From the IMG/VR virus record IMGVR_UViG_3300010885_033832, positions 31,417 through 95,416 of that record: DNA of 64,000 nucleotides. One strand, 5' to 3'. Both the position numbers and the translations under genes were made by a program. This DNA is from a virus. This document shows, in pieces, positions 1 to 64,000 of the stretch; the first letter of the stretch is position 1; each line of letters starts with the position of its first letter. The notes beneath the pieces were generated by a model that worked only from the letters and a program-made list of their open reading frames with translations, did not search any database and was not told the DNA's origin.

Positions 1-3000
1 ATTCTAGTGCCTGCATGATCTCTTCGATTGAGGCGTTGTAGCGGTTAGCCACACCACCAGCAGAGTACTCAAGCGGTACGGACATACGACCCTCAGACAT
101 GGCTTTCCGGTACTGAGCAAGAAGCGCATATCGGTCGAAGATCTCAGCCATAGTATCGGGCGAGAGCTGGCTCTGGCCTGTGGTCGGTGCTTGGCGAGAA
201 CCTGCGCCCTTGCCTGAATCTTCTGGCTTGTCAGCAGAATCTCCGCCCATCAAGAAATCAAAACTCTTGAGGATGTCGAGTACGTCCTCTGAAGCTTTTG
301 GCGCTGGCGTCTCTTCTACTGGCTCGGCTGGAGGCTGCGCGGGCTTGCGCGGTGGACGTGGCTTACGCGGCGCTTTGGGGGGAGTAACTGTCTCAGTGGG
401 CGGAGCCACTTCTGGGGTGTCTGGCGCAACAGGCACCTCTGGAACCTCAGGAACCTCAGGTGCGTCAGCAGGCTCAGCAAAGTACGCGTTGAGCTTATCC
501 AGCTCACCATCAAACAGCGCAGCAAACTGACGACGAACTTCTGGAATAACCACTCCTGCATTCTCTTTAGCTCGGAGTCGCTTGAAGATTAATCCTTCAT
601 AGAGTCCACGCAGGTTAGTTTTACGCTTATACAGCGCCTCAATTGCTGGATCGCCGGTGGGGATCTCGAGAGACGGATTGTTGTTGCGATCAACTAAGAA
701 CTTAGCAAACCCAAGAAGCTGTTCCTCCGAGAACTTCTCCAGAATTGGGAATGGAGCATCCCCGGGAATACGTCGCCAGTCTAGTGAGTTGTCGAAGGGC
801 TCTGGGAGTGCCGGGAAGTCCTGGTAGTGAGTAGAAGTAGAAGTTGGGCTTCTCCACTGCACGCTTGGGTTCTCAAGGTTGATTCCCTCAGGCAGAGCCA
901 TCGTTGCTCGGGACGCCCGTCGTGCGCGGGAGCTGGTGCTGGCAGGTCCTGCGCCTTTCTCCTTGCCCTTTTCCTGCTCTTCGTAGGCTTCTTTGTACTG
1001 TTCAATGAAGAAGTCAGTTGGGTAGGCGGACGTGGTGGTACTCCAGATGTCGTAATCCTCGAGATCCTTTTTATCGATTCCACGTTCTTGGAGAAGATCC
1101 TCTACTGTGGCGGCGATTTCCAGGAGGCGAGCCATGTTACCAATATCCATGGCTTCTTCAGCTCGGGAGAGAGCGACATAGAGCATGTTAGCCTGTTGCA
1201 TAATCTCGTCATCTGAGAGATCACGGAGTTCGCGCTTTGGCTCACCATCTGCGTTCTTTTCAACTTCCCAGAAAGCAAAGACACTGTCACCTACCTTAAC
1301 ATTGGGGGCTTCCAGACCTTTTGCGCCGTGCACGGTCAGCAAGGCCACATCGTAGCCCAGCTCGTCAGTGTAGGGGTCGCCAGATTTAGTTCCATCAATC
1401 AATGCGCTGTACTTTGTACGAGCCGACTTGTCGACAGCGCTCATCTGGAAAACAGTTTGACCCGGACGGATTGTCTCATATTGAGCGTAGGCCACGGCGT
1501 AGAAGAGATCATCGGTAGATTCTTTGTTCTTTGCTCTACCGTCGATAAACTGACCAACTACCTCTTCGCGCGGCTTGGGCGACCCAACAGCCTTGCCGTT
1601 AGACCATAGTGTCAACATATCTTCGCCGTCAGAGCCTTCACTAACAATATATGTGCGAAGACTCTCAATGGTAGGAGTCCCCTCTTCATCAGGGGCTCCC
1701 TCGAGTCCAAAAGTAACAAGGTTTCCCGCTCCCAATGAGTACTTGAAGTCAATTAAGCCGGGTAGATTTTGCTTAAGAGAGGGTTTTTCGTTAGGACTAT
1801 TGGTTCTCTTTTTGTCCTCTTTGCCCAGATTATTTGTGTAAAACTTAGAGAACTCTCCTGGAGTAGGTTTGTCGGCTTTTTCAGCCTCACGATACGTAGA
1901 CTCAAATCCGAGGACATTGAGAGCGTCTTTACTGAGTGGGTTGTGCACCGAAGCATCTGCTTGGTACTTGAGACCACCGTCCAGGATTGATACAGTGACA
2001 ATCTTTGTGCCTTCATTGCGCTCGAAGAGAAGCTCAACAACGCCCTCACCGAGGATTACACTAGGATTGCCAGCTTTGTTAATTTTATCTGGGTCCCGGA
2101 GTACGTTTCCGTCTTCATCACGGAGGGCAAAATTGGTGGAGGTGTAGAACTGCTTGACAATCGGCTTACCACCAGCGGCCCGGAACTCAGCGTCAGTTGG
2201 CATACTGACATCGCCCATCAACTTGTCTTTGTCGAGAGCTTCAATTCTACTGCGGGCTTTGGCTGCTTCTTTGAGCAAGACATTGACTGTATCAGAGCCT
2301 GGGTACACATTTGCAATTCTCATACCCTCGAACTCTTTGTCGGTGGTGTTGAATTTAATTAATTCAAGCTCTTCCCGCAGTCTGTCTGAGATGTTTGGAT
2401 CGGCCAGCAGGTCACGCTTGGAGCGCTCGAGTCGCTGACGGAAGCCTAACAATCCAATGTTCGAACCTGTGATTCTAAGGTTTAACAGCTCGGAAGACTT
2501 TCCCTTTGTAACCGCGTACTTGAATCTGCCGGGAACGAGGGGCTCAAAGTCAAACCCATCACCATCAAGATCAGCCATCCGCTGAGGAATGTTGGGAGTT
2601 ATTAGTCCCTCATACTCTTCGACATAGTCCTTTTGTCCGGAGATCAGGTATGAAGGCTTGGGAGATACAGTCTGACGGATAAGTCGGAGCATTTCTTGAC
2701 GCCGTTCAACTGCCTTGACAACTACATCTTTCTTTATGGTTTTTCCGTCAGAAGATTTTTCTTTTACGGTTTTGGTATCATCCGAAATCATGCCAAATTC
2801 TTCGGCGACTCGGAGGAAGGCAATCACCTTGGAAGACAAGCCAGCACCACCTTTTCGGTACTTATCCATGATAGATTGCTCACCGCTAGTTCCAGGAGCG
2901 TTCAACCGAAGATCGGGGTAGTTTTGGAATACGCCCATTTCATGGTTGGCAAATGCCTCTTTACGAGACCTAGTTGTTGGTCTCATTTGCATCAAACTTA

Positions 3001-6000
3001 GAGCTTCAATGTTTGTGATGAACTCTTCACGTCGGTTGGCGTTGATTGCAACGCGACGTCCAGCAGAGGCATATGTAGGTAGGACACCTAAGAGTGCGGT
3101 GTTAGTGGCTTCGATGTGCATGTCAACTTGTTCAGTTGGCATAGAAGTGCCGCCAGCGCGCTTGATAGCCGCTTGAATTTCAGGAGTCATCTTTTTCAAA
3201 ACTTCGGGGGGAAGAATTCTAGAGAAGATTTTTCCCTTGGGTGCTTCGTCTGACTTGCCAGAGGTAGTACGAAGCGGCTCACCCATCAACCACAGTGGGA
3301 CGTTCGCCACATCAACGAGTGCCTGGGGGGAGCGGTATGTTTTGGTAAGACCATTCTTGACGTCAGCGACGCTATCTGCTTGATCGTAGAACTTGAACAT
3401 CTGGTTGACAGCACCACGGAACGCGTACAGAGCTTGTCGGTTGTCACCGACTACAACCACTTGCACAGCTAGCCCATCTTCGTTCGGCATAGCAAGCTGG
3501 TTTACTAGGTCGATTTGTGCAGCGTTAAGGTCCTGAGCTTCATCAACAAACAGAGTGTCTGCTGTGGAACCTCCAGGGACTTTTTTCACAACATTGGCAA
3601 GGCCCGATAACTGCCAAATCTTTGACAACATAGAGTTAGTGACTGGAAGCGGGGAGAAGGGCTGTCCATCGATAGCGCTAAACGCCAGCTTATTCTTGAT
3701 GGTGATAGGGACCGTTATATTTTCGTCCCACATCCTCTGTGCAATTTTGACATAGTCCCATGCAAGCGCCTCATCTTTAAGAACCTTTTTTCTTAGAGCT
3801 GAGCTCATGTGTGGGAGCAGGTGATCTAGTGTTATTTTTCTATCTGCTGTAGACGCAAATCCATTCGCAATACCGCTCATGAGGTCGCTAAAAATAATAT
3901 CAGAAGTTATTTTGTCATCTTTACTGATTACTACTTCTTCAATACCGTAAAGCTCGGTGGCCTCATAAGCAGACATAAATGAGGTGCTATCTAGTTTGGC
4001 GGACCTTCCGTCTTTGGCTCCCATCGACAAGTCGAGCTTGGCGTTGAGAGTGGCTCGTTTTGTTGCTTTGAGGTCAGAGTCAACGTAGGTTGTGTTGGGG
4101 TCGTCGAGTGTCATTTCTACCCCGAAGAAACCCAAGCTGTCCAAGGTTCGAGCCTGTACGTTGGCTCCAAATCGAGCAGCGGCTTCCTCGGCAGTGCTAC
4201 GGTTGAACGCGGCCAAGAGTATCTTGTGTTCGGGGAACATATCGGACAACAGTTTGAGCGTACTGGTTTTTCCGGTACCAGCGCGGGCGACAATCACCAT
4301 ACTCTGGTTCTGACCAAAGTCGTTGATGATCTTCAGCTGTTGCTCACTGGGGGTAATACCAGTCTGTTGGTAGACCTGCTCAGCGGTATACGTCCGGGCC
4401 TTGTAGCCACCCACTTTTCCTCGACGAATCTTGGAGAAGTTGTCAGGCTCGCCAGACTTGCTCACACGCGAGGCGGCCCCAGTACCAGTTGAATTTTGCT
4501 GATCCGACAGGGCGTCGCGGAGGCTTTGCTTCTTATCGGAGATGAAGATCATGCCAGAGTCAATCTCGGAAATGAGCGCACTCTTTTGGGCATCGCTAAT
4601 CGGGTCTTCTTCGGTGAGATCGGTTTCAGGGGAGACACGGTACCACTGGCCGTCTTCACCCTTGGCGTAGGTGTCCAAGGAGACCTGACGAGCGCCCTTA
4701 GTTGACTCTCCATCTGCGCCTGCGATTACGTCGCGGGAAATACGAGCACCTGTTGGAGCCACATCGAAGATGTCCGCCGACGTTACGCGGGTACGAGAAG
4801 CAGACTGGTTACGGTCCTGAGAAGTGACCGGACGCTCAGAGTTGGTAAGGCTCGGAGTGAAAGGAGCGCGCGAACCGCTAATCTCAGACTGACCGTCGGC
4901 TGCATCAAGAGCGTCAAACACCTCAGACGATGAATACGAACGCGTGTTGTCGGAGACTCCAGCATCGTCAGCCGCGTACCACAGTCCGTCGGATCCCCGG
5001 ACAAAGTTGTCTACTCCGTTGGATACTATATCTCCAGCAGTTGCTGAGTTGAGATCGTCAACGGTAGAGATAGACATATCAATCTCATCGGGCAGCGCTG
5101 CACCAGCGCCCTTACCTTCTTCAGCATCTTCTTGTTTAGGTGCTCGTCCTCGGTCAGGACGGCGGCCCGATGCTTCGGTAAAGGCAGCGATGACACGCTG
5201 GACGGTTTCTTGTCGTTCTTGCGCCTTAGCAATTCGCTCGCTGTACCCATTGAGGATTTCGCGCTGTTCGTCCGTCAGGTACTGCTCGTCAGGGTTGTCA
5301 AGCGAGTTGGCGTATTCGCTCTTCTCGTTGTTTAGTTCCCCGAGAAGTTCTTGGTACTCACGCCACTTACGGAGTGCCTGTTTGCGTCGACGAGCAAACT
5401 CCTCAATGGGGATACTGAGGAAGTCGCGGTAGTTAGTCGACTCTGTGTAATCTTCTTCGTCCTCGCTAGCAGCAGAAGGCCTCGATCCGTCGCCATCACT
5501 CGGCTCGGGCTCTGGTTTGCTTGGCTCGCTGGGTAGGGCACCCGGACCCTTGGGTGGTGGGTTACCTTCAAGAGGGAGGAATGGACCAGACGGTCCTCGG
5601 CCATCAGGCTGTCCGTCTTGAGAGTCGCTTTTACCCTTCTTTCCCAACTCAATGAGTGGGATAAGTCCGCCAAAGAATTCGATGTGCTTGATGTAACCAA
5701 CCATGTCGTTTTCGTCGTACATCTTGCGAATCTGGACAGAGCGCTTATACGCCCAACGATCCCAGAGTGCCCGCTCATTGGGGTCCAGTCGCTGAAGGAA
5801 CTTGTACGAGTCAGTGACAAAGTCTGAACGCTCTTTTTCGGCGCGCTGAAAGTTAGCGAAAGCTGCGGCTTTTTCAGAGGCAGAAGCATCGGGATTTTTC
5901 TGAGCTTCGCGCGCATCAAAGTAAGCACGGCGGACACGATCTTCAAGGTAGTCGATGTTTGAGATGATGTCGTCGACCTTGAGAGGCATGAACTTGGTAT

Positions 6001-9000
6001 CTTTGAATGCCTGCCATGCATTGAATACGGCTCGGGGATCGGCCCCGACCGGACCATCAGCAAAGCGATCTGCTGTAGGGGAGTAGGGGGCTCCTTCGTC
6101 GTTGACGTAGTCCCCACTCTTCATCTCTTCGTTGATGCGGTCGTCGAGATCCTTAATGGATATGTTAAGTTTTCGCTCTTCAGCAGCAATCTGGTTCTCA
6201 AGGATGGTGATACGCCCACGCCAGAAGTTGAAGTCGCGAAGCAGCTCAGTGCGGCTAATGATGCCCATTTGATCAGCGTTCTCGATCATCTTACGCACAC
6301 GGTTGTATTCGCGGTGAGCATCTTCGAGGCGACGCTGAATATCGATTAGCTTGCGGACACGCTTGTCTTGGAAGATTGGAGCGTTAAAGTCGGTACGCGA
6401 GTTGATGGGTAGTTCTTCTTCTACCAACTCAGGGTATTCATCCCACCAATTTTTCTTACCTCGGGGCTCCTTGTCGCGTGGACGTCGACCGCCACCGCCA
6501 CCGCCGCCTCCGGATCCCCCACCACCGCCGGGTCCGCCCGGACCACCAGGAGGGGGAGTCTTACCGCCAGGCTTGGCTCCTTCGCCTTGACCAGTGCCAG
6601 GTTGTTCGCCTCCTTGACCGGATTCTCCGCCTTCTTCTGGTTCAGGGTCAGGTTCAGTGTAGTCTTTTCCGTTGATAACGCCAGCCAAAAGTTTGCGACG
6701 GCGCATTATTTCTTCGATGCGACGTTTTTTCTCAGCCATCGACAGACGAGCGTCCTTGAGGCGATCCATCTCAACACCGTAGTCGTTGTAGAGGCCACGC
6801 AGAGCATCTTTTTGATTGTCGTTTAAGTTCTGGCCCAAATCCGTAAGGTCTTGATTAACTCCATCAACAAAATCAGCGTAGTTTTCAGCGTTAAGGAAGA
6901 ACTTTCTGGGTTGATCTACACCCCTATCGTCCTTTTCAGTGCCGTAAACAACCTCAACTTCACCAATCTCTTCGATGTCGTTCAGGATTTGCGTAAATGA
7001 CTCATACGCATTGAGAGCGTCCTTGAAACGCTTAATAGTTTCTTTAGCTTCGGCCTTTTCGTCTTTGTCCTGGTCCTTATCCTTATCCTGCCCAGCACCA
7101 GTATCACGCTGGCCCTGACCGCCAGAAGTGGGGGGAACTTCTTCCTCGGCACCGTCAGGAATACCGGCGTCCTGGTTGATAAACATCTGACCAGTGCCCT
7201 CCATGCGTTTGAGCTTGGAGGGGTCATAACGACGCTTCTGGATGTCGATTAGATCGGCTGCGGTATAGCTTTCAGGGAAGAATTTTCCAGTTGCTGGGTT
7301 GAGTCGTCGCCACGACGTAGTTCCGTCTTCTCGAACTTGGTAGAACTCAAAGATGTTCTTTTTGGTTTCGTCGTCCTCGTACCGAATAACTACACGCGAT
7401 CCCCGAGGAACTCCGGTTACATCTGCAATTCCCGTAACAGGGGTGAGGTTTTCTTCGTCGGTGGTGGTTGTGGTTTCATCGTCTTCGTCGCCGGGACCCT
7501 GCAGGTTGATATAGCCGTTTTCAGTCTTGGCAAAAAGCTCTTCGCTAGAGAGTCCTACAGCGTCTTCGCCGTCGGCCACATTAAACCAAAGACCGTCTCT
7601 CTTGGTGTAGAACTCGTCGTCAAGCTCAGGGTCGTTAATGCGGAAGTCAGCTTCTGCGCCCTCGACGGAGTCATTAAGTTGGTCGACACTATCAACTTCG
7701 TCGCCCAGAAAAAGCGTAATGTTGTCGTCAGTAAGTTCAGAGATAAGATCAAAAATTTCTTGGCTATCAGGAGTATCTCCAACGAGTTGTTCAATATCCT
7801 TGAGATACCCTCGGAGATCATCGCGATCTTGACGGTTTGATAGATCATCCAGACCTTCAATAGTGCTGTTGAAGTCGTCAATGAGCGAGAGTACTGCATC
7901 ACCGTCTTCTTCACCGAGCAATGCCTTGAGGCGCTCGCGTTTGAGCTTGCGAGCAATCTCTTCGTCGGAATCTTCCGTGGTGGTAGCGGTGCTGGCAGCC
8001 TTGAGCTTTTTGATGGCTGCTTCGTGAATACGAGCCAGCTTTTCAAAATTAGCTTTGTTCTCGAGGTTGTCGTCAAAACGTCCCGAATCGATGGCGGCCC
8101 TGATTTGGTCGAGTTTTGCTTGGAGAGCTTCGACGTCGTTGTTCATTTCCGCAATGAGATCGTCGACATCCTTATCGCTGAAAGCATTGGGGTCGACTTC
8201 TTCTTCGATACCGAGGAGTTTGTTGACCTGCTTCTTGATGTCTGAAAGTGCTTCTTGAGCAAGCTCCTGCACTTCAGGGTCGTCGTCAAAATCTCGCATT
8301 CGAGTTTCAACAGCCTCAACCAAAGTGTTCAGCGCCTCAATAAGGCTTTGGCGGTCTTCGTCAGAAATTTCATCCAGCTCGTCGACGTAGTCGAATAGGT
8401 CTTTCACATCACTCAACGCTGAGTCAACGTCTGGGTCTAGCAACGAGTTCTTTAGGTCATTGTATGGATCACCCGTTGAGCTGACCGCTGTCTCTTCTTC
8501 GGAGAGGTCCGCCACCTTTGAGTTGATATATCCGTTGTATACCTCGGTCGGGATAGCGACGTTGTCTTCCCGAGACTTGTTGATGGCAAAGTCAATGTCA
8601 TCGCGGTACTTGGTCAACTCGTCAACACGGTCGGGAGACAGGCTCAACTGTCCGTTGGCGTTGCGATTCAGAATGTCGTCAACTAGTTTGCGTCGCTTCT
8701 CGAGATTCTGGACATACGCTTTATTGGTCGGAGAATCAAATCCGCTAGGGGTTTTGGCGCGATCGATGGCGGCTGCCAAAAGCTTCATAACAAGTTCTGC
8801 TCGAGCTTTGCGCTCTAGAGTGTCATTGAAGACTCCATCATCGTAGTCCTTCTTGACTGCGTCATAGTCAGCCTGCATCTCATCAATAGAATTGTTGTAC
8901 TTATCAAGAATTTCTTGGATGTCATCGTCAGAAACAGCAGTAGACGTTGGTGTAGCCGGGACTGCTGGGGCTGCAGGAGCCTTTGTCGTACGAGCGGCTT

Positions 9001-12000
9001 TTTTGGCTGCATCAATTTTATCTTGCTCAACTTTGAGAGCTTGGAATGCTTCAGAGGAGAGTTTGACACCCTTATCGTTGCGGGGGAACTCTCCCTTGTA
9101 CAGGTTTGAAATGCTACCTTGATCTAGGGCAGCAGCAAGATCCTCGCCACTAGCAATTCCAGTGTCTGGGTTGTTAGCGTCGTACCAGTACCCGTCGTCG
9201 CCTCGAACTACTTCTTGGAACTTTCCGCCTCTTCGGTTGAAGAATACTCGGTCTCCGGTTTTACCATTGAGAAGGAATGCCTTTGTCGCACGCGTGAGTA
9301 CGTTGGCCTGTGGCTTAGGGGTTGCAGGAGCTGCAGGTGCTTTGGCCTCAGGCAAAGTCTCAACTGTATAAGTACGCTCCTTGAGGAACTCTGCTACTTG
9401 CTCTTCGGACGGCACAACCATGCCGTTCCAGACATTCTTTGTATTCTTCTTGAGTAGCTGTGCGCCGTTGACCTTGCCGTCTGGACCAACAGTGAGTCGC
9501 ATGGCCTGCTTGCGACCTGACTGAGGTGTGAAAATAACTGTGTTGAGTGGCAGAGTCTTGAGCTCATCAAGCGTCGTTACTTGATCCCCTACTTTGAGGG
9601 GTGCAATCTCCGGCTTGGCTGGGCCGACACGTTCGACGGTTGACTCTCGTTGGCCAAGCTGGTAGGTGATGTCCTTGTCTGAGGGGAGCACTGCTTGTTC
9701 GAGCCACTGGCCACTGTTAGTCTGTAGCTCTCCCTTAGAGACGAGGTTGTTAGGGTCATTGCTGTCACTACGCGTGTAGCGGAATGGAAGATTAGTTCCC
9801 TGTCGCAGAATGATGGTGGACCCGGCAGGAAGGTTCTTAAAATCTTTAATGGTGGCAACATTATCGCCGACCTTAGGGGTTGCAGGAGTCGCAGGAGTTT
9901 GAGCCTGCTGACGAGCTTTTAGCCAATCTCTGAGGGCCTCTGTCTTTTTTATGTACGGCTTAACTCCGTCTGTCCAACCCCAGTCCATGTCCACATCAGA
10001 GGCGTCTAAATCCTTGGTTAGTTTCTTAGCTTCGAGGAACTTGCGATTTCCTTGAATGACGAGTCCCGTGGGGATGTGATATATAACAGATTCCCCTGGA
10101 CGTCCACCAACAACACCAAGAAGACCGCTCGGAGAGATGTCTTTCTTCTTAATAACAGCAACCCCTAGGCGGAGAGATTGTCCATTTGGACCGAATTTTT
10201 CGATCTCAATGTCGCCGTTTTCTAGACGAGTAACACGGGTTGTTCCCCCATCCTCGCCGTAGGGAACAAATCGCTCTGCGGCAGTCTTTACGTCGGCAGG
10301 GGTTGCAGAAGTTGCAGGAGTTGCAGGAGTTGCAGTCTTTGCTACAGGATCCTTGAGCAATTTTTCTGGAACAACAGACTTAGCCCGGGGAGCCCCCTTG
10401 ACGGGGAGCTTGTCCGTACCCTTGACATACCTCTTGAGCAGAGTGGGCCAGACCTCAAAAGTGTAGTGAGACTGAAGTGCGGCAATCGCGTTCTGAACGT
10501 GGGTCTGGTCTGCATCTGGGCGACCCTTCCACTCATTGATTTTGTCGACAGCCTTGTAGTACTCGGCCATGTCTGGGTCAATCTCTGCCAATTTACGCAG
10601 GAATTCGACGCCAGCTGTTTTATCTTTTTGTTCCTTGGCAGCGGCAGCGCGAGCGTCCCAAAGCTTTTGCCCAAACTCAACCTTTTCGTCGTAGGACATG
10701 TTTGAGGTGTCTACGGAGAGGAGTTCGTCGGTAGCAGTGTCTGCGTCTGTCGCGGCAATCTCTTCCTCGACGATGAAAGCGTCATAAACTTCCTTGCTAA
10801 CCTCTACCTCGTGGTCTTCAGGGTCGGTTGCGGATGTTCTTTCATCTATACGAACAAAATACTTGTTAGTGTCCGGGTCAAATCTCTTAGCGTAGCCACC
10901 CTCTTTGAGAAGTTGTTCGAGTGTTAGAGCCTTACCGCTGGCTCGTCTCTCCGCTATGTTTGTGTTTAGGCGGCGAGCCAGACCAGGAGTAGCGTCAACT
11001 ATAGCTTGATCAAAAGAGCCATACTTTTTGAGATCAGGAACAGTGGCGTCGCGGGACACCAAATCAAAATCTTTAATCTCAGTAGGATTTTCGTACTTTC
11101 GTTCAAGATCTTTTCTGGGGTTATCCGTGGCAAAGGTAATAATGACGCCTCGTCGTTCGTTGTCACGTCCAATCCCAGACCAAGTGACCCCAGTTGAGAT
11201 GGATCGAACAGTTACGGGTTTTCCGTCAACTGTAACCACATCTCCAGCGCGAAGTTCTGAGAAGGGGAGCTTCTTAGGTGCATTAGTGTCGGCTGCAGGA
11301 ATCGTGGCAACGGGGGTGGATTTTACATCTTTCTTAAACTTAACCTGTTCGAAGAGATCGTCGCTTCTAAAATCATCAAGGAGCATGTCCTGCAACTCTT
11401 CGTCGTCAAGACCAAGTGCAGTAATCTCGGCGTCAGCCGCGTCCAGAAGATTGAATGCCTCTTCGCGCGTGAGGTCTTGGTTGTCCTTGGAAAGTGCGGC
11501 CTGCTGATTGATCTTGGCTTCGAGGGCTTTGAAGGCGTCGGTCTTTCGGAGGGCGAGGAGTTTGGTGGCGTCTTCATCTGAAAGCTCACGTCCGGTGACG
11601 GATTTGAAGTGCTCTTTGATCTTGGGGCGTGAGAGGTCTTTACTATCGACGTTGAAGTGCTTCTTGAAAGCGTCTTTGTAGGACTTTTGGAAGTTGTTGA
11701 CGTCGGCAATGAGGCTATCGTCGCGACCAGGAGTCTCGACGTCGGTAATATCCTCAGCGGTGACTGGGGTACCCTCTTTTACAGGAGGAACATCAGGAAC
11801 GTCTTTGCCGTAAACATCTTCGAAAGACTCAGCTGGCTTGTCGCCGTTCAGTGTGGCATAAAGCTCTTTTGCCTTTTTACCTTGACTGCGCTTGACAAGA
11901 CCCTCAATGATACTACTTACGGTCTTCTTGACGCGGTTATCGTATTCTTCTTTAGTCTCTCCTGGGCGCGCCCTGAGGTTGAATTTAGCACTAGTCGCTA

Positions 12001-13246
12001 GGTTTTTAGCAAGAGTCAATGTATATCCGTAGTCTTGCTCGAGAAATTTTTGATCGGCGAGTTTGCCAAACTTTTCTTGGTTGGCCGCTGCGGCTGCTTC
12101 GCGCTCTTCCTTGGTCATAGGGGGGGAAATTGGCGTCTGGAATCCGACTGACCGCTCCCGAGCGGGGGATTTTTTAGGCTTTTCTACAATCTCGCCATCT
12201 TCAGTAATATCGACAACATCTTCTTCATCTTGATTTTTAATGTCTTTATTAGATGGCTCTTCAGGCGTGACTACTTCTGGCTCTACTTTTGTATCTTCTT
12301 GGGCTTTTGTTTCTTTGTACTGAGCGCGAGTAGCATCAATCTTCTGCTGGAGGGCGGCGTCTTTCTTGTCGAAGTCTTTGTCCATGGGGTCGAGGTCTTG
12401 TTGCTTACCCTCGAGGGCAACAATCTCGTCAGCGAGTTGTGCTGAGGTCTTTTCGGTCGGCTTCTTAGCTGCAGCACCCTTACCCTTGGCAGTGCCGCTT
12501 GAGAGAGCGTCCCGGAGGGCACCCTTGGCACGGTTCTGCATGGCCGCGGCTTCTTCTTTAGACTCGGGGACCTTCTCGCCAGCCTCTTCAATGAGGGTGC
12601 GGTTGACCGTGGCAATAGCGTCTACCCAGTCGTCAGCCTCGTAACTCTCTCCGGTAAGTTTGTCTTTGATGAGGAACTTGCCCTCAGACGTAGTTGTGAC
12701 GTCGAAGTCGCCACCCTCAGTTTCGTAGTGACGGTTGCCATCCGAATTAGTTCCGAGGTCTTTCCACCCAAGGGGGACGTCGCGACGAGTGATGCTGGAA
12801 AGATCAGGAGTAGCGGTCGTTACCCGAGCTCCAGCAGGAGTCTTGACTCCGGCACGCTGAAGTGCTTCGGTGGAGAGTTCGGCCTCAACCTCAGAGGTTG
12901 CGCTGACGTCGACGTCATAGAATCCAGAGCGGATCCCAGCTTCTCGAGCCTGCTTGGGGTTGACGTAAATTTCAATGTTCTTGTCACCAGAACCAGGCTG
13001 GGTGACAGTACCTGTGATACGAACGGGCTTGGCGTTACCGTTCTTGTCGCGACCGAGAAGAGCAAACAAACGACGAAGGGCGCGCTTGAGGCCTCCACCC
13101 ATATAAATCCACTGACCACCGTTTTCTCCGCCTGGGTCACGGAGCTGTCGACGGGCTCGAAGTGAGAGGGCTAGGCGGGAGTTACCACCTGCTGCGATGA
13201 GCGCCTCAATCTCGTTGAAGTCGTCGAAGTCGTTATTGTCCGTCAC
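1..13246 (-). CDS. Giant (>4,415 aa) polyvalent, probably virion-associated protein with internal UvrD/Rep SF1 helicase; gene runs off the left edge
   Basis: GTG at 13246 with GGAGA SD. The frame reads as protein at both ends (MTDNNDFDDFNEIEALIAAGG... to ...YNASIEEIMQALE at base 2), and the ORF track lists no stop-bounded ORF in this frame. Helicase motifs: ARAGTGKTS (~4262-4290), VDEAQD (~3531-3548), GDNRQALYAFRG, TYRS, TVHGAKGLE (~1311-1337), LYVALSRA (~1160-1185). Confidence 0.92.
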   Translation of the reverse strand, partial: MTDNNDFDDFNEIEALIAAGGNSRLALSLRARRQLRDPGGENGGQWIYMGGGLKRALRRLFALLGRDKNGNAKPVRITGTVTQPGSGDKNIEIYVNPKQAREAGIRSGFYDVDVSATSEVEAELSTEALQRAGVKTPAGARVTTATPDLSSITRRDVPLGWKDLGTNSDGNRHYETEGGDFDVTTTSEGKFLIKDKLTGESYEADDWVDAIATVNRTLIEEAGEKVPESKEEAAAMQNRAKGALRDALSSGTAKGKGAAAKKPTEKTSAQLADEIVALEGKQQDLDPMDKDFDKKDAALQQKIDATRAQYKETKAQEDTKVEPEVVTPEEPSNKDIKNQDEEDVVDITEDGEIVEKPKKSPARERSVGFQTPISPPMTKEEREAAAAANQEKFGKLADQKFLEQDYGYTLTLAKNLATSAKFNLRARPGETKEEYDNRVKKTVSSIIEGLVKRSQGKKAKELYATLNGDKPAESFEDVYGKDVPDVPPVKEGTPVTAEDITDVETPGRDDSLIADVNNFQKSYKDAFKKHFNVDSKDLSRPKIKEHFKSVTGRELSDEDATKLLALRKTDAFKALEAKINQQAALSKDNQDLTREEAFNLLDAADAEITALGLDDEELQDMLLDDFRSDDLFEQVKFKKDVKSTPVATIPAADTNAPKKLPFSELRAGDVVTVDGKPVTVRSISTGVTWSGIGRDNERRGVIITFATDNPRKDLERKYENPTEIKDFDLVSRDATVPDLKKYGSFDQAIVDATPGLARRLNTNIAERRASGKALTLEQLLKEGGYAKRFDPDTNKYFVRIDERTSATDPEDHEVEVSKEVYDAFIVEEEIAATDADTATDELLSVDTSNMSYDEKVEFGQKLWDARAAAAKEQKDKTAGVEFLRKLAEIDPDMAEYYKAVDKINEWKGRPDADQTHVQNAIAALQSHYTFEVWPTLLKRYVKGTDKLPVKGAPRAKSVVPEKLLKDPVAKTATPATPATSATPADVKTAAERFVPYGEDGGTTRVTRLENGDIEIEKFGPNGQSLRLGVAVIKKKDISPSGLLGVVGGRPGESVIYHIPTGLVIQGNRKFLEAKKLTKDLDASDVDMDWGWTDGVKPYIKKTEALRDWLKARQQAQTPATPATPKVGDNVATIKDFKNLPAGSTIILRQGTNLPFRYTRSDSNDPNNLVSKGELQTNSGQWLEQAVLPSDKDITYQLGQRESTVERVGPAKPEIAPLKVGDQVTTLDELKTLPLNTVIFTPQSGRKQAMRLTVGPDGKVNGAQLLKKNTKNVWNGMVVPSEEQVAEFLKERTYTVETLPEAKAPAAPATPKPQANVLTRATKAFLLNGKTGDRVFFNRRGGKFQEVVRGDDGYWYDANNPDTGIASGEDLAAALDQGSISNLYKGEFPRNDKGVKLSSEAFQALKVEQDKIDAAKKAARTTKAPAAPAVPATPTSTAVSDDDIQEILDKYNNSIDEMQADYDAVKKDYDDGVFNDTLERKARAELVMKLLAAAIDRAKTPSGFDSPTNKAYVQNLEKRRKLVDDILNRNANGQLSLSPDRVDELTKYRDDIDFAINKSREDNVAIPTEVYNGYINSKVADLSEEETAVSSTGDPYNDLKNSLLDPDVDSALSDVKDLFDYVDELDEISDEDRQSLIEALNTLVEAVETRMRDFDDDPEVQELAQEALSDIKKQVNKLLGIEEEVDPNAFSDKDVDDLIAEMNNDVEALQAKLDQIRAAIDSGRFDDNLENKANFEKLARIHEAAIKKLKAASTATTTEDSDEEIARKLKRERLKALLGEEDGDAVLSLIDDFNSTIEGLDDLSNRQDRDDLRGYLKDIEQLVGDTPDSQEIFDLISELTDDNITLFLGDEVDSVDQLNDSVEGAEADFRINDPELDDEFYTKRDGLWFNVADGEDAVGLSSEELFAKTENGYINLQGPGDEDDETTTTTDEENLTPVTGIADVTGVPRGSRVVIRYEDDETKKNIFEFYQVREDGTTSWRRLNPATGKFFPESYTAADLIDIQKRRYDPSKLKRMEGTGQMFINQDAGIPDGAEEEVPPTSGGQGQRDTGAGQDKDKDQDKDEKAEAKETIKRFKDALNAYESFTQILNDIEEIGEVEVVYGTEKDDRGVDQPRKFFLNAENYADFVDGVNQDLTDLGQNLNDNQKDALRGLYNDYGVEMDRLKDARLSMAEKKRRIEEIMRRRKLLAGVINGKDYTEPDPEPEEGGESGQGGEQPGTGQGEGAKPGGKTPPPGGPGGPGGGGGSGGGGGGGGRRPRDKEPRGKKNWWDEYPELVEEELPINSRTDFNAPIFQDKRVRKLIDIQRRLEDAHREYNRVRKMIENADQMGIISRTELLRDFNFWRGRITILENQIAAEERKLNISIKDLDDRINEEMKSGDYVNDEGAPYSPTADRFADGPVGADPRAVFNAWQAFKDTKFMPLKVDDIISNIDYLEDRVRRAYFDAREAQKNPDASASEKAAAFANFQRAEKERSDFVTDSYKFLQRLDPNERALWDRWAYKRSVQIRKMYDENDMVGYIKHIEFFGGLIPLIELGKKGKSDSQDGQPDGRGPSGPFLPLEGNPPPKGPGALPSEPSKPEPEPSDGDGSRPSAASEDEEDYTESTNYRDFLSIPIEEFARRRKQALRKWREYQELLGELNNEKSEYANSLDNPDEQYLTDEQREILNGYSERIAKAQERQETVQRVIAAFTEASGRRPDRGRAPKQEDAEEGKGAGAALPDEIDMSISTVDDLNSATAGDIVSNGVDNFVRGSDGLWYAADDAGVSDNTRSYSSSEVFDALDAADGQSEISGSRAPFTPSLTNSERPVTSQDRNQSASRTRVTSADIFDVAPTGARISRDVIAGADGESTKGARQVSLDTYAKGEDGQWYRVSPETDLTEEDPISDAQKSALISEIDSGMIFISDKKQSLRDALSDQQNSTGTGAASRVSKSGEPDNFSKIRRGKVGGYKARTYTAEQVYQQTGITPSEQQLKIINDFGQNQSMVIVARAGTGKTSTLKLLSDMFPEHKILLAAFNRSTAEEAAARFGANVQARTLDSLGFFGVEMTLDDPNTTYVDSDLKATKRATLNAKLDLSMGAKDGRSAKLDSTSFMSAYEATELYGIEEVVISKDDKITSDIIFSDLMSGIANGFASTADRKITLDHLLPHMSSALRKKVLKDEALAWDYVKIAQRMWDENITVPITIKNKLAFSAIDGQPFSPLPVTNSMLSKIWQLSGLANVVKKVPGGSTADTLFVDEAQDLNAAQIDLVNQLAMPNEDGLAVQVVVVGDNRQALYAFRGAVNQMFKFYDQADSVADVKNGLTKTYRSPQALVDVANVPLWLMGEPLRTTSGKSDEAPKGKIFSRILPPEVLKKMTPEIQAAIKRAGGTSMPTEQVDMHIEATNTALLGVLPTYASAGRRVAINANRREEFITNIEALSLMQMRPTTRSRKEAFANHEMGVFQNYPDLRLNAPGTSGEQSIMDKYRKGGAGLSSKVIAFLRVAEEFGMISDDTKTVKEKSSDGKTIKKDVVVKAVERRQEMLRLIRQTVSPKPSYLISGQKDYVEEYEGLITPNIPQRMADLDGDGFDFEPLVPGRFKYAVTKGKSSELLNLRITGSNIGLLGFRQRLERSKRDLLADPNISDRLREELELIKFNTTDKEFEGMRIANVYPGSDTVNVLLKEAAKARSRIEALDKDKLMGDVSMPTDAEFRAAGGKPIVKQFYTSTNFALRDEDGNVLRDPDKINKAGNPSVILGEGVVELLFERNEGTKIVTVSILDGGLKYQADASVHNPLSKDALNVLGFESTYREAEKADKPTPGEFSKFYTNNLGKEDKKRTNSPNEKPSLKQNLPGLIDFKYSLGAGNLVTFGLEGAPDEEGTPTIESLRTYIVSEGSDGEDMLTLWSNGKAVGSPKPREEVVGQFIDGRAKNKESTDDLFYAVAYAQYETIRPGQTVFQMSAVDKSARTKYSALIDGTKSGDPYTDELGYDVALLTVHGAKGLEAPNVKVGDSVFAFWEVEKNADGEPKRELRDLSDDEIMQQANMLYVALSRAEEAMDIGNMARLLEIAATVEDLLQERGIDKKDLEDYDIWSTTTSAYPTDFFIEQYKEAYEEQEKGKEKGAGPASTSSRARRASRATMALPEGINLENPSVQWRSPTSTSTHYQDFPALPEPFDNSLDWRRIPGDAPFPILEKFSEEQLLGFAKFLVDRNNNPSLEIPTGDPAIEALYKRKTNLRGLYEGLIFKRLRAKENAGVVIPEVRRQFAALFDGELDKLNAYFAEPADAPEVPEVPEVPVAPDTPEVAPPTETVTPPKAPRKPRPPRKPAQPPAEPVEETPAPKASEDVLDILKSFDFLMGGDSADKPEDSGKGAGSRQAPTTGQSQLSPDTMAEIFDRYALLAQYRKAMSEGRMSVPLEYSAGGVANRYNASIEEIMQALE

Positions 13247-13326
13247 AAAATCTCCAATGCGGATCTGGCTAGCAGAGCGTAGGTCTTAGAACTATTTTAC
13301 ACTAATAATGGTGTCTAGTGTTGAGT

Positions 13327-13494
13327 CTACTTGTTCTTGCGTTCGGCTATTTTCTTGAGCAGGCCACGTCGGATGTACTCCGCCTCGTGCGCCAAAGAAC
13401 CTCGGGATCCAGCAACAATGAGGTCGGACTCGGGGACCTGTGACAGGTCCTCATCGTCTCCAGGGAACAAGTTGTCAACAATTTCTTTAGCCAT
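13327..13494 (-). CDS. Small hypothetical protein, 55 aa (MAKEIVDNLFPGDDEDL...)
   Basis: Fills the gap between genes; TAGGAT -10 lies 6 nt upstream of the ATG (leaderless). Confidence 0.7.
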   Translation of the reverse strand: MAKEIVDNLFPGDDEDLSQVPESDLIVAGSRGSLAHEAEYIRRGLLKKIAERKNK

Positions 13495-13523
13495 GTGTCT
13501 ATCCTATCTAACTTTGTCTCAGA

Positions 13524-15005
13524 CTAGAAAACGTACTTCTCAATAAAGTCGCGGAGGGCGTCGGGGATTCGAGAGTCAATGCCAGCGCCAGAGAACTTTT
13601 CCATGAATACCTGAGCAAAAAGTTCGGCAAACGCTTCGTACGGGTTAGTCATTCCATACTCGCTGAGCGCGGCCAAGATCCATGGGTTAGCCTGAATGAG
13701 TTTGGCTAGTCGAGCTGAAAACTGAGCTGCGTCTTCGCGTTCTCCGTTGAAGTCGACCTCTTCTGTTACACCCTCAGGGGAGTCGCCAAAGTCGATGACG
13801 TGCCCCCACTCATGGTTGATCACATACTCAACAAATCGGTCTACCCCACCTGAGTAAGCAGCCATCATCTGCCATGCCTGATCACCGCGCTGTGCTTTTA
13901 GACGTTGTCTATCAAAGAACCTGTCAAGACGGTCTTGCGCGGCAATGTTGTCAGGGAGGAGGACCGACGCGTCAACAATGATTGACCTCGTGGCTTTGTC
14001 GTAAGTTGGTTCACCATTTTGATCTAAATACGAGACTGTGGAGCTTCGAGCATACCCAGTGTAATTATCGTTGTCTGTATCATCAGGAATTCGATTAGCC
14101 AAAATAGTTACTTCAACAAGTCCTCCAGTGTCCTTGGTGTTATCACGAAGCTTTTGAATATTCTTGAGGAAAGAGTCAATCTTATTGGGGTGCGCCCTAA
14201 ATTCTTTACTGATTGCAACGGTAACATTGCCTAGCCGATAAAGATCGACATTCTCGTAGGCTTCAGCCTGTTTCGCAATAAAATCTTGCTGAATATCGAG
14301 GATATCCTTGCGAAGACGATCCTCCCACCCCGGACCATCAGCTTTGTAGCTATCGATGATGCTAGCGCTACTAGGGTCACTGATAAATCGATCATATTGC
14401 CTACTCGCAACGCGCCCAGCAATCTCATCAAGATAGGACGAGGCCGATACATTTTCCCAGCCGTCGATATCTACGCGGGGGAGAGACCGAGCACTCCCAG
14501 CATCTCGCGCCATAGAAGACCCGGGAGTGACGTCGGGACTTTGATATCGCTGGGTGTAGTCGTCGTCAATGATGATTTCTATACCATCGTCGTCTTCGCC
14601 CATCTGAGAGGCAGCACCCTTACCCATGTCGGAGAGATTAGGGATGTTGCTAAGATCGGTGGGAGGCTTGGATTTGATTCCCAGTTTACGAAGAGTGCTT
14701 TCGGGAATAATGGCACTGGCTTGAGTAAGATTTTTAGAATCAGCGAGGTAGTCTCCGCCGGGGACGTCGCCACCGTTCTTAGCATCGACGCGGACAACGG
14801 CTTGGGTCGGCGACGTGATTTTGACAATCTTGCCAACACCACTACCAATTTTTCCATTAGCAAGGCGTGCAAAGAAGCGGACTAAACCGCCCATGTAAAT
14901 CCACTGGCCTTCTGCATCTCGCAGTTGCCACTTCCAGTTGTCGTTTCCTTGGAAGGCGGCAGATACTAGTGAGTCAATGTCTCCATCGTTACTCTGTGGT
15001 GCCAT
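13524..15005 (-). CDS. Virion/head-associated protein with C-terminal zincin metallopeptidase
   Basis: HEWGH...SEYGMTNPYEAFAELF zincin signature; N-terminal QLRDxxGQWIYMGG motif shared with the giant ORF. Confidence 0.75.
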   Translation of the reverse strand: MAPQSNDGDIDSLVSAAFQGNDNWKWQLRDAEGQWIYMGGLVRFFARLANGKIGSGVGKIVKITSPTQAVVRVDAKNGGDVPGGDYLADSKNLTQASAIIPESTLRKLGIKSKPPTDLSNIPNLSDMGKGAASQMGEDDDGIEIIIDDDYTQRYQSPDVTPGSSMARDAGSARSLPRVDIDGWENVSASSYLDEIAGRVASRQYDRFISDPSSASIIDSYKADGPGWEDRLRKDILDIQQDFIAKQAEAYENVDLYRLGNVTVAISKEFRAHPNKIDSFLKNIQKLRDNTKDTGGLVEVTILANRIPDDTDNDNYTGYARSSTVSYLDQNGEPTYDKATRSIIVDASVLLPDNIAAQDRLDRFFDRQRLKAQRGDQAWQMMAAYSGGVDRFVEYVINHEWGHVIDFGDSPEGVTEEVDFNGEREDAAQFSARLAKLIQANPWILAALSEYGMTNPYEAFAELFAQVFMEKFSGAGIDSRIPDALRDFIEKYVF

Positions 15006-15699
15006 CGTACTTGTCCATTAGCGTCAGACCATCTGCGTCATCGAGGTCTGGGTCAAGAGCGGACGTTGGTGTCCACCGAGGTTTGTCGATGCGGTCAAGG
15101 TCGTTGGCTAAACGCTGTTCAGCGTTAGCCTCAATCTCAAGTAACTGCTGGACATACTGAGGGTCGTCTTCAGGATCGTCCACCTCATCTTGCTGGGCTA
15201 TTTCTGCAGCAGCAACAATGACCGAGTCTGCCAAGTCAACAAGGTAGGCGTAACTCACGCCTTGGTCCATGATGGCGTAGTTGTTGAACTCACGCTCAAG
15301 GCTTCGTGGCTGAGCACAGATTGATGCAATAAGGGCATCTTCGATAGATGCAGGAGCCTGCGTCGAGAGGTATTCAGCAAGAGCAGCGCGGGGCTGAGCG
15401 TCGGGGCGTCGAGGGTGTCCGTCAGGGAGGAGTTCCGTGTAGGAGGTGAGGACGTTGCTGTGGATGTTCTCCGCGTCGGAGATGTAGTTCATGACCTCGC
15501 GGAATGCCTGGGCGTCTCCGTATCCTTGGTAGCGCTCGTTGGCGTAAATGTAGGACAAGACCTCGTGATCGATATAAACCCGACTCTTGTCAGCAACCTC
15601 AAAGGCAGATGCGAGAAGAGGGTCTACCGCTGGTGCGGGGAGAGACTTCTTAGCGCGGAGAGGCTCTTCGTCGTAGGAATCAATGATGTCTTGGAACAT
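14989..15699 (-). CDS. Acidic hypothetical head-region protein
   Basis: 236-aa ORF, leaderless TAGAAT promoter, ELLPDGHP motif. Confidence 0.75.
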   Translation of the reverse strand: MFQDIIDSYDEEPLRAKKSLPAPAVDPLLASAFEVADKSRVYIDHEVLSYIYANERYQGYGDAQAFREVMNYISDAENIHSNVLTSYTELLPDGHPRRPDAQPRAALAEYLSTQAPASIEDALIASICAQPRSLEREFNNYAIMDQGVSYAYLVDLADSVIVAAAEIAQQDEVDDPEDDPQYVQQLLEIEANAEQRLANDLDRIDKPRWTPTSALDPDLDDADGLTLMDKYDGTTE

Positions 15700-15708
15700 G
15701 GTGCGATT

Positions 15709-16146
15709 CTACCTCTCGGTCTTGTACGGAAGCAAATCAGCGTCGGGCGATTCGTAAGTCTGGGTCGCCAAGCTAGTTACGCGGGAGAAGGGGTCGTCAC
15801 CTTCGGAGACAGCGCGGAGCCACGTGGCCCGAAGGGCGGGGACAATCTCGTGCCCGAGTCCCGAGTATTCTGCCAAAGAGAACAGCGCATGCTCAGGGGA
15901 GGAGTATTCCTCCTCAGGAAGGATGGTCGTGAAGGACGGAACCTCGGGAAGTTCATAAATAGGAATGTAGTTGTCCGAAACCGCATACTGAGCCGCTTCT
16001 CGAGGGGTGAACCCTGACGCCGTAACCGCGTAGCGGTAGCGGGCACGTACATCAAGTGGGTCGAGGTTCTTTTCGTCAGCGGTCTTGTGGAGGAGTGACT
16101 CCACCTCAACCGAGAACATGAGTGGACGCTCTGGATACTGGTTCAT
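15709..16146 (-). CDS. Hypothetical head-region protein (ends DADLLP)
   Basis: ATG just after the portal stop with GAGG SD; 145 aa. Confidence 0.75.
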   Translation of the reverse strand: MNQYPERPLMFSVEVESLLHKTADEKNLDPLDVRARYRYAVTASGFTPREAAQYAVSDNYIPIYELPEVPSFTTILPEEEYSSPEHALFSLAEYSGLGHEIVPALRATWLRAVSEGDDPFSRVTSLATQTYESPDADLLPYKTER

Positions 16147-16147
16147 A

Positions 16148-17779
16148 TTAGACCTCGGGTTCTGCAAGTGGGACAGGAGGAAGTGCCTCAGGTGGTGCTT
16201 CACCTGGGTTTACGGGTGTGGGTCCGGGAGCGCCGAGAGGCTGACCTGCGAGAGCCTGTTGGACCTCGGGTGGGATCGGAGCGGGGTTGTTAGCCTGTGC
16301 GCCCTGACGGATTGTCTCCATAACCTCGGGTGCGAACGCCGAGAGCATGGCTTCGGTGAGTTCGGGCGTGATAACGGCGCGAGACTGAAGCAGGCGGAGC
16401 GTAAGTTCAGTTGGCGTGGGTGCATCGGCGTCGGAGAAGCCGTGGGCACGTCGCCACGTCTGGTACGAGATCGCCATGTTGCTAAATCCAGCATCTGCAT
16501 CAGCCGCGCGGTCGTTTCGAGTCGAAACTTCGGCGGGGTCATACCAAACTACAACGCGAGAGATCTCTTCGTCGATGAACCCGAGGCTTTTGAGGTAGGG
16601 GCGGAGGTAGACAACGGTCAACGCGTCAGACAGGAGCAACATGATGGGTTCGATGTGTGCCTTGTAGAGGCTTTCATCAATTTGGACGGCGTTGGAGTAC
16701 TTGACGTTGGCAAGACCAGTAACGGTGTCCTTAGGAACGTCGAGGCCCTGCAAGATACGCTCCAAAACTCGGTCTGAACGCTGAGCGAGGGCTGGGTCAA
16801 AGGAACGCTCAAACTTAAACTGCTTAATCTTGTCGGCAAGCTCGGCTGGGCCGCGAATAATGAGTGGCACGACGGCGCTCGCAGAGGATTCGTCCGAGAT
16901 CGGAGTCGTCATGGCGTCAACGAGTTGATCTTCGAAGTCGTCCTCCTGCTCCTCAGGCAAAATGTTGGTTCCTTGCTCGTCATCGTCCGAGTAGGGGTAG
17001 TCAGCATCGGCAGAAGCGGCCAAAGAGAGGCCGTCGGGGAGGTAGAGTGCTCCGGCGTTGAGGCGCGAGCGTGCTGTAGCGCGGAAGGTGCGGTTCAAGA
17101 GGAGAAGTTCGGCGCACAGGTCGAGGACACCGCGCATTGAAGAGTCTGGCTCGTCCGAGAAGCGGGGGTGAGCTCGCCAAATGCGTCCGACGAAGGCTGA
17201 CTTAGAGATAGGGATAGAATCTCCTGCTGGTGAGTCGCGTCGCTGGAGGATGGAGTAGTTTCCACGTGCGTCCATGACTAATTCGTCGGTGGAACGGATA
17301 TCCCAGCTCTCAAGGAGGCCAGAACCAATCATTTCGGGACGCTGGACGAGGTAGCACTCGCCTGTGACGCAGAGATTGAGAGCAGCGTCGCGCAAGAGGC
17401 CAGCCTGACCACCAAAGGTTGAGCTGAGGCGAGCAAGACCACGTTCTGCAGCCTCCGCCATACCGTCGGGGATCATATCGGACGAACGAGCGTTGACTGG
17501 AGTCTCGGCGGGGTTCTCAATAACGGCTGCGTAGAGCTTGATTCGGGAAACGATAGACGCAACGAGGTTGAAGGCATACTTGACTTCACCAATAGCGTCG
17601 TAGTATTCCCACGCCTCTTGTTGCCACTGCGTTCCGCCCGATGCCTTGCGACGTTTGAAGGCTTCGCCCTCGGCTTTGTCGTCGAGACGCATGCGAGTAG
17701 CAGCAGCGGTCAGTCCTCGGGGGGCTGCGTAGGGGGCAGCGGTGAAGGGGATGCCCGAGTCCTTGCGAAAAACGCCCAC
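16148..17779 (-). CDS. Portal protein
   Basis: 543 aa; WQQEAWEYYDAIGEVKY...IWRAHPRF...SSMRGVLD resembles actinophage portals; lies in the terminase neighbourhood. Confidence 0.85.
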   Translation of the reverse strand: MGVFRKDSGIPFTAAPYAAPRGLTAAATRMRLDDKAEGEAFKRRKASGGTQWQQEAWEYYDAIGEVKYAFNLVASIVSRIKLYAAVIENPAETPVNARSSDMIPDGMAEAAERGLARLSSTFGGQAGLLRDAALNLCVTGECYLVQRPEMIGSGLLESWDIRSTDELVMDARGNYSILQRRDSPAGDSIPISKSAFVGRIWRAHPRFSDEPDSSMRGVLDLCAELLLLNRTFRATARSRLNAGALYLPDGLSLAASADADYPYSDDDEQGTNILPEEQEDDFEDQLVDAMTTPISDESSASAVVPLIIRGPAELADKIKQFKFERSFDPALAQRSDRVLERILQGLDVPKDTVTGLANVKYSNAVQIDESLYKAHIEPIMLLLSDALTVVYLRPYLKSLGFIDEEISRVVVWYDPAEVSTRNDRAADADAGFSNMAISYQTWRRAHGFSDADAPTPTELTLRLLQSRAVITPELTEAMLSAFAPEVMETIRQGAQANNPAPIPPEVQQALAGQPLGAPGPTPVNPGEAPPEALPPVPLAEPEV

Positions 17780-17781
17780 GC

Positions 17782-18078
17782 TTACGTCCTATCTAGAAAA
17801 TCAGAGATAATTCCCGTCACAGCAGAGAGTGCGAGCACCACGCAGACAGGGAAAAATATGGTTGGTATAAGTATACAACCGATTACAATAAGTGAGGCCG
17901 TCCAAATGGACGTGCACCAGTTGCAGGTGAGGAGGTACCCGAGTTGAGTGTTCGGGGGGAACCGCTTCCAGATTCGATCCCGAATGGGCGCGGAAATTTG
18001 GTCGGTTGTGATGATCCGCGCGAGGCGGAAGGTTGCCAAGGTGAGGGTCAGGAGAATTATGGGGTCTGTGAAACTCAT
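17782..18078 (-). CDS. DUF1360-like membrane protein
   Basis: LATFRLARIITTD...YLLTCNWCTSIW plus TM helices; typical position next to portal. Confidence 0.75.
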   Translation of the reverse strand: MSFTDPIILLTLTLATFRLARIITTDQISAPIRDRIWKRFPPNTQLGYLLTCNWCTSIWTASLIVIGCILIPTIFFPVCVVLALSAVTGIISDFLDRT

Positions 18079-18419
18079 GCGAGAGCCTTGTAGGGGTTCC
18101 ATGAGCGGAGGCGCGACCCACAACCACAACTCGAGGTGATGTGGAAGGCGATTTGACGCCCTCCTCGAGTCTGGATGCGATGGAGGCCTCGACGTTCGGC
18201 GTCGCGGATGTAGAGTCCGGGGTCGTACTCTTCTTTGAACACAACTTGAGGCCCGCCCGGCCCGTCCTGCGCCATGATGATGTGCGTAGGAGTGACAATG
18301 ATACGGACAGCCGTGATGTCATGCCTTTCCGCGACAGAGAAGTCAAAGGTGTTGAGGGGCTGATCGGTGGCTGGGCGGAGGATGGCCTCGGCGGGAAACA
18401 GGTCTTGGAGGATTTTCAC
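18075..18419 (-). CDS. Hypothetical protein with C-terminal CGCG motif
   Basis: 114 aa, overlapping start/stop with neighbours. Confidence 0.7.
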   Translation of the reverse strand: MKILQDLFPAEAILRPATDQPLNTFDFSVAERHDITAVRIIVTPTHIIMAQDGPGGPQVVFKEEYDPGLYIRDAERRGLHRIQTRGGRQIAFHITSSCGCGSRLRSWNPYKALA

Positions 18420-18907
18420 TAGTTCTTGATCCTTTTGTACATTGCGCGGTAGGAAACCTTGGCCGCGTCGGCTAGTTCTTGAATCTTAACGCCATTTTCA
18501 TAGAGAGAGACAACAAGAATAGTGAGTTGCTGATTCGCGAGGGCGTAAGGGTGGTTGAGGGCGTGACGCGAACGGAAAAGTCGGGCTTGTTGGGAAAGGT
18601 ACAAGATGGTTGACAGGTCGGTCGGGTTGACACCAGGCGAGGGAAGTCGACGATTGACGTACTCGGAGAGGTGTGGGATGGGGATTGGGGTGGTATCCGT
18701 GGTTAGAGTGAGGGTTTCGTGGATCCAGTAGTGAAGAGCGCTTCTCGAACGTCGAGCGTGGCGGGGGAGGGCTTCTTGGATGGAGCGAAGAGTCCATCCT
18801 GCATTGAAGAGATCGCGTACTCGTTCGCGGAGGTGTTGAGGGGCGAGATCGTACAGGTAGACGGATTCACATTCGGGGAGGTGCTGTCCACGGGCTGACT
18901 TTCTCAT
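18419..18907 (-). CDS. Tandem helix-turn-helix DNA-binding protein
   Basis: GWTLRSIQEAL and LYENGVKIQELADAAKVSY HTH-like segments; leaderless TAAAAT promoter. Confidence 0.65.
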   Translation of the reverse strand: MRKSARGQHLPECESVYLYDLAPQHLRERVRDLFNAGWTLRSIQEALPRHARRSRSALHYWIHETLTLTTDTTPIPIPHLSEYVNRRLPSPGVNPTDLSTILYLSQQARLFRSRHALNHPYALANQQLTILVVSLYENGVKIQELADAAKVSYRAMYKRIKN

Positions 18908-18919
18908 GGTTTCATTTTA

Positions 18920-19697
18920 CGCCATATGTTCAGGACGGATAAAACTGAACAGAAGACGATGTTTTAGTACCTTTACGATAAATGCTTTTGGCCGGAGAGA
19001 CGGATACGCGCTATTTTCGGGCCTTCGCGAAACGTTTCCAAAACACCGACGCCCCCCTTGCGCCACGTCGCCAAGTGTGGTAGGGGGTCAGTCTTTTCTA
19101 GAATGGTCGACCCCCTCCCCCTCCCCTGCCAATCATCATGTCGTGCCTGTCGACGACGACGAGGTCGAGGTGGTCATGATGCCTGACCTTGATGACAGGG
19201 GGGGTGGGGGTAGGGGCTGGCTAAGTCACCACCTAGTCAACGAGGTTGAGTCACCACCTGCCCACGCCCACCACCATCGAGCATGCCTAACATCACTTGA
19301 TGAGTGTGACAGTCACGAGGGGGCTGGGCTAGGTGATAGACATCAAGGCTAGTCGACTAGGCTACCTGCCTCGACGATGCCTCGAGGTGACCCTGACCAC
19401 GACCCTGCCCAGCCTGCCAGCCCGACCACCCTGCCAGCCCACCCTGCCAGATAGGCTAGCCGCATGACCTTGATGGTCGATACATATTGTCAGGGACCAT
19501 GACCACTACACGAGAACACGTCGAGAGATGCATCGAGGCAGGGGGGTGGATGCATCGACAGGTATGCACATCAAGGTTGATGGACTCGACTCGACCATGC
19601 TCACCCGACCGACCATCGAGGGGATGCCCCTAGGTACCCATCACCTCGAGGTACATCACCTAGGTAGGACGGCGTAAAAGGCTCACCGCAAGGGGTG
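18920..19697. other. ~780 bp non-coding, low-complexity region; candidate packaging/terminus site
   Basis: No credible ORF; A/T-tract segment, then a C-tract, then a segment lacking A/T tracts and rich in TCGA/CTAG with CCTGCCAG repeats. Confidence 0.4.
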
Positions 19698-21494
19698 TCA
19701 GCGACTCGTGCCAGCGGTGGTCAGAGCCTTAGCCGCAAGGCGACCCACGACCTCGACGACGTTGACGACTGACCCATTCCCGAGGGGTACGAATTCAGCT
19801 GACCCTCGAGTGCAGAACGCCTTAGCCTTGGACAGGCCATAGTCTCCAGCACCTAGCCATAGCACGCCCACCCCGGCGCGAGCGGCCTGAGCCAACCGCG
19901 CATCGACGGCCTTGAGCTGGTCGAGGCGGTACTGCCCATCGGACACGATCACGAGTAAGCGAGCACCCTTGCCCTCGGTCAGGGTCAGCCCACCATCGAG
20001 CGCGAGGAACGCCTTGTCGAACTCCTCGGTCGAGTCGGGGGCAGTGTAGACCTGCACCTCGTTCAGGTGTTGTCCAGGCTTGAGCGTCGAGAACACGGAC
20101 GACCCATAGTAGACCATGGCCACTCGCCCCTGAACTCGGCGTACTGCTTCGGATAGCACCCACGCAGTTGAGGCCATCGACTTCATCGCCGAGCCCATCG
20201 AGCCACTGACATCGACCATCACCCCAATGGTCAGGGGTGGGTTGTCAACATGACGATGCTGGACTCGATTCCATGGCTCGACGTCGACCATCATCCCACG
20301 TGCACGTTGCGCCTGCCCCTGTACGAGAGCACGAGTTCGGAGTCGTCCAGGTGGTAGTCGACTGGCTGACTCGGTGCGAACGCGGTCACGATAACGGGCC
20401 TTCTCGAGTTGACGTGCGAGGAGTACTGCTGCCTGTCGTTCTTGAGCGTTGGGGGCACGGGTCTCAACGAGCTTGGACGAGGTCGAGCTACCCCTGACCA
20501 CGGACTTGACACCAGCCTGAAACACCTCGCGAGCCATCGTCTTGGCCTGTGCACGCTCGTTGGCCTTGGCCCTGTTCTCGACCGACCTCTCATCGTACTC
20601 AGCCATCTTGGCCTGCCTGCCTGCCTCGGACTCGACAGCCATCGTGACAGTGAATCCATCCTCGCCTAGTGCATCGAGCATCTCGCCCAACTGCTTGGAC
20701 GTGAGGATCATGCCCTCCTTGCCCGACTGACCCTGACGTTCAGCCTCAGTGGTGATGATCGTGTTCCAGTCTCGCGCGAGGTCGATCATCCCATCGACAT
20801 CACCATGTGAGGTGACAGCGAACTTGGACCATACGCGAGACAGTGCATCGACGACCTCGTCCGACAGGACACGTCCCACGAATGCGCGGACGTTGACCAC
20901 GTCCTCGTCGAGGAGGATGCCCACGTCACGTCGCCCGAGGATGAGCGTTGCCATCTTGGCAGCCTGCCTGACCTTGGGGATGTCATCGTCGACGCCCACC
21001 TTGAGGTCGGACATTACGATGCCCATCGCCGATGCTCGGAGCATGATCTGATTCTCTGGGTACTCCAGAACACCTCGTGCCTCGATACGTACCTCCTCGA
21101 GGACGACCATTGCATCCCATACACCAGCCTCGTGCTTGAGGCGTTCTTGGGTCGCCTCGAGTGGCCACAACGAGTATCGTGCATGACACGCCTCGTGGAA
21201 GATTGCCCCTGTCGCCTTGGCATTCTCGAGCTGGACCACACGACGTGTGAAGTCACCAATCACCTCGGGGTTGCCATGGTCGAACGCGATGTCGGAGTTG
21301 ACCTCGATCTCGGACGTGGCAGGGTTGTACGCTGCGGGGGCACCATGGTCCATGCCTACCCATGGGCCGACGAATACAGTGAGGTCACCACGACCTGACC
21401 ACTCGTTGACCATCGACCCAATCGAGGCACCGACCTTGAGCCACTTGGATGATGTGGTGCGACGTGCAACGACGCTGTGCCCGAAGTGTGTCAT
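19698..21494 (-). CDS. VWA-domain protein with N-terminal HExxH metallopeptidase-like domain (CobT/NorD-like MoxR partner)
   Basis: HEACH...LEEVRIE; MIDAS motif DVSGSM...ST...SDG; adjacent to AAA gene. Confidence 0.85.
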   Translation of the reverse strand: MTHFGHSVVARRTTSSKWLKVGASIGSMVNEWSGRGDLTVFVGPWVGMDHGAPAAYNPATSEIEVNSDIAFDHGNPEVIGDFTRRVVQLENAKATGAIFHEACHARYSLWPLEATQERLKHEAGVWDAMVVLEEVRIEARGVLEYPENQIMLRASAMGIVMSDLKVGVDDDIPKVRQAAKMATLILGRRDVGILLDEDVVNVRAFVGRVLSDEVVDALSRVWSKFAVTSHGDVDGMIDLARDWNTIITTEAERQGQSGKEGMILTSKQLGEMLDALGEDGFTVTMAVESEAGRQAKMAEYDERSVENRAKANERAQAKTMAREVFQAGVKSVVRGSSTSSKLVETRAPNAQERQAAVLLARQLEKARYRDRVRTESASRLPPGRLRTRALVQGQAQRARGMMVDVEPWNRVQHRHVDNPPLTIGVMVDVSGSMGSAMKSMASTAWVLSEAVRRVQGRVAMVYYGSSVFSTLKPGQHLNEVQVYTAPDSTEEFDKAFLALDGGLTLTEGKGARLLVIVSDGQYRLDQLKAVDARLAQAARAGVGVLWLGAGDYGLSKAKAFCTRGSAEFVPLGNGSVVNVVEVVGRLAAKALTTAGTSR

Positions 21495-21502
21495 GCCCGG
21501 CC

Positions 21503-22576
21503 TCAGATACGCGAGGGGAGCATGGACTCACCAAAAGCACGACTGAAGACATCGGACACTACAGGTCGGTCCATCTCAGGCGCGGAGGCCAACAGGTTCT
21601 GAATCGCGAATCGTGCCCCGAACTTCTCGGTCACATCCCTGAATGCCAGGAGCTCACGGAGCTGTGGAGCCCACGACACGTCGCCTGACTCGAGGCGCTT
21701 GTTGAGGTTCTGGGCCGCGGTCACTGCGAGGCGTTCGACGCCCAGCTTCTTGGCCAGTGCCCAGTCCGTCGTCATCTCAGTCTGGATTGCGAATCGAGAC
21801 AGCAACGCCTCGGACAGGTTGACACCTGGGGCGTGGGGATTCGTCGCGGCCACGATGAAGAATCCAGCCTGAGCCTTGACGGTCCCGCGTTCAGGGTTGG
21901 CAGTGACGGTGTACTCGCGACGACCATCCATCAGGCCATAGACCACGGACAGGACCTTGGGGTCGATGAGGCCGACCTCGTCGATGAGAAGGACCTTGCC
22001 CTCCTCGGCTGCCTTGATGAGCGGGCCGTCGACCCACGAGAATCCATCGGGGGTCTGGATGTATCCGCCAACGAGGTCGGACACCTCGGTGTCGCCCGAG
22101 CCCAAGATCGTGTACAGATTCGTCCCGAACGCGGCCTCGACCAGCGCGGTCTTGCCTGTGCCGGGCGGGCCATAGAACAACGAGTACAGCCCTGACTCAC
22201 GTGCCTCGCGAAGGACATCGACGTCGACGTGCTCGCCCCACTTGCGCGTGTAGTACTTCTCTCCGTTGGGCCGGAGGAACGACTCGTCTTCGGTTGCGTT
22301 CGGGAGCATCTTCTTCTCTTCTAAGGACTTGGGAGGAATCATGGCTTTCGAGGGGGTCGAGCCATTCTGACCGCGACCACGTGCTCGTGAGGACGGCGTT
22401 GAGTATGCCTCGAAGTTGCCCGTGAGCATGTCGACGTCGGCCCACTTCGAGTCTACCTCACTGAGTAGGGCCGAGACGAGGATGTATGAGATCTCCTCAG
22501 GCAGGTGGATGTCCTTGCCATAGTGATCGGCCAGTCTCTTGTTGATCTTGAATGGTGATGTGCTGTACGTAGGCAT
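21503..22576 (-). CDS. MoxR/CbbQ/CobS-family AAA+ ATPase
   Basis: GPPGTGKT, LLIDE, AATNP, ALLSRF. Confidence 0.9.
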   Translation of the reverse strand: MPTYSTSPFKINKRLADHYGKDIHLPEEISYILVSALLSEVDSKWADVDMLTGNFEAYSTPSSRARGRGQNGSTPSKAMIPPKSLEEKKMLPNATEDESFLRPNGEKYYTRKWGEHVDVDVLREARESGLYSLFYGPPGTGKTALVEAAFGTNLYTILGSGDTEVSDLVGGYIQTPDGFSWVDGPLIKAAEEGKVLLIDEVGLIDPKVLSVVYGLMDGRREYTVTANPERGTVKAQAGFFIVAATNPHAPGVNLSEALLSRFAIQTEMTTDWALAKKLGVERLAVTAAQNLNKRLESGDVSWAPQLRELLAFRDVTEKFGARFAIQNLLASAPEMDRPVVSDVFSRAFGESMLPSRI

Positions 22577-22578
22577 GG

Positions 22579-23211
22579 CTAGACTGCACTCCCCGTTGTC
22601 AGCAGTGCAGGGATCGACTTGCCTATGGGCTCGGTCACGGACTCAGGGAATCCGGCGTCACGACGGACACGCTCGAGACGTCGGAGCAGGGCCGATGGGG
22701 TCTGCTTGCTATACGCCTCGCGAGCATCGGTGTCGGTCACCTCGATGTACAACGGCTTCTGGATCGCGTACACCTCGGGCTTGCCCATCATCGCACCGAG
22801 CCAGTCCATGATGTACTCGTACGCGTTGGAGTCCATGACTTCGGACACCACCTCTTGGACATCGAGGAGACGATCGAAGACGAGGCTCTGCTGCTCGATT
22901 CGGGTCATGTAGTGCATCTTCGGGGCGGTGACACTGCCAGCGCTATGCACGACGCCGCCCGAGCTCGAGAACGTTTCATTACGGACTGAGCCATGAATCG
23001 CAGCGAATCGCCAACGGGCTCGAGGATTGGTCGGGGCGGTAGAGCGGTGGAAGATCGACGGCCACTTCCACTCCCGAGTGGTCACGTCGCGGTGGGGTGG
23101 CATCACCAGCACCTGACGGGTGTAGACCTCGGTCCCATTCCCAGCGATGGGTCGGGCCTCAAGGTACAGTGCGAATCGTTTCGGTGGGGCTTTAGTGGTG
23201 ACGACAGCCAT
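22579..23211 (-). CDS. Hypothetical protein, first gene of the AAA-VWA operon
   Basis: 210 aa; GAAAGGA SD; TTGACG-N16-TATAGT promoter upstream. Confidence 0.75.
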   Translation of the reverse strand: MAVVTTKAPPKRFALYLEARPIAGNGTEVYTRQVLVMPPHRDVTTREWKWPSIFHRSTAPTNPRARWRFAAIHGSVRNETFSSSGGVVHSAGSVTAPKMHYMTRIEQQSLVFDRLLDVQEVVSEVMDSNAYEYIMDWLGAMMGKPEVYAIQKPLYIEVTDTDAREAYSKQTPSALLRRLERVRRDAGFPESVTEPIGKSIPALLTTGSAV

Positions 23212-23241
23212 CAGAGTCCTTTCGTGGAGACGTAAGACTCA

Positions 23242-23472
23242 CTATACGCCCATGGCCTCCAGCGTCAAGCTAAGACACGCTGAGCACGAGATCTGCACAT
23301 CACCATCGTCGGCCATCACGGCCCATCTCTCGGTGCCTTGAGCATCCTGACACCCAGCGCAGGCAATACTTCTACCCTCGTCGACGATGCCTGACTTCTC
23401 AACGGCGTCGAGGTCACAGCGAAGTCCGGCGTCGAACTTGACGACCTCGAACGCGCGTACGGTCATGCTCAT
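23242..23472 (-). CDS. Small protein with two CxxC pairs
   Basis: ATGA overlap with terL stop; CAGC...CSAC. Confidence 0.6.
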   Translation of the reverse strand: MSMTVRAFEVVKFDAGLRCDLDAVEKSGIVDEGRSIACAGCQDAQGTERWAVMADDGDVQISCSACLSLTLEAMGV

Positions 23473-24887
23473 CGGACCCTGAACTTCGATCCGCCAGCAC
23501 CCTGCTGACCGATGCCGGGCAGGGTGAATCGGCGACCTGCTGGTGACTTGGCTGATAGCCCACCACCGAGGAATCCAGCGGGTGGCTTGATGAGCAACGC
23601 GGTCAGTGCATGCACGAGGGCGTCGACGCGGTCGGGGGACTTGCCCTCGCCAGGGATCCACGACATCATCTGGGACTCGAGCTGAGGGAACACGCCCACG
23701 TGGTGGACACGGCCCTGCTCATACGCGAGGGTGATCGGCTCAGCGCGGAGTGCCTTGCCATACTTGGAGTGCACCTCGAGGACCTTGATCGTGGGGTCGA
23801 TTGTGTGGATGGCGTTCTTGACGAGCGCCCCACCCTGATTGACCTCGGCGACAACGGGGCATCCCCACTTCTTGGCCGCGGCGACAACGGCCTGTGCCCA
23901 CACGGTGGGGGACCCGAGGATAGATGTATCCTCGAGTACCCATGACTGACGCTTATACAAGTCTCGTTCGCCCGTTGAGCCTACCACGACGATGCCACAC
24001 TCGTCCTTGGGGCTCTCGGCGACGGATGGGTCGACACCGATCACGCGCAGTGGCATCTGTGGCGGGTAGGCACCCTGTCGATAGTTGTCGATGATGTCTT
24101 CGGTCCAGAGCGCACCATCAACGGAGTCGAGCATCTCACCATAGAGCTCTTGAGCGGCGAGGGAAGTACCACCATAGACACCGAGCATGGTATCGAGGTA
24201 CGCGCTCGACAGGTTCCCGGCGTTGTCCATCGTCGATCCGCGAGTGACACGGACGCGGTTGGGGTGTTCCTCGGATTCCTTGAGAAGTTCGCGGAGCATG
24301 GCCACGCGCTTCGGTGTGGTCGTGATCATGATCTTGGGGACGGCTCCGAGACGCGTAGCGATACGGAGGTTCTGCCACGCGGTCAGTCCCGAGTCGTCGG
24401 GCATCTGTCGCCAAGCGGCGGCCTCGTCGGCGAGTGACGCGTGGAACTGTGGACCACGGAGAAGGTTGGGTTCGTCGGCGGAGAACGTCGTCGCGATGGT
24501 TCCGTTGGGCCACGTCAGTCGTCGCTTCGACGGCTCGTACAGTGGCATCTCACTCGGTGGTGAGATCGACATAATCCCTGACTGTCCTTCGACCACAACG
24601 TCGCGGGCGTCGGCGGCTGTACGGGCAACGATGGCGATACGCTTCGGCCCTGTCTTACTGATGTCGCGGGCTTGCTCTCTGAGCCACTCGGCTCCGGTCC
24701 GGGTCTTACCCCAACCACGACCCGCGAGGGCAATCCAGATGTTCCAGTCACCATCCGGCGCGTGTTGTTCGGGGCGACCCCAGAACGACCAATCCCACAG
24801 CAGACCCTCGGGGTCCATACCTGCCATCATCCGAGCGCGATCGTCGGGGGATAGCTCAGCGATTACCTGCGCGAGTGACTTCGACAT
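23469..24887 (-). CDS. terL: Terminase large subunit
   Basis: AGRGWGKT Walker A, LRGPQFH..LADEAA, TTTPK, IGVDPS nuclease, SPDRVDALV. Confidence 0.95.
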   Translation of the reverse strand: MSKSLAQVIAELSPDDRARMMAGMDPEGLLWDWSFWGRPEQHAPDGDWNIWIALAGRGWGKTRTGAEWLREQARDISKTGPKRIAIVARTAADARDVVVEGQSGIMSISPPSEMPLYEPSKRRLTWPNGTIATTFSADEPNLLRGPQFHASLADEAAAWRQMPDDSGLTAWQNLRIATRLGAVPKIMITTTPKRVAMLRELLKESEEHPNRVRVTRGSTMDNAGNLSSAYLDTMLGVYGGTSLAAQELYGEMLDSVDGALWTEDIIDNYRQGAYPPQMPLRVIGVDPSVAESPKDECGIVVVGSTGERDLYKRQSWVLEDTSILGSPTVWAQAVVAAAKKWGCPVVAEVNQGGALVKNAIHTIDPTIKVLEVHSKYGKALRAEPITLAYEQGRVHHVGVFPQLESQMMSWIPGEGKSPDRVDALVHALTALLIKPPAGFLGGGLSAKSPAGRRFTLPGIGQQGAGGSKFRVR

Positions 24888-24910
24888 GACACAATCCTAC
24901 CTAAAGGTTG

Positions 24911-24934
24911 GACCCCCTAGAAAACTAGGGGGTC
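24911..24934. terminator. Hairpin terminator after thioredoxin
   Basis: GACCCCCTAG-AAAA-CTAGGGGGTC perfect stem. Confidence 0.7.
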
Positions 24935-24957
24935 CCGACGGCGACGACAGCAGGGCG

Positions 24958-25278
24958 TTATACGAGGTAGTCCGATAGGTCAGACTCGAGGGCTGGGCGT
25001 GGCTTCGCGCCGACAATTGTCTTGACGACTTCTCCGCCAACGAACACCTTCATCGTCGGAATCGAGACAACACCATACGCGGTGGGTGTCTCGGGATCCT
25101 CTTCGATGTTCAGCTTCACGATTGTAAGGCTGGGGTATTCATCGGCGATAGCGTCAAGTACTGGACCAACGGCGCGGCAGGGGCCACACCATTCAGCCCA
25201 GAAGTCAACGAGGACCGGACCCTCGGCGCTGAGCACATCGGCGTCGAAGGTCGAGTCGGTTGTTTTTCCAGCGGGCAC
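24958..25278 (-). CDS. trxA: Thioredoxin
   Basis: VLVDFWAEWCGPC...SIPT. Confidence 0.97.
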   Translation of the reverse strand: MPAGKTTDSTFDADVLSAEGPVLVDFWAEWCGPCRAVGPVLDAIADEYPSLTIVKLNIEEDPETPTAYGVVSIPTMKVFVGGEVVKTIVGAKPRPALESDLSDYLV

Positions 25279-25652
25279 TACACAACCACCTTGACGGTGT
25301 TGTCACCCTTGAAGATAGCCTTGAGTGTATCGGCGTTGAGGACGTCGGTCACCTCGAGTCGGTTCTTCGACTGGAACTGCTGAACGGCGATCTGGGTACC
25401 GTTCTGGTAGACACCGGGCTTGTCCCCAATTACGGACACGAACTCAAGTTCGCGGAGGCGACGCTGAAGTTCGGTGACGCTGGTGGACTCGCGCTGGTGC
25501 AGTGGGTTCTGCAGAATCGCAGCGAGCACAACCTGAACGGCGGTGCTCGGTGCTTCGACAGACGCGGGGGCAGACGGCGCAGCGGGCTTGGACGGAGTCG
25601 AGGCGGGCTCGAAGGGTTCGGGGACGATGGAGTCGATGTTGTTATCAGTCAT
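25278..25652 (-). CDS. Peptidoglycan-binding-domain protein
   Basis: VTELQRRLRELEF...GVYQNGTQIAVQQFQSKNRL resembles PG_binding_1. Confidence 0.7.
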   Translation of the reverse strand: MTDNNIDSIVPEPFEPASTPSKPAAPSAPASVEAPSTAVQVVLAAILQNPLHQRESTSVTELQRRLRELEFVSVIGDKPGVYQNGTQIAVQQFQSKNRLEVTDVLNADTLKAIFKGDNTVKVVV

Positions 25653-25672
25653 GGAATTCATTCTACCGAAGG

Positions 25673-25858
25673 TTACTCACCCTTACTCGAGAGGACGGCG
25701 AGCGCCACCGCGGCCAGTCCTAGAGCTTGGATAGTAGCGAACGGATTACCGAGATCGACGGCGACGACTATCGCAGCGACGGCGAGCGCCAGCGCGACGA
25801 CAGGTAGCCAGTTGGTGTTGCTGATGATGAAACGGATTCGTCGGAGTAGTTGATTCAT
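25673..25858 (-). CDS. Small two-TM membrane protein
   Basis: Two hydrophobic helices; leaderless TAGGAT promoter. Confidence 0.65.
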   Translation of the reverse strand: MNQLLRRIRFIISNTNWLPVVALALAVAAIVVAVDLGNPFATIQALGLAAVALAVLSSKGE

Positions 25859-25870
25859 ACCGAAATCCTA

Positions 25871-26050
25871 TCACGACTCTTCATCGCGGATCGTGGCCCG
25901 GAGATCGTCGGCGCGAGTACGTCGGCGCTTCGTGCGCTTGTCGGCATGCGTTCCCCACGCGTTCGATTGGGCGCGCTCGGCGTCTGCCCGTGCCTTGTCT
26001 GGATTCGCAGCGGGCACGTAACGGCGTGGCTTCTTGTCGTCGGCGCTCAT
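25871..26050 (-). CDS. Small basic protein (HADKRTKRRRTR)
   Basis: TACAAT 6 nt upstream of ATG; 59 aa. Confidence 0.7.
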   Translation of the reverse strand: MSADDKKPRRYVPAANPDKARADAERAQSNAWGTHADKRTKRRRTRADDLRATIRDEES

Positions 26051-26293
26051 CCCCCCATTGTACCGCGAGCGCCGGAGTCCCGTCAACGGCGCTCAGCGCC
26101 TCTCTGACGGCGTAACGCGTTCCGGCCACTACGACAGACGGCCTGCCGGAGTGACGCGTCTAACGACGGCGCAGAGCGTCGGCGAGCGCCTAACGGCGTC
26201 GGCGTCCGGCGTCCGCGATCGCAGCGCAACGGCGAGCGCCGACCAACGGCGAAACGCCCAACCGTTTCCACTCGGCTGGGCGTTTCGTCGGCG

Positions 26294-26509
26294 CTAGTTG
26301 TTCGGGTCGAATTCTTCGACGTGGCGGACGTTGCAGACTTCGCAGTCGTCGACGATGGCGAGCGCCTTACCGTCGGCGAAGTACTGGAACGTGGCGGGCT
26401 GGTTGTGGAGCGTGGTGTCGTCGTTGTCCCAGCCACAGGCTCGGAATCCAAACTCTCCCTCGTTCTCGGCGACGCACCCGTTTGGGTCGGTGTCGTAGTA
26501 TCCGCTCAT
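26294..26509 (-). CDS. Cassette gene, acidic Cys-containing 71 aa
   Basis: GAAAGGAAACACA-ATG; own promoter and terminator. Confidence 0.8.
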   Translation of the reverse strand: MSGYYDTDPNGCVAENEGEFGFRACGWDNDDTTLHNQPATFQYFADGKALAIVDDCEVCNVRHVEEFDPNN

Positions 26510-26721
26510 TGTGTTTCCTTTCGTCGCGGTCGGCGTTTCCTCCCGCGTAATCAGTCTATCGGCGGGCACCGACATGTAATAGCCTCCCCTCCCCGACTGT
26601 GGCCGGAATCAGGCCGGCCATCGATGGCCACAACGTCACGACGACGAGCGCCGAAGTCGCCGCGGACAGTCGACGCAGACGACGAAACGCCTACCCTTTC
26701 GGGTAGGCGTTTCGGAGGGAC

Positions 26722-26967
26722 TCACGCCTGAGGGTAGGCGCGAGTGGACAGGCTCTCGGTGCTCTGAGCGAGTCGGGCAAACGTCTTCGCGAGACGGTAC
26801 AGTGCGTCTCCGACGACGACGCGGACGCGGTACTCGGCGTCGACCTTCGGCGTGAAGGGGTAATCCTCCGTGATGGTCGCAACGATGTCGGCATAGCACG
26901 TCGCGCAGACTGCGTCGTACGCTCCGTCGGCGAAGTTGGCAGAGCAAAGGCGCTCGTCGTGGTACAT
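26722..26967 (-). CDS. Cassette gene, 81 aa
   Basis: GAAAGGA SD; cassette architecture. Confidence 0.8.
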   Translation of the reverse strand: MYHDERLCSANFADGAYDAVCATCYADIVATITEDYPFTPKVDAEYRVRVVVGDALYRLAKTFARLAQSTESLSTRAYPQA

Positions 26968-27114
26968 GGTCGATTCCTTTCGGTTGGGGAGGCGTGTTCC
27001 TCCGTGACTCCACTCTATTGGCGAGCGCCGACATGTAACGGTATCCCCTCCCCATCGGCGAGCGCCGCACAACGACAAACAGCCTCCCCGAAGGGAGGCT
27101 GTCGGTCGTCCAAG

Positions 27115-27309
27115 TCAGGCGAAGTCGGGGAGGTGATACTTTGCGGCGAGAGCGGATTCCATTGCTTGGAGCGAGGCGATGGACTCGGCGATGTGGTCGC
27201 GCATATCTCCGACCTCGTTCGCTTTCCACAGCACCATCGCGTCGGTGAGTGACGCGGCGGCGGCCGCGTAGTTTGACAGCACAGCGCTGTCGGTAGCGTC
27301 GTACAACAT
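27115..27309 (-). CDS. Cassette gene, helical 64 aa
   Basis: GAAGGAG SD; cassette architecture. Confidence 0.8.
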   Translation of the reverse strand: MLYDATDSAVLSNYAAAAASLTDAMVLWKANEVGDMRDHIAESIASLQAMESALAAKYHLPDFA

Positions 27310-27420
27310 GGTGACTCCTTCGATTCGGGAGGCGTGTTCCTCCGTGATATCAGACTACGGCACGGCACGGACAAACAACAACCTCCCCTCCCCGAATCGG
27401 GAGGAGAGGTTGTCGGCGCG

Positions 27421-27615
27421 TCAGAGGATTATCGGCTCAACGACTAGGCGCGTTTCGTTCAGCGCACCGCAACCGCACCGATACCATTGCGCGATTCGAC
27501 CATCGGTGCGCCAGATGATATGAATGGTCGGGTGTTCGTGACCGACTCGGCATCGTGGGCAACGGTGATTCAGCGGGGAACGGCGTTCCTCCGTCTGGAT
27601 GATATCGTCTAACAT
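27421..27615 (-). CDS. Cassette gene, zinc-ribbon 64 aa
   Basis: CPRC...CGCG; GAAAGGA SD. Confidence 0.75.
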   Translation of the reverse strand: MLDDIIQTEERRSPLNHRCPRCRVGHEHPTIHIIWRTDGRIAQWYRCGCGALNETRLVVEPIIL

Positions 27616-27712
27616 TCGGGATTCCTTTCGTTCGTGATTCCAGACTACGGCCGCAACGGCATAGACGGCGATAGCCCCCCTGACGGTGTGTCAGAGGGGC
27701 TACCGTATGGCG

Positions 27713-27949
27713 TTACGCTTGGCGAGCGTATCGGGCAACCGCATCGGCAATTCGCGTACCGATGTAGTCGGGCGTGAGCATCGAACGGCGAGGCGCGCGT
27801 GCTTGGGCGAACCGTCCAGAGGTGTTGCCGACCTCGTGAACGATGACAACATAATCGCTACGCGAGATGTTGCCGAGGTAGCGGAGTAGGTACTCCGCAC
27901 CCTCGTAGGTGAACGGCGTGAGGGTGCCGCGTTTGAGTGTGATGGACAT
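27713..27949 (-). CDS. Cassette gene, 78 aa
   Basis: AAAGGAGG SD. Confidence 0.8.
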   Translation of the reverse strand: MSITLKRGTLTPFTYEGAEYLLRYLGNISRSDYVVIVHEVGNTSGRFAQARAPRRSMLTPDYIGTRIADAVARYARQA

Positions 27950-28040
27950 TGTGTCCTCCTTTCGTTTTCAGACTACGGCATACCCCCGACACGAAACAAC
28001 CAACCCCCACCGCATAGGCGGTGAGGGTTGGCGTTTGGCG

Positions 28041-28271
28041 TTACCGCGAGCGCCGAAGACTACGGCGGTACACTTCTTCCCCGACATTCCAACTGAGTAG
28101 GGCAGAGGCGACAACGATACAACCGACAACCATAACGCGGTCGAATGTAGCGTTGTAGGACAGTCCCGACATCTCGGCGGAACGGGCGAGGCTATCGGCG
28201 GTAAGCGCGGTGACAACCGCAACCGCATACAGCCCCAGCGCCATAAGGGCGCGGAATCGACGAATGGACAT
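28041..28271 (-). CDS. Cassette gene, two-TM membrane protein
   Basis: GAAAGGAG SD; two hydrophobic segments. Confidence 0.75.
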   Translation of the reverse strand: MSIRRFRALMALGLYAVAVVTALTADSLARSAEMSGLSYNATFDRVMVVGCIVVASALLSWNVGEEVYRRSLRRSR

Positions 28272-28374
28272 TCCATTCTCCTTTCGTTGGTGATATCAGA
28301 TTACAACGGCGAGCGCCGAAACGGCAACAACCCCCCACCGCATAAGCGATAGGGGGTTGTCGGCGGCGACTACT

Positions 28375-28479
28375 TCATCGGTTGAAGACGAAGTCGAGGT
28401 CGTGCGTGTGGTACGCAATTCCCTCGGTGTCGCGAGTACCGCACTCGGGGCACGGGTCGGTGAGGTCACCAGTAGCCAT
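28375..28479 (-). CDS. Cassette microprotein, 34 aa (CPEC, HTH residues)
   Basis: AAGGAGG SD; cassette architecture. Confidence 0.65.
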   Translation of the reverse strand: MATGDLTDPCPECGTRDTEGIAYHTHDLDFVFNR

Positions 28480-28601
28480 AAGAGTCACCTCCTTGGGGCA
28501 ACGGCGTGGGGCGTGTCCCCCACGCCGACAACGATACGCGGCCCCACGCCGACAACGCAACAACCCCCCACGCCGATTGGCGTGAGGGGCTGTTGGTGGC
28601 G

Positions 28602-29003
28602 TTACTCGGCGGTGGCTTCGGCGGTAACGGGGGCGTTCGCGTTGGACACTACAACGCGCTTGGCTTCAGCGGTACACCAGAACAGGTCGTGACCGAGCGT
28701 TTCCGCTTCGATTTCGACATTCGTTCCCGTGCGGTCGTCGGTCTGCCAATCGCGAACGCGCAAGCGACCGACGACTACGATACGGTCGCCCTTGTTCAGC
28801 GACGCCATTGAGTTCACGGCGAGAGCGCGGAACGCCGTGACCGTGTACCAATTGGTCGAAGCGTCAAGCCACTTTTCAGTAGCCTTGTCGTATCGTCGCT
28901 GTGACGACGCGAGGCGGAATGAAGTGATGGGCAGACCTTCTGCCGTCACGATATGGCGTGGTGTCGTGGCGATAAGCCCCGTCACCGTGAGCGTGTCGCT
29001 CAT
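28602..29003 (-). CDS. ssb: Single-stranded DNA-binding protein (actinobacterial SsbB-like, no acidic tail)
   Basis: ITSFRLASSQRRYD...TNWYTVTAFRALA...LNKGDRIVVVGRLRVRDW...EIEAETLGHDL. Confidence 0.93.
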   Translation of the reverse strand: MSDTLTVTGLIATTPRHIVTAEGLPITSFRLASSQRRYDKATEKWLDASTNWYTVTAFRALAVNSMASLNKGDRIVVVGRLRVRDWQTDDRTGTNVEIEAETLGHDLFWCTAEAKRVVVSNANAPVTAEATAE

Positions 29004-29116
29004 GTGATTCTCCCTTGCTTGTGTGAGCCGTGTTGCCCACACCTCAACGATAGCGCGGCCACACCCGACAACGCAACAACCCCCCCACCGCATAAGCGAT
29101 AGGGGGTTGTCGGCGG

Positions 29117-29296
29117 TTAGACAGGTTCGTTGTTGATTGTTCCGTTGGCGCAGGCTTGGTTGTATTCCTCAACTAGTCGCGTTGCGTTGTCCACTACGAT
29201 AAAGTTCGCACCTACTCCCTCACCGAAGATACCCTCTTCGGTAATCGCGCGAGTGATGAGCGTGTGGGCTTGTTTCAGGATTTCGTAATCCGTCAT
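29117..29296 (-). CDS. Cassette gene, 59 aa (MTDYEILKQAH...)
   Basis: GAAAGGA SD; below the track length cutoff. Confidence 0.75.
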   Translation of the reverse strand: MTDYEILKQAHTLITRAITEEGIFGEGVGANFIVVDNATRLVEEYNQACANGTINNEPV

Positions 29297-29364
29297 TTCG
29301 TTCCTTTCGTTCGGTTGAGAGTGTAGCGCGCCACCGTGTTCCCAACGGTGGCGCGCCGTGTCAC

Positions 29365-29547
29365 CTATTCGGTGACGGTGGCGTTCGCCGTGTTATCGGC
29401 GTTAGCCGTAGAGAGCTTTTCGATTTGGGCGTTGATTTCGCCCAACCGCATAGCGTTCTCCACCATCAACTCTGCCACCGTGTTTCGCATTTCTTTTAGG
29501 GTGGCGATTGAGTTTTCCAGAAACTCAATCTGTTCTTGCTTGTCCAT
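29365..29547 (-). CDS. Cassette gene, coiled-coil 60 aa
   Basis: GAAAGG SD; heptad pattern. Confidence 0.75.
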   Translation of the reverse strand: MDKQEQIEFLENSIATLKEMRNTVAELMVENAMRLGEINAQIEKLSTANADNTANATVTE

Positions 29548-29655
29548 TGGACACCTTTCGATTAGCGGGGCGTGTTCCCCACATTCACAACGATACGCCG
29601 AACGCCGAACAAACGCCAACACCCCCCACCTTTCGGCGGGGGGTGTCGCGTTCCG

Positions 29656-29781
29656 TTATTTCAGTTTGTCCAAGATTGCCATTATCTCGGCGCGTTGTGC
29701 TTCGGGCAACGCTTCGATTCGTTCCGCAGCGTCGGGGACGAAAAGGCTATCCAAATCGTCGGGGTTAGTCCAGTCGAACAT
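29656..29781 (-). CDS. Cassette microprotein, 41 aa
   Basis: GAAAGGAAACA-ATG. Confidence 0.75.
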   Translation of the reverse strand: MFDWTNPDDLDSLFVPDAAERIEALPEAQRAEIMAILDKLK

Positions 29782-29886
29782 TGTTTCCTTTCGGGGGCGG
29801 TTCCCCCATACCGCAAAGGTAGCACCGGCATCGGCCAGAACGCAAACACCCCCCACACCGTTAGGCGTAGGGGGCGTTCGTTCGCG

Positions 29887-30069
29887 TTACTTGTTCTTGG
29901 ACTTGGTGAACGGTGAGTGGTTCATCGCGTAGATGTATTGGCGTTGACGGCGATTGAACCGTGGGCGGTGCTTGAGCAGATAGAACCAGTTGATCGTGAA
30001 TAGCGTGACGGCGATACCCGTCACGAAACTCGCGACAACCGTCACGATGAATATCGTGTCGTTGGACAT
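29887..30069 (-). CDS. Single-TM membrane protein, 60 aa
   Basis: N-terminal TM helix and basic tail; GAGGG SD. Confidence 0.7.
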   Translation of the reverse strand: MSNDTIFIVTVVASFVTGIAVTLFTINWFYLLKHRPRFNRRQRQYIYAMNHSPFTKSKNK

Positions 30070-30134
30070 TGTTTCCCTCTCGTGAGAGTTGGGAACGGTG
30101 TGACCCTCTCGCGAGAGCCACACCGTTCGATGGA

Positions 30135-30422
30135 CTAGGGGAGGCGAACCGAAGTCACCGAAGCGACATTGGTGAACTCGCCTTTGGATACCGCTTCCGC
30201 GATAGCAGGGTACGCCGAGAGAATGGATTTGGTGTCCGTTGTCTTGCGTTCGGTGACGGTTACGCGAGCGATTGTCTGCCCTTTGTATTCCACCGTTCCC
30301 TCGCCGACCGCGCCGATGATGAGCGCGCGGAGCGTTTCACTCTGCTTGGTGAGTGTGTCGATTTCCGCCTTGAGAGCGCGGAACTCGGCGACCGCGTCAG
30401 CGACCTTTTTGGTTACGACCAT
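30135..30422 (-). CDS. Coiled-coil/beta protein resembling the C-terminal part of YqaJ-type exonucleases or Gam-like proteins; paralog of 43441-43734
   Basis: KAEIDTLTKQSETLRALII...YKGQTIA...DTKSILSAYPAI. Confidence 0.65.
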   Translation of the reverse strand: MVVTKKVADAVAEFRALKAEIDTLTKQSETLRALIIGAVGEGTVEYKGQTIARVTVTERKTTDTKSILSAYPAIAEAVSKGEFTNVASVTSVRLP

Positions 30423-30534
30423 TGTCGTGTCCTTTCGTTGGGAGAGGGCGTGTCCCTCTCGTGATTCCACTCTACGCGGCCACACCCGACAAACGCAAAC
30501 ACCCCCCACCTTTCGGTGGAGGGTGTTCGTGGCG

Positions 30535-30789
30535 TTAGCCGATGTAGCGAGCGTAAACGGTAACGCGCTTACTGCGGTTGGAGTTCTTGCGCGAAGTCGC
30601 TTCAAACGACCCAGCAGGGGTGAATCCAATCAAGATACCTCGCTTGATTGACACCACATAACTTGCTGGTGCGTTGTCGCTAACGACGGCCCATTCTCCT
30701 GGATTTGCTTTGAGGGCTTTAGCAATCGCCCCGTACTTACCTGTTTGCACAGCGCGCTTCGGCGGTGCTTCCCAGCGGATTTTTACCAC
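30535..30789 (-). CDS. Conserved actinophage small protein (NPGEWA...VYARYIG)
   Basis: AAAGGAGA SD; motif familiar from actinophage hypotheticals. Confidence 0.8.
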   Translation of the reverse strand: MVKIRWEAPPKRAVQTGKYGAIAKALKANPGEWAVVSDNAPASYVVSIKRGILIGFTPAGSFEATSRKNSNRSKRVTVYARYIG

Positions 30790-30897
30790 GTCTCTCCTTT
30801 GCGAGGGGCGTGTCCCCTCTCGGTTCTACTTTACGACCAGAGCGAACACAACGCAAACAACCCCCCCACCCGATAGGGCAGGGGGGCGCGGTTGGGG

Positions 30898-30990
30898 CTA
30901 GTACCCGAACACCCACTCACCTTTGTGTTCGCAGGTGAAGAGCGCACCGCACTCGTCGCACGGCACTAGCACAATCTCTTCGTTGTCCAT
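30898..30990 (-). CDS. Cassette microprotein, 30 aa (CDEC..C.H)
   Basis: AAAGGAGA SD; own promoter and terminator. Confidence 0.65.
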   Translation of the reverse strand: MDNEEIVLVPCDECGALFTCEHKGEWVFGY

Positions 30991-31100
30991 CGGTTCTCCT
31001 TTGTTGGCAGGGCGTGTTCCCCACATCTCCACCGTACGCGATCGTGGGGCGAACCGACAAACACCCCCCACCCTTTCGGGTGAGGGGCGTTCGGTTCAGG

Positions 31101-31589
31101 CTACCAACTTGCTCGGTAGGTGAAGTCACAATCGGCGAGTGACTTGTTGGCGAGTATCTGCGAGAGTTCGTCACGAGTGGTTTCCAAGTCCTTCCAGTAC
31201 CACTCGTCAATCTCGGTCGAACCGAAGAAGAAGCCAGCCTGTGGTGGCAGGTGTTCTTCCGCGATTGCCGTTCGGTTTGCTTCGCTCGCGCCGAGAATGA
31301 TGTCGCACAGGTTTCGCAACGCTTCCAAGCCGTCACGCGGTACGCCGATTTCTTGGCACTCGTCAAGCCCATCAGCGAAGTTGCTCACGAACCATTGGTG
31401 AATGGCGTTCGCTTTCCGCCAATACATTACCGTCACAGCGAGGGTCGCAGACGGCGAGTATTCGGGCAGTATCGCAGGGTCGAACCCTGCCGTTTCCAGC
31501 ACACTCGCAAACTGCTCGCGGTCTGCTTCGGGTCGGTGTTCCCAACCCGATAGGTACTTCTCGGCAGATAGATACATATCCAGTCCCAT
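31101..31589 (-). CDS. Conserved phage protein (MGLDMY...YWRKANAIHQWF family)
   Basis: Recognisable widespread phage motif; AAAGGA SD. Confidence 0.85.
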   Translation of the reverse strand: MGLDMYLSAEKYLSGWEHRPEADREQFASVLETAGFDPAILPEYSPSATLAVTVMYWRKANAIHQWFVSNFADGLDECQEIGVPRDGLEALRNLCDIILGASEANRTAIAEEHLPPQAGFFFGSTEIDEWYWKDLETTRDELSQILANKSLADCDFTYRASW

Positions 31590-31698
31590 TATGTTTCCTT
31601 TGCTTGGTGTGAACCGTGTTGCTCACATTTCCAAACTACGGCACCGGCGGCCACAACGCAAACAACCCCCCACCGTGAGGTGAGGGGTTGCTCGGCGG

Positions 31699-31905
31699 TC
31701 ACTCGTATTGAGCGTGGATTACATCCCAGCAGGGGAAGCAGTACGGCTCTCCGTTGTCGCGGTGAGTTTTCTTACCACAGGCATCACAGGGAACTTTCCC
31801 CTCTCCACCGTCATAGCACGAATAGCAGGTGTAACCGTCTTCTTCGAGAATGTCCTCGTCGAGTTGGTCGCAGGTACAGGTCGGGTTGTTCGGGTTCTTT
31901 TTCAT
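31699..31905 (-). CDS. Cys-rich zinc-finger protein, 68 aa
   Basis: Four Cys pairs; TGATG coupling. Confidence 0.7.
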   Translation of the reverse strand: MKKNPNNPTCTCDQLDEDILEEDGYTCYSCYDGGEGKVPCDACGKKTHRDNGEPYCFPCWDVIHAQYE

Positions 31906-32033
31906 CAGTTCCCCTCGCAATCGTGTCCGTAGGACAGTTCCTGCTCGTCAACCTCGTTGGTCGGGTCGAACACTCGCGAGCATTCGACACACTTGAGCAG
32001 AAGTCCTGCTCGCGTAATGGTGAGTTCCATCAT
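31905..32033 (-). CDS. Zinc-finger microprotein, 42 aa (CVEC...GHDCE)
   Basis: GAAAGGA SD. Confidence 0.7.
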   Translation of the reverse strand: MMELTITRAGLLLKCVECSRVFDPTNEVDEQELSYGHDCEGN

Positions 32034-32096
32034 CTCGGTTCCTTTCAGGGGCGGTTCCCCTCTACTTCCAATCTACGCGATCGGGGCGCAAACGCA

Positions 32097-32191
32097 AAGT
32101 ACCCCCCGAGCGAAAGGGATAACTCTCGGGGGGCGTTTCTTTGTGTGTGGCGTTACCGTCAAGGGGTAAACACGATTCCCTGACAACCACT
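32097..32191 (-). ncRNA. Candidate ~95-nt sRNA filling a gene-less cassette
   Basis: TGnTAGCCT -10 at 32198-32203; no SD or ORF; hairpin with G.U pairs and loop AAUCGUGUUUAC; terminator 32100-32134. Confidence 0.6.
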
Positions 32192-32275
32192 CCGTCTAGG
32201 CTACCACACCGTGACGCGCGCAAAATACCAAAACAACGAACCCCCCTACCGAAGTAGAGGGGTTCGCGGTGACCG

Positions 32276-32590
32276 TCAGACGGTGAGGTTGCTTGCTTGG
32301 ATTTCAGCGAGCGAGCGCGGTTCCCAGTAGAGGTCGCGTTCGACCATCATTCCCATCGGACCGACCACGCCTGAGAGTTCCGAGAGCGAGAAGTATCCCA
32401 ACTCCATCTCGAAGCCGTTGACCAGACCGAAGAACTGGTCTTCGCCATCGAACTCGGTTGCGTACCAAGTCCAGTTCGCCCAGGGGGTGAAGTACTTGAC
32501 CGTAGCCATCGTTTCCTCAAGCGACTTGTTCTCGTTCGTGTAGAGCGGTGGAAGTGCTGCGCGCACCTCGTCGTTCATCAGTTCCATCAT
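32276..32590 (-). CDS. DUF2958-family protein
   Basis: LPPLY...VKYFTPWANWTWYATEFDGED.FFGLV.GFE.ELGYFSLSEL...GP.G..VERDLY. Confidence 0.88.
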   Translation of the reverse strand: MMELMNDEVRAALPPLYTNENKSLEETMATVKYFTPWANWTWYATEFDGEDQFFGLVNGFEMELGYFSLSELSGVVGPMGMMVERDLYWEPRSLAEIQASNLTV

Positions 32591-32692
32591 TTCCTTTCGG
32601 GGAGAGTGTTTCTCTCCACACTTCGACTCTACGCGCCGACCTCGCAAAACGCAAACAACCCCCCTACCGAAGTAGGGGGGCGTTCGGGGGGA

Positions 32693-32818
32693 CTAGTCCT
32701 CGTCGCGACAATCCCAGCAGAGCCAAGAACCGAGGTTGTCGAACGCGTCGATGGGGTCACCGTCGTCGTATGCGCCACATTCGTCGCACACTATTTCGGC
32801 ATAAGGACTGATAGCCAT
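32693..32818 (-). CDS. Acidic zinc-finger microprotein, 41 aa
   Basis: CDEC...CWDC; GAAAGGA SD. Confidence 0.75.
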   Translation of the reverse strand: MAISPYAEIVCDECGAYDDGDPIDAFDNLGSWLCWDCRDED

Positions 32819-33046
32819 TGTGTTCCTTTCGGGGGGAGCGTTTCTCCCCACGCTTCTACAATACGACTCCGGCATCCGTAACGCAACGAACCCCCACCCG
32901 AAGGTGGGGGACTCGTCAGCGGTCGCGGTACTGCCAGTAGGTGTATAGAGTCCCGACGATGAAAGCGATCACATTCGGGAGGACGATTAGAACGAATATC
33001 AGCACTGAAGAAAAAAGGGGGAGCAGTTTCCCACTCCCCCAACCGA

Positions 33047-33370
33047 CTAGGCGTTAGCAGTTTCGCGCACGTTGACAGGGAACCACTGGTCGGCAACGAC
33101 CTCAACGAACGTGCCAGACCCTTCATCGTGTTCCCAGTCGCGGACCGTGACCGAACCGATGACCGTGATGTGGTCACCTCGGCGAACCGTTGCGATGATG
33201 TCGTACGCCATTTGGTCGAACGCCGTGAACGTGTAGTAGTTCCACTGGTCACCGCGCTCGTCGCGCTTCGTGCTGATTCGGAATGACGTAATCGCCGTTC
33301 CCTCGCTGGTCACCACTTGGCGTGGTGTTGTGGCAACAAGTGCGTTGCCGAGAATAATCGTGTCCGACAT
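33047..33370 (-). CDS. ssb: Second, shorter SSB paralog (OB fold only)
   Basis: ATTPRQVVTSEG.AITSFRI...NYYTFTAFD.MA...GDHITVIGSVTVRDW. Confidence 0.85.
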   Translation of the reverse strand: MSDTIILGNALVATTPRQVVTSEGTAITSFRISTKRDERGDQWNYYTFTAFDQMAYDIIATVRRGDHITVIGSVTVRDWEHDEGSGTFVEVVADQWFPVNVRETANA

Positions 33371-33456
33371 TCTGTCCTTTCCTGTGGCAGGCGTTTCCTC
33401 CCACACTTTGACACTACGCGAAAAAGGGGAGAGGCGCGAGCCTCCCCCCTCCGACA

Positions 33457-33579
33457 CTACTTGTCGAATCGCCAATCCTCGTCTGTGTCGTAGACGGCTT
33501 CCTCGGTTTCGTCCTCTGGGTCGTCTGGCGGAGTGTAGTACGCCCGCTCCGCGCGACCCTGGTCGCTGAAATATCCCAT
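33457..33579 (-). CDS. Highly acidic microprotein, 40 aa (MGYFSDQG...DEDWRFDK)
   Basis: GAAAGGA SD; cassette architecture. Confidence 0.65.
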   Translation of the reverse strand: MGYFSDQGRAERAYYTPPDDPEDETEEAVYDTDEDWRFDK

Positions 33580-33683
33580 TTCATTTTCCTTTCGGGGAGG
33601 GATTTCCTCCACACCTCAACCGTACACCCGACCCCGGACACGAAACAACCTCCCCCACCCGAGGGTGAGGGATGCTGTCGGGA

Positions 33684-34115
33684 TTACTCCCAGATGTTTC
33701 CGTCTGCTCCGTATTCCTCCCAAAGTACTTGGGCTTGAGCAATCGCTTCGTCGAGTTCGTGGAAGACCTCGCTAAACGATTCGTCTCCGTCACGGAGCGA
33801 GACAACCTCGAACCACGAATTGTTGATCCAATCGAAGTATTCCGCACCCTTGGCTTCCCATTCGGCAAGGTCGGCGTCCGTCTTGATACCGAATGACTCA
33901 AGGTCGTCCGTGTAGCGCAACACCTCGTAGTCCGAGAGTAGAGCCTTGCGAGCGTGAATCCGCATCTCTCCGTTGCGATAGACGCGGAACCGAGGTGTCG
34001 TGAAGTCGGCCCACACCAATTCCCAATCGTGAGTCCAAGTGTGGAAAGCCGAGTCCTGTCGAGCCGAGTCCGGCTCCAGAGGGAGGCTCACGCCTCCCTC
34101 CTTCGCCTGGCTCAT
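33684..34115 (-). CDS. Acidic Trp-rich hypothetical protein
   Basis: 143 aa; ATGA coupling. Confidence 0.8.
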   Translation of the reverse strand: MSQAKEGGVSLPLEPDSARQDSAFHTWTHDWELVWADFTTPRFRVYRNGEMRIHARKALLSDYEVLRYTDDLESFGIKTDADLAEWEAKGAEYFDWINNSWFEVVSLRDGDESFSEVFHELDEAIAQAQVLWEEYGADGNIWE

Positions 34116-34522
34116 TCGGATTCCTCGATGTCGCGGAGGTAGCCGACCTTGAACATCGCGCCCATCGGCTCGTCGTGCGAGTATCGGGTGCAGGTCAGGT
34201 TGCCCGACTCAGGGTCGTACTCGAAGTCAAGGCGGTACTGCCCATTGATTGCGAGCGTGTCAACGATGGTGCCGACCTTACAGATGGCGTGTCCCGAAAC
34301 TCGGTCCCAATTCATCGCCTCGCTCCAGATGACGATGTCCTCGGTGTTGGTGATTCCGTGACGACTCGTCCATTCGGGGAGAAAGTTCTCGCTGTAGTCC
34401 TCTTGGTTGTCGTCCCAGCACCCGTGACAATCATCGCTCGGTGTGGATTTGTCGGTCACTTCGTCGTACACCTCACAGGTACACTCGGTCGTGACGACGG
34501 CTTTCATAATTGTGTTGGTCAT
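34112..34522 (-). CDS. Acidic hypothetical protein (RYSHDEPMG)
   Basis: 136 aa; GAAAGGA SD. Confidence 0.8.
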   Translation of the reverse strand: MTNTIMKAVVTTECTCEVYDEVTDKSTPSDDCHGCWDDNQEDYSENFLPEWTSRHGITNTEDIVIWSEAMNWDRVSGHAICKVGTIVDTLAINGQYRLDFEYDPESGNLTCTRYSHDEPMGAMFKVGYLRDIEESE

Positions 34523-34548
34523 AACTTTCCTTTCCGCAGGGAATCTCC

Positions 34549-34824
34549 CTACACCTCAACACTACGCTTCGACCTAACTGTGGTCAAGTACCCCTCCCAC
34601 TCGTTCGTCAGGTGCCCAGCGGAGATGAGTATGTCCCCAACCGTGAGTCCGAGTCCCTTGGCGAGTAGCGCGAGGTAGTCACTCGACACCTCTTTCTTTC
34701 CGTGCTCGACCTCAGAGATGTAGGCGTTCGATACTCCCGAGGCTCGGGCGAGCTCGAGTCCGGTCATACCGAGATCGTGTCGGCGTGCGTAGATCGTGTA
34801 CCCAATGGCAGCGCGTGATTTCAT
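34549..34824 (-). CDS. XRE-family HTH regulator, ClgR-like
   Basis: ELARASGVSNAYISEVEHGKKEVSSDYL resembles ClgR YLSEVERGxKExSSE. Confidence 0.85.
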   Translation of the reverse strand: MKSRAAIGYTIYARRHDLGMTGLELARASGVSNAYISEVEHGKKEVSSDYLALLAKGLGLTVGDILISAGHLTNEWEGYLTTVRSKRSVEV

Positions 34825-34882
34825 GTCGTTCCTTTCGTGAACGGAGCGAAGCGCACCCCCGAAAGGGTGCGCTCCGTCTTGG

Positions 34883-35209
34883 TCAGTCTTCCTCGTCCTC
34901 GTCAAAGCCCTGAGGAATGAGGTCGCAGAACCCATCGTTCGGGTTCTCGTGGTTGGTGTAGACAGCGTTCACGAACCGAAGGCCGCACGACTCCTCGTAC
35001 CACTCCTTCACCTTTTCCAGCATGGCGTATGAGTCCATGTCGCTCGCCGAGATGAGAGGGTCGTAGCCGTACTCCGCCATTTGCTTCATCTGCTCCTCGT
35101 CCATCAAGATATAAATCTTGTGGCAGGTGTCGAACGCGATGCCACTAGCCTCCGAGAGTGCCGACTCAACAGCACCCCAGCCAGTCTGACCTTTGAGTTT
35201 CAGTTTCAT
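34883..35209 (-). CDS. Conserved phage protein (IAFDTCHKIY...SCGLRF)
   Basis: 108 aa; GAAAGG SD. Confidence 0.8.
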   Translation of the reverse strand: MKLKLKGQTGWGAVESALSEASGIAFDTCHKIYILMDEEQMKQMAEYGYDPLISASDMDSYAMLEKVKEWYEESCGLRFVNAVYTNHENPNDGFCDLIPQGFDEDEED

Positions 35210-35308
35210 TATGTGCCTTTCCGTGGCAGACCATCTGCCCACAACATCACTCTACGCCGACAGCGAAACCAACGCAAGTAGGGGGTCACCGAAGTGACCC
35301 CCCATTGC

Positions 35309-35629
35309 CTAGCGATTGGTGCGTGACCGAACGAACGCGTCAGCGTGTTGAGCGAACTGCGAACCGAGGTCCGAGAACGAGCGGTCAAGACCCGACCCCG
35401 TAGATTCGGTGTCAATGAACGCGAGGAGCGTGACACGAGCAAGTGCTTGGTGCAACTCGTCGTAGTACTCGTACCAGTCGTTCGCTACTCCGTCACTCCA
35501 AGCGAGGAGGTATTGCGACCGACCCGTTCCCGTGTCCTTCTCAACGAACGAGATCGTGACCTGCGTTCCGATGAACAACTCGGACAGGTCAATCCTGCGA
35601 GCGGTGACTACTGTGTCGAAGTCCGACAT
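35309..35629 (-). CDS. Cassette gene, 106 aa
   Basis: GAAAGGA SD. Confidence 0.8.
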   Translation of the reverse strand: MSDFDTVVTARRIDLSELFIGTQVTISFVEKDTGTGRSQYLLAWSDGVANDWYEYYDELHQALARVTLLAFIDTESTGSGLDRSFSDLGSQFAQHADAFVRSRTNR

Positions 35630-35721
35630 AGTGATCCTTTCCGTAGGGAGCGTTTCCCCCCACACCTCAACGATACGCAAAAAAGGAGGAGAGGTCAACG
35701 ACCCCTCCTCCTCTCTTGCGG

Positions 35722-36165
35722 TTAGACCGAAGCGTTCTCGGTCACCGCCATTGCTTCCTGCCAGATACACAGGTTGGTTTCCAGACGGTCACCGAACACG
35801 CGAACCCAGTCCGCGAGGTCAACCGTTTCCTCGGTCACGAATGTCTGGAGCATATTGACGTGGAGGTCAACGGGGTGAGCGTACGAGAACCCGTTGCTTG
35901 ACCAGACGGGGACGGTCACGATTCGACTGTCCTCGTCACTCCGCCAACCGACTCCCTCGGTTCCGATGATGGCGACCCGGGGCTTCCTCCACGAGTCCGT
36001 GTCCTTGAGCGTGACGAAGACCAGCGGTTCGACCTCGCACTTCTCAAGCCCATCGAACTTGCCGTAGGTCAGTTCGAGGATTTTGTGGATGTGCTTGGTC
36101 AACGCCTCGCTGTCCACCTTGTGGGCAATGCAGCCTTTCCTGCGGGATTCATACCTGTCGTTCAT
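35722..36165 (-). CDS. Cassette gene, 147 aa
   Basis: GAAAGGAACACA-ATG. Confidence 0.8.
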   Translation of the reverse strand: MNDRYESRRKGCIAHKVDSEALTKHIHKILELTYGKFDGLEKCEVEPLVFVTLKDTDSWRKPRVAIIGTEGVGWRSDEDSRIVTVPVWSSNGFSYAHPVDLHVNMLQTFVTEETVDLADWVRVFGDRLETNLCIWQEAMAVTENASV

Positions 36166-36250
36166 TGTGTTCCTTTCGGTGGCCGACCCTCGGCCACATT
36201 CCCAAACTACGCGAGAAAGGGGAGAGGTGCAAGCACCCCTCCCCAATCGG

Positions 36251-36745
36251 TCACACGAAGTCGCTGACCGTGTCGCGTTCGCGAGAGACCTTGTAGTCCT
36301 CGTCCGAGTAGAAGTCTTTCGACTGTACCCACTCGTCACGCGCGGTTGACTCTCCGTACTGCTCAACCAACTCCGAAGCGTCAATCTCGTGGTCGTAGGA
36401 AACACCGTCAATCTCAAACTCAACATTGACGTAGCCCATTTCAGAGACCAGTTCGTCCCACATTTCCGAGATGTAATCGGAAGCGAGAATCGGACGAAGC
36501 GTTCCGTACTTCATCATCACGCCGACCTCGTTCTCCCACTCACCGACCTTGTAGTTCTCGAACAACTCCTCGTCTGTGTCGTAGTAGAGGGCGTGTCCGT
36601 CCTGAAGCGCGTTGGCCGCGACCAAGAATCGCGCCCACTTCTGCTCCGTGGTTTCCTCCTCCAACGGAACGCCATTGACACTCACGGCAGTTGCGTTGTC
36701 GAAGCGGTGTTCTTGACCGTCTGCGGTCGAGACAATAACCAGCAT
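36251..36745 (-). CDS. Very acidic cassette protein, 164 aa
   Basis: GAAAGGA SD; D/E-rich. Confidence 0.82.
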   Translation of the reverse strand: MLVIVSTADGQEHRFDNATAVSVNGVPLEEETTEQKWARFLVAANALQDGHALYYDTDEELFENYKVGEWENEVGVMMKYGTLRPILASDYISEMWDELVSEMGYVNVEFEIDGVSYDHEIDASELVEQYGESTARDEWVQSKDFYSDEDYKVSRERDTVSDFV

Positions 36746-36839
36746 TGCTTCCTTTCCGTGGCAGAACCGTTCTGCTCACATTCCCAAACTACGACAAAAG
36801 GGAGGAGGTCGCAATGACCCCCTCCCCTCGTGTCGCTTC

Positions 36840-37166
36840 TTACGCGAAGACCCGACCGGCAATCCCCAGTGCTTCGACCACACGGCTCACGGCGAAGAGC
36901 GAGTCTCCCCCGATGTGCCATTCGTAGAGTTCGTCCATTTCTGGCGCACCGTCTTCGTATCGCTTCCAGTCGTACAGCGTTACTCGAGTACCGTCCTCGA
37001 ACAGCAAGTCCCACTCGGTCGTAACCTTGCTTCCCGAGTCGTTCCCTAGAGAGATGGTTGGTGATCCAAACACCGTCTCGATGTGTTCACGAGTTGTCTC
37101 GATGTACCCTTGCAGACTCGTTCCGTTTGCACCCGAGTCGTTCTCGGATAGTGTCATAAATTTCAC
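36840..37166 (-). CDS. Conserved phage protein (TSLQGYI...LYDWK...EWHIGG)
   Basis: Recognisable phage motif; GAAAGGA SD. Confidence 0.8.
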   Translation of the reverse strand: MKFMTLSENDSGANGTSLQGYIETTREHIETVFGSPTISLGNDSGSKVTTEWDLLFEDGTRVTLYDWKRYEDGAPEMDELYEWHIGGDSLFAVSRVVEALGIAGRVFA

Positions 37167-37220
37167 TGCTTGTTGTCCTTTCGGTTGGTGGTGAGGGGAG
37201 GCCGCAACCTCCCCTCGCCG

Positions 37221-37457
37221 TTACTCGTTTCGTTCGCGAATGAGCGTGAACTCAAACTCGTCCGTGTCCTTGTCGAACGCCCGTTGGAACTCGGCTTCGT
37301 CTTGGAAGTAGAACCAAATCATATTGTCGAAACTCTCGTCCTCCACCATTTTCTCGTAGAGGTCGGGGTCGTTCAGTATGACCACTTGCGCTTCTGTATC
37401 TCCTGGCACGACTTCATCTTTCCAGATGTAGTCAACCCACGTTACTCGTTCAGCCAT
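37221..37457 (-). CDS. Acidic cassette protein, 78 aa
   Basis: AAAGGAAACACA-ATG. Confidence 0.78.
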   Translation of the reverse strand: MAERVTWVDYIWKDEVVPGDTEAQVVILNDPDLYEKMVEDESFDNMIWFYFQDEAEFQRAFDKDTDEFEFTLIRERNE

Positions 37458-37533
37458 TGTGTTTCCTTTCGTTGTGGCAATCCAAGTCAACCACGAAAGG
37501 GGGGAGAGGTCAACGACCCCTCCCCCCTGACCG

Positions 37534-37938
37534 CTAGTAACTAGCGTGTGGAACTACCTCACCGAGATACTTGGCAACATCATAGATGTCCTCAAGCGAG
37601 ATGTGCTTGGACTCACCCTTGTTGTTGTACGCGCTGGCGAACCCTTGGAAGTATCGGTGCTTTTCCGAACCGACTTCCATAATGATTGCTACCCAATCAT
37701 CCGCGAGGTGCTTGATGAACAAGTCCTCCCAGATGATGACGGTGTCCTCGTCTGTCTCCTCGTTGTAGGTCGTGGAGGGCAGACCACCCTCGTCTGTGTC
37801 GAGGAATCCGAACAGCACTTGTCCGTCTTGCTCCTGCGAAATCATCTCGACAGGGTAGTTCATAATGTCCTCGCGGAATGCTTCAGGGTCTTTGACCGCG
37901 AAGTAGTTGGTACGGACCTTGCCGTAGTAGTTCGCCAT
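37534..37938 (-). CDS. Conserved hypothetical protein (MANYY...RTNYFAVKD...EVGSEK.RY)
   Basis: 134 aa; TAATG coupling. Confidence 0.82.
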   Translation of the reverse strand: MANYYGKVRTNYFAVKDPEAFREDIMNYPVEMISQEQDGQVLFGFLDTDEGGLPSTTYNEETDEDTVIIWEDLFIKHLADDWVAIIMEVGSEKHRYFQGFASAYNNKGESKHISLEDIYDVAKYLGEVVPHASY

Positions 37939-38108
37939 TACTCGCTCACCTGCTCGACAATGTTTTCCATTGTGAACTCGCCACCCTGAACAAAGAAGTC
38001 ATCCGAAATCATCTCGTCAAACATCTTTTCCGCTTCCTCGATACTGGCCGCTTCGACCGTGGCTTCGAGGTTCTTGATGAGTGTGGCGTATGCCGTGTAC
38101 TTTTTCAT
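37938..38108 (-). CDS. Small protein with VEAxSxEEA (DpnD/PcfM-like) motif
   Basis: 56 aa; GAAAGGA SD. Confidence 0.72.
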   Translation of the reverse strand: MKKYTAYATLIKNLEATVEAASIEEAEKMFDEMISDDFFVQGGEFTMENIVEQVSE

Positions 38109-38199
38109 TCTGTTCCTTTCCGATCGCGTGACCATCACCCGACCTGTTTCCAAACTACGGCAAAGAGGGAGGAGACGATAGTCTCCCCCCTCCTGTCCG

Positions 38200-38832
38200 T
38201 TACTTCGTGGCGAGTTCGATTGACTTGGGGCAATCGGCGTACCAGCATTCGGGGTCAGTCTCGACCTCGCAGTAGCACTCGCGGTCACGCTTCTGGTAGT
38301 CGGCGTGGCTGTTGGGGATGTCGTACTCCTCGTCCACGATTACCTCACCGTCCTTGAGCGTGAGTTCTCCACCCCAGCCCTGCTCCTCCTCGTACCACCA
38401 CGACATTTCGAGGTGCGGATACTGCTCGGCAAGGGCAGCGACCACGCCACGCGGATAATCCCACGGAGTCTGGAATGTGATTCGGATTTGGTTGTCCTCG
38501 TCCTCGAACTCGATGTCTCCGTCACCAGCGTCCCACTTACAACCCCAGTTGTCGGAGTTCCACGAGTACCAGTTGGTGTCGGTGTTCCCGACCTGCTCGC
38601 CGTTTACAACGCCCCTGCGACCAAAGTAATCGTCCAACTTGTCGGCTGGCGGAGCAATGATGTTCCAGAACGAGAAGCCACCCTCGTTCAGTTTGATTTC
38701 GCCTGTCGGCTCGAAGCCGTCATAGACCATTTCAGGTCGGGGCATTTCCATCTCGCGGAGGAACGATTGGAGTTCCATTTTGTCTCCGCTGGGCGCGGTG
38801 ACGGTCACGCTGTTGTAGACCCAGTTAGGCAT
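38200..38832 (-). CDS. YubB/DUF1281 ferredoxin-like-domain protein
   Basis: MPNWVYN...WYSWNSDNWGCKWD...FQTPWDYP...WYEEEQG. Confidence 0.82.
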   Translation of the reverse strand: MPNWVYNSVTVTAPSGDKMELQSFLREMEMPRPEMVYDGFEPTGEIKLNEGGFSFWNIIAPPADKLDDYFGRRGVVNGEQVGNTDTNWYSWNSDNWGCKWDAGDGDIEFEDEDNQIRITFQTPWDYPRGVVAALAEQYPHLEMSWWYEEEQGWGGELTLKDGEVIVDEEYDIPNSHADYQKRDRECYCEVETDPECWYADCPKSIELATK

Positions 38833-38918
38833 ACTGCTTCCTTTCATCGGGTAGCCAAGTGGCTACATTACAACAATAAACGAAACCCCCCTCCGAGTCA
38901 AGGGAGGGGGGTCGCGTT

Positions 38919-39209
38919 TTATCTGATGGGTTGTATTCGGTAAGCGACCTGTTCGCTCATCTTGGCAGCGAGGAACATCTTGTCGGTTACTTCGGGGAGA
39001 GGCTCGTCTCCCCACCAGTCCTGCTTGTCCACATCAAAGTAGTCGAGCAGGTAGGAGACCATTTCCTCGGAGTAGTCGGAGGTGTATAGCAGGCACTCCT
39101 TGGTGTCGGTCTTGGCGGTCAGGGGCGATTGGAAGAATCCACGCGCAATCCGATTCACATCAGATTCCCAGATTAGTTCCGCTTCGAGAGCGGTGGTTTC
39201 ACTCCACAT
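38919..39209 (-). CDS. Hypothetical protein, 96 aa
   Basis: GGAGG SD; overlaps upstream gene. Confidence 0.72.
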   Translation of the reverse strand: MWSETTALEAELIWESDVNRIARGFFQSPLTAKTDTKECLLYTSDYSEEMVSYLLDYFDVDKQDWWGDEPLPEVTDKMFLAAKMSEQVAYRIQPIR

Positions 39210-39345
39210 CAGTGACCTCCAAGAGCATTGTCTCGGTTTCGATTTCTTTGTACTCCCCCTGACCAATGAGGTTCTGCGCTTCTTCGAGCGTCTCGGCGAT
39301 GACCTCGACTCGTTCCCCTGTGAGGAATGTGTATGTCTTTGGCAT
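39199..39345 (-). CDS. Small protein with VIAETLEEA motif, 48 aa
   Basis: GAAAGGA SD; same motif as 37938-38108. Confidence 0.7.
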   Translation of the reverse strand: MPKTYTFLTGERVEVIAETLEEAQNLIGQGEYKEIETETMLLEVTDVE

Positions 39346-39434
39346 AATGTCCTTTCCGTGAGGAGACCGTCTCCCCACGCTTCCAAACTACACAACAAGA
39401 GGGAGGAGCACAATGCTCCCCCCTCCGTGTGTTG

Positions 39435-39815
39435 TTACTGTGGGCAGACCACCTTGACATTGGCGATGTGCTGGGCGAGAGCAGGTCGCTCGGAGTCCGA
39501 GGCTTCCTCAATCAAAGCCCAGTCGGCTTCATCCCAGTTACTGGTGTCCACCAGTTTGATTCCCTTGGCTACTCCGTACGAACCATCCTCGGCGAAGTAG
39601 GTCGTGGTAGCGACCGGCTGGGTCAGAGTGGCGAGTCGCTGGTTGATGATGTAGTCGAGTTGTTCTTCCTCGTCTCCATCAGGCCGCACCCATTCCTGCT
39701 CCTCGTCATCGAACCACGCCCGTTCGTGAAACTTGGCCATCAACGATTCATCGTCAAGCCAGAAGCCGTCATCGCTCGGATCGTAGTAGACCACGAAGTG
39801 GATTTGCTTGGTCAT
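39435..39815 (-). CDS. Acidic cassette protein, 126 aa
   Basis: GAAAGGA SD. Confidence 0.8.
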   Translation of the reverse strand: MTKQIHFVVYYDPSDDGFWLDDESLMAKFHERAWFDDEEQEWVRPDGDEEEQLDYIINQRLATLTQPVATTTYFAEDGSYGVAKGIKLVDTSNWDEADWALIEEASDSERPALAQHIANVKVVCPQ

Positions 39816-39905
39816 TCTGTTCCTTTCGGTTGGTGTGCCGGGTGGCACGATTCCATCGTACGCCGAAAAGGGAGGAGGCGTTAGCCTCCCCCCTCTCGGT
39901 GTGGG

Positions 39906-40607
39906 TTACTCCCGACCCAACATCTCGATAATGTCGGCAACGGAGGTAATCAGGTTCGCACCACGCTTGATGAGTTCGTGAGTGCCAGCGGAAGTTCCCG
40001 AAGTAATCGGGCCAGGAACTGCTCCGACCTTTGCTCGACGCTTTTTGAGCGCGTGTTTCGCGACGTTGATGGAGCCACTGCGGTAGCCAGCCTCGATAAC
40101 CACGACAGCAACCGAGAGGTTCGCCATCAACTTGCTCCGCTTCAAGAATCGTTCGCGAGTCGGAGCCGTTTTCGGAGGCGACTCCGAGAGCAGGAGTCCC
40201 GTCATCGCGACTCGGCGGAACAGTTCCGAGTGACCCGATGGGTACGCGGAGTCGAGTCCCCCAACAGCGACAACGATGGTGTTCCCACCACACGCCAGAG
40301 TGGCGCGAGTAGCCATTCCGTCAATGCCGTACGCTCCGCCAGTGATGGTGGTGTAGCCACGCGAGACGAGGCCAGCCGCGAAGTCCATCGCGACGTGTTC
40401 GCCGTAGCCCGTTGAGGCACGTGCGCCCGTGAGGGTCACGGCGTTGTTGAGGTCGGAGAGCAGGTCGAGGTTCCCCAAGTACCAGAGGTCGGGAGCCTTG
40501 TCACCAAGTCGCCTCTTGAGAAGCAGAGGGTATCGCTCGTCGGTGACGGGCAGGAACCCGATGACTTCGTGTGGGACTACGACGTTCTCTTGTTCGGTAT
40601 CTATCAT
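39906..40607 (-). CDS. dprA: DprA/Smf DNA-processing protein (Rossmann core only)
   Basis: GARASTGYG...TGGAYGID...GGLDSAYPSGH...SESPP...EAGYRSGS...VGAVPGPITS. Confidence 0.95.
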   Translation of the reverse strand: MIDTEQENVVVPHEVIGFLPVTDERYPLLLKRRLGDKAPDLWYLGNLDLLSDLNNAVTLTGARASTGYGEHVAMDFAAGLVSRGYTTITGGAYGIDGMATRATLACGGNTIVVAVGGLDSAYPSGHSELFRRVAMTGLLLSESPPKTAPTRERFLKRSKLMANLSVAVVVIEAGYRSGSINVAKHALKKRRAKVGAVPGPITSGTSAGTHELIKRGANLITSVADIIEMLGRE

Positions 40608-40692
40608 TGTGTTTCCTTTCGGTTGAGTGACGGGTGTCACAATTCCACATTACACAAGAAAAGAGGGGAGCGCAAGGCTCCCCTCCCTCTCG

Positions 40693-41415
40693 TTACTTCT
40701 TGCTGGCGGAGAATACGATGTCCGCCTTGTTGAATACGCACAGACCACAGCGTACGCAGGCACTACCCTCGTTGGAGATTAGGGGCAATGCTCCCTTGTT
40801 CTCTGGACACTTGGCACCGGGTCGGCCAGTAATCTGCTTGATTACCGATTGACCCTGCTCGAAGTTGTCCGCGAGATACGCGAGACGGATCCCATACTCC
40901 TCGCGGAGCGCGATCGCGGTGTCGAGGTTCGCGCTGTCCGCCGAGAAGTACAGCGACAGATTCGGAATGTCGCGGAGGATAATCGCGCTGTCCTCGGTTC
41001 GGGTGTAGACCCAAAACTGAACATCGGGATGATTCTCGACCACGCGCTTCCACGCGTAGGTGTAGGCGTCGTTAAAGAAATCGCCGTCCCAGTGGATACG
41101 GAACAGTTTGTCCGCGCCTCGCTTGTCGCTGTCCTTCTCAAAGTCCGTCACCATGCCGTCAAGCAGGGCGTACATCGTGTCGAGGTCAGCGTTGCGGAGC
41201 AGGTTCCAGTTGTGAACCAGCACCTCGCGTACTCCCTTGTAAATCTTTTCGAGCTTCCCGGCGTAGCAGATAATCTCGCAGACCGAGGTTGCTCCCGGGC
41301 AAGAGAATGGCTTCCCCGAGGGCAGACCGAATGTGTTGGCGATTGCTGGCGTCTTACCCGAGGGCATGACAGCGTTCGTCACCTTGCGGTCTTTAGAGCG
41401 TTTGAGCGTGTCCAT
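40693..41415 (-). CDS. GP88-family protein (mycobacteriophage gp88-like, Cys motif)
   Basis: FGLPSGKPFSCPGATSVCEIICYAG...FRIHWDGDFF...FWVYTR...CVRCGLC. Confidence 0.82.
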   Translation of the reverse strand: MDTLKRSKDRKVTNAVMPSGKTPAIANTFGLPSGKPFSCPGATSVCEIICYAGKLEKIYKGVREVLVHNWNLLRNADLDTMYALLDGMVTDFEKDSDKRGADKLFRIHWDGDFFNDAYTYAWKRVVENHPDVQFWVYTRTEDSAIILRDIPNLSLYFSADSANLDTAIALREEYGIRLAYLADNFEQGQSVIKQITGRPGAKCPENKGALPLISNEGSACVRCGLCVFNKADIVFSASKK

Positions 41416-41503
41416 AATGTCTCCTTTCGTTGGACAGTCTCAACGATACGCGGTGTAATAAAAAAGCGCAAGGAGGGGGTCTCCCCCCTCCCTGCGTTGT
41501 CGG

Positions 41504-42094
41504 TCAGTAGTGGAAGTCCACTGGCACGAGGAACCATTGGTCGGCACTCTCGCTGTCCTCCATGTCCTTGAGGAGGTAGCGCATTTCCGTGACACCGTTG
41601 GTGATGTCATAGAAGTAGGTGTCGGGCAACCAATACTCGGCAGCCATGCGCGAGAGATACCCGAACTGGTACATCGTTGAGAGCGGGTCGTACGGGAACT
41701 CGGTCGAATCACTCAGCGAGTACGCGAGGTACTCCTCAACCCGTTCCTCGAACGATTTCCCGTCCTGCTCGTTGCGGAGTTTGATTTCCTCGAGACGGCG
41801 ACGCATTTCGGTAGCGCGTGATTCGAGGCACTCGCGGATTGTCTTGGAGAACTTCTTGGGGTCTTCCGAGAAAGCGATCACATTCATCGTGTCGAACACA
41901 TAAGCGTCAGTGTTCTGGAAGAACCGACCACCACCGACAACGAACCAGTCGTACCAGTCCGCGTAAGGCCGCTCGTCTCCCGAGAGAGTGTTGTTGACCT
42001 CATGGGCCGCGCTCTCTTTGGCCTCGTCCATGTCAATGCCGTTCTCGCCAATGGTCTCGTTGCTCTTGACGGCAACCCAATGTAAAGTGTGCAT
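41504..42094 (-). CDS. Conserved phage protein (WYDWFVVGGGRF...VDFH)
   Basis: 196 aa; GAAAGGA SD. Confidence 0.8.
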   Translation of the reverse strand: MHTLHWVAVKSNETIGENGIDMDEAKESAAHEVNNTLSGDERPYADWYDWFVVGGGRFFQNTDAYVFDTMNVIAFSEDPKKFSKTIRECLESRATEMRRRLEEIKLRNEQDGKSFEERVEEYLAYSLSDSTEFPYDPLSTMYQFGYLSRMAAEYWLPDTYFYDITNGVTEMRYLLKDMEDSESADQWFLVPVDFHY

Positions 42095-42186
42095 GCTGTC
42101 TATCCTTTCCGTGGTCGGAGTTTCCGGCCACACTCTGACATTACACAAAGAAAGAGGAGGGCGCAAGCCCCCCTCCTCCTGTGTTG

Positions 42187-42609
42187 CTACGCCTCGAAGA
42201 CTACTCGACCCTCGTAGATTCCGTGCGGTGTCCACTTCCAAATCTCGCCGTCCTCGCCACGCCAGATGATGTAGCACGACACATCCACGAGGTCGCGAAT
42301 GGCGTTGATGAACTGTGACTCGTCACCAATCTTGCTGTCGTATCCGTGGACATTGAGACCGCCGTCCTCCTGAATCATGCAGTCGAACCCGAGGAGTTCG
42401 AGAACCTCCTGTGCCGAGGACACAGTCTGGTCGTAGTCGGTGGGCATCCACGAGAACCACTTCTCGTTCTCCTCACCACTTGACCATCGGCCTCCACCCT
42501 TGATTGCGTTCGGGTCGTGGTTGAGTGCCTTGAACCGCTCGAGAGCCTTGTCAAGGTTGTGTGCCGGAATCACAAAGTTCGATTCCTGAATGTTGATGTA
42601 GTAACCCAT
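42187..42609 (-). CDS. Conserved phage protein (MGY...WRGEDGEIW)
   Basis: 140 aa; GAAAGGA SD. Confidence 0.82.
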   Translation of the reverse strand: MGYYINIQESNFVIPAHNLDKALERFKALNHDPNAIKGGGRWSSGEENEKWFSWMPTDYDQTVSSAQEVLELLGFDCMIQEDGGLNVHGYDSKIGDESQFINAIRDLVDVSCYIIWRGEDGEIWKWTPHGIYEGRVVFEA

Positions 42610-42692
42610 CGGTTCCTTTCCGTGAGCAGACCTTGCTCACACTTTGAGTTTAGGACGGAAGCGAGGGGAGTGCAATGCACCCCCCTCCTCCG

Positions 42693-43070
42693 TTACTTGT
42701 GGACGCTCTCGTTCCCACAGCAGGAGCAGTAGGACTCGTGTTCGACATGGTCACAGCAGTCGTGCTTGTCCCATGTCCACTCCCCACCACCGATTGCGTA
42801 GACCCGAGTACCGTTCTTGTTCAGGTATCCCTGATACTCGATCCGTGCTTCGCTCGGGTCGCGGTCAGGCTCAACGACCCAGACTGTATCGGTCTGGGCG
42901 TTGTACCCAAACTGGTTGTAGTACTCACCAGCCATCAGCATTTGGAATACATCGTTGACCACTTGGGTCAGCGTGAACTCGGGGATGACCCATCCGTTCC
43001 ACTTCCGTGAAGCGAATGAGACACACTCCGAGGCTGGCAGGTGTTCGTTGACCACGGCGTAGTTGGTCAT
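42693..43070 (-). CDS. Hypothetical protein (WNGWVIPEFT...YAIGGGEWTW)
   Basis: 125 aa; TAATG coupling. Confidence 0.8.
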   Translation of the reverse strand: MTNYAVVNEHLPASECVSFASRKWNGWVIPEFTLTQVVNDVFQMLMAGEYYNQFGYNAQTDTVWVVEPDRDPSEARIEYQGYLNKNGTRVYAIGGGEWTWDKHDCCDHVEHESYCSCCGNESVHK

Positions 43071-43333
43071 TAGTACTGACCATCCACTTCGCTTGCCACC
43101 GCGATGAACGCGGGGTCGCTCGCCTTGCGGTCTGCCACGTACTGCTGGAACTCGAAGCGAACATCGAGTGCCTTGTTGATTTGGATGAACAGGTCGCGGA
43201 GTGCGTCTGCTCGCCCCGTGTGGTAGGCCGAGTCCTCGAGGTCACCAGTCTGCATGCTGTCACGCTCTGCCATCTGCCACTCCTCCTCGAGGTTCATGAG
43301 AATCCCCGGAACGGTATTCATTTGTGTCGACAT
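43070..43333 (-). CDS. Hypothetical protein, 87 aa
   Basis: GAAAGGAG SD. Confidence 0.78.
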   Translation of the reverse strand: MSTQMNTVPGILMNLEEEWQMAERDSMQTGDLEDSAYHTGRADALRDLFIQINKALDVRFEFQQYVADRKASDPAFIAVASEVDGQY

Positions 43334-43440
43334 CTCTGTCTCCTTTCGCGCCAGACTCTCTGGCTACCTCGAGCCTACGCTCATTACACAACAAATGCAA
43401 ACACCCCCCGCCGAAGCGAGGGGTGTCTGTTGGCGAAAGC

Positions 43441-43734
43441 CTACTGCTTGGCAGTGAGGATTTCGAGGCGGAGGGAGTGCGAGACCTTCTGAACCTTCTC
43501 GAAGATTGCAGGCCACTTCGCCTTGAGGAGGTCGCTGTCAACCAGAGTGCGCGGAACGCTCTTGGTCTTGGCAACTGCCTTGCCACGGTAGGTGGCTACC
43601 TCTGCCCCACCCATTGCATCGAGGATGCGAGTGCGGAGATCGGTGTCCTCCTTGTCGAGAGCGTTCTTCTGCTCCCGGACTTCAGCAAGTCGCTGAAGGT
43701 CGGCAACGATTGTGCCGGGTACGGATGTTTCCAT
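43441..43734 (-). CDS. Paralog of 30135-30422 (YqaJ C-terminal/Gam-like)
   Basis: EQKNALDKEDTDLRTRILDAMG...YRGKAVA...VDSDLLKAKWPAIF. Confidence 0.7.
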   Translation of the reverse strand: METSVPGTIVADLQRLAEVREQKNALDKEDTDLRTRILDAMGGAEVATYRGKAVAKTKSVPRTLVDSDLLKAKWPAIFEKVQKVSHSLRLEILTAKQ

Positions 43735-43828
43735 CGTGTCTATCCTTTCGTGACCCTACTTGGTTTCGGGTACAGTTCCACTGTACGCGAAACGACCCCC
43801 CCTCGCAAGTAGGGGGGGTCTGATTCGG

Positions 43829-44332
43829 CTAGAAGCCAGTGAGTTCGGCTTCGAGGTTCTCGATGTCGATGTTGAAGTGAGCGTCATTGATGTGCTCAAT
43901 CACATCTCCGAGGAGCGTGCGCTCGTTCTCTTGGAGTCCGTCTTTTTCCAACTGGAGGTTGACGTACCCGGCGAGGTCTTCGAGGTTCTGGTGTAGGTAC
44001 GAGATGGTCTCGAGAAACACAGTCGAGTGCTCGGGGTCAGGGAAGAACGTCTTGACGAGTTGCTCGACCTGAAGTCCGATTGCGAATCGCATGAGCGAGA
44101 TCGGGTTGTCGTACTCCGAGAAGTCGCGTTCCTCCATCTCCTCGTGCGTAACCACCGGGTATTCGAACTCGGTGTAGAGGGCGAACAGGTCATGGTTCGA
44201 CCAGTTGCGGAGTTCGTCCGCAATGAGTTGCAGCAGGAGGTTACCCTCGAAGGTCTGGCCAGCTTTTTCCTTGGCCTCCTTGCGCTTGATGACTGTGTCC
44301 ATCAGGGCGGAGGAGTGGTGCGTTCCTTGCAT
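43829..44332 (-). CDS. Acidic helical protein, 167 aa
   Basis: GAAAGGA SD. Confidence 0.78.
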   Translation of the reverse strand: MQGTHHSSALMDTVIKRKEAKEKAGQTFEGNLLLQLIADELRNWSNHDLFALYTEFEYPVVTHEEMEERDFSEYDNPISLMRFAIGLQVEQLVKTFFPDPEHSTVFLETISYLHQNLEDLAGYVNLQLEKDGLQENERTLLGDVIEHINDAHFNIDIENLEAELTGF

Positions 44333-44427
44333 AATGATTCCTTTCAGGTTGTAGGTGGATGTCACCCAATATCAATTTACAGAAAAGACCCCCCGAAGTC
44401 AAGCCGGGGGGCCCCTCTGTGTCAAGA

Positions 44428-44760
44428 CTATCCGTAGATGATGTCTCCGTAGACTGCGACCTGCAAAATTCCGCTCGAGGTGCAGAGGTCTTGGTCTTGC
44501 CAATCCCAACCACCCGAGCAGTGGCTGTAGTTCTTGTCGAGGCAGAACTGGTATGCCTTGAGCAAGTCCTCGATACCGAGTTCCTTGCGGACTTTCAATC
44601 CCTCGTTCTCAGGATCCTCGCCCGCGATTGTGAAGCGACCGAGTTTTTCCCAGGTGGCGTCTCCGTGATACTTGATGGTGACCCAGCAGGAGTCGAATTC
44701 CCATCCGCCTCCCATCGTCTCAGACCAGAAGTCCTCGTACTCGTCTTGTGTGATTTCCAT
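44428..44760 (-). CDS. Conserved phage protein (C-terminal ILQVAVYGDIIYG)
   Basis: 110 aa; widespread C-terminal motif. Confidence 0.8.
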   Translation of the reverse strand: MEITQDEYEDFWSETMGGGWEFDSCWVTIKYHGDATWEKLGRFTIAGEDPENEGLKVRKELGIEDLLKAYQFCLDKNYSHCSGGWDWQDQDLCTSSGILQVAVYGDIIYG

Positions 44761-45047
44761 TAGTTGTCCTCTCCGAACAGTCGCTGGCGTGCCGTCTTGG
44801 AACTGGCATCGCTGATGGGAACGTATGACCCGACAAAGCCGAATCCTCCGCCGTTGCCTTCCTCGTCCTTGGACAGGATAAAGAAAGTGTTGTCGTTGAA
44901 CAGGAACACGGGGGAGTGGTCGTAATCGCCCCACATGAAGTCCTCGCGTTCTTGAGCAGTGAGGTCGCGCACACCGATGATGGTTTTGTTCATCAGCGTT
45001 GCGAACTCGGTTTTGTAGAACTCGGTATAGCGTTCAGTGTCTGACAT
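44760..45047 (-). CDS. Conserved phage protein (SKDEEGNGGG motif)
   Basis: 95 aa; GAAAGGAAACACC-ATG; first cassette of the array. Confidence 0.8.
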   Translation of the reverse strand: MSDTERYTEFYKTEFATLMNKTIIGVRDLTAQEREDFMWGDYDHSPVFLFNDNTFFILSKDEEGNGGGFGFVGSYVPISDASSKTARQRLFGEDN

Positions 45048-45145
45048 GGTGTTTCCTTTCGAGGGCGTCTCCCTCCTATTACCAACATAAAGGAACCCCC
45101 TACCTGGTGTCAAGTAGGGGGTCCCCGTTGCGCGTCGTTCGGCTT

Positions 45146-45397
45146 TTATTCTCCAGAGATGGAATTTGGGGGAGTGTCCATCCACTGTGTTGCTGAATCG
45201 AACAATCGGTATTGAACTTTGGTGGTTCCATCCGGATCAACCTGGATCAAGCGGAGGTGCACTTTGTTTTTCCACGGATCGAAAAAGAACACCGTCGACT
45301 CGGGACCTTCGTACTGCCAAGCCATCGTCATGAGCAGCTTGTTCTCTTTGATCACCGCATCCTGCTCCGGAGTAGTGATGATGATGTGCTTAGCCAT
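45146..45397 (-). CDS. Hypothetical protein, 83 aa
   Basis: Coupled to upstream ORF. Confidence 0.65.
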   Translation of the reverse strand: MAKHIIITTPEQDAVIKENKLLMTMAWQYEGPESTVFFFDPWKNKVHLRLIQVDPDGTTKVQYRLFDSATQWMDTPPNSISGE

Positions 45398-45578
45398 TGA
45401 GACTCGTTGTTACCTTCCGCTTATGCTTCCAGTCCTTGGTTACATGGAACTGGCCGATATGTTCGTCGCACGGGTAGGCCCGTACTGATTTCGAGGCAAG
45501 CTGGCCAACCAGGGCTTTGCGTGCATCTTTCTTTGAGGAGTAGAGCGTCTTGTCGTGCTCTTCACATTTCTTAGTCAA
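45390..45578 (-). CDS. Small basic Zn-binding-type phage protein (RAYPCDEHIGQFHVT)
   Basis: Resembles the RxYxCxxCxxWHLT family. Confidence 0.65.
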   Translation of the reverse strand: MTKKCEEHDKTLYSSKKDARKALVGQLASKSVRAYPCDEHIGQFHVTKDWKHKRKVTTSLNG

Positions 45579-45640
45579 TTTTACCGTCTTTCGTTGGAGT
45601 TGTTTTGGCCGCGGATGCGGTTGCGGGGAATATTACACCA

Positions 45641-46459
45641 TCACTCAGCGGAATCAAAACTTTTCGGAATCCCGGGCGTGTCGTAACTTCCGAGATACTT
45701 CAATGTAGAAAGTGTAGGATCACCCGTTGCATTCACCAAGCCCATTCGTTCTCGCTGGAACTTCGCGAGCGCCGATCGAGTCTTGGCATCGAAGACGCCG
45801 CGGTCCGCTTGCTCTAGCCCGGCAACATCAGCACGCGAGAGCTCGACCTGGATCAGCTCGACACTGCGGGCGATCTTCGGGGATCGAGCAGCAGCCGCTG
45901 GAGTTGTACAGGTTCGGATCTCGCCGACGCGGACTAGCGGCAGCTTTGACTTAAGATCAGATCGCTGCTCACTTTCTACATTCTTTAATGTGGAAAGTGG
46001 GATCGGATCTGGCCGCACAAATGTGAGTACATCGTACTTGTGCCGGATCCGTTCATACACACCGTTGGGATCTTGCGGCGCTCGCAGGTTAGGCGTAGCG
46101 ACGTTGGCCTCGATCGCCGAGAACCGTCGGTGTTGTTTCCAGTGTGCGACTTCGGAGACAACCCCAATGTGCGGAGCTCCCATCGGATCGACCCCGAAGC
46201 TGTAGAAGACAAGGTCCCCTCGCCGAGGAGTCCTCACCGTTTGACCCCAAGCAAGGTAGTGGCCGAGAGCTGCAACCGTGTGAGTGTGGGAGACCGGGAG
46301 CTGTAAACCGTTGTCGAGGAATATTACATCAATAAACGATCCGTTCCAGGCGTGCCCATCCCAGCCGACTCGCCGACCGAAGACCGAGATATTTCCGTGG
46401 GTGCAGGTGTAGCCGAGATACTTCGAGGCAAGATCAGCGAGGTTGTCTTTAGTCTTCAC
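45641..46459 (-). CDS. CHAP-like domain plus peptidoglycan-binding domain; catalytic Cys apparently replaced by Asn
   Basis: YLGY...AWNGSF...PRRGDLVFY...HIGVV...IEAN; C-terminal GVFDAKTRSALAKFQ. Confidence 0.75.
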   Translation of the reverse strand: MKTKDNLADLASKYLGYTCTHGNISVFGRRVGWDGHAWNGSFIDVIFLDNGLQLPVSHTHTVAALGHYLAWGQTVRTPRRGDLVFYSFGVDPMGAPHIGVVSEVAHWKQHRRFSAIEANVATPNLRAPQDPNGVYERIRHKYDVLTFVRPDPIPLSTLKNVESEQRSDLKSKLPLVRVGEIRTCTTPAAAARSPKIARSVELIQVELSRADVAGLEQADRGVFDAKTRSALAKFQRERMGLVNATGDPTLSTLKYLGSYDTPGIPKSFDSAE

Positions 46460-46545
46460 CGTCCGTCATCCCTTCCTCGACACGCCGGACAATCCGATCG
46501 GTATCCATTGCCAACTGTACCAGTCGAATGTACTCTTCGCGGGTA

Positions 46546-47472
46546 CTAGTCTTTCCTACGCTCGTCTCGATGCTCGACCTCAACTCGGTCAGCATCGTCA
46601 GTAGTTCCTTCTTCACTATCAATCACCTCCGCCTCGAGTTCGGGGAGCGGCGACGAGGTGACGTTGATCAGCAGCGTCTTCAACCGTTCTTGTAATATGT
46701 CAGCAGCGGGCCGGACATCGATCGCGACATTCTGATCGATCTCGAATCCGCCGCGCACGCCAGCTCGATCGAGGAGCTCCGTCGCAGCTTTGAGCTTGAC
46801 GGGTTCCGACTCGGCAGACTCGAGGAGAGCTTCGAGGACCTCGACTGCTCGGGGAGCCGACTGCATCACCCGAAGGCGAGCAGCGTGGATCGCGCCCTGC
46901 GTATCGATCCTCACACTCGGGAGGTGCGTGGTGCAGAGACCGTCATCATCCCGGCGTCCCGATGTCCACTTGAGGCAGCGGATCGAGTCGGACTTGATGA
47001 AGCGACACCGTTGAGGTGGGCCGCCCAGTGAGGGCATGCCCTTGAAGTCGACATCCTCTTCTCGCCGCTTGCGAAGCCGGAGCCAGGTCTTGTTCGCCTG
47101 CAGCACCCACGGGGGTACGATGAGGTCGGCCCGTTCCTCAACGAGGAGTTCTTCCTCGGTGAGGTAGTCGGAGTTGCGATCTCGAGGATCGGCGAGGATC
47201 GGTTCGAACTTGTCGATCAGTGAGACGCGAGCTTCTGTCATAGACTCGGGAGCGATGGCCCGAAGGTACGGAGTGAAGGAGCCGCGTTCGTCGACGATGA
47301 TCTGATATTGCATCCGACTGACCCGGAGAATCTTTCGGTTCTCCATGGTGTCGTGGCAAACGCCTCGATCAACTTCGTCGATGCCGAGGATCGTCAAGTC
47401 GGGGCGAAGATCGACAGGGGTGTCGTCAGTATCGCGATAACCCGAACCGTCGGTTGGTTCTAGGTCAGTCAT
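46546..47472 (-). CDS. Probable terminase small subunit-like protein
   Basis: RC..IKSD..RC...LCTTH Zn motif, then APRAVEVLEALL...VKLKAATELLDRAG, as seen in actinophage TerS-like proteins. Confidence 0.5.
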   Translation of the reverse strand: MTDLEPTDGSGYRDTDDTPVDLRPDLTILGIDEVDRGVCHDTMENRKILRVSRMQYQIIVDERGSFTPYLRAIAPESMTEARVSLIDKFEPILADPRDRNSDYLTEEELLVEERADLIVPPWVLQANKTWLRLRKRREEDVDFKGMPSLGGPPQRCRFIKSDSIRCLKWTSGRRDDDGLCTTHLPSVRIDTQGAIHAARLRVMQSAPRAVEVLEALLESAESEPVKLKAATELLDRAGVRGGFEIDQNVAIDVRPAADILQERLKTLLINVTSSPLPELEAEVIDSEEGTTDDADRVEVEHRDERRKD

Positions 47473-47563
47473 GGGGCCTCCGAAGAAAAAATGGCGTGAG
47501 TTGCGAGATCGCAGCCTCCTGACCTAGTTTACCCCATTTTTATACACTATCTTAGAAGGTTGC

Positions 47564-47755
47564 CTATTTCTCGTTCTTATGTTCACTTAGACAGCATGGA
47601 CACTTATGCGTGTCACCGTCCGTTGAGGATACATAGTGGCCGATGCATGTCGAGTGTTGACCCGACATACACCAACCAAACTCGACAGCGTCAGTGATTT
47701 CTACCCCAGTCGGGGGAACGATATCACTCCGAGTCGTCGTCTTCCGAGTCACCAT
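47564..47755 (-). CDS. Small Cys/His protein (FGWCMSGQHSTC...CPC)
   Basis: Operon-coupled ORF. Confidence 0.65.
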   Translation of the reverse strand: MVTRKTTTRSDIVPPTGVEITDAVEFGWCMSGQHSTCIGHYVSSTDGDTHKCPCCLSEHKNEK

Positions 47756-48218
47756 CTTCGCCAATCACCGTCCCATTCTCCAACTCGATGCCGTCCAGCA
47801 AATCGGTCGGCAACCCAACAGACTCGAGGACTTCTTTCATCTTGGTCTTGGTTTCTTCAATCTTCTGGGCGAGGTTCTTCTTGGAGCGTTCTTCCTCAGC
47901 CTTAGTCGACAAGACGTGCCACTGCGAGACAACCTCGAGGGCTTCAGCGAATGATAGCTCCTCGAAACGCTGACGGTCCGTCTCATCTACGATGCACTTC
48001 TTGAGGAGGCGAATAGCCGCAATCATGGCCGCAGGGCCGTGCACCTTTTCGCCGAACATCTTGCTGACATCATCAACGGACATCGACATAAAGTTGACTG
48101 CTTCCCCCCGGAAGGTTTCGGTGGACAATCCAACAATGTTCCACCGTCCGTTCATTTCATCTTCCCACGAGGAAAAGATGTCTCCTGCCTCACTCATTCC
48201 CATTCCCTGGTTCTTCAC
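47724..48218 (-). CDS. Hypothetical protein
   Basis: 164-aa ORF in operon. Confidence 0.7.
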   Translation of the reverse strand: MKNQGMGMSEAGDIFSSWEDEMNGRWNIVGLSTETFRGEAVNFMSMSVDDVSKMFGEKVHGPAAMIAAIRLLKKCIVDETDRQRFEELSFAEALEVVSQWHVLSTKAEEERSKKNLAQKIEETKTKMKEVLESVGLPTDLLDGIELENGTVIGEDGDSEDDDSE

Positions 48219-48564
48219 CTAAGTCTCCTTCTAATCCGAGTACATCCTCCACGTCTCGAACTAGATAGTACGAGATGGGGACGTAGTTGTAAAACTGCTT
48301 GTCCCAGTCTGGCTTAACGATGTAGCCGAACTTCATCGCAATCAAATCGATTTGCGGAAGGAGGTCAGCCGGGACTGCCACATCTATGGGAACAGTACCA
48401 GAGACAGACGAGACGCGCAACTTCTCGACAAGTCCACCAATGAAGTGTCCTGCAGCGAAGTCAGCGTCTGCGTACTTCCCGCCTTGCGATTCGATGCAGA
48501 TAATCATGAACTCACGATTAGCCCAGTCAGGTCTCCACGGTCCGCCCAAAGAATTATTTTCCAT
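48190..48564 (-). CDS. Hypothetical protein
   Basis: 124-aa ORF in operon. Confidence 0.7.
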   Translation of the reverse strand: MENNSLGGPWRPDWANREFMIICIESQGGKYADADFAAGHFIGGLVEKLRVSSVSGTVPIDVAVPADLLPQIDLIAMKFGYIVKPDWDKQFYNYVPISYYLVRDVEDVLGLEGDLGEEPGNGNE

Positions 48565-49072
48565 CTCGGTACCTCATCTCGATCTCGCAGGTTCCGCAAA
48601 TCAATGTGAACCGTCCGGTGTAATCCTCGGAGCGAGACAGCCTGAGCAGGATTTCTCCATCAGCCCCAACCATCCGCACGTGCACATCGGTATCCCCGAG
48701 GAAGGGCCGACTGCAGGAAGCAACGTCGCAACGACTTGAAAGCCACGCATAGCTCAACCCTTTCTCCCTAAGACGATGTAGTCCCCAATCTAGCCCAGTG
48801 AGGTACCGTCCGTCTTGATATACCTTGATGCCCTTTTCCATGGTCTTGAGGCCGCCAGTCCACGCAGCACCTCGACCGCCGATGCGAACATCAAGTAGCC
48901 GAACGACAGCGCGATCTCCACCAGTGCAATAGCAACGAATTCCCGTAGAGGGTTGGCATCGAGCGTACTCAGTCCCGACCATGTGGTGTGTACCTAGTGA
49001 GTGCCCACAGATACAAATAAGCGTTCGGTCCGTCTTACTAGAACTAGACACGTGCTTTAGCGCGAGCGCCAC
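48554..49072 (-). CDS. Zn-finger protein (CICGH...H...C..CYC)
   Basis: Cys/His pattern shared with 49044-49619. Confidence 0.7.
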   Translation of the reverse strand: MALALKHVSSSSKTDRTLICICGHSLGTHHMVGTEYARCQPSTGIRCYCTGGDRAVVRLLDVRIGGRGAAWTGGLKTMEKGIKVYQDGRYLTGLDWGLHRLREKGLSYAWLSSRCDVASCSRPFLGDTDVHVRMVGADGEILLRLSRSEDYTGRFTLICGTCEIEMRYRDGK

Positions 49073-49619
49073 TCAGAAACTCAATCCCGTGTTCAAAGAC
49101 ACCTCGAGCACACGACTCACACATCACGCGTGAATACGCAGCAATGTCACCGTCGGACACTCGAATCCAGTGACGATCAAATGCCATAACGAATACAGGG
49201 GATTGACCCTTCTCGTCGACGAACCCAGTCGGTCCGGCACACGAGTCACAGGCAACAGCGCCTGTCTCGACAGTGTGGATCCACTCGACCATTTCTCCAG
49301 CACCTAGTGCCGCAGCTACTCCCTTGCTCAAAGAGTGGTTCATTCCATACCCCGGCTCTGCAGTCTTGTGCAGGAAGCGTCGAAGGTTCGATGTACGAAG
49401 TACCGCCCGTGTTTCTTTACAGCCACAGACGATCCGTCCGGGGGAGCAGGCAACGTAGCCTGAAGCAACATCTGTGTGGTGGTACTTCATAGAGTGCCCA
49501 CACGCACAAACATCCCTCGACCCTCGACCCATTTTCTCCGCGCGCTCTTTCATCTCGCGGAGATATTCTTGGGCCTCAGGTGACGTTGGCGATATCGCCG
49601 AGAATTCAATGTCAGTCAT
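49044..49619 (-). CDS. Zn-finger protein (CACGH...H...C..CGC)
   Basis: Leaderless TATGAT promoter; multiple CxxC. Confidence 0.75.
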   Translation of the reverse strand: MTDIEFSAISPTSPEAQEYLREMKERAEKMGRGSRDVCACGHSMKYHHTDVASGYVACSPGRIVCGCKETRAVLRTSNLRRFLHKTAEPGYGMNHSLSKGVAAALGAGEMVEWIHTVETGAVACDSCAGPTGFVDEKGQSPVFVMAFDRHWIRVSDGDIAAYSRVMCESCARGVFEHGIEFLSGARAKARV

Positions 49620-49639
49620 AGCCCCATCATAACACACTA

Positions 49640-50030
49640 TGTCTACCTACCACTTATGTTTACTTATGTCTGAGGAGTCTGAGATGACGAGGAGTCAACT
49701 TATTTTCTCTCTATGTGCACGATGGCGCATACGCGTTAAGGAGAAACTAAGTTTACTTGATGTGACAATCTACTCGTCAGACATAAGTGGTAAAACTCCC
49801 GCCTAAACAAAGGGCCCACTATCTCCTACTATGTCAATCAACCAACACCATAAGCAAGGATCCACCCAACTAAAGCGCAAGGAGTCAACTAAATTTATAT
49901 ATTGAGCACATGGAAATCGACCTTGACAATCAATTTTTGGCCACCCCAGCCAAGTAAGTCTGCATAAGTCGACACGGTCCGTTCCTCAGACTCGTCAGAC
50001 ATAAGACGAAAAACAGCCTCCCTCACGAAG
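49640..50030. repeat. AT-richer non-coding region with nested inverted and direct repeats; candidate replication origin
   Basis: CTTATGTCTGAGGAGTCTGAG (49663-49683) is inverted at 49985-50005 and partly at 49772-49787; inner inverted repeat 49693-49757. Confidence 0.6.
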
Positions 50031-50032
50031 GA

Positions 50033-50644
50033 CTATTTAGTGATGAAATTTGACCTTCGGTGCCACTCATAGCCCCCAACATTCTTCGTCAGCCACGGCA
50101 GCGGATCGAAGAAAGTTCCGCCTCGAACAATTCCAAAGTGTAAATGCGGCCCCGAAGATCCTCCCGAAGAGCCACCCAATCCCACGACATCCCACGACGA
50201 AACGACGTCCCCAACCTCAACCGTCCGTTCAGATAGATGTCCGTACCAAAAGTCCAGTCCCCTACCAGGCGATCCAGCACCACCTCGAACGACGACCAAC
50301 CAGCCATATGGCCACTGCCACCCGGAGAAAATAACGTCACCGTCCGTCACAGAGTAGATGCGATCTCCAGTCTCTAGCGCCACATCGATGCCTCGATGCC
50401 CACGACCAGCGCCCCACCTATCATTCAGTTCCCACTTCCAAGGATCTACAGGGAGCACAACCTCAGGCGGCCTTTCAATGTATAAAAACCAATGTAAAGC
50501 GCCATGATCAACGATTTCATAGATAGCCAGATCAACTTTCACCGGAGGCGAAGGAGCCACGACTATAGGACTATTCTGTGCGCCGACAATAAGAACCCCC
50601 AACGCAATAGCGCAGAGGGCCACCGTCCGTCTCGACAGTTCCAT
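50033..50644 (-). CDS. M23 metallopeptidase with N-terminal signal/TM
   Basis: HRGID...YGHL...GPHLHF. Confidence 0.92.
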   Translation of the reverse strand: MELSRRTVALCAIALGVLIVGAQNSPIVVAPSPPVKVDLAIYEIVDHGALHWFLYIERPPEVVLPVDPWKWELNDRWGAGRGHRGIDVALETGDRIYSVTDGDVIFSGWQWPYGWLVVVRGGAGSPGRGLDFWYGHLSERTVEVGDVVSSWDVVGLGGSSGGSSGPHLHFGIVRGGTFFDPLPWLTKNVGGYEWHRRSNFITK

Positions 50645-50711
50645 ACTCTATTTTACCAGCAATAAGAAACCCCCTCCCAGCCGAAGCTAGAAGGGGGTGG
50701 GTGCTAAGAGC

Positions 50712-51074
50712 CTAAGAAGACAACGTAGCGCAAACGTGGCATGGTCCGCCATCTTCTGATGCAGACGGTCCGCTACCCCAACCACTGTGATATCCGGTGT
50801 CGTAGTCATAAAAAAGAGGGACAGGGAATGTGCGGTGATCTTTTAGAGCGTCTCTCGGATCCAAATGATACTCGGACAGGATAGCAACATCTTGAATCGC
50901 TGCCCACGGAATGATGCGAGGTTGCATAGTTCCACCGGATCGATCGACAACGGTCATCTCCAAGACAATTCCGACAAGATCGGAGGACTCTATGACATCC
51001 CTCAGGACTTTCCCATTGTTGAGAGTGATTTGCGCCGCTTGCTTGTGCACAATATCTTGAATGTGTTCTTTCAC
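50712..51074 (-). CDS. Hypothetical protein (possible Sm/Hfq-like beta fold)
   Basis: GGAG SD; IIPWAAIQDV. Confidence 0.6.
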   Translation of the reverse strand: MKEHIQDIVHKQAAQITLNNGKVLRDVIESSDLVGIVLEMTVVDRSGGTMQPRIIPWAAIQDVAILSEYHLDPRDALKDHRTFPVPLFYDYDTGYHSGWGSGPSASEDGGPCHVCATLSS

Positions 51075-51184
51075 TGTTTCTCCTATATAAGAGGTTCCCT
51101 CCGACGAATGCCGAAGTACAGATAATCTAGCACAAGAAAAGCCCCGTAGGGTGACACCTAGGAGCTTCTCTTTATTAAGTTGAG

Positions 51185-51283
51185 TTACTTACTGCCACGC
51201 GATCGCGCAGCAATAATAAACGCTATCACGAAGAATACGTTGAGCGCAAACGATGCGCCAACCAATCCACTAAACCAGTCCAC
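51185..51283 (-). CDS. 32-aa membrane peptide
   Basis: GGAGG SD; TAGTG overlap; hydrophobic. Confidence 0.55.
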   Translation of the reverse strand: MDWFSGLVGASFALNVFFVIAFIIAARSRGSK

Positions 51284-51663
51284 TAGTCACCTCCAGGTTT
51301 GATCGTTCCATCTTGTGCAAAATCTTCCCAGTCCTCGAACTCAAAGTCAATCAGCCAGTAGTGCCGTCCGTCATGTTCAATGTCGCCGACGATCTTCCCA
51401 ACTTCACCCCGATCACCTCGTCCAGCACCCTTGGCGAAGAGGACCTTGTCAAGAATCCCGAGATTGATAGCCATCAACACAGCCTCGGAGTCATCTAAAC
51501 CAGAAGGGACGGCCCATGTCCCCTCGGCCTGAATCCATTCGACATGTGTGTCTGTCTGGATAAAGACGAGGTCTGACATAGACCGTCCACTTGCTAGTTG
51601 GGTGTCGATCCACTCATCCATTGACGCCTTGCGCCGGAGGAGTCTATTCCACCATTTAATCAT
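51283..51663 (-). CDS. Hypothetical protein, 126 aa
   Basis: Leaderless TAGAAT promoter. Confidence 0.7.
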   Translation of the reverse strand: MIKWWNRLLRRKASMDEWIDTQLASGRSMSDLVFIQTDTHVEWIQAEGTWAVPSGLDDSEAVLMAINLGILDKVLFAKGAGRGDRGEVGKIVGDIEHDGRHYWLIDFEFEDWEDFAQDGTIKPGGD

Positions 51664-51682
51664 TCACTCATTCTACATCATC

Positions 51683-52270
51683 TCAACCATCAAGGCGAAT
51701 AATCTTGTAGCGCGAGTTCCAGATTTTACGGATATCAACCCGCGTACCCGGCTTCTGGGAGTCAAGGATTAGACCGTCTCCGGCCCAAAACCCAACGTGC
51801 CCTGGCATCCATACAAGATCTCCGAGTCGAGCTTTTGATTCAGGGATAGTTTCCCCAGAATACAGTTGATCCGACGCAGAGTGTTCCAGATGAATGCCGT
51901 GCTTAGCCAGCACGAACCGAGTGAATCCCGAGCAATCAAAATACTCAGGACCGACCCCAGAGTATGAGTAGGGAGTGCCAATGTAATTCAGCGCTGTGTT
52001 GAATACATCGTCTCCCCACACCATTGTGTCAAGGTCGTAGGAGTGTTTCCCAGCCTTACGAACTATGCGATATGAATTGCGTTCAATCTCTGCCATCTCT
52101 GCCTTATCGGAGGCGACGGAGATTTGTACAGTCATAGCCGTTCGAGCGGAAGGGTTCCACCAGATACTGTCACTATTTAGTAATGACCCAGGAACTACAG
52201 CATTTGCCATATTTCCGGGAATAAAACTGACCAAGACAGCCAAGGTCAGAGTTCCAAGTTTGAGGTACAC
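51683..52270 (-). CDS. NlpC/P60 peptidoglycan endopeptidase with signal peptide
   Basis: IGTPYSYSG...FDCSGFT...GDLV..PGHVG. Confidence 0.93.
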   Translation of the reverse strand: MYLKLGTLTLAVLVSFIPGNMANAVVPGSLLNSDSIWWNPSARTAMTVQISVASDKAEMAEIERNSYRIVRKAGKHSYDLDTMVWGDDVFNTALNYIGTPYSYSGVGPEYFDCSGFTRFVLAKHGIHLEHSASDQLYSGETIPESKARLGDLVWMPGHVGFWAGDGLILDSQKPGTRVDIRKIWNSRYKIIRLDG

Positions 52271-52295
52271 TTTGAACCTCCTTTATGGGTATTGA

Positions 52296-52346
52296 GGCCT
52301 AAAGCAAAAATCAGCCTTGCGACTGACTTTCTGCCTTGCTTTAGGA
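52296..52346 (-). promoter_or_regulatory. Structured 5'UTR of the NlpC/P60 gene
   Basis: CCTAAAGCAA/TTGCTTTAGG outer stem with inner GTCAGTC-GCAA-GGCTGAT hairpin. Confidence 0.5.
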
Positions 52347-52394
52347 CTTTCTTACTTGCTAAGGCTTTACTAGTTTATCATCAAACAAGGGCTA

Positions 52395-52508
52395 TTACTG
52401 CCACCGTCCGTATTTATCTCGCGGCCACACTTGGAAAAGGTGCTTTCCCTGCACCCACGCAAGCGCCGAATACCACCAGTACTTGAGCGTAAACTTCAAT
52501 TTATTCAC
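52395..52508 (-). CDS. 37-aa protein ending WPRDKYGRWQ
   Basis: GGAG SD; overlaps upstream stop. Confidence 0.55.
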   Translation of the reverse strand: MNKLKFTLKYWWYSALAWVQGKHLFQVWPRDKYGRWQ

Positions 52509-52932
52509 CGTCCGTCTCCTCTTCTTCCTTCGGCAACTCAGAATAATGGATCGCAGTTACGCCACCGTCCGTTGAGAATATCTGTGAGTTCCGGAGATTC
52601 TGCCAGAGTGGATACCCCGAAATCTCGGAGCGGTCTTCCCACTCCGCAGGATCCGCCGTCAGGGGAGCAAGGTTCTCACCCTTCATCAGTCGGTGCAGGA
52701 TATCCGCCGTCAACTCCGCCGACGATCCAGAGTGTCCAAGCTCGGCCCACTTCGCCAAGACGGAGCAGTACCAATCGATAACGCGGGGATCTTCGCCGAC
52801 GAGCTCCAGCTCGTAACGAGCGTGCATCACCGTCGGGTGTTCGAAGTTTAGCGCCGAAAGACTCTTGTTCACAGGCTTGACTCGCTTGGGGGTCGGACGG
52901 TTTTTCCGCCCCTGACCGCGTGATTTCTTCAT
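52501..52932 (-). CDS. Conserved phage protein (PLTADPAEW...WQNLRNSQIFS)
   Basis: 143 aa; AGGAG SD. Confidence 0.78.
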   Translation of the reverse strand: MKKSRGQGRKNRPTPKRVKPVNKSLSALNFEHPTVMHARYELELVGEDPRVIDWYCSVLAKWAELGHSGSSAELTADILHRLMKGENLAPLTADPAEWEDRSEISGYPLWQNLRNSQIFSTDGGVTAIHYSELPKEEEETDGE

Positions 52933-53002
52933 GACTACTCCTAGATTCTCAGGACTACTTTATCCTAAAGACAGTCTACCGCCATCGATGTAAAATAGAT
53001 GT

Positions 53003-54142
53003 ATGGATTACGACTACAATCTAGTTCCCGAAGAGCAGGAATTGGCCGACGCTCTGCGTACGATTGCCAACCGCTACGGTAAGTTCAACGACGACAACAC
53101 TGGCGTCTGGGCTGGATACACTCCCGCCTCGGAGAACGAAGACAACGCCAAGATCGGCGTCAAGTGTGGGAACTGCGTATTCTTCAACTCCCCTAACGGT
53201 TGCGAGATCATCGCCTCGGATGTAGAAGATGGCGGCCTATGCCGTTTTGCTGTCCTCCCTGATGGTGCCGTTACTGCAGCAGCTGAAGACGGAGAAACCT
53301 GTCCTCCCGCCACGAAGAGCATCCCACTCAATATCAAGAATCGCCAGAACGCAATTGACAATGTAGGTTACGGTCCGCTCAACCCCGCAGAGCCAAACGA
53401 TAAGTTCTGGCAGGACAAAGCCATGCGCTGGAACACCGACATCGAAGAAGCAAAGTCGGCCATCTGCGGAAACTGTGTCTTCTTTGATCGACGTCCACAA
53501 ACTCTTCAGTGTATTGAAGAAGGTCTTGCTCAGGGAGGTTCCGGCGATTCTGGTGCCTGGGATTCTATCGACCAGGCGGAACTTGGTTATTGCACCGCTC
53601 TCGACTTCAAATGCGCCGCCTCTCGCACCTGTAACGCATGGGCAGCTGGCGGTCCAATTACTGCCACCGCCGGATCGAAGAAGGCTCCCAAGAAAGATCA
53701 AATCAAGGGTTCAGATAAGAACAAGAAGGGCTCGGCCTCCGACGGTAAGGGCGTTACCTTCACCGCAGCCATCACCACTTCTCTTGAGAAGAAGGTCAAG
53801 GATCACAACGAGAAAGCGCCGAACGGTCGGAAGGTTACGCTCGCAAAGTTGAAGGCAGTCTACCGCCGTGGTGCCGGAGCATTCTCGACTAGCCACCGCC
53901 CCGACCAGAATCGTAACAGCTGGGCTATGGGCCGCGTCAACGCTTTCCTCTTCCTCGTCCGTTCAGGTAAGCCAAAGAACGCGAAGTACGTAACCGACAA
54001 CGACTTGCTTCCTAAGATGCACCCTCGTCACTCGACAGCCAGCACCATGACGCCACTTCTCGCCTCGATGCTTCACACCCTAAACTTTGAAGTCCCCGAC
54101 GCAGAATACGTCGAGGACCCCACAGAACCTTGGTTGTTCTAA
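53003..54142 (+). CDS. Multi-module head-associated protein: two Cys-rich (CGNCVFF) modules plus a DUF5824-like domain
   Basis: KCGNCVFF..GCEII...CRF; CGNCVFFD...GYC..LDFKCAASRTC; AVYRRGAGAFSTSHRP...WAMGRVNAFL...DNDLLP. Confidence 0.75.
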   Translation: MDYDYNLVPEEQELADALRTIANRYGKFNDDNTGVWAGYTPASENEDNAKIGVKCGNCVFFNSPNGCEIIASDVEDGGLCRFAVLPDGAVTAAAEDGETCPPATKSIPLNIKNRQNAIDNVGYGPLNPAEPNDKFWQDKAMRWNTDIEEAKSAICGNCVFFDRRPQTLQCIEEGLAQGGSGDSGAWDSIDQAELGYCTALDFKCAASRTCNAWAAGGPITATAGSKKAPKKDQIKGSDKNKKGSASDGKGVTFTAAITTSLEKKVKDHNEKAPNGRKVTLAKLKAVYRRGAGAFSTSHRPDQNRNSWAMGRVNAFLFLVRSGKPKNAKYVTDNDLLPKMHPRHSTASTMTPLLASMLHTLNFEVPDAEYVEDPTEPWLF

Positions 54143-54330
54143 GAAACTAAGATCCAGATCAAGAGACCCACAATAATTAGTTGGTTCCCCAGCAAGACTA
54201 GTGATGTCCACTTCCAGACATTGCGCCACGACTCGGTGACAGATTTCTCTCGCGCTAGCGCACGAGCGGCCCGCTCAGCGAGCGTTGTCTCCCCGGTGCT
54301 ACTTCCGGTGCTTCCAATGTTGACGGCCAT
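54139..54330 (-). CDS. Small C-terminal TM protein
   Basis: GGAGG SD; hydrophobic tail. Confidence 0.65.
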   Translation of the reverse strand: MAVNIGSTGSSTGETTLAERAARALAREKSVTESWRNVWKWTSLVLLGNQLIIVGLLIWILVS

Positions 54331-55412
54331 TATCGACCTCCCGCGAACTGCTTGAGTATGCGGAGTGGGTCAATAAACCGTCCGTCCCACTTGAGTCCAA
54401 AGTGCAGGTGCGCCCCAGTTGATACCCCGGAGTCTCCAACCTTTCCAATGGTCTGTCCCACCACAACTTCATCTCCAACAGAAACTGTTGCAGATCCTGG
54501 AATCATGTGTCCGTAGATTGTCTCGATGTGCTTACCGTCAGAAATAATGACAGTGTACCCAAGCTCACCATCGTAACCAACTAAAGTTACAGTGCCAGCA
54601 ATGGCTGCACTAACCTTGGTTCCGTATCCAGGAGCGAAGTCAATTCCTTGATGGTTGCTAGAGCACGCAGCACAGGGTGCAGTCCTATACCCAAAGTAGG
54701 ATGAAATATCTGCATTGCCAACTGGGTAGATCATATCTGGGAAGTAGAAGCCAGACCCAGGTTCTAGGTCGTTGTAGGCTTGGACGTTACTGGCAGTAAT
54801 CGATTGAGTCTCCTGCTTACCAGAACCCAAAAACATTACCTCAGGACCACAAAAAGCACTGCCGGCGTGTGCTGGAGAGCTAGCCAGGAGAACAGTTGAC
54901 GCCGCGGCCAGCACTGCATACTTCTTTGAACGATTAGCCGCTCTCTTACTCCAACTCTGAAGTAGCCCCAGACTCCTAGATAAACTAGTTGGACCGGGAA
55001 CCTGCTCCTCAGATAAAACAATCTCTGTTACTGGAGATGGATCTGTCTCGACTACATCCACAACTTCTTTAGGCTTCCTACGGAAAACCCCATAGATATC
55101 GTCCTTGAAGTCTTCAACAAGCTTTGCCACAATGTGATCATCAGGAAAGTTGACAAAAGGCTTATCAATGATGTCAAGAACTCGATTGCGCTCAAACTTA
55201 GCCACTTCGTGGTGGTTGCCAATTCCTTCTACATGCTCAAGACATTCTGCTTGATACTGCATAAGGCCGCGCTCGTTACCCACGACGCGGATGTAGTTGT
55301 CTCTACTCCGCTTGAGAACGTACGCAACTCGGTTCCTTTGCGAGATACCTGAGTTCAGCACCCACCTACTGCGAAGGCTTTCAAGTTGTTTTTTCTGTAA
55401 GTTAGTAGTCAC
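54330..55412 (-). CDS. M23 metallopeptidase with long N-terminal region and internal TM/signal
   Basis: HQGIDF...YGHM...STGAHLHF. Confidence 0.9.
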   Translation of the reverse strand: MTTNLQKKQLESLRSRWVLNSGISQRNRVAYVLKRSRDNYIRVVGNERGLMQYQAECLEHVEGIGNHHEVAKFERNRVLDIIDKPFVNFPDDHIVAKLVEDFKDDIYGVFRRKPKEVVDVVETDPSPVTEIVLSEEQVPGPTSLSRSLGLLQSWSKRAANRSKKYAVLAAASTVLLASSPAHAGSAFCGPEVMFLGSGKQETQSITASNVQAYNDLEPGSGFYFPDMIYPVGNADISSYFGYRTAPCAACSSNHQGIDFAPGYGTKVSAAIAGTVTLVGYDGELGYTVIISDGKHIETIYGHMIPGSATVSVGDEVVVGQTIGKVGDSGVSTGAHLHFGLKWDGRFIDPLRILKQFAGGR

Positions 55413-55681
55413 TCGTCCCACTCCTGTTTCATTTCGGTCACTTCCTCCGACCATGTCGGAGACAGACTATCTTGACCCTCTGTAATGCGCTCGATGTTCC
55501 GGCACGTCAAACAGTATGTCGGGTGCACCCACTTGTTGTCAAGTGAGTTCCAGACTTCTTGGTGCTCCATCAGATCAATAATCCGTCGACGTTCGGCGCT
55601 ACGCCCCAATTCTGAGCCAGCGCCGTGCGCCTTGAGCTCGATGTTGAAGACTTCTTCTTCTTGGAATATGCGCCTAATCAT
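55409..55681 (-). CDS. ERxRI-family small protein 1
   Basis: AERRRIIDLME...CLTCRNIERI. Confidence 0.7.
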   Translation of the reverse strand: MIRRIFQEEEVFNIELKAHGAGSELGRSAERRRIIDLMEHQEVWNSLDNKWVHPTYCLTCRNIERITEGQDSLSPTWSEEVTEMKQEWDE

Positions 55682-55871
55682 CAGTGCTCCCCCCGATACG
55701 TGCAATGTTTCTACACGTCACACACTGCTCCGACTGATGCGCCCCAAAGAAGTCTTTGGCGGAGCGAGCATCCTCGTGCTCAAGCAATGCAAGAATTCTA
55801 TTGCGCTCGTCCCACGCACCTTTTACGTAGAGGTCGAACTCTCCCTCGGTTTTGAAGTCGTCTGTGTTCAT
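55674..55871 (-). CDS. ERxRI-family small protein 2
   Basis: DERNRILALLE...CVTCRNIARI. Confidence 0.72.
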   Translation of the reverse strand: MNTDDFKTEGEFDLYVKGAWDERNRILALLEHEDARSAKDFFGAHQSEQCVTCRNIARIGGSTDD

Positions 55872-56041
55872 TTGTTCTCTCCCTCGATAAGCGCAACAAC
55901 CCGACCCACAACACCCATGTCGTAGTAGTCCTCACCAAACTCTTGCTTCAGCAGTGCAATAATCCGCGCACGCTCTGCCTCTCGGCCCTGCTCGACAGCA
56001 GACTGAATGTCCTGAATACTAAATGGTGCGTGGTGTGTCAT
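55868..56041 (-). CDS. ERxRI-family small protein 3
   Basis: AERARIIALLK...IEGENK. Confidence 0.72.
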   Translation of the reverse strand: MTHHAPFSIQDIQSAVEQGREAERARIIALLKQEFGEDYYDMGVVGRVVALIEGENK

Positions 56042-56256
56042 TTGTTCTCTCCCTTGGCTAGTGCAATCTTGACCATAGCAAGCGCCGACTGAAAGCCAGC
56101 ATCCCACTCTCTGTTCTCCGCAGCACCCTCAACCTCGACAGAGAAACGAGATAACTCAAGGTATTCCTCAAGAATACGGATGATGCGTTCACGCTCCTGC
56201 TGTGCGCCCGTCCGTAAATCCTTCTGGCGCAATGGGGACAGCTTCTTCTCGCTCAT
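56038..56256 (-). CDS. ERxRI-family small protein 4
   Basis: QERERIIRILE...AKGENK. Confidence 0.72.
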   Translation of the reverse strand: MSEKKLSPLRQKDLRTGAQQERERIIRILEEYLELSRFSVEVEGAAENREWDAGFQSALAMVKIALAKGENK

Positions 56257-56456
56257 CCGTCGTATCCGTATGCGGAGTCTTCGTCAGTCTTGCTGTATTC
56301 GCAGACATTGCAGATCGTGGTGATGATTGCGTGGTTGCGACCAACCACCTCCACCCACTCAGAGGTTGCGGTGAACTGCCCGCAGTCCGGGCACTCCCAC
56401 TCTCCATCTTGGTAGCCACCCTCGTCTGAGGGATCAATCGGTGCTTCAACGCTCAT
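56253..56456 (-). CDS. Acidic zinc-ribbon protein
   Basis: CPDC...CNVC; AAAGGAG SD. Confidence 0.7.
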   Translation of the reverse strand: MSVEAPIDPSDEGGYQDGEWECPDCGQFTATSEWVEVVGRNHAIITTICNVCEYSKTDEDSAYGYDG

Positions 56457-56907
56457 GGTGGTGCGCTCCTTTTCGGTTTCCAATTCGCTCAATCTCTTGA
56501 GCAATTTTCTTGGCGTGCTCGTTCTCAGGTTCAGTCACAAGGAAGTCAGCAATCAACTGCCCAACCGACGGCTGGAACAACTCTATATATTGTCCGTCCT
56601 CACACCACAGCGTGATGATGGACCCATTATTTATGTGGCCGTCCGGCATCTCTGGAGTTCGGCGCAAGGAATACAAAAACATACTCAATCGCATCCCAAC
56701 ACCATCCCCCAGCGCCTCACGGAAACTTTTGCTTCCACCGACAAACAGCCAGTAGAACGCACTCTTGATTCGCTTAGACCAAGTGTCCCCATCATCCGAT
56801 CGATGAATATCAAGAATGAGATTGTTGTTGTCCACAAACTCCCACTGCTCTCGGTCGAATATGTCGTAGGCACGGATGAGCTCGTGCGCTTTCATCCGCT
56901 TAGCCAT
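56446..56907 (-). CDS. Hypothetical protein
   Basis: Operon-coupled, 153 aa. Confidence 0.7.
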   Translation of the reverse strand: MAKRMKAHELIRAYDIFDREQWEFVDNNNLILDIHRSDDGDTWSKRIKSAFYWLFVGGSKSFREALGDGVGMRLSMFLYSLRRTPEMPDGHINNGSIITLWCEDGQYIELFQPSVGQLIADFLVTEPENEHAKKIAQEIERIGNRKGAHHHER

Positions 56908-57121
56908 TTTCAACCTTTCGCCATCCGTCGGCGATCATGTTGTCAACGACCGACTTGAGCATGTACTCAGTTAGTCCATCTGGATCATTACCAGTCTGAA
57001 CCCACGCCATCCCGGCAGCGAAGTAAGCATCGCGTGCGAGAAGGTAGGCGCGATTGCGCGTGTTTACATGAACCGAGGCAACAAGTGCCTCAAAGTCCTC
57101 TGGTGTTTTTTTCTTTGCCAT
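56900..57121 (-). CDS. Hypothetical protein
   Basis: Leaderless TATCTT promoter. Confidence 0.7.
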   Translation of the reverse strand: MAKKKTPEDFEALVASVHVNTRNRAYLLARDAYFAAGMAWVQTGNDPDGLTEYMLKSVVDNMIADGWRKVENG

Positions 57122-57138
57122 GCGACAAAGATAACACG

Positions 57139-57399
57139 CTACTCCGTGTCGCGCAAGTTCTTAAGGTACTCAAGCCATGCAGTGTGGGCCTCAATGTCCT
57201 GCTCGACCTCAGCAATCATGTCGTCAAGACTCTCCGCCGAGGTCCACTCAAACGTCCAGACAGCATTGATTCCCTCAACGCCGTCTTCAGGGGCGTACTC
57301 GTAGACTCGGTTGCGAGCCCCATATAAGAGGTCCCACTCCCCGCGAAGAACAATCTTCCGCTTCGAGGTACCTTCTATCTTCTTACGACTACTTCGCAT
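57139..57399 (-). CDS. Hypothetical protein
   Basis: Operon-coupled, 86 aa. Confidence 0.7.
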   Translation of the reverse strand: MRSSRKKIEGTSKRKIVLRGEWDLLYGARNRVYEYAPEDGVEGINAVWTFEWTSAESLDDMIAEVEQDIEAHTAWLEYLKNLRDTE

Positions 57400-57589
57400 T
57401 ATTGGCTGCCTTCCTAGCCTTGCGCGCGCGGACTTCTTTCCACGACGTTGGATCAGGTTCTCCAGTTATATGGAGTTGATACTTATAGTGAGTCCAACCC
57501 CAGAGGTAGATAACCGGACTAAGTATAACTAGAGACACTACTACTATGACCACATACAGATATGACCATATCTTCCCTAGAAATTGCAC
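57389..57589 (-). CDS. Small TM protein
   Basis: N-terminal hydrophobic helix. Confidence 0.62.
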   Translation of the reverse strand: MQFLGKIWSYLYVVIVVVSLVILSPVIYLWGWTHYKYQLHITGEPDPTSWKEVRARKARKAANNAK

Positions 57590-57591
57590 TA

Positions 57592-58221
57592 CTAACTTTC
57601 TACCTTCTTGAAGGCCAGGCGCGAGATTTCTTCCGAAGCCGCAAGCACAGCGATGGGAGCCGACGCCGTAATAGCTACACCGACCCAGAGTCGGTAGTCA
57701 CCAGCGCCAACGCCAGTTGTGCTCAGGTAGTCAAGCGTGTGGGCCACGTTGGCCGCCACGGAGATACCAGCAAAGGCAAAAAGCCACAGCACGGTTCGCC
57801 ATGTACCCTCCCCACGTGCTTTGAATACAAAGAGTGAGATTGTGTAGGCCAAGATCGCTGCGTCAATAAACAGAGCGGGGACCCACTGAAGAACCTCAGG
57901 GAGTCCGGTGTATTGGGAGATGTCCCAGATACCCGAGAATGAAACAACGAAGGATGAGACCATCAGGAGGAATACCAAGATTACGGCCAGCCACAGAGTT
58001 CCACGCGAGTCCGGGTTGATACGAGCTCCTGAGCCCGACTTACCGCCTCGACTACGATTCTCTGATCGCGTCAGTCTGGTATATGACTGTACGGACTCAG
58101 GGGGAGTGGGGAGTGCTCCTCCCCTCGAGGGGTCCACAATGTTTGCGTATCCCGATGGTGGCGCTGGCGGATCTACAATTACGCCCTCGTCATCAAACAC
58201 TACTTCGTTACGTGCTGCCAT
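57592..58221 (-). CDS. DUF2637-like four-TM membrane protein
   Basis: SFVVSF..I.DI...WVPALFIDAAI...SVAANVAH...APIAVLA..E. Confidence 0.75.
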   Translation of the reverse strand: MAARNEVVFDDEGVIVDPPAPPSGYANIVDPSRGGALPTPPESVQSYTRLTRSENRSRGGKSGSGARINPDSRGTLWLAVILVFLLMVSSFVVSFSGIWDISQYTGLPEVLQWVPALFIDAAILAYTISLFVFKARGEGTWRTVLWLFAFAGISVAANVAHTLDYLSTTGVGAGDYRLWVGVAITASAPIAVLAASEEISRLAFKKVES

Positions 58222-58314
58222 TTTTTACCTCCATGGAGTGTCTCGATTTGCATTTTTATTCAACAAGTGTTATCTTTTTCATTACAAGGACATCCACTAC
58301 ACAAAGGAGAACCA

Positions 58315-58812
58315 ATGTCCCGAACAAAAATCCGCTCCAAGGAGCAGGATGGTCTCGTAGAGACCTATACCAATAGTATCACGCAGTTGATGCCTCTGGC
58401 ATCCAAGGCACGAGGACCACGCACCGGAACCTCCATTGAGCAAAAAGCCTCAGACGAGTTCAGCAATCTCGTCCTGGAGTACATCAAGCTGGGTGGTATG
58501 CTTCAGGATCTTGCCGACAGCCTTGGTGTGAGTTACCACACGCTCCGCCGTCGCGCTAAGAACGCAGCAACCCCCGCCCACCGCGCTCCGAACTCAAAGC
58601 GTACCTCGGACGAGTACACCGCTGCCATCCAGCGCCTCAACTTGGCGAAGCAGATGTCCACCGTTGACTACCACGAACAGATCCTCCGCGAGTACGAGGA
58701 CGGGTTCTCCATGAACCGTATGGCCAAGTTGATGGGAGTCTCGTCTCCGTATCCTCTGTACTACGGACTCCAGACTGCTCGCGAGCGCCGCGCGTCCGGA
58801 GCGAAGAAGTGA
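58315..58812 (+). CDS. Tandem HTH DNA-binding protein
   Basis: AAAGGAG SD; LQDLADSLGVSYHTLRRR and FSMNRMAKLMGVS. Confidence 0.75.
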   Translation: MSRTKIRSKEQDGLVETYTNSITQLMPLASKARGPRTGTSIEQKASDEFSNLVLEYIKLGGMLQDLADSLGVSYHTLRRRAKNAATPAHRAPNSKRTSDEYTAAIQRLNLAKQMSTVDYHEQILREYEDGFSMNRMAKLMGVSSPYPLYYGLQTARERRASGAKK

Positions 58813-58832
58813 CGCAATTCACAGCAACGATA

Positions 58833-58860
58833 ATCCCCCTAGCATATGCACTAGGGGGAT
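58833..58860. terminator. Hairpin between convergent genes
   Basis: ATCCCCCTAG...CTAGGGGGAT. Confidence 0.7.
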
Positions 58861-58962
58861 ATGTCGTTGGCATGCGTGCTGTCACATTTTTGCCAACATT
58901 CCTGCCTGTCTTTGCGCTCTGCGCTTTATTTGCAGTTCAGGATTTAAACCGCTGGTACGAGG

Positions 58963-59274
58963 CTACGATCGTCGTCGAACTCGAAGTGGGAGAGACACAG
59001 TACTAGCTCCGCCCGCACGCTTAATTGCTCTGCGTTCACGCTCCGTGGTCCCTCCCCAGATTCCTCCCTCGTTCTTTTCCATAGCCCACTCGAAACATTC
59101 ATAGAGCCGTGGGCATCCCGAGTTACAGATTGCTTGTGCGGCCGCCGTCTTTAATTTTATCTGTGGGTCGTCTTGATCCGGGGTAAATATGTCTTTATCT
59201 TCTCCCTGAAGTTCAGCGCAGAACGCTCCAGTTAGGTTGGGCATGTTGGTGAAAATTTCACTATCAGAGGTCAT
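58963..59274 (-). CDS. whiB: WhiB-family transcription factor
   Basis: C...AICNSGCP...EC...GIWGGTTERERR. Confidence 0.92.
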   Translation of the reverse strand: MTSDSEIFTNMPNLTGAFCAELQGEDKDIFTPDQDDPQIKLKTAAAQAICNSGCPRLYECFEWAMEKNEGGIWGGTTERERRAIKRAGGASTVSLPLRVRRRS

Positions 59275-59342
59275 ACCTGAACCTTATCTGGGATTGATTG
59301 CTGTGTCAAATCACCTCCGCATCCCCGCCGTACAATGGAGAT

Positions 59343-59567
59343 GTGAACGTATCCATCGTGAAGGTCACCGCCAACAACTTGTGCGATTCTCCTTCATGTG
59401 GGGCCCCGTCCAGCGTAAAAGTGCTGATGTCAATGGGGCCCCTTTTCTTTTGTGGCCACCACTTCACAGCCAATGAGTTTTCCCTCCGTACGCAAAGTAC
59501 GCTCGTGTCGATCACCGACGAGAGGGACATAGATGTCGCGGAGTTAACTCCCGCCGACAGGGAGTAG
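59343..59567 (+). CDS. Conserved actinobacterial Zn-binding small protein (CD..SCGA...LFFCGHH)
   Basis: Motif recognisable; leaderless TACAAT promoter. Confidence 0.72.
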   Translation: MNVSIVKVTANNLCDSPSCGAPSSVKVLMSMGPLFFCGHHFTANEFSLRTQSTLVSITDERDIDVAELTPADRE

Positions 59568-59693
59568 TTCGCTACCACTCCTACCACCGCCAGAAGGCCC
59601 AGTAGTTCTCCCGCTGCTGGGCCTTCACTTTTAATTTTTGAATGTAGAAAGTGCGAATCTAGAGTGTAATAATTACACATAGATAGATGCCAG

Positions 59694-59741
59694 ACACAAT
59701 TTGTTCGGGTGCTGAACGCCGTGCTACACTATATCTACGCG
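59694..59741 (+). promoter_or_regulatory. Possible degenerate tandem NrdR boxes
   Basis: ACACAATTTGTTCGGG and ACACTATATCTACGCG start 32 bp apart upstream of the nrd operon. Confidence 0.35.
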
Positions 59742-59800
59742 TCGCCCAAAATGTCAGGAAAACGCTTTTCTCGCTACTACACAGAAGAAGGAGATGGCCA

Positions 59801-59887
59801 ATGGCCCCTCAAAATAAAGATAATGTCGATGGCTATTACGTCCCGCAGGACCCAATGGATCTCCTGCAGTGTGACTCCTGCCAGTAG
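59801..59887 (+). CDS. 28-aa peptide resembling the NrdA C-terminal redox tail (PQDPMDLLQCDSCQ)
   Basis: AAGGAGA SD; terminal CxxCQ; directly upstream of an nrdA that lacks C-terminal cysteines. Confidence 0.8.
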   Translation: MAPQNKDNVDGYYVPQDPMDLLQCDSCQ

Positions 59888-59975
59888 TTCACGACTAACC
59901 CCGCGACAACCCGGGCCCCTGCGATAGAGTAGAGGCACCGGGTTTTCTCTCCCTACACAACGAAGAAAGACTGCA

Positions 59976-62900
59976 ATGAACATCAACGTCACCAAGCGTG
60001 ATGGCCGCCAAGAGCCATTCGACGCCAACAAGATCAACCTCGCTATCGAGCGGAATACCCGAGAAGTTCTCGCGGGAACCCCTGACGAGGATCGCATCAC
60101 TGAGTTTGTCACTCAGATTGCCACCGAGCTCTCCCTCACACTTTTCAATGGCATCACGACCGAACAGCTCGACGAAGCCGTCATCCAGGTTGCTCTGCAG
60201 AATGTCAAGGACGATCCAATCTACGATCAGATTGCATCCCGTCTTCTTCTCGGCACTATATATAAGAAGGTATTCAAGGGAGCGCCTGACTTCTTCAGTC
60301 TTCAGAATGCACACGAGTCATTCTTCCCCCACAACATCCGACGCGGAGTTGAGGAAGGTCTGTACGATGCTCGATTTACTGAGGTCTACGATCTTGATCG
60401 TCTTGCTTTTGTGCTTGACCCAGAGCGGGATAAGCTTCTCAAGTACACCGGACTCGTCACCCTCCGCAATCGCTATGGCATTACCGCCCGCGACGGACAG
60501 TTGCTCGAGACTCCCCAAATGTTTTGGATGCGCGTGGCGATGGGGCTCTCGCTAAACGAGGAGAAGCCTAACGAGTCAGCCATTCTCTTCTACGAGAAAA
60601 TGTCGAAGCTCGAGTACCTCGGTGCTGGATCAACTCTGGTCAACGCTGGAACATCGTACCCACAGCTGTCCAACTGCTTCGTCCTCGAAATGCAGGATGA
60701 CATCGAGCACATCGCCAAGACCGTCCGCGACGTCATGTGGCTTACTAAAGGTACGGGAGGTATCGGCCTGTCCGTTACCAAGCTCCGCGCCCAGGGTAGC
60801 CCAATCCGATCCAACAACACGTACTCGACCGGACCGATTCCGTTCATGCACACCATCGACTCGGTCCTCCGCGCAATTAGCCGTGGAGGAAAGAAGTTCG
60901 GGGCGCTCGCGTTCTATATGGAGAACTGGCACCTCGACTTCCCTGAGTTCCTTGAACTCCGCAACAACTCCGGCGACCCCTACCGTCGTACCCGCACCGC
61001 CAATACGGCTGTCTGGATTTCCGACGAGTTCATGAAGCGAGTCCAGAATGACCAAGACTGGTACCTCTTTGACCCTCTCGAAGTTGCTGACCTCAACGAG
61101 CTGTACGGCTCAGAGTTCTCCGCGCGCTACGCTCAGTACATCGAAGATGCAGAGGCTGGAAAGCTCCACCACTTCCAGAAAATCTCGGCCAAGGAACAGT
61201 TCCGCCAGATCCTTATCACTCTGCAGGCTAGTTCACACCCGTGGTTGACGTGGAAAGACACGATCAACCTTCGCGCGCTCAACAACAACACCGGTACGAT
61301 TCACTCGTCCAACCTCTGCGTCGCCCCCGAAACCCTCATCCTGACCGACAAGGGACACCTCCCTATTGGGCCGCTTGAGGGCAAGAAGGTAAATGTCTGG
61401 AACGGCGAGGAGTTCTCTACCGTTGAAATTAAGAAGACGGGCGAGGACCAAGAGCTCATCACCGTTACGCTCGACAGCGGAACCGAACTCGAGTGCACCC
61501 CGTACCACAAGTTCTACCGCGAGAACCGCAACGGAAAGATTGAAGAAGTTCGCGCTGGTGACCTCAAGTCTGGCGACAAGTTGATCCGTCGTCAGTTCCC
61601 CATCATTGAAGGTGGTACTAAAGAGATTAGCGGTAACCTTGCTTACACGCACGGTTACTACCTCGGAGCCGAGAAGTTCCACCGCGAGGCAAAGGTCAAC
61701 ACCACTTCGCGTCAAGCGTTCTTCTCGTACCGTCACGTCTTGCTCAAGGAGATAAAGTACAAGTCGGCTGACTCGCTGAACGTCGTGTTCCCCGACGAAA
61801 TGCCTCAGAAGGACTTTGCTCCGACCGCCAACCACACCCTCAAGGATCGCCTTGCATGGTTGGCTGGAATCTTCGACGCTGGACTCGAGAAGCGTAAGAG
61901 CCGTATGGGAGTCCTCCCAATTTGGAGCCTTTACTCGGACGATGCTGACTTCCTTGTCCGCGTCAAGTATGTTCTTCAGACGCTTGGTGCTGATGCCAAG
62001 ATTAAGAAGAACAATGACGACATGACCAAGCGCGGTAACTCGATGCGAATCACGTACCCCACGCTGTCAGCTCTGGTTGAACTCGGCCTCCCCATCAAGC
62101 GCGTCGAACTTCCTACTCTTCCCATCAAGCGTCGCTGGCTCCGCAACCCACAGGTTGTGTCGGTCAAGAGCAATGGTCGCATCTCGGACACCTTCTGCTT
62201 CACGGAGCCCCTGAAGCACATGGGAGTCTTCAATGGAATCCTCACCGGACAGTGCACCGAAATAACGCTCCCACAGGATCGAGATAACACTTCTGTCTGC
62301 AACCTTGCCTCCATCAACCTCCCTCGTCACTTGACGGCAGACAACAAGATCAACCTTGAGAAGTTGCAAGAGAGTGTCCGTCTCGCAGTTCGCCACCTCG
62401 ACAACCTGATTGACATCACCGTTTCCAGTGTTGATGAGGCAGACAACTCCAACAGCCAGAACCGCGCAATCGGACTTGGTGTGATGGGACTTACCGATGT
62501 CTTTGAGCGCATGGGAATTGCCTACGACTCAGAGCGTGCCCACGAAATCACCGACAACATTGTTGAGTTTGTTTCGTACTACGCAATCGACGAATCGACT
62601 GAGTTGGCACAAGAGCGTGGCTCTTATCCCAACTTTGAAGGCTCTGGCTGGTCCAAGGGAGTGGTTCCTATCGACACCATCAAGACAACGGAAGCCGACC
62701 GCGACTACGTCATTGACGTACCGCTGACGGCTGAGATGGACTGGGACTACATGAGGGAGAAGGTCAAGGAAGGTATACGCAACGCGACCCTCATGGCCAT
62801 CGCACCGACGGCATCGATCGGTCTCGTCGCGGGAACGACCCCGGGTCTCGACCCTCAGTTCTCACAGATCTTCTCGCGCTCTACCTCCAACGGTAAGTTC

Positions 62901-63338
62901 CTTGAGGTCAACGTAAACTTGGTCAACGAACTCAAGGGTCTCGGACTCTGGGAAGACGTCAAGGATGAAATCCTGCGTTCACAGGGTGACATCCAGAACA
63001 TTGAATCAATCCCCGACTCGGTCAAGGCGGTCTACAAGACTTCCTTCCAGCTCTCGCCTTACGCGTTCCTCAAGGTCGCAGCACGGGCGCAAAAATGGAT
63101 CGACCAGGCCATCAGCCGCAACATGTACCTCGAGACCCGAGACATCGACGAGATGGAAGAAATCTACACTTACGCATGGCAAGCGGGCGTCAAGACGACG
63201 TACTACTTGCACACTAAACCACGTCACACCGCCGAGCAATCAACGGTGAAGGTCAACAAGGCTGAAGCAATTTCTGCCGCCACTACACCCGAATCAGGTG
63301 CCCCTCGTAAGGGCTTCGGATTCAAGTCAGCTAACTAA
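59976..63338 (+). CDS. nrdA: Class I ribonucleotide reductase alpha subunit with ATP cone and intein
   Basis: VTKRDGRQEPFD ATP cone; QLSNCF; SSNL[intein]CTEI; VCNLAS; AIAPTAS; GVKTTYYL. Confidence 0.97.
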   Translation: MNINVTKRDGRQEPFDANKINLAIERNTREVLAGTPDEDRITEFVTQIATELSLTLFNGITTEQLDEAVIQVALQNVKDDPIYDQIASRLLLGTIYKKVFKGAPDFFSLQNAHESFFPHNIRRGVEEGLYDARFTEVYDLDRLAFVLDPERDKLLKYTGLVTLRNRYGITARDGQLLETPQMFWMRVAMGLSLNEEKPNESAILFYEKMSKLEYLGAGSTLVNAGTSYPQLSNCFVLEMQDDIEHIAKTVRDVMWLTKGTGGIGLSVTKLRAQGSPIRSNNTYSTGPIPFMHTIDSVLRAISRGGKKFGALAFYMENWHLDFPEFLELRNNSGDPYRRTRTANTAVWISDEFMKRVQNDQDWYLFDPLEVADLNELYGSEFSARYAQYIEDAEAGKLHHFQKISAKEQFRQILITLQASSHPWLTWKDTINLRALNNNTGTIHSSNLCVAPETLILTDKGHLPIGPLEGKKVNVWNGEEFSTVEIKKTGEDQELITVTLDSGTELECTPYHKFYRENRNGKIEEVRAGDLKSGDKLIRRQFPIIEGGTKEISGNLAYTHGYYLGAEKFHREAKVNTTSRQAFFSYRHVLLKEIKYKSADSLNVVFPDEMPQKDFAPTANHTLKDRLAWLAGIFDAGLEKRKSRMGVLPIWSLYSDDADFLVRVKYVLQTLGADAKIKKNNDDMTKRGNSMRITYPTLSALVELGLPIKRVELPTLPIKRRWLRNPQVVSVKSNGRISDTFCFTEPLKHMGVFNGILTGQCTEITLPQDRDNTSVCNLASINLPRHLTADNKINLEKLQESVRLAVRHLDNLIDITVSSVDEADNSNSQNRAIGLGVMGLTDVFERMGIAYDSERAHEITDNIVEFVSYYAIDESTELAQERGSYPNFEGSGWSKGVVPIDTIKTTEADRDYVIDVPLTAEMDWDYMREKVKEGIRNATLMAIAPTASIGLVAGTTPGLDPQFSQIFSRSTSNGKFLEVNVNLVNELKGLGLWEDVKDEILRSQGDIQNIESIPDSVKAVYKTSFQLSPYAFLKVAARAQKWIDQAISRNMYLETRDIDEMEEIYTYAWQAGVKTTYYLHTKPRHTAEQSTVKVNKAEAISAATTPESGAPRKGFGFKSAN
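61317..62252 (+). mobile_element. 312-aa intein with LAGLIDADG-like endonuclease, ending in Gln
   Basis: CVAPETLILT start; LECTPYHKF block B; WLAGIFDAG; GVFNGILTGQ/C end at the active-site Cys. Confidence 0.93.
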
Positions 63339-63356
63339 CAGAAAGAAGGTACCCCC

Positions 63357-64000
63357 GTGGGCATCCTCGGAACCGGAATCCAAGATGGACTCCTCCTCAA
63401 ACCCGTTCGATACCAGTGGGCGATGGACCTGTACAACCAGGCCGTTGCGAACACATGGTTCCCCAATGAAATCCAGCTCGGTGAAGATATCGCCGACTTC
63501 AAGAAGATGACGGACGAAGAACAGCAAGCAATCACGTTCCTCATGTCGTTCTTCAACCCCTCGGAACTGATCGTCAACAAGGCACTTGCCTTTGGCGTCT
63601 ACCCGTACCTCAACGCTGCGGAGGCGCACTTGTATCTCGCCAAGCAGATGTGGGAAGAAGCAAACCACTGCATGTCGTTCGAGTACATCCTCGAGACGTT
63701 CCCCGTAGATCGTGAAAAAATCTACGCTCAGCACGTTGATCACCCGGCAATCGCTGCCAAGGAAGAGTTTGAGGTCAAGTTCATCAAGCGAATGGCCGAG
63801 CGCAGCCTCGACATCACCACCACCGAGGGCAAGCAGGACTTCGTTCGCAACCTCGTTGCGTACTCGGTCATCATGGAAGGTATCTGGTTCTACACCGGGT
63901 TCATGGTCGCCTTGTCGTTCCGCCAGCGCAACCTGCTCCGCAACTTCGGTTCGCTCGTTGACTGGATTGTTCGTGACGAGTCGCTCCACCTCAAGTTCGG
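63357..64000 (+). CDS. nrdB: RNR beta subunit, class Ic (R2c) type; partial
   Basis: WFPNEI...FFNPSELIVN...EEANHCMSF...MEGIWFYTGF...RDESLH. Confidence 0.93.
   Translation, partial: MGILGTGIQDGLLLKPVRYQWAMDLYNQAVANTWFPNEIQLGEDIADFKKMTDEEQQAITFLMSFFNPSELIVNKALAFGVYPYLNAAEAHLYLAKQMWEEANHCMSFEYILETFPVDREKIYAQHVDHPAIAAKEEFEVKFIKRMAERSLDITTTEGKQDFVRNLVAYSVIMEGIWFYTGFMVALSFRQRNLLRNFGSLVDWIVRDESLHLKF

Follow-up and report, generated by a model that had tools for sequence, protein, structure and literature searches.

On the minus strand of the window (the whole 64,000-nucleotide stretch analysed here, whose position numbering is used throughout), the intergenic regions between about 26.3 and 45.1 kb raise the question whether a single short element can end the transcript of one gene and start that of the next. 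The region is the early-gene array of a large, uncultured freshwater actinobacterial phage. All hairpin and promoter features described below lie on the minus strand.

Organization of the intergenic modules

The modules were ordered, from 5′ to 3′, as the stop codon of the upstream gene, a G+C-rich hairpin, a T-rich tail, a promoter, a short hairpin in the 5′ leader, a GAAAGGA ribosome-binding site and ATG. The motif GAAAGG, located before ORFs, was found 46 times on the minus strand versus six times on the plus strand, and a scan for terminator-like sites returned 42 where 18.6 were expected. The promoter consensus of the modules, TTG(C/A)NN-N17-TANNNT, is of the housekeeping (sigma-A/sigma-70) type. 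No sigma-70-family gene was found in the 95 kb of the contig, which is about 56% complete; a gene for a phage sigma factor or RNA polymerase may sit elsewhere in the genome. Metatranscriptome X24 yielded only about 20 short contigs, all within genes. Diverged strains differed by insertion or deletion of whole cassettes with junctions inside modules; the junction 35252->35674, for instance, joins one −10 to the following −10.

The −35 box in the hairpin loop

When aligned on TANNNT, 14 G+C-rich hairpins shared one register, the strong stem ending 2–10 nt upstream of the −10 (Table 1). TTG lies in or at the loop in 11 of them, at a spacer of 17 nt (18 nt once), and the other three have degenerate hexamers (TAACGC, TATCGT and TCGCGC) which match TTGCGY at four to five of six positions. 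The first-pass annotation had counted about 14 modules with a −35 in the loop, a number that holds only if the three degenerate hexamers are included. Its ten quoted −35/−10 pairs were all located on the minus strand where it had placed them (e.g. TTGACC-N17-TATCGT at 35698–35670, TTGACT-N17-TATTGT at 38901–38873 and TTGACT-N17-TAAATT at 44402–44374), and the alignment upheld its description of the 3′ arm and T-rich tail as filling the 17-nt spacer, the one spacer of 18 nt aside.

Against a background TTG frequency of 0.0145 on the same strand, the binomial probability of at least 11 of 14 TTGs at this spacing is 3e-13 to 4e-15, which excludes chance. A detector working without gene calls, which looked for perfect stems with TTG in the loop and a downstream TANNNT over the whole 95-kb contig, returned 12 sites on the minus (coding) strand versus none on the plus strand; in its spacer histogram, 11 of 15 counts were exactly 17. 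The standard deviation was 0.29 nt for the spacer versus 1.23 nt for the distance from TTG to the loop centre, with loops of 3–8 nt, so the TTG tracks the promoter frame and not tetraloop stability or loop geometry. The −35 hexamers have five different 3′ halves, each with a complementary 5′ flank, and the spacer stays at 17 nt. Two stem sub-types were present, with either a G-rich or a C-rich 5′ arm. Judged from the sequence, the layout with the −35 in the terminator loop is real and selected.

Table 1. Predicted terminator-promoter modules of the array, grouped by the position of the −35 box; all are on the minus strand and positions are those of the window.
Register	Span	Hairpin and loop	−35	Spacer (nt)	−10	Gene start	Remark
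Loop	45084..45126	hairpin from 45126	TTGACA 45113-45108	18	TATGTT 45089-45084	45047	
Loop	44374..44417	7-nt loop CTTGACT	TTGACT 44402-44397	17	TAAATT 44379-44374	44332	
Loop	43780..43820	loop ACTTGCG	TTGCGA 43808-43803	17	TACAGT 43785-43780	43734	
Loop	42647..42687		TTGCAC 42675-42670	17	TAAACT 42652-42647	42609	poor T-tail
Loop	42138..42180	loop TTGC	TTGCGC 42166-42161	17	TAATGT 42143-42138	42094	
Loop	40647..40689	loop CTTGC	TTGCGC 40675-40670	17	TAATGT 40652-40647	40607	DprA-like gene
Loop, degenerate −35	39855..39900		TAACGC		TACGAT 39860-39855	39815	TAGCGC in relative
Loop	39385..39426	3-nt loop TTG	TTGTGC 39413-39408	17	TAGTTT 39390-39385	39345	
Loop	38873..38913	8-nt loop CTTGACTC	TTGACT 38901-38896	17	TATTGT 38878-38873	38832	
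Loop, degenerate −35	38152..38197		TATCGT		TAGTTT 38157-38152	38108	
Loop	36786..36829	loop ATTGC	TTGCGA 36814-36809	17	TAGTTT 36791-36786	36745	
Loop	36204..36244	loop CTTG	TTGCAC 36232-36227	17	TAGTTT 36209-36204	36165	
Loop	35670..35720	loop GTT	TTGACC 35698-35693	17	TATCGT 35675-35670	35629	
Loop, degenerate −35	33411..33460		TCGCGC		TAGTGT 33416-33411	33370	5/6 to TTGCGC
3′ arm foot (intermediate)	41443..41496	hairpin 41496-41467	TTGCGC 41471-41466	17	TATCGT 41448-41443	41415	followed by TTTTTT
T-tail	43372..43429	hairpin 43429-43398, TTCG loop	TTGCAT	17	TAGGCT 43377-43372	43333	lone, amid loop −35 block
T-tail (11 modules)	27970..35300	loops mostly 4 nt (TTCG, GAAA, others), 10 nt in module 32033		16-18	TANNNT	35209, 33584, 32818, 32587, 32033, 31589, 30789, 30422, 29781, 28276, 27949	

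Other registers of overlap

A second architecture, with the −35 placed after the hairpin, had been proposed for the modules at 27–33 kb. It exists, in 12 modules and with members also at 43.4 kb and 35.3 kb, but to place the −35 past the hairpin is too simple: the hexamer, in most cases TTGCGT, sits within the T-rich tail (TGTTTGCGTT), so these predicted terminators also overlap their promoters. In the alignment on TANNNT, TTG was found at a spacer of 17 or 18 nt in 12 of 12 tail-register modules, and the loops of their hairpins, mostly 4 nt long (TTCG and GAAA among them), have no TTG. With the module of gene 41415, in which the −35 is at the foot of the 3′ arm, three registers of overlap coexist in the array.

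Hairpin stability and conservation

The mean free energy of the hairpins was −29.1 kcal/mol as sense RNA versus −23.3 kcal/mol as antisense, and their mean z-score relative to shuffled sequences was −5.8. Because each stem holds 0–4 G.U pairs, about 6 kcal/mol of this stability is lost on the opposite strand. The U-tracts are interrupted, with a mean of 3.8 T in the 9 nt past the folded stem, a stretch which already includes part of the T-tail; one module has a poor tail (Table 1).

Selection was assessed against a single close relative contig, 88% identical, in which orthologous covariation is thin. Identity to this contig was 95% for the −35, 94% for the −10 and 98.6% for the 5′ arm, versus 82% at codon position 3. 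Positions 1, 2 and 6 of the −10 were kept in 24 of 24 cases, positions 3–5 in 75–92%. This pattern points to purifying selection on the modules, with a TANNNT signature.

Elements of the same geometry were found in two cultured Microbacterium phages, seven in the terminal-repeat array of Cece and two in Pumpernickel, mostly in the gap that separates an annotated stop codon from the following start; their stems are unrelated to those of the array. The geometry recurs independently in these phages. A scan of the relatives DSL-LC01 and L015-17 with the detector returned no loop −35 elements, and the promoters of these two are of the extended −10 type, without a −35.

Proposed function

The reading considered most probable, at roughly 0.78, is that an intrinsic terminator is superimposed on a host sigma-A-type promoter and that nearly all small genes of the array form separate transcription units, one per cassette. 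The ~45-bp dual-function element suggested by the first-pass annotation is kept in this form: the terminator of gene N would be the promoter of gene N+1, as indicated by the geometry, the strand-specific RNA stability, the purifying selection and the recurrence in Microbacterium phages. In 11–14 modules the terminator would be shifted about 16 nt deeper into the promoter; the loop would then carry the TTG of the −35, with the 3′ arm and the U-tract filling the 17-nt spacer and the U-tract ending at the −10. Such double coding would work because the constraints of terminator and promoter are complementary. The sequence-specific promoter contacts (TTG and TA...T) would be located in the unpaired loop and past the U-tract. 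The stems would cover those parts of the promoter where sequence matters little (upstream of the −35 and in the spacer), and the 3′ half of the −35 hexamer, itself weakly specified, would pair with a co-varying 5′ flank. Since three different overlap registers exist, no single special geometry would be needed.

Dual function has been shown experimentally for the promoter-early stem-loop (PeSL) cassettes of T4-type phages (Arbiol et al. 2010, PMC2839356; these cassettes are also treated by Comeau et al. 2014, PMC4122927) and for bacterial promoter-coupled terminators (Fletcher et al., bioRxiv 10.64898/2026.08.19.745784). By analogy with both, the promoters would be read by host RNA polymerase, upstream transcripts would stop about 12–14 nt ahead of the next start and the T-tract would aid the promoter. 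Promoter-bound polymerase may help to block read-through and so insulate the cassettes, and the repeated modules may be the seams at which cassettes are gained and lost by recombination.

That the element was selected for a hand-off of RNA polymerase, with the re-initiation at the termination point that the first-pass annotation had raised, is considered unlikely. Core enzyme that had just let go of the upstream transcript would remain bound to the template and start anew from the promoter beneath it, turning the array into a relay. The predicted release point falls within the next promoter, post-termination sliding and re-initiation are reported in single-molecule work (PMC6978380, PMC10372574), and the same idea was put forward as speculation by Fletcher et al. 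The three coexisting registers, however, argue against a strict geometric requirement, sigma would have to rebind in any case, and the effect measured by Fletcher et al. concerned termination efficiency and not promoter output.

It is also quite improbable that the layout is a neutral by-product, an ancestral TTG-loop module copied along the array, with hairpins that do not terminate and serve only to stabilise the 3′ ends of mRNAs or to mark sites of processing. Many modules do look paralogous: G-rich arms GGAGGGGGG are common to many of them, so some of the similarity may reflect duplication and not independent selection, and −10 flanks such as GTAGTTTGG are shared too. The U-tracts, moreover, are imperfect. 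Yet the 17-nt spacer is kept across loops that vary in size and sequence and across the five hexamer 3′ halves with their complementary flanks, there are two stem sub-types, the same geometry occurs on unrelated stems in Cece and Pumpernickel, and the modules are conserved far above synonymous sites.

Least probable, and very doubtful, is that the inverted repeats act as DNA, as cruciforms or as operator palindromes that cover the −35 and switch the promoter in response to supercoiling or to a phage or host repressor: such a palindrome has the classic operator position, in E. coli a LexA site falls on a terminator palindrome and the GGAGGGGGG motif is shared by several arms, but the G.U-dependent stems weaken on the other strand, stem sequences vary between modules and are different again in Cece, no half-site being common to them, every repeat sits after a stop codon and before a T-tract, and bacterial coupling is independent of supercoiling (Fletcher et al.), so that the cruciform-dependent control raised in the first-pass annotation is disfavoured.

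Comparison with known systems

Composite terminator-promoter elements are already known in T4-like phages and in bacteria, and as a terminator superimposed on a promoter the array would be a new example. [quoted passage not shown] Both combine a sigma-70-type −35/N17/−10 promoter with a polyG/polyC stem-loop containing G-T pairs, in variable placement that includes overlap with the −35. Both also occur in arrays of small ORFan genes, and cassette indels between close relatives have their seams in the elements. PeSLs belong to T4-like myoviruses of Gram-negative bacteria, whereas the array phage is actinobacterial with about 57% G+C; its modules are without an AT-rich stretch upstream of the −35 and have a −10 of the actinobacterial TANNNT type. 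In PeSLs the stem-loop most often separates the −35 from the −10 or covers the −10, whereas in the array the −35 is mainly in the loop or U-tail.

With the promoter-coupled terminators the modules share a T-tract directly upstream of the −10, a −35 coinciding with stem-loop DNA, a position between tandem genes with a predicted 3′ end about 10–14 nt before the next start, and a saving of intergenic space. The bacterial sites are chromosomal (Acinetobacter, E. coli, Bacillus and others), with no phage or actinobacterium mentioned by Fletcher et al. They are scattered, in contrast to the dense tandem array of at least 26 here. Mini-circles and promoter/terminator activity are on record for PeSLs, and end-mapping and mutagenesis for the bacterial case; the array is described here from its sequence.

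The host-takeover module of Bacillus phage SPO1, reportedly described by Stewart and colleagues in 1998, is said to consist of many short early operons in the terminal redundancy, every operon having a promoter and a terminator to itself. It resembles the array in its dense small early genes, which have strong ribosome-binding sites and are served individually by host-sigma promoters and by terminators; a −35 superposed on a terminator loop is not known from that module. In Cece the equivalent array likewise lies within the terminal direct repeat, which measures about 18 kb.

Layout of the probable terminator-promoter modules

The finding is confined to the minus strand and to a region transcriptionally upstream of the terminase gene, where small early genes between ~26.3 and 45.1 kb of the window are separated by intergenic modules consisting of a hairpin and a -35/-10 promoter. 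The geometry, strand specificity, constraint and recurrence of these elements were observed directly, and their sequences are best read as superimposed intrinsic terminators and host-type promoters (probability roughly 0.78). The genes called in the array encode ~40 to 240 aa, and nine out of ten further cassette proteins had no match in Pfam.

The hexamer GAAAGG is found at 46 minus-strand and six plus-strand positions, nearly always 5–9 nt before a start codon. Alignment of the 125 nt upstream of 35 GAAAGG-preceded starts, anchored on a TANNNT box 18–50 nt before the ATG, revealed at least 26 cassettes in three overlap registers. A module fills the ~95 bp between the stop codon of one gene and the start codon of the next, with a Shine-Dalgarno sequence as part of its downstream boundary. 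The hairpin overlaps the -35 and the spacer with its loop or 3' arm, so that between these tandem genes a T-tract directly precedes the -10 and the -35 coincides with stem-loop DNA. No AT-rich tract is present upstream of the -35, its place being taken by the G+C-rich 5' arm. At sequence level, TTGNNN-N17(16–18)-TANNNT was found in 23 of 26 modules.

The loop register comprises 14 modules whose strong G+C-rich hairpin stops a few nucleotides short of TANNNT; in 11 of them a TTG in or at the loop is placed exactly 17 nt (once 18) upstream of this box. The other three have degenerate hexamers matching the family consensus TTGCGY at 4–5 of six positions. The tail register (12 modules, mostly at 27.9–35.3 kb) has hairpins with mostly 4-nt loops, for instance TTCG or GAAA, and a -35, mostly TTGCGT, inside the T-rich tail TGTTTGCGTT, 16–18 nt from TANNNT. 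A third register is represented by a module in which TTGCGC is the foot of the 3' arm. The first-pass annotation had described a terminator-promoter with its -35 in the hairpin apex, and every example that it quoted was found in its place.

Positions of modules and associated features in the window (modules are given by the start of their gene)
Feature	Position	Strand	Remark
Loop register, TTG	45047	minus	C-rich 5' arm
Loop register, TTG	44332	minus	C-rich 5' arm
Loop register, TTG	43734	minus	C-rich 5' arm
Loop register, TTG	42609	minus	
Loop register, TTG	42094	minus	
Loop register, TTG	40607	minus	
Loop register, TTG	39345	minus	
Loop register, TTG	38832	minus	C-rich 5' arm
Loop register, TTG	36745	minus	
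Loop register, TTG	36165	minus	
Loop register, TTG	35629	minus	
Loop register, degenerate -35	39815	minus	TAACGC
Loop register, degenerate -35	38108	minus	TATCGT
Loop register, degenerate -35	33370	minus	TCGCGC
Third register	41415	minus	TTGCGC
Defective module	37470–37530	minus	
Defective module	37182–37215	minus	
Gene probably read from upstream	37166–36840		
Isolated detector site	~63215–63248	minus	TTGCTC-N17-TAGTGT
Ribonucleotide reductase ORF	59976–63338	plus	
Skip in diverged strain	35252→35674		421 nt
Further join	36830→37232		
Further join	31687→31907		
Further join	38917→39227		
High-depth stretch in GP88-family gene	41047–41103		
Loose contig ends	~41047–41109		
ORF of at least 4415 codons	2–13246	minus	runs off window start

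A MAFFT alignment of the 14 loop-register modules separated two sub-types whose loop centres are shifted by ~1 nt, and for this reason no single consensus structure was imposed for pair counting. Ten hairpins have a G/A-rich 5' arm (GGAGGGGGG...) and loops of 3–5 nt; four have a C-rich 5' arm and loops of 4–8 nt, with the entire -35 hexamer in or at the loop. Many -10 boxes are followed by a conserved (A/G)(G/T)GTGG, which opens a 5'-leader hairpin.

Two defective modules are both kept in the close relative. In one, the loop of the hairpin contains TTGACC, and TTGACT stands where the -10 is expected. In the other, the hairpin has neither T-tail nor promoter and is directly followed by a ribosome-binding site; its gene is therefore probably read from upstream.

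Chance expectation and the position of the TTG

Given a TTG frequency of 0.0145 on the minus strand, and with two or three positions allowed, at least 11 hits among 14 modules have a probability of 4e-15 to 3e-13. Over the whole contig, a gene-blind detector (perfect stems of at least 8 pairs, a TTG start in the loop and TANNNT at most 14 nt from the stem) returned 12 minus-strand sites and no plus-strand site. The twelfth, with a weak 9-bp stem, lies antisense in the ribonucleotide reductase gene; it is probably due to chance and gives a feel for the false-positive rate. When the detector was relaxed to stems of at least 7 pairs and any stem-TANNNT distance, and spacers of 8–27 nt between loop TTG and TANNNT were tallied, 11 of the 15 counts fell at a spacer of exactly 17.

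The TTG follows the -10 more closely than the loop, the standard deviation being 0.29 nt for the spacer versus 1.23 nt for the offset from TTG to loop centre, with loop lengths of 3 to 8 nt. Although the CTTG of some loops belongs to a stable tetraloop type, a CUUG tetraloop was ruled out as the cause of the loop TTG, since loops vary from 3 to 8 nt and the TTG keeps the frame of the -10. Hairpin loops of the tail register, where a -35 in the loop is not needed, contain no TTG. The 3' half of the -35 hexamer (TGC, CGA, CAC, ACC or CGC) pairs with a complementary 5' flank that changes alongside, and both codes are thus satisfied at once.

The hairpins as probable RNA terminators

A stop codon lies a few nucleotides before each hairpin and a T-rich stretch after it. 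Free energies lie between -25 and -37 kcal/mol, and the mean z-score versus shuffled sequences is -5.8. Loop-register stems contain 0–4 G.U pairs each, and their mean fold energy is -29.1 kcal/mol for the sense RNA versus -23.3 kcal/mol for the opposite strand, the sense orientation being the more stable in 12 of 14; for the tail register the corresponding means are -33.5 and -27.6 kcal/mol. Because of this G.U strand asymmetry, the proximity to stop codons and the T-rich stretch, the hairpins have the sequence signatures of orientation-specific terminators acting at the RNA level and not of symmetric DNA structures or operators. The U-tracts are interrupted (~3.8 T in 9 nt), as is usual in actinobacteria; hairpin, position and strand asymmetry are those of a putative intrinsic terminator.

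In 13 of the 14 modules, by reading of the sequences, the G+C core stem stops 6–10 nt short of the -10, and the upstream RNA would therefore be released ~12–14 nt before the predicted next start. A release point computed automatically from the last G-C pair was set aside, as it is distorted by weak basal pairing of the T-tail with A/G-rich sequence upstream. No Rfam family was detected across 26–46 kb.

Comparison with known composite elements

Two kinds of composite element resemble the modules. The promoter-early stem-loops (PeSLs) were defined in T4-type phages by Arbiol et al. 2010 (PMC2839356) and Comeau et al. 2014 (PMC4122927) as intergenic cassettes that combine a sigma-70-type promoter with a polyG/polyC stem-loop containing G-T pairs. 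They fall into five sub-classes by stem-loop position, overlap with the -35 included, flank small ORFans, serve as recombination seams, and have demonstrated promoter and terminator activity (PMC2839356, PMC4122927). Likewise, the array in the window has, at sequence level, a sigma-70-type promoter in a short intergenic element and a stable G/C-rich stem-loop overlapping or abutting it; its modules cluster among small genes of mostly unknown function, and indel or replacement junctions that distinguish it from relatives fall in the elements. Unlike the PeSLs, it does not belong to a T4-like lineage. Because there is no AT-rich tract upstream of the -35 and the large terminase is closest to those of actinophages, the array is an analogue of the PeSLs and not a homologous member.

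The second kind was described by Fletcher et al. 2026 (bioRxiv 10.64898/2026.08.19.745784), who mapped RNA ends in Acinetobacter, E. coli and Bacillus. Their 'promoter-coupled terminators', hundreds in number, have the 3' end ~10 bp ahead of the following start; to qualify, a mapped 3' end must lie no more than 35 bp (mode ~10 bp) upstream of a mapped start on the same strand. In these elements the T-tract adjoins the -10 and the -35 falls on stem-loop DNA, mutations of either the T-tract or the stem-loop DNA affect both functions, and the coupled promoter increases termination efficiency via proximity and not supercoiling; polymerase recycling was speculated, and phages and actinobacteria are unmentioned (bioRxiv 10.64898/2026.08.19.745784). 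The array shares with them the T-tract abutting the -10, the -35 on stem-loop DNA and the tandem genes. At the level of sequence it would qualify as an element of both kinds, differing from them in lineage, base composition, -10 type and dominant overlap registers. The layout is real but is no new mechanism, this kind of element being already known.

Genes for sigma-70 region 2 or region 4 were absent across the 95-kb contig, weak evidence given that the contig is only ~56% complete, and the module promoters would be read by host sigma-A polymerase. Promoter and terminator may reinforce each other. A further reading, which we consider unlikely, takes the depth of overlap as a tuning knob: the three registers would set the strength of interference between terminating and initiating polymerase, and in the loop register promoter occupancy would be required for termination, with the released core reused on the spot. 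If so, the 5' half (loop) and 3' half (tail) of the array would be two kinetic classes of early genes and the array a self-insulating relay. Re-initiation of RNA polymerase at the termination point, raised in the first-pass annotation, may occur but is unsupported, and the coexistence of three registers argues against a strict geometric requirement. Its other suggestion, cruciform-dependent control, is disfavoured by the G.U asymmetry and by the published independence from supercoiling in another, bacterial system.

Read as superimposed terminators and promoters, the modules extend to actinobacterial phages a class of composite element previously described in T4-like phages and, in 2026, on bacterial chromosomes. 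They form an unusually clean natural series, one array showing how two codes use the same bases: the loop serves as the -35, the stems occupy sequence-neutral promoter positions and the U-tract runs up to the -10. Such compact modules could be used as insulated expression parts in high-G+C hosts.

Conservation in a close relative

Relatives at 71–88% identity were detected. Conservation was assessed against one close relative, the 36-kb contig 3300027499_000013, the only one returned by a single metagenome scan. It is 88% identical overall and carries the same modules. Identity was 82% at codon position 3, 95% in the -35, 94% in both the -10 and the spacer, and 98.6% in the 5' arm of the loop-register hairpins. 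Positions 1, 2 and 6 of the -10 were conserved in 24 out of 24 cases and positions 3–5 in 75–92%. TANNNT is the pattern expected of an actinobacterial housekeeping promoter.

The phage and the occurrence of the geometry in other phages

The source of the DNA is a 95.4-kb IMG/VR virus contig (bases 31417–95416 form the window), estimated to be 56% complete. Its large terminase has T4-type domains. Identity of this protein is 67% with its counterpart in the freshwater 'Actinomycetia phage DSL-LC01' and ~58% with those in Microbacterium phages Cece, Big4, Zooman and Pumpernickel, whose genomes are ~190 kb. DNA of the phage is present in freshwater metagenomes. Based on the terminase matches and this occurrence, it is probably a large phage of freshwater actinobacteria. 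Megablast with the region gave no match among GenBank phages. An ORF of at least 4415 codons is present at the window start.

DSL-LC01 (region 24000–44000) and three contigs of 70% terminase identity, L015–L017 (region 1400–3800), retain the cassette design with one promoter per gene and the CGAAAGGA ribosome-binding site. Their promoters are extended -10 boxes without a -35 (TCTAAAGWTGTTATAAT and CCTGTTATAAT), and their hairpins lie upstream with loops lacking TTG. On their coding strand the relaxed detector counted zero at spacers 16–18; one spacer-17 count was obtained on the opposite strand of L016. The -10 of DSL-LC01 is flanked by a 7-bp inverted repeat, GATTCTA...TAGAATC.

In the small-gene array of Cece, seven loop -35 sites were found, six at spacer 17 and one at spacer 18, all on the coding strand and with stems unrelated to those of the window (for example CCCCCGA-TTGACT-TCGGGGG, then TTTTCTGTTG, then TATGCT). 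All but one of them occupy annotated intergenic gaps, between the stop of one gene and the start of the next. Pumpernickel has two loop -35 sites, and one or two occur in the non-repeat part of Cece. Gordonia phage Forza, with genes overlapping operon-style, gave a single weak match, with a short stem and spacer 16, on the strand that carries its small genes; it was taken as chance. From this pattern across phages, the geometry appears where a -35-dependent promoter shares a short intergenic gap with a terminator, and it has arisen with independent sequences. Since the cultured Microbacterium phages Cece and Pumpernickel share it, the coupling model, in which promoter-bound polymerase enforces termination, and recycling are testable in a tractable actinobacterial system. 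Distant protein relatives (L004–L011 and L018–L020) proved to be unrelated phages without this architecture.

The Cece array is situated in a direct terminal repeat of ~18 kb (L025 1–17500 and L028 31900–50000, both from Cece), in which genes 1–45 equal genes 304–347. This location recalls the host-takeover module in the terminal redundancy of SPO1.

Cassette junctions and transcripts

Diverged strains occur in freshwater metagenomes, for example as a 26-kb contig in run X4. In contigs from such strains, whole cassettes are skipped with junctions inside modules. One skip runs from one -10 to the next, with one gene lost and five ambiguous bases; three further joins are given in the table. In the comparison with the close relative, 7 out of 20 block edges are at most 6 nt from a module, the listed modules covering ~16% of the region, an enrichment that is suggestive only. 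The modules appear to act, like PeSLs, as recombination seams for gain and loss of early genes.

X24, the only metatranscriptome with related sequence, yielded ~20 short contigs of 90–97% identity. Those listed all lie inside array genes and none spans a module, which is compatible with expression as short units and cannot show transcript ends; stretches left uncovered count as no evidence. Within a GP88-family gene, metagenome depth jumps in the 634-nt bin covering a short stretch (~400 in run X11 versus ~50 nearby), and loose ends of many contigs cluster there, at most five per place in one run. This stretch is apparently common to many other genomes.

Follow-up and report, generated by a model that had tools for sequence, protein, structure and literature searches.

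The nrd locus in the phage window

In the window, a stretch of 64,000 nucleotides of phage DNA that was analysed as a whole, a micro-gene of 28 codons was found as the first gene of an nrd operon with the order peptide-nrdA-nrdB (Table 1). The source is a freshwater phage, and its hosts are given as Microbacteriaceae. The initial annotation had noted a micro-ORF led by a Shine-Dalgarno (SD) sequence just upstream of NrdA, and both the reading frame and its AAGGAG, 7 nt before the ATG, were confirmed. When the region was compared with a phage collection by megablast, no match was found. A longer frame of 66 aa, opening at 59687, was considered as the gene and rejected, because family-wide conservation begins only near the start of the 28-aa frame. 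A search for fused forms of the 66-aa frame among longer proteins found none, although this is weak evidence, as no more than five candidates shared words with the frame.

Table 1. Features of the nrd region and the thioredoxin gene in the window
Feature	Position	Strand	Basis
Thioredoxin, WCGPC motif	24958..25278	-	Pfam Thioredoxin, E = 1.4e-27
Terminator-like hairpin, 14-bp stem with 8 GC pairs, then T-run ACTTTTAATT	59593..59626	+	Consensus scan only
Promoter-like site TAGAAA-17-AATAAT, with TG, 5' of the micro-ORF	59645..59673	+	Consensus match, predicted
Two ACAC-(A/T)AT-type boxes, 32 bp apart (starts 59693 and 59725)	59693..59742	+	Read from sequence
Shine-Dalgarno AAGGAG of the micro-ORF	59788..59793	+	7 nt before ATG
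Micro-gene, putative 28-aa detached RNR tail peptide MAPQNKDNVDGYYVPQDPMDLLQCDSCQ, then stop	59801..59887	+	ORF reading, conservation
Hairpin, then UUUUCUCU, separating the peptide gene from nrdA	59905..59947	+	Folding of the 91-nt spacer
nrdA, 1120 aa, class I RNR large subunit, NF005101/PRK06539 type	59976..63338	+	Pfam, NCBIfam
Putative intein in NrdA (residues 448-759), directly before the catalytic Cys of SNL/C-TEI	61317..62252	+	Pfam, TIGR01445, alignment
nrdB, 5' part, leaves the window, class Ic type	63357..64000	+	Pfam, homology

Putative signals were found on both sides of the micro-gene. The upstream hairpin, predicted from a consensus scan, is terminator-like and would close the preceding transcription unit. 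The micro-gene and nrdA are 88 nt apart. The 91-nt spacer between them folded at -27 kcal/mol (z = -2.7), a value matched by 1 of 200 shuffles, and its hairpin is possibly a partial terminator or attenuator.

The phage NrdA scored 1427 bits against NCBIfam NF005101 (cut-off 988) and contained the ATP-cone, RNR all-alpha, barrel and intein domains of Pfam. Its C-terminus reads ...TTYYLHTKPRHTAEQ...GFGFKSAN. As claimed in the initial annotation, there was no Cys beyond the YY pair, and the same was true of 119 of its 120 closest homologues; the exception, the database protein P0039, results from reading through into a micro-ORF that lies downstream. The Cys pair that a canonical class I NrdA carries on the same polypeptide is therefore absent from the phage protein. 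The active site was retained: C227, C441 and C456 (numbering of the host locus L088) and the YY pair were invariant in 42 aligned members, and the catalytic and redox Cys residues and YY are kept in the phage NrdA, in which SNLC-TEI is restored across the putative intein. After the YY pair, the Cys-less NrdAs keep a tail of 45-75 residues with conserved [RK]KGFG(FGG) motifs, indicating that this end of the protein was remodelled and not simply cut.

The boundaries of the putative intein were supported by the gap in the alignment against an intein-less host NrdA. Its N-terminal splicing region scored 35.1 bits with TIGR01445 (cut-off 24.5), while the Pfam Intein_splicing match reached 33.1 bits, below the cut-off of 35.8, and the LAGLIDADG match was weak. 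Cys1 and the +1 Cys were present, and the C-terminal end was G-Q, not H-N.

The NrdB encoded in the window was 99% identical to that of a host locus (L090) over 214 aa. It carries the segment ...EEANHCMSFEY..., with NPSE 31 residues upstream (read by eye), and host NrdB has the same segment. The best PDB match of host NrdB was R2c of C. trachomatis (1syy, E ~1e-73), with Phe aligned on Phe. From these alignments, the NrdB of both phage and hosts appears to belong to class Ic, the place of the radical Tyr being taken by Phe and that of the first metal ligand by Glu.

A conserved peptide family in phages and bacteria

Relatives of the micro-ORF were confirmed by tblastn in 84 viral contigs, and the family consensus was ..DGYxVP[IQ]DPMDLLQC[DE]SCQ followed by the stop. 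The terminal residue (Q, once E) directly preceded the stop in every viral locus read. In a set of 1.84 billion protein representatives, a profile of 31 members matched 427 clusters at E<=1e-3; nearly all of these are proteins of 25-60 aa that match at their extreme C-terminal end. The family rests on our own alignments and is not a curated one; members were defined by a length of 20-45 aa, a C-x-x-C-Q end before the stop and a preceding VPxDP[MA]D. The window peptide falls within this definition, has every invariant column of the family alignments and scored 59 bits against the family profile, which itself contains the window peptide. Across phage and Microbacteriaceae, the separate peptide is 22-40 residues long, often with two or three gene copies per genome.

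Among 85 distinct DNA sequences of the core, the pairwise differences at codon positions 1, 2 and 3 were 0.18, 0.12 and 0.54, respectively, and dN/dS in the conserved core was ~0.14, a value to be read with the caveat that the members were ascertained by protein pattern. The peptide gene is thus real and under purifying selection. That the micro-ORF might be open merely by chance, as part of a regulatory leader, could be argued from its very short length and from the fact that annotation pipelines do not call it. However, hundreds of homologues with a fixed stop position and variation at the third codon position, found in several unrelated genomic contexts, leave this explanation with practically no probability, and we regard it as already refuted by the conservation data.

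No domain could be assigned to the 28-aa peptide, which had no match in Pfam or NCBIfam. At this length and with its CxxC at the C-terminus, it does not have the features of the thioredoxin-fold redoxins (NrdH, glutaredoxin, thioredoxin), which measure about 75-110 aa and carry the CxxC near the N-terminus of helix 1.

The initial annotation had pointed to a likeness between the peptide and actinobacterial NrdA tails. Sister actinobacterial NrdAs could be resolved at 8 of 16 high-GC loci, and only those 8 were used; all 8 had fused tails ending in CESCQ, CEACQ or CEACD before the stop, which bears the likeness out. Examples are ...ACSIDSPDCESCQ, ...TCSPDDVECEACQ and ...ACSLENPESCEACQ, each followed by the stop. 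In the fused tails, an acidic, Pro-containing stretch precedes the terminal C-E-[SA]-C-[QD]. Host peptides and the nearest sister NrdA were identical in their final five residues, and the upstream 'AC[PS]' was also kept in some peptides. Run against PDB chains, among them RNR large subunits with tails, the peptide profile had no hit at E<=10, so that the likeness to the fused tails lies in about five identical terminal residues together with composition.

In phages, the peptide gene was mostly found elsewhere than in this window. No RNR gene lay within 4 kb of it at any of 80 loci, and most copies were located between terL and the portal gene or after the lysis genes. This distance from RNR genes had not been foreseen by the initial annotation. 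Five complete or near-complete phages, including phiPsal1, CMP1 and Pan2 (complete), carried the peptide and no RNR at all. The peptide must therefore be useful without a phage RNR. The phage peptides resembled the stand-alone copy of the hosts and kept both Cys residues and the whole conserved core. It had also been anticipated that annotation would miss such a gene, and indeed the annotations of phiPsal1 and CMP1 lack it, and in Pan2 a wrong frame is called.

The Cys-less NrdA and the peptide in host genomes

We sampled 201 genomes of Microbacteriaceae and 300 of other Actinomycetota for the peptide and for the Cys-less NrdA of the NF005101 type. Among the Microbacteriaceae, 93 genomes had both, one had the peptide only, none had the NrdA only and 107 had neither. 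The co-occurrence of tail-less NrdA and micro-ORF, proposed in the initial annotation as a check across genomes, was thus nearly complete (93/94 peptide genomes with the NrdA, 93/93 NrdA genomes with the peptide). The Fisher p value of ~1e-57 is inflated by shared ancestry; the genomes counted are related members of a single family, and the number of independent events behind the pattern may be small. In the 300 other Actinomycetota, neither the peptide nor the Cys-less NF005101 NrdA was found; their tailed sister NrdAs had no separate peptide.

A detached peptide next to nrdA had been expected in host genomes too. This held, as the micro-ORF lay between nrdA and nrdB in 18 of 22 bacterial loci; however, the arrangement itself was different, with the host order nrdA-peptide-nrdB against peptide-nrdA-nrdB in the phage. 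At L088 the micro-ORF starts 5 nt past the nrdA stop, and among the matches listed it lay 30-170 nt downstream of nrdA in at least 46 genomes. The host micro-ORF starts at an ATG of its own, with GGGGGAG in front of it.

A second host copy of the peptide gene was not linked to the nrd operon and had its own SD and terminator. Its position near MaoC and murB was taken as a conserved chromosomal position, and a functional link to these genes was rejected. Upstream of the second copy we found the element GACACGCC(N0-8)CAC[TA]A[CG]AT...TATATAGTG, which it has in common with the nrdA operon. In each of five genomes the element occurred exactly twice, before nrdA and before the unlinked copy, and the reversed control gave 0. 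This suggests that the nrdA operon and the unlinked peptide copy are co-regulated in hosts via a common operator-like element. The ACAC boxes of the phage weakly resemble this element, but the weight matrix of the host sites ranked them only 101st (59693) and 46th (59725) of ~128,000 window positions. Their relationship to the host element is suggestive and not significant, and a shared operator is not claimed for the phage.

In four genomes of 1.6-1.8 Mb, the Cys-less NrdA was the sole PF02867 match, and no NrdD was found in the same four. The Cys-less NrdA being the only RNR catalytic subunit found there, the enzyme must turn over in vivo. By operon position, phyletic pattern and shared cis-element, the peptide is bound to the Cys-less NrdA clade.

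The peptide as a probable detached redox tail

Each turnover of RNR leaves a disulfide between two active-site Cys residues of NrdA. The mobile C-terminal Cys pair of NrdA reduces this disulfide and in turn receives electrons from thioredoxin or glutaredoxin. Considering the above results, we judge with a probability of about 0.75 that the product of the 28-codon gene is a free peptide that represents the C-terminal redox tail of a class I (Ic-type) RNR. This NrdA clade has kept the active-site Cys residues and lost those of the tail. In the proposed course, the end of the ancestral tail, 15-20 acidic and Pro-containing residues up to the C-x-x-C-Q, would now be made as a diffusible peptide. 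The peptide is probably translated, and we infer that it acts in trans on NrdA as a redox partner, entering the active site and taking over the disulfide. The oxidised peptide would then be recharged by thioredoxin. The phage has its own thioredoxin: the gene to which the initial annotation had assigned this function is recognised by Pfam and carries WCGPC, with its strand corrected to minus (Table 1), and its product is a candidate reductant of the peptide. Phages with the peptide only may raise the turnover of the host enzyme through it; their hosts (Pontimonas salivibrio, Clavibacter michiganensis, Pseudanabaena) would then be expected to encode a Cys-less NrdA of the NF005101 type. The earlier observation, an NrdA without Cys after the YY pair and a micro-ORF upstream of it, was confirmed, and its first reading is largely supported.

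Complex modelling of NrdA and peptide, which had been suggested as a check, gave weak support for action in trans. For residues 100-835 of a host NrdA with its 32-aa peptide, the score was 0.50, against 0.00 for the best control. Of 80 solved complexes, 58 attain the mark set for such predictions, as do 2 of the 110 mismatched pairs; 7 of the 80 and both mismatches attain it with a score of 0.60 or less. In the runs, contact agreement was at least 51% and partner pLDDT at least 52; the output gives no interface.

This weak prediction leaves some room for the peptide to serve a class Ic RNR otherwise, by delivering or buffering the Mn/Fe cofactor for NrdB or by controlling alpha-beta assembly. 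The peptide is tied to an operon with a NrdB of the Mn/Fe class Ic type, its host gene directly precedes nrdB, and CxxC motifs can bind metals. Such a role is nevertheless unlikely, since the terminal C-E-S-C-Q is identical to that of fused sister NrdA tails, the partner NrdA has lost exactly the C-terminal Cys element, and no metal-chaperone family was matched in Pfam, NCBIfam or PDB. It also appears quite improbable that the phage copies are decoys which tie up or deplete host RNR or thioredoxin and so, for instance, divert reducing power. Although most of these copies are unlinked to RNR genes and lie in late or lysis modules, their two Cys residues and whole core are preserved as in the stand-alone copy of the hosts, and the window peptide heads the phage's own nrdA-nrdB operon, where a decoy would do harm to the enzyme of the phage itself.

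The tail of the host enzyme might also not be free at all, if a ribosomal frameshift near the end of nrdA fused the micro-ORF to it as an out-of-frame 3' exon. Relative to nrdA, the peptide is read in the -1 frame, which often stays open over hundreds of codons upstream (frames of 800-938 aa), and P0039 represents a fusion of this kind. In high-GC genes, however, long open -1 frames are to be expected. The ATG and GGGGGAG of the micro-ORF itself, the position of the phage gene upstream of nrdA, the unlinked host copies with their own SD and terminator, the phages with the peptide only, and HMM matches almost exclusively to products of 25-60 aa all speak for a separate gene and make the frameshift very unlikely.

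If the peptide is the free redox tail, RNR turnover could be set by the concentration of a co-regulated peptide of ~25 aa, and RNR-less phages could control host dNTP synthesis by their own copy. We put this forward tentatively, as somewhat less probable than its negation. If this is true, no smaller auxiliary metabolic gene would be known, and the peptide would stand for a novel type of enzyme part that can be tuned and exchanged. A detached tail would show that an essential element of an enzyme may be split off and duplicated, come under separate regulation and be passed on by viruses. It would mean an essential gene systematically missed by annotation in about half of the sampled Microbacteriaceae and a hidden gene of nucleotide metabolism in the peptide-only phages.

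The C-terminal Cys pair is regarded as integral to the large subunits of class I and II RNRs. The way in which the disordered tail reaches the active site and is recognised by redoxins is still poorly understood in the field, and a free tail peptide that can be synthesised would make the re-reduction step directly testable. Much remains unknown about RNR C-termini (PMC9669993).

In full-text literature searches, no paper was found that describes a class I RNR whose tail is encoded by a separate gene. Covalent Cys-pair tails of class I large subunits include C754/C759 of E. coli NrdA and the CxxC of eukaryotic R1. The peptide resembles the covalent NrdA tails in its terminal C-x-x-C-Q, its acidic, Pro-containing stretch, its enzyme partner and its presumed job. 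It differs from them as a separate gene with its own start, present in multiple copies and also in RNR-less phages. Set beside the class Ic RNR of C. trachomatis, whose R2c (1syy) is the closest solved NrdB and has Phe at the radical-Tyr position as well, the enzyme of Microbacteriaceae and phage has one ATP-cone and a detached tail.

The only precedent found for a detached tail was the split class II enzyme NrdJa/NrdJb of Pseudomonas aeruginosa, in which the Cys-bearing C-terminal part is a neighbouring separate gene (PMC5704485, PMC4520616). In both systems, the Cys-bearing part for terminal reduction is encoded beside the catalytic subunit. However, NrdJb is a folded Cys-rich zinc-finger domain of 150-220 aa from a B12-dependent class II enzyme (PMC5704485, PMC4520616), whereas the detached piece of the oxygen-dependent class I(c) enzyme has ~25 aa, two Cys residues and no domain match, and does not have the features of an NrdJb. 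Small redox partners for electron supply are likewise found in the nrd operon or fused to its products, as with NrdH-redoxin and, in Facklamia ignava, a glutaredoxin fused to NrdB (PMC6187632). Unlike the peptide, which corresponds to the tail itself, these are thioredoxin-fold proteins that reduce the tail. Among database proteins, one (P0257) consists of a glutaredoxin-like domain joined to the peptide.

The nrd locus of the phage

The nrd genes of the phage and the elements around them are compiled in the table.

Features of the nrd locus and the thioredoxin gene in the window
Feature	Position	Strand	Remark
Thioredoxin	24958-25278	-	
Terminator-like hairpin	59593-59626	+	5'-most element of the locus
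Promoter-like site	59645-59673	+	ahead of the micro-ORF
Shine-Dalgarno AAGGAG	59788-59793	+	
28-codon ORF	59801-59887	+	reads MAPQNKDNVDGYYVPQDPMDLLQCDSCQ
Stable hairpin with U-run	59905-59947	+	between the peptide gene and nrdA
nrdA	59976-63338	+	matches NCBIfam NF005101 (PRK06539)
Intein in NrdA	61317-62252	+	residues 448-759
nrdB, 5' part	63357 to window end	+	

The NrdA scored 1427 bits against the NF005101 profile (cut-off 988). Zero Cys was found among the 43 residues that follow the conserved TTYY and end in ...RKGFGFKSAN, so the Cys-less tail described in the initial annotation was correct as written. The thioredoxin listed there kept its coordinates, but its strand was corrected to minus. 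Thioredoxin, peptide, NrdA, and NrdB are all encoded by the phage itself. The window forms the final 64 kb of a 95-kb IMG/VR virus record, and the DNA runs holding at least half of the sampled words were labeled freshwater metagenome.

The 312-residue intein interrupts NrdA immediately ahead of the catalytic Cys in the SNL-C-TEI motif, and this Cys serves as the +1 residue of the intein. The LAGLIDADG match of the intein is weak, and its C-terminal end is Gly-Gln instead of the usual His-Asn. Another intein-bearing NrdA, 96% identical, was present on a further JGI contig (P0001). The window nrdB (63357-64000) was compared with that of an uncultured freshwater Microbacteriaceae MAG (L090, 6144-6786), and the identity was 99% for the protein and 90% for the DNA, whereas the nrdA exteins shared only ~72% DNA identity with the same MAG. 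Since nrdB is far more alike than the exteins, a mosaic or a recent exchange is suggested, and the nrdB likeness points to the host lineage. The host NrdB is of the class Ic type, with Chlamydia trachomatis R2c (1syy) as its best solved relative (E ~1e-73); it has Phe at the position of the class Ia radical Tyr, and the window NrdB has the same segment.

Conservation and distribution of the micro-ORF

The micro-ORF is a real, constrained gene. The same kind of ORF was found by tblastn in Pontimonas phage phiPsal1, Clavibacter phage CMP1, and Pseudanabaena phage Pan2; it is missing from the annotation of the former two, and the wrong frame is called in Pan2. In this cyanophage (ON968453.1), whose genome has no RNR gene, the family-like micro-ORF MDDFDTIDGFACPNDPADLVSCESCQ lies at 4989-5069 of locus L004, overlapped by the annotated Pan2_27. 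An IMG/VR scan confirmed the peptide gene in 84 contigs, and at all 80 loci kept, the product was 22-33 aa long with a stop immediately after C-x-x-C-Q (C-x-x-C-E once). Across 85 distinct DNA versions of a 15-codon core, third positions were 3-5 times more variable than first and second positions, and dN/dS was ~0.14; this signal of constraint is somewhat inflated, as the members were ascertained by protein pattern. When 1.84 billion representative proteins were searched with a profile built from 31 diverse members (E ≤ 1e-3), 427 clusters were obtained; almost all are 25-60 aa long and match at their extreme C-terminus, and those longer matches that were read were upstream gene-caller extensions. 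The peptide had no family match in Pfam, NCBIfam, or PDB. In one 101-aa protein (P0257), a glutaredoxin-like domain (PF00462, 25 bits), apparently without the CxxC active site, is joined to a C-terminal tail peptide; this protein may be a natural fusion of redoxin and tail, or an artefact of gene calling.

The proteins most similar to the phage NrdA were encoded on chromosomes of Microbacteriaceae (Microcella, Aurantimicrobium, Glaciihabitans, Salinibacterium, and others), and 119 of the best 120 homologues lacked Cys after the YY pair. The peptide profile, scanned against 185,579 species genomes, gave 22 loci. The micro-ORF was located exactly between nrdA and nrdB in 18 of them, which bears out the earlier guess that the arrangement occurs in hosts, with a gene order other than that of the phage. 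In L088, one such host locus, it starts 5 nt past the nrdA stop, and 70 nt separate its end from nrdB; GGGGGAG precedes it in many loci.

The cross-genome test of co-occurrence proposed in the initial annotation gave a favorable result. Among 201 Microbacteriaceae genomes drawn evenly across the family, 94 carried the peptide, usually in 2-3 copies, and 93 carried an NF005101-type NrdA; the two lists differed by a single peptide-only genome, and 107 genomes had neither (Fisher p ~1e-57, with genomes counted as if unrelated). A copy lay 30-170 nt downstream of nrdA in at least 46 genomes. The 300 other Actinomycetota genomes searched yielded no peptide and no NF005101 NrdA above the cut-off. 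In four small genomes (1.6-1.8 Mb), no protein other than the Cys-less NrdA had an RNR barrel domain, and a class III RNR was likewise not found; the Cys-less NrdA must therefore work in vivo.

Likeness to fused tails and proposed function

The tail Cys pair of RNR reduces the active-site disulfide and is then recharged by thioredoxin or glutaredoxin; E. coli R1 tail mutants are active with DTT, but not with thioredoxin. The active-site cysteines are invariant within the Cys-less clade, so the need for re-reduction remains. The phylum sample held 24 more distant sister NrdAs, of which 16 were fetched and the C-terminus was read in 8. All eight had a fused tail ending C-E-[SA]-C-Q-stop (once C-E-A-C-D), with an acidic, Pro-containing stretch and a third Cys before the terminal motif (...ACSIDSPDCESCQ, ...TCSPDDVECEACQ, ...ACSLENPESCEACQ). 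The host peptide ends in ...VPIDPMDELQCESCQ, and some family members retain 'AC[P]' at the place matching the sister tails, e.g., ...GGYACPIDPMDELQCESCQ. The resemblance to actinobacterial NrdA tails noticed at the outset thus held in every sister tail read, and judged by sequence the peptide is equivalent to the end of these fused tails. The N-terminal part of the nrd-linked host peptides is rich in Ser/Thr and resembles a fragment of disordered linker, and the simplest history would be the fission of a long disordered tail. The Cys-less NrdAs (P0002-P0120; window 63206-63338) continue for ~45-75 low-complexity residues past the YY pair. Close to their end they carry one or two conserved motifs ([RK]KGFG / GFGFGG) that are absent from the fused-tail sisters; these motifs might dock the free peptide or a redoxin.

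We consider the peptide to be a trans-acting redox tail of RNR with a probability of roughly 75%. By analogy with RNR chemistry, the free peptide would enter the NrdA active site, leave it as a disulfide, and be re-reduced by thioredoxin. Complex prediction for residues 100-835 of a host NrdA and the 32-aa peptide of the same host scored 0.50 and the best control 0.00, with at least 51% of contacts agreeing between runs and a partner pLDDT of at least 52. Of 80 solved complexes, 58 attained the mark, as did 2 of 110 mismatched pairs; at 0.60 or below, only 7 of the 80 and both mismatches did so. This prediction, which the initial annotation had called for, weakly suggests that NrdA binds the peptide, but no interface is reported from it.

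The remaining probability falls on some other role tied to RNR, on a fusion by frameshift in hosts, and on phage copies acting as decoys. As to fusion, the one exception among the best 120 NrdA homologues (P0039, 854 aa, ENA) reads on, with a frame shift, from its tail region into the micro-ORF downstream, ending ...YEVPIDPMDDLHCESCQ, and represents either an assembly indel or a natural fusion. As to the phages, RNR genes were absent within 4 kb at all 80 related viral loci, and no RNR barrel domain was found in three complete and two ≥92%-complete phage genomes bearing the peptide. The largest viral group carries the gene between the large terminase and portal genes, and others carry it after holin/endolysin genes or after an exonuclease gene. 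The link between peptide and RNR rests on hosts, not phages, and there the peptide gene belongs with the Cys-less NrdA by position, distribution, and cis-element. In the largest viral group (L005-L048 and similar IMG/VR loci), the peptide gene stands alone between terminase and portal, and the next gene downstream encodes a fused prohead protease and major capsid protein.

Functionally, the trans-acting tail would be the counterpart of the C-terminal tail that class I large subunits carry covalently, but here the covalent link is absent. In class II NrdJa/NrdJb, a folded, cysteine-rich domain of 150-220 aa is a separate gene (PMC5704485), a split that differs in enzyme class, size, and nature. 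It was the only described split of this kind found, and full-text literature searches turned up no account of a class I tail encoded by a gene of its own. According to a 2022 survey of RNR extensions, much about RNR C-termini is still unknown (PMC9669993). We regard the finding as real, and the data support its reading as a detached, duplicated, virus-borne version of the RNR redox tail, for which a function in trans is proposed from sequence and RNR chemistry.

Unlinked host copies and regulation

Host genomes contain further peptide copies away from the nrd operon. One type, MDNDNETVGGYAVPVDPMD[ML]LQC[DE]SCQ, comes with a strong SD and its own terminator, and the phage peptides, including that of the window, most resemble it. 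This type is preceded by the element GACACGCC-(3-6 nt)-CAC[TA]A[CG]AT...~25 nt...TATATAGTG, which also occurs, gapless, upstream of host nrdA. In each of five genomes, the two element patterns together occurred exactly twice, before nrdA and before the unlinked copy, and the reversed control pattern had 0 matches. The element seems to resemble tandem NrdR boxes. In the phage, two ACAC-type boxes lie 32 bp apart before the micro-ORF; because they scored only modestly against the host matrix, we do not claim a shared host-phage operator.

Host nrdA leaders (L088 ~3270-3300; same place in L085-L104) contain a conserved GC hairpin followed by a T-run, e.g., AGCCCGGAATTCCGGGCTTTTT, between the operator-like element and the nrdA start, which looks like a leader terminator or attenuator. 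A comparable hairpin lies between the peptide gene and nrdA in the phage. On a Frigoribacterium and an Aeromicrobium MAG contig (L102 and L106), peptide copies MNKEKTTETSKDEPYVVPIDPMDELECDSCQ away from nrd genes adjoin an SSB-like gene and a weak STAND-NTPase match, a context that may be a prophage or mobile element.
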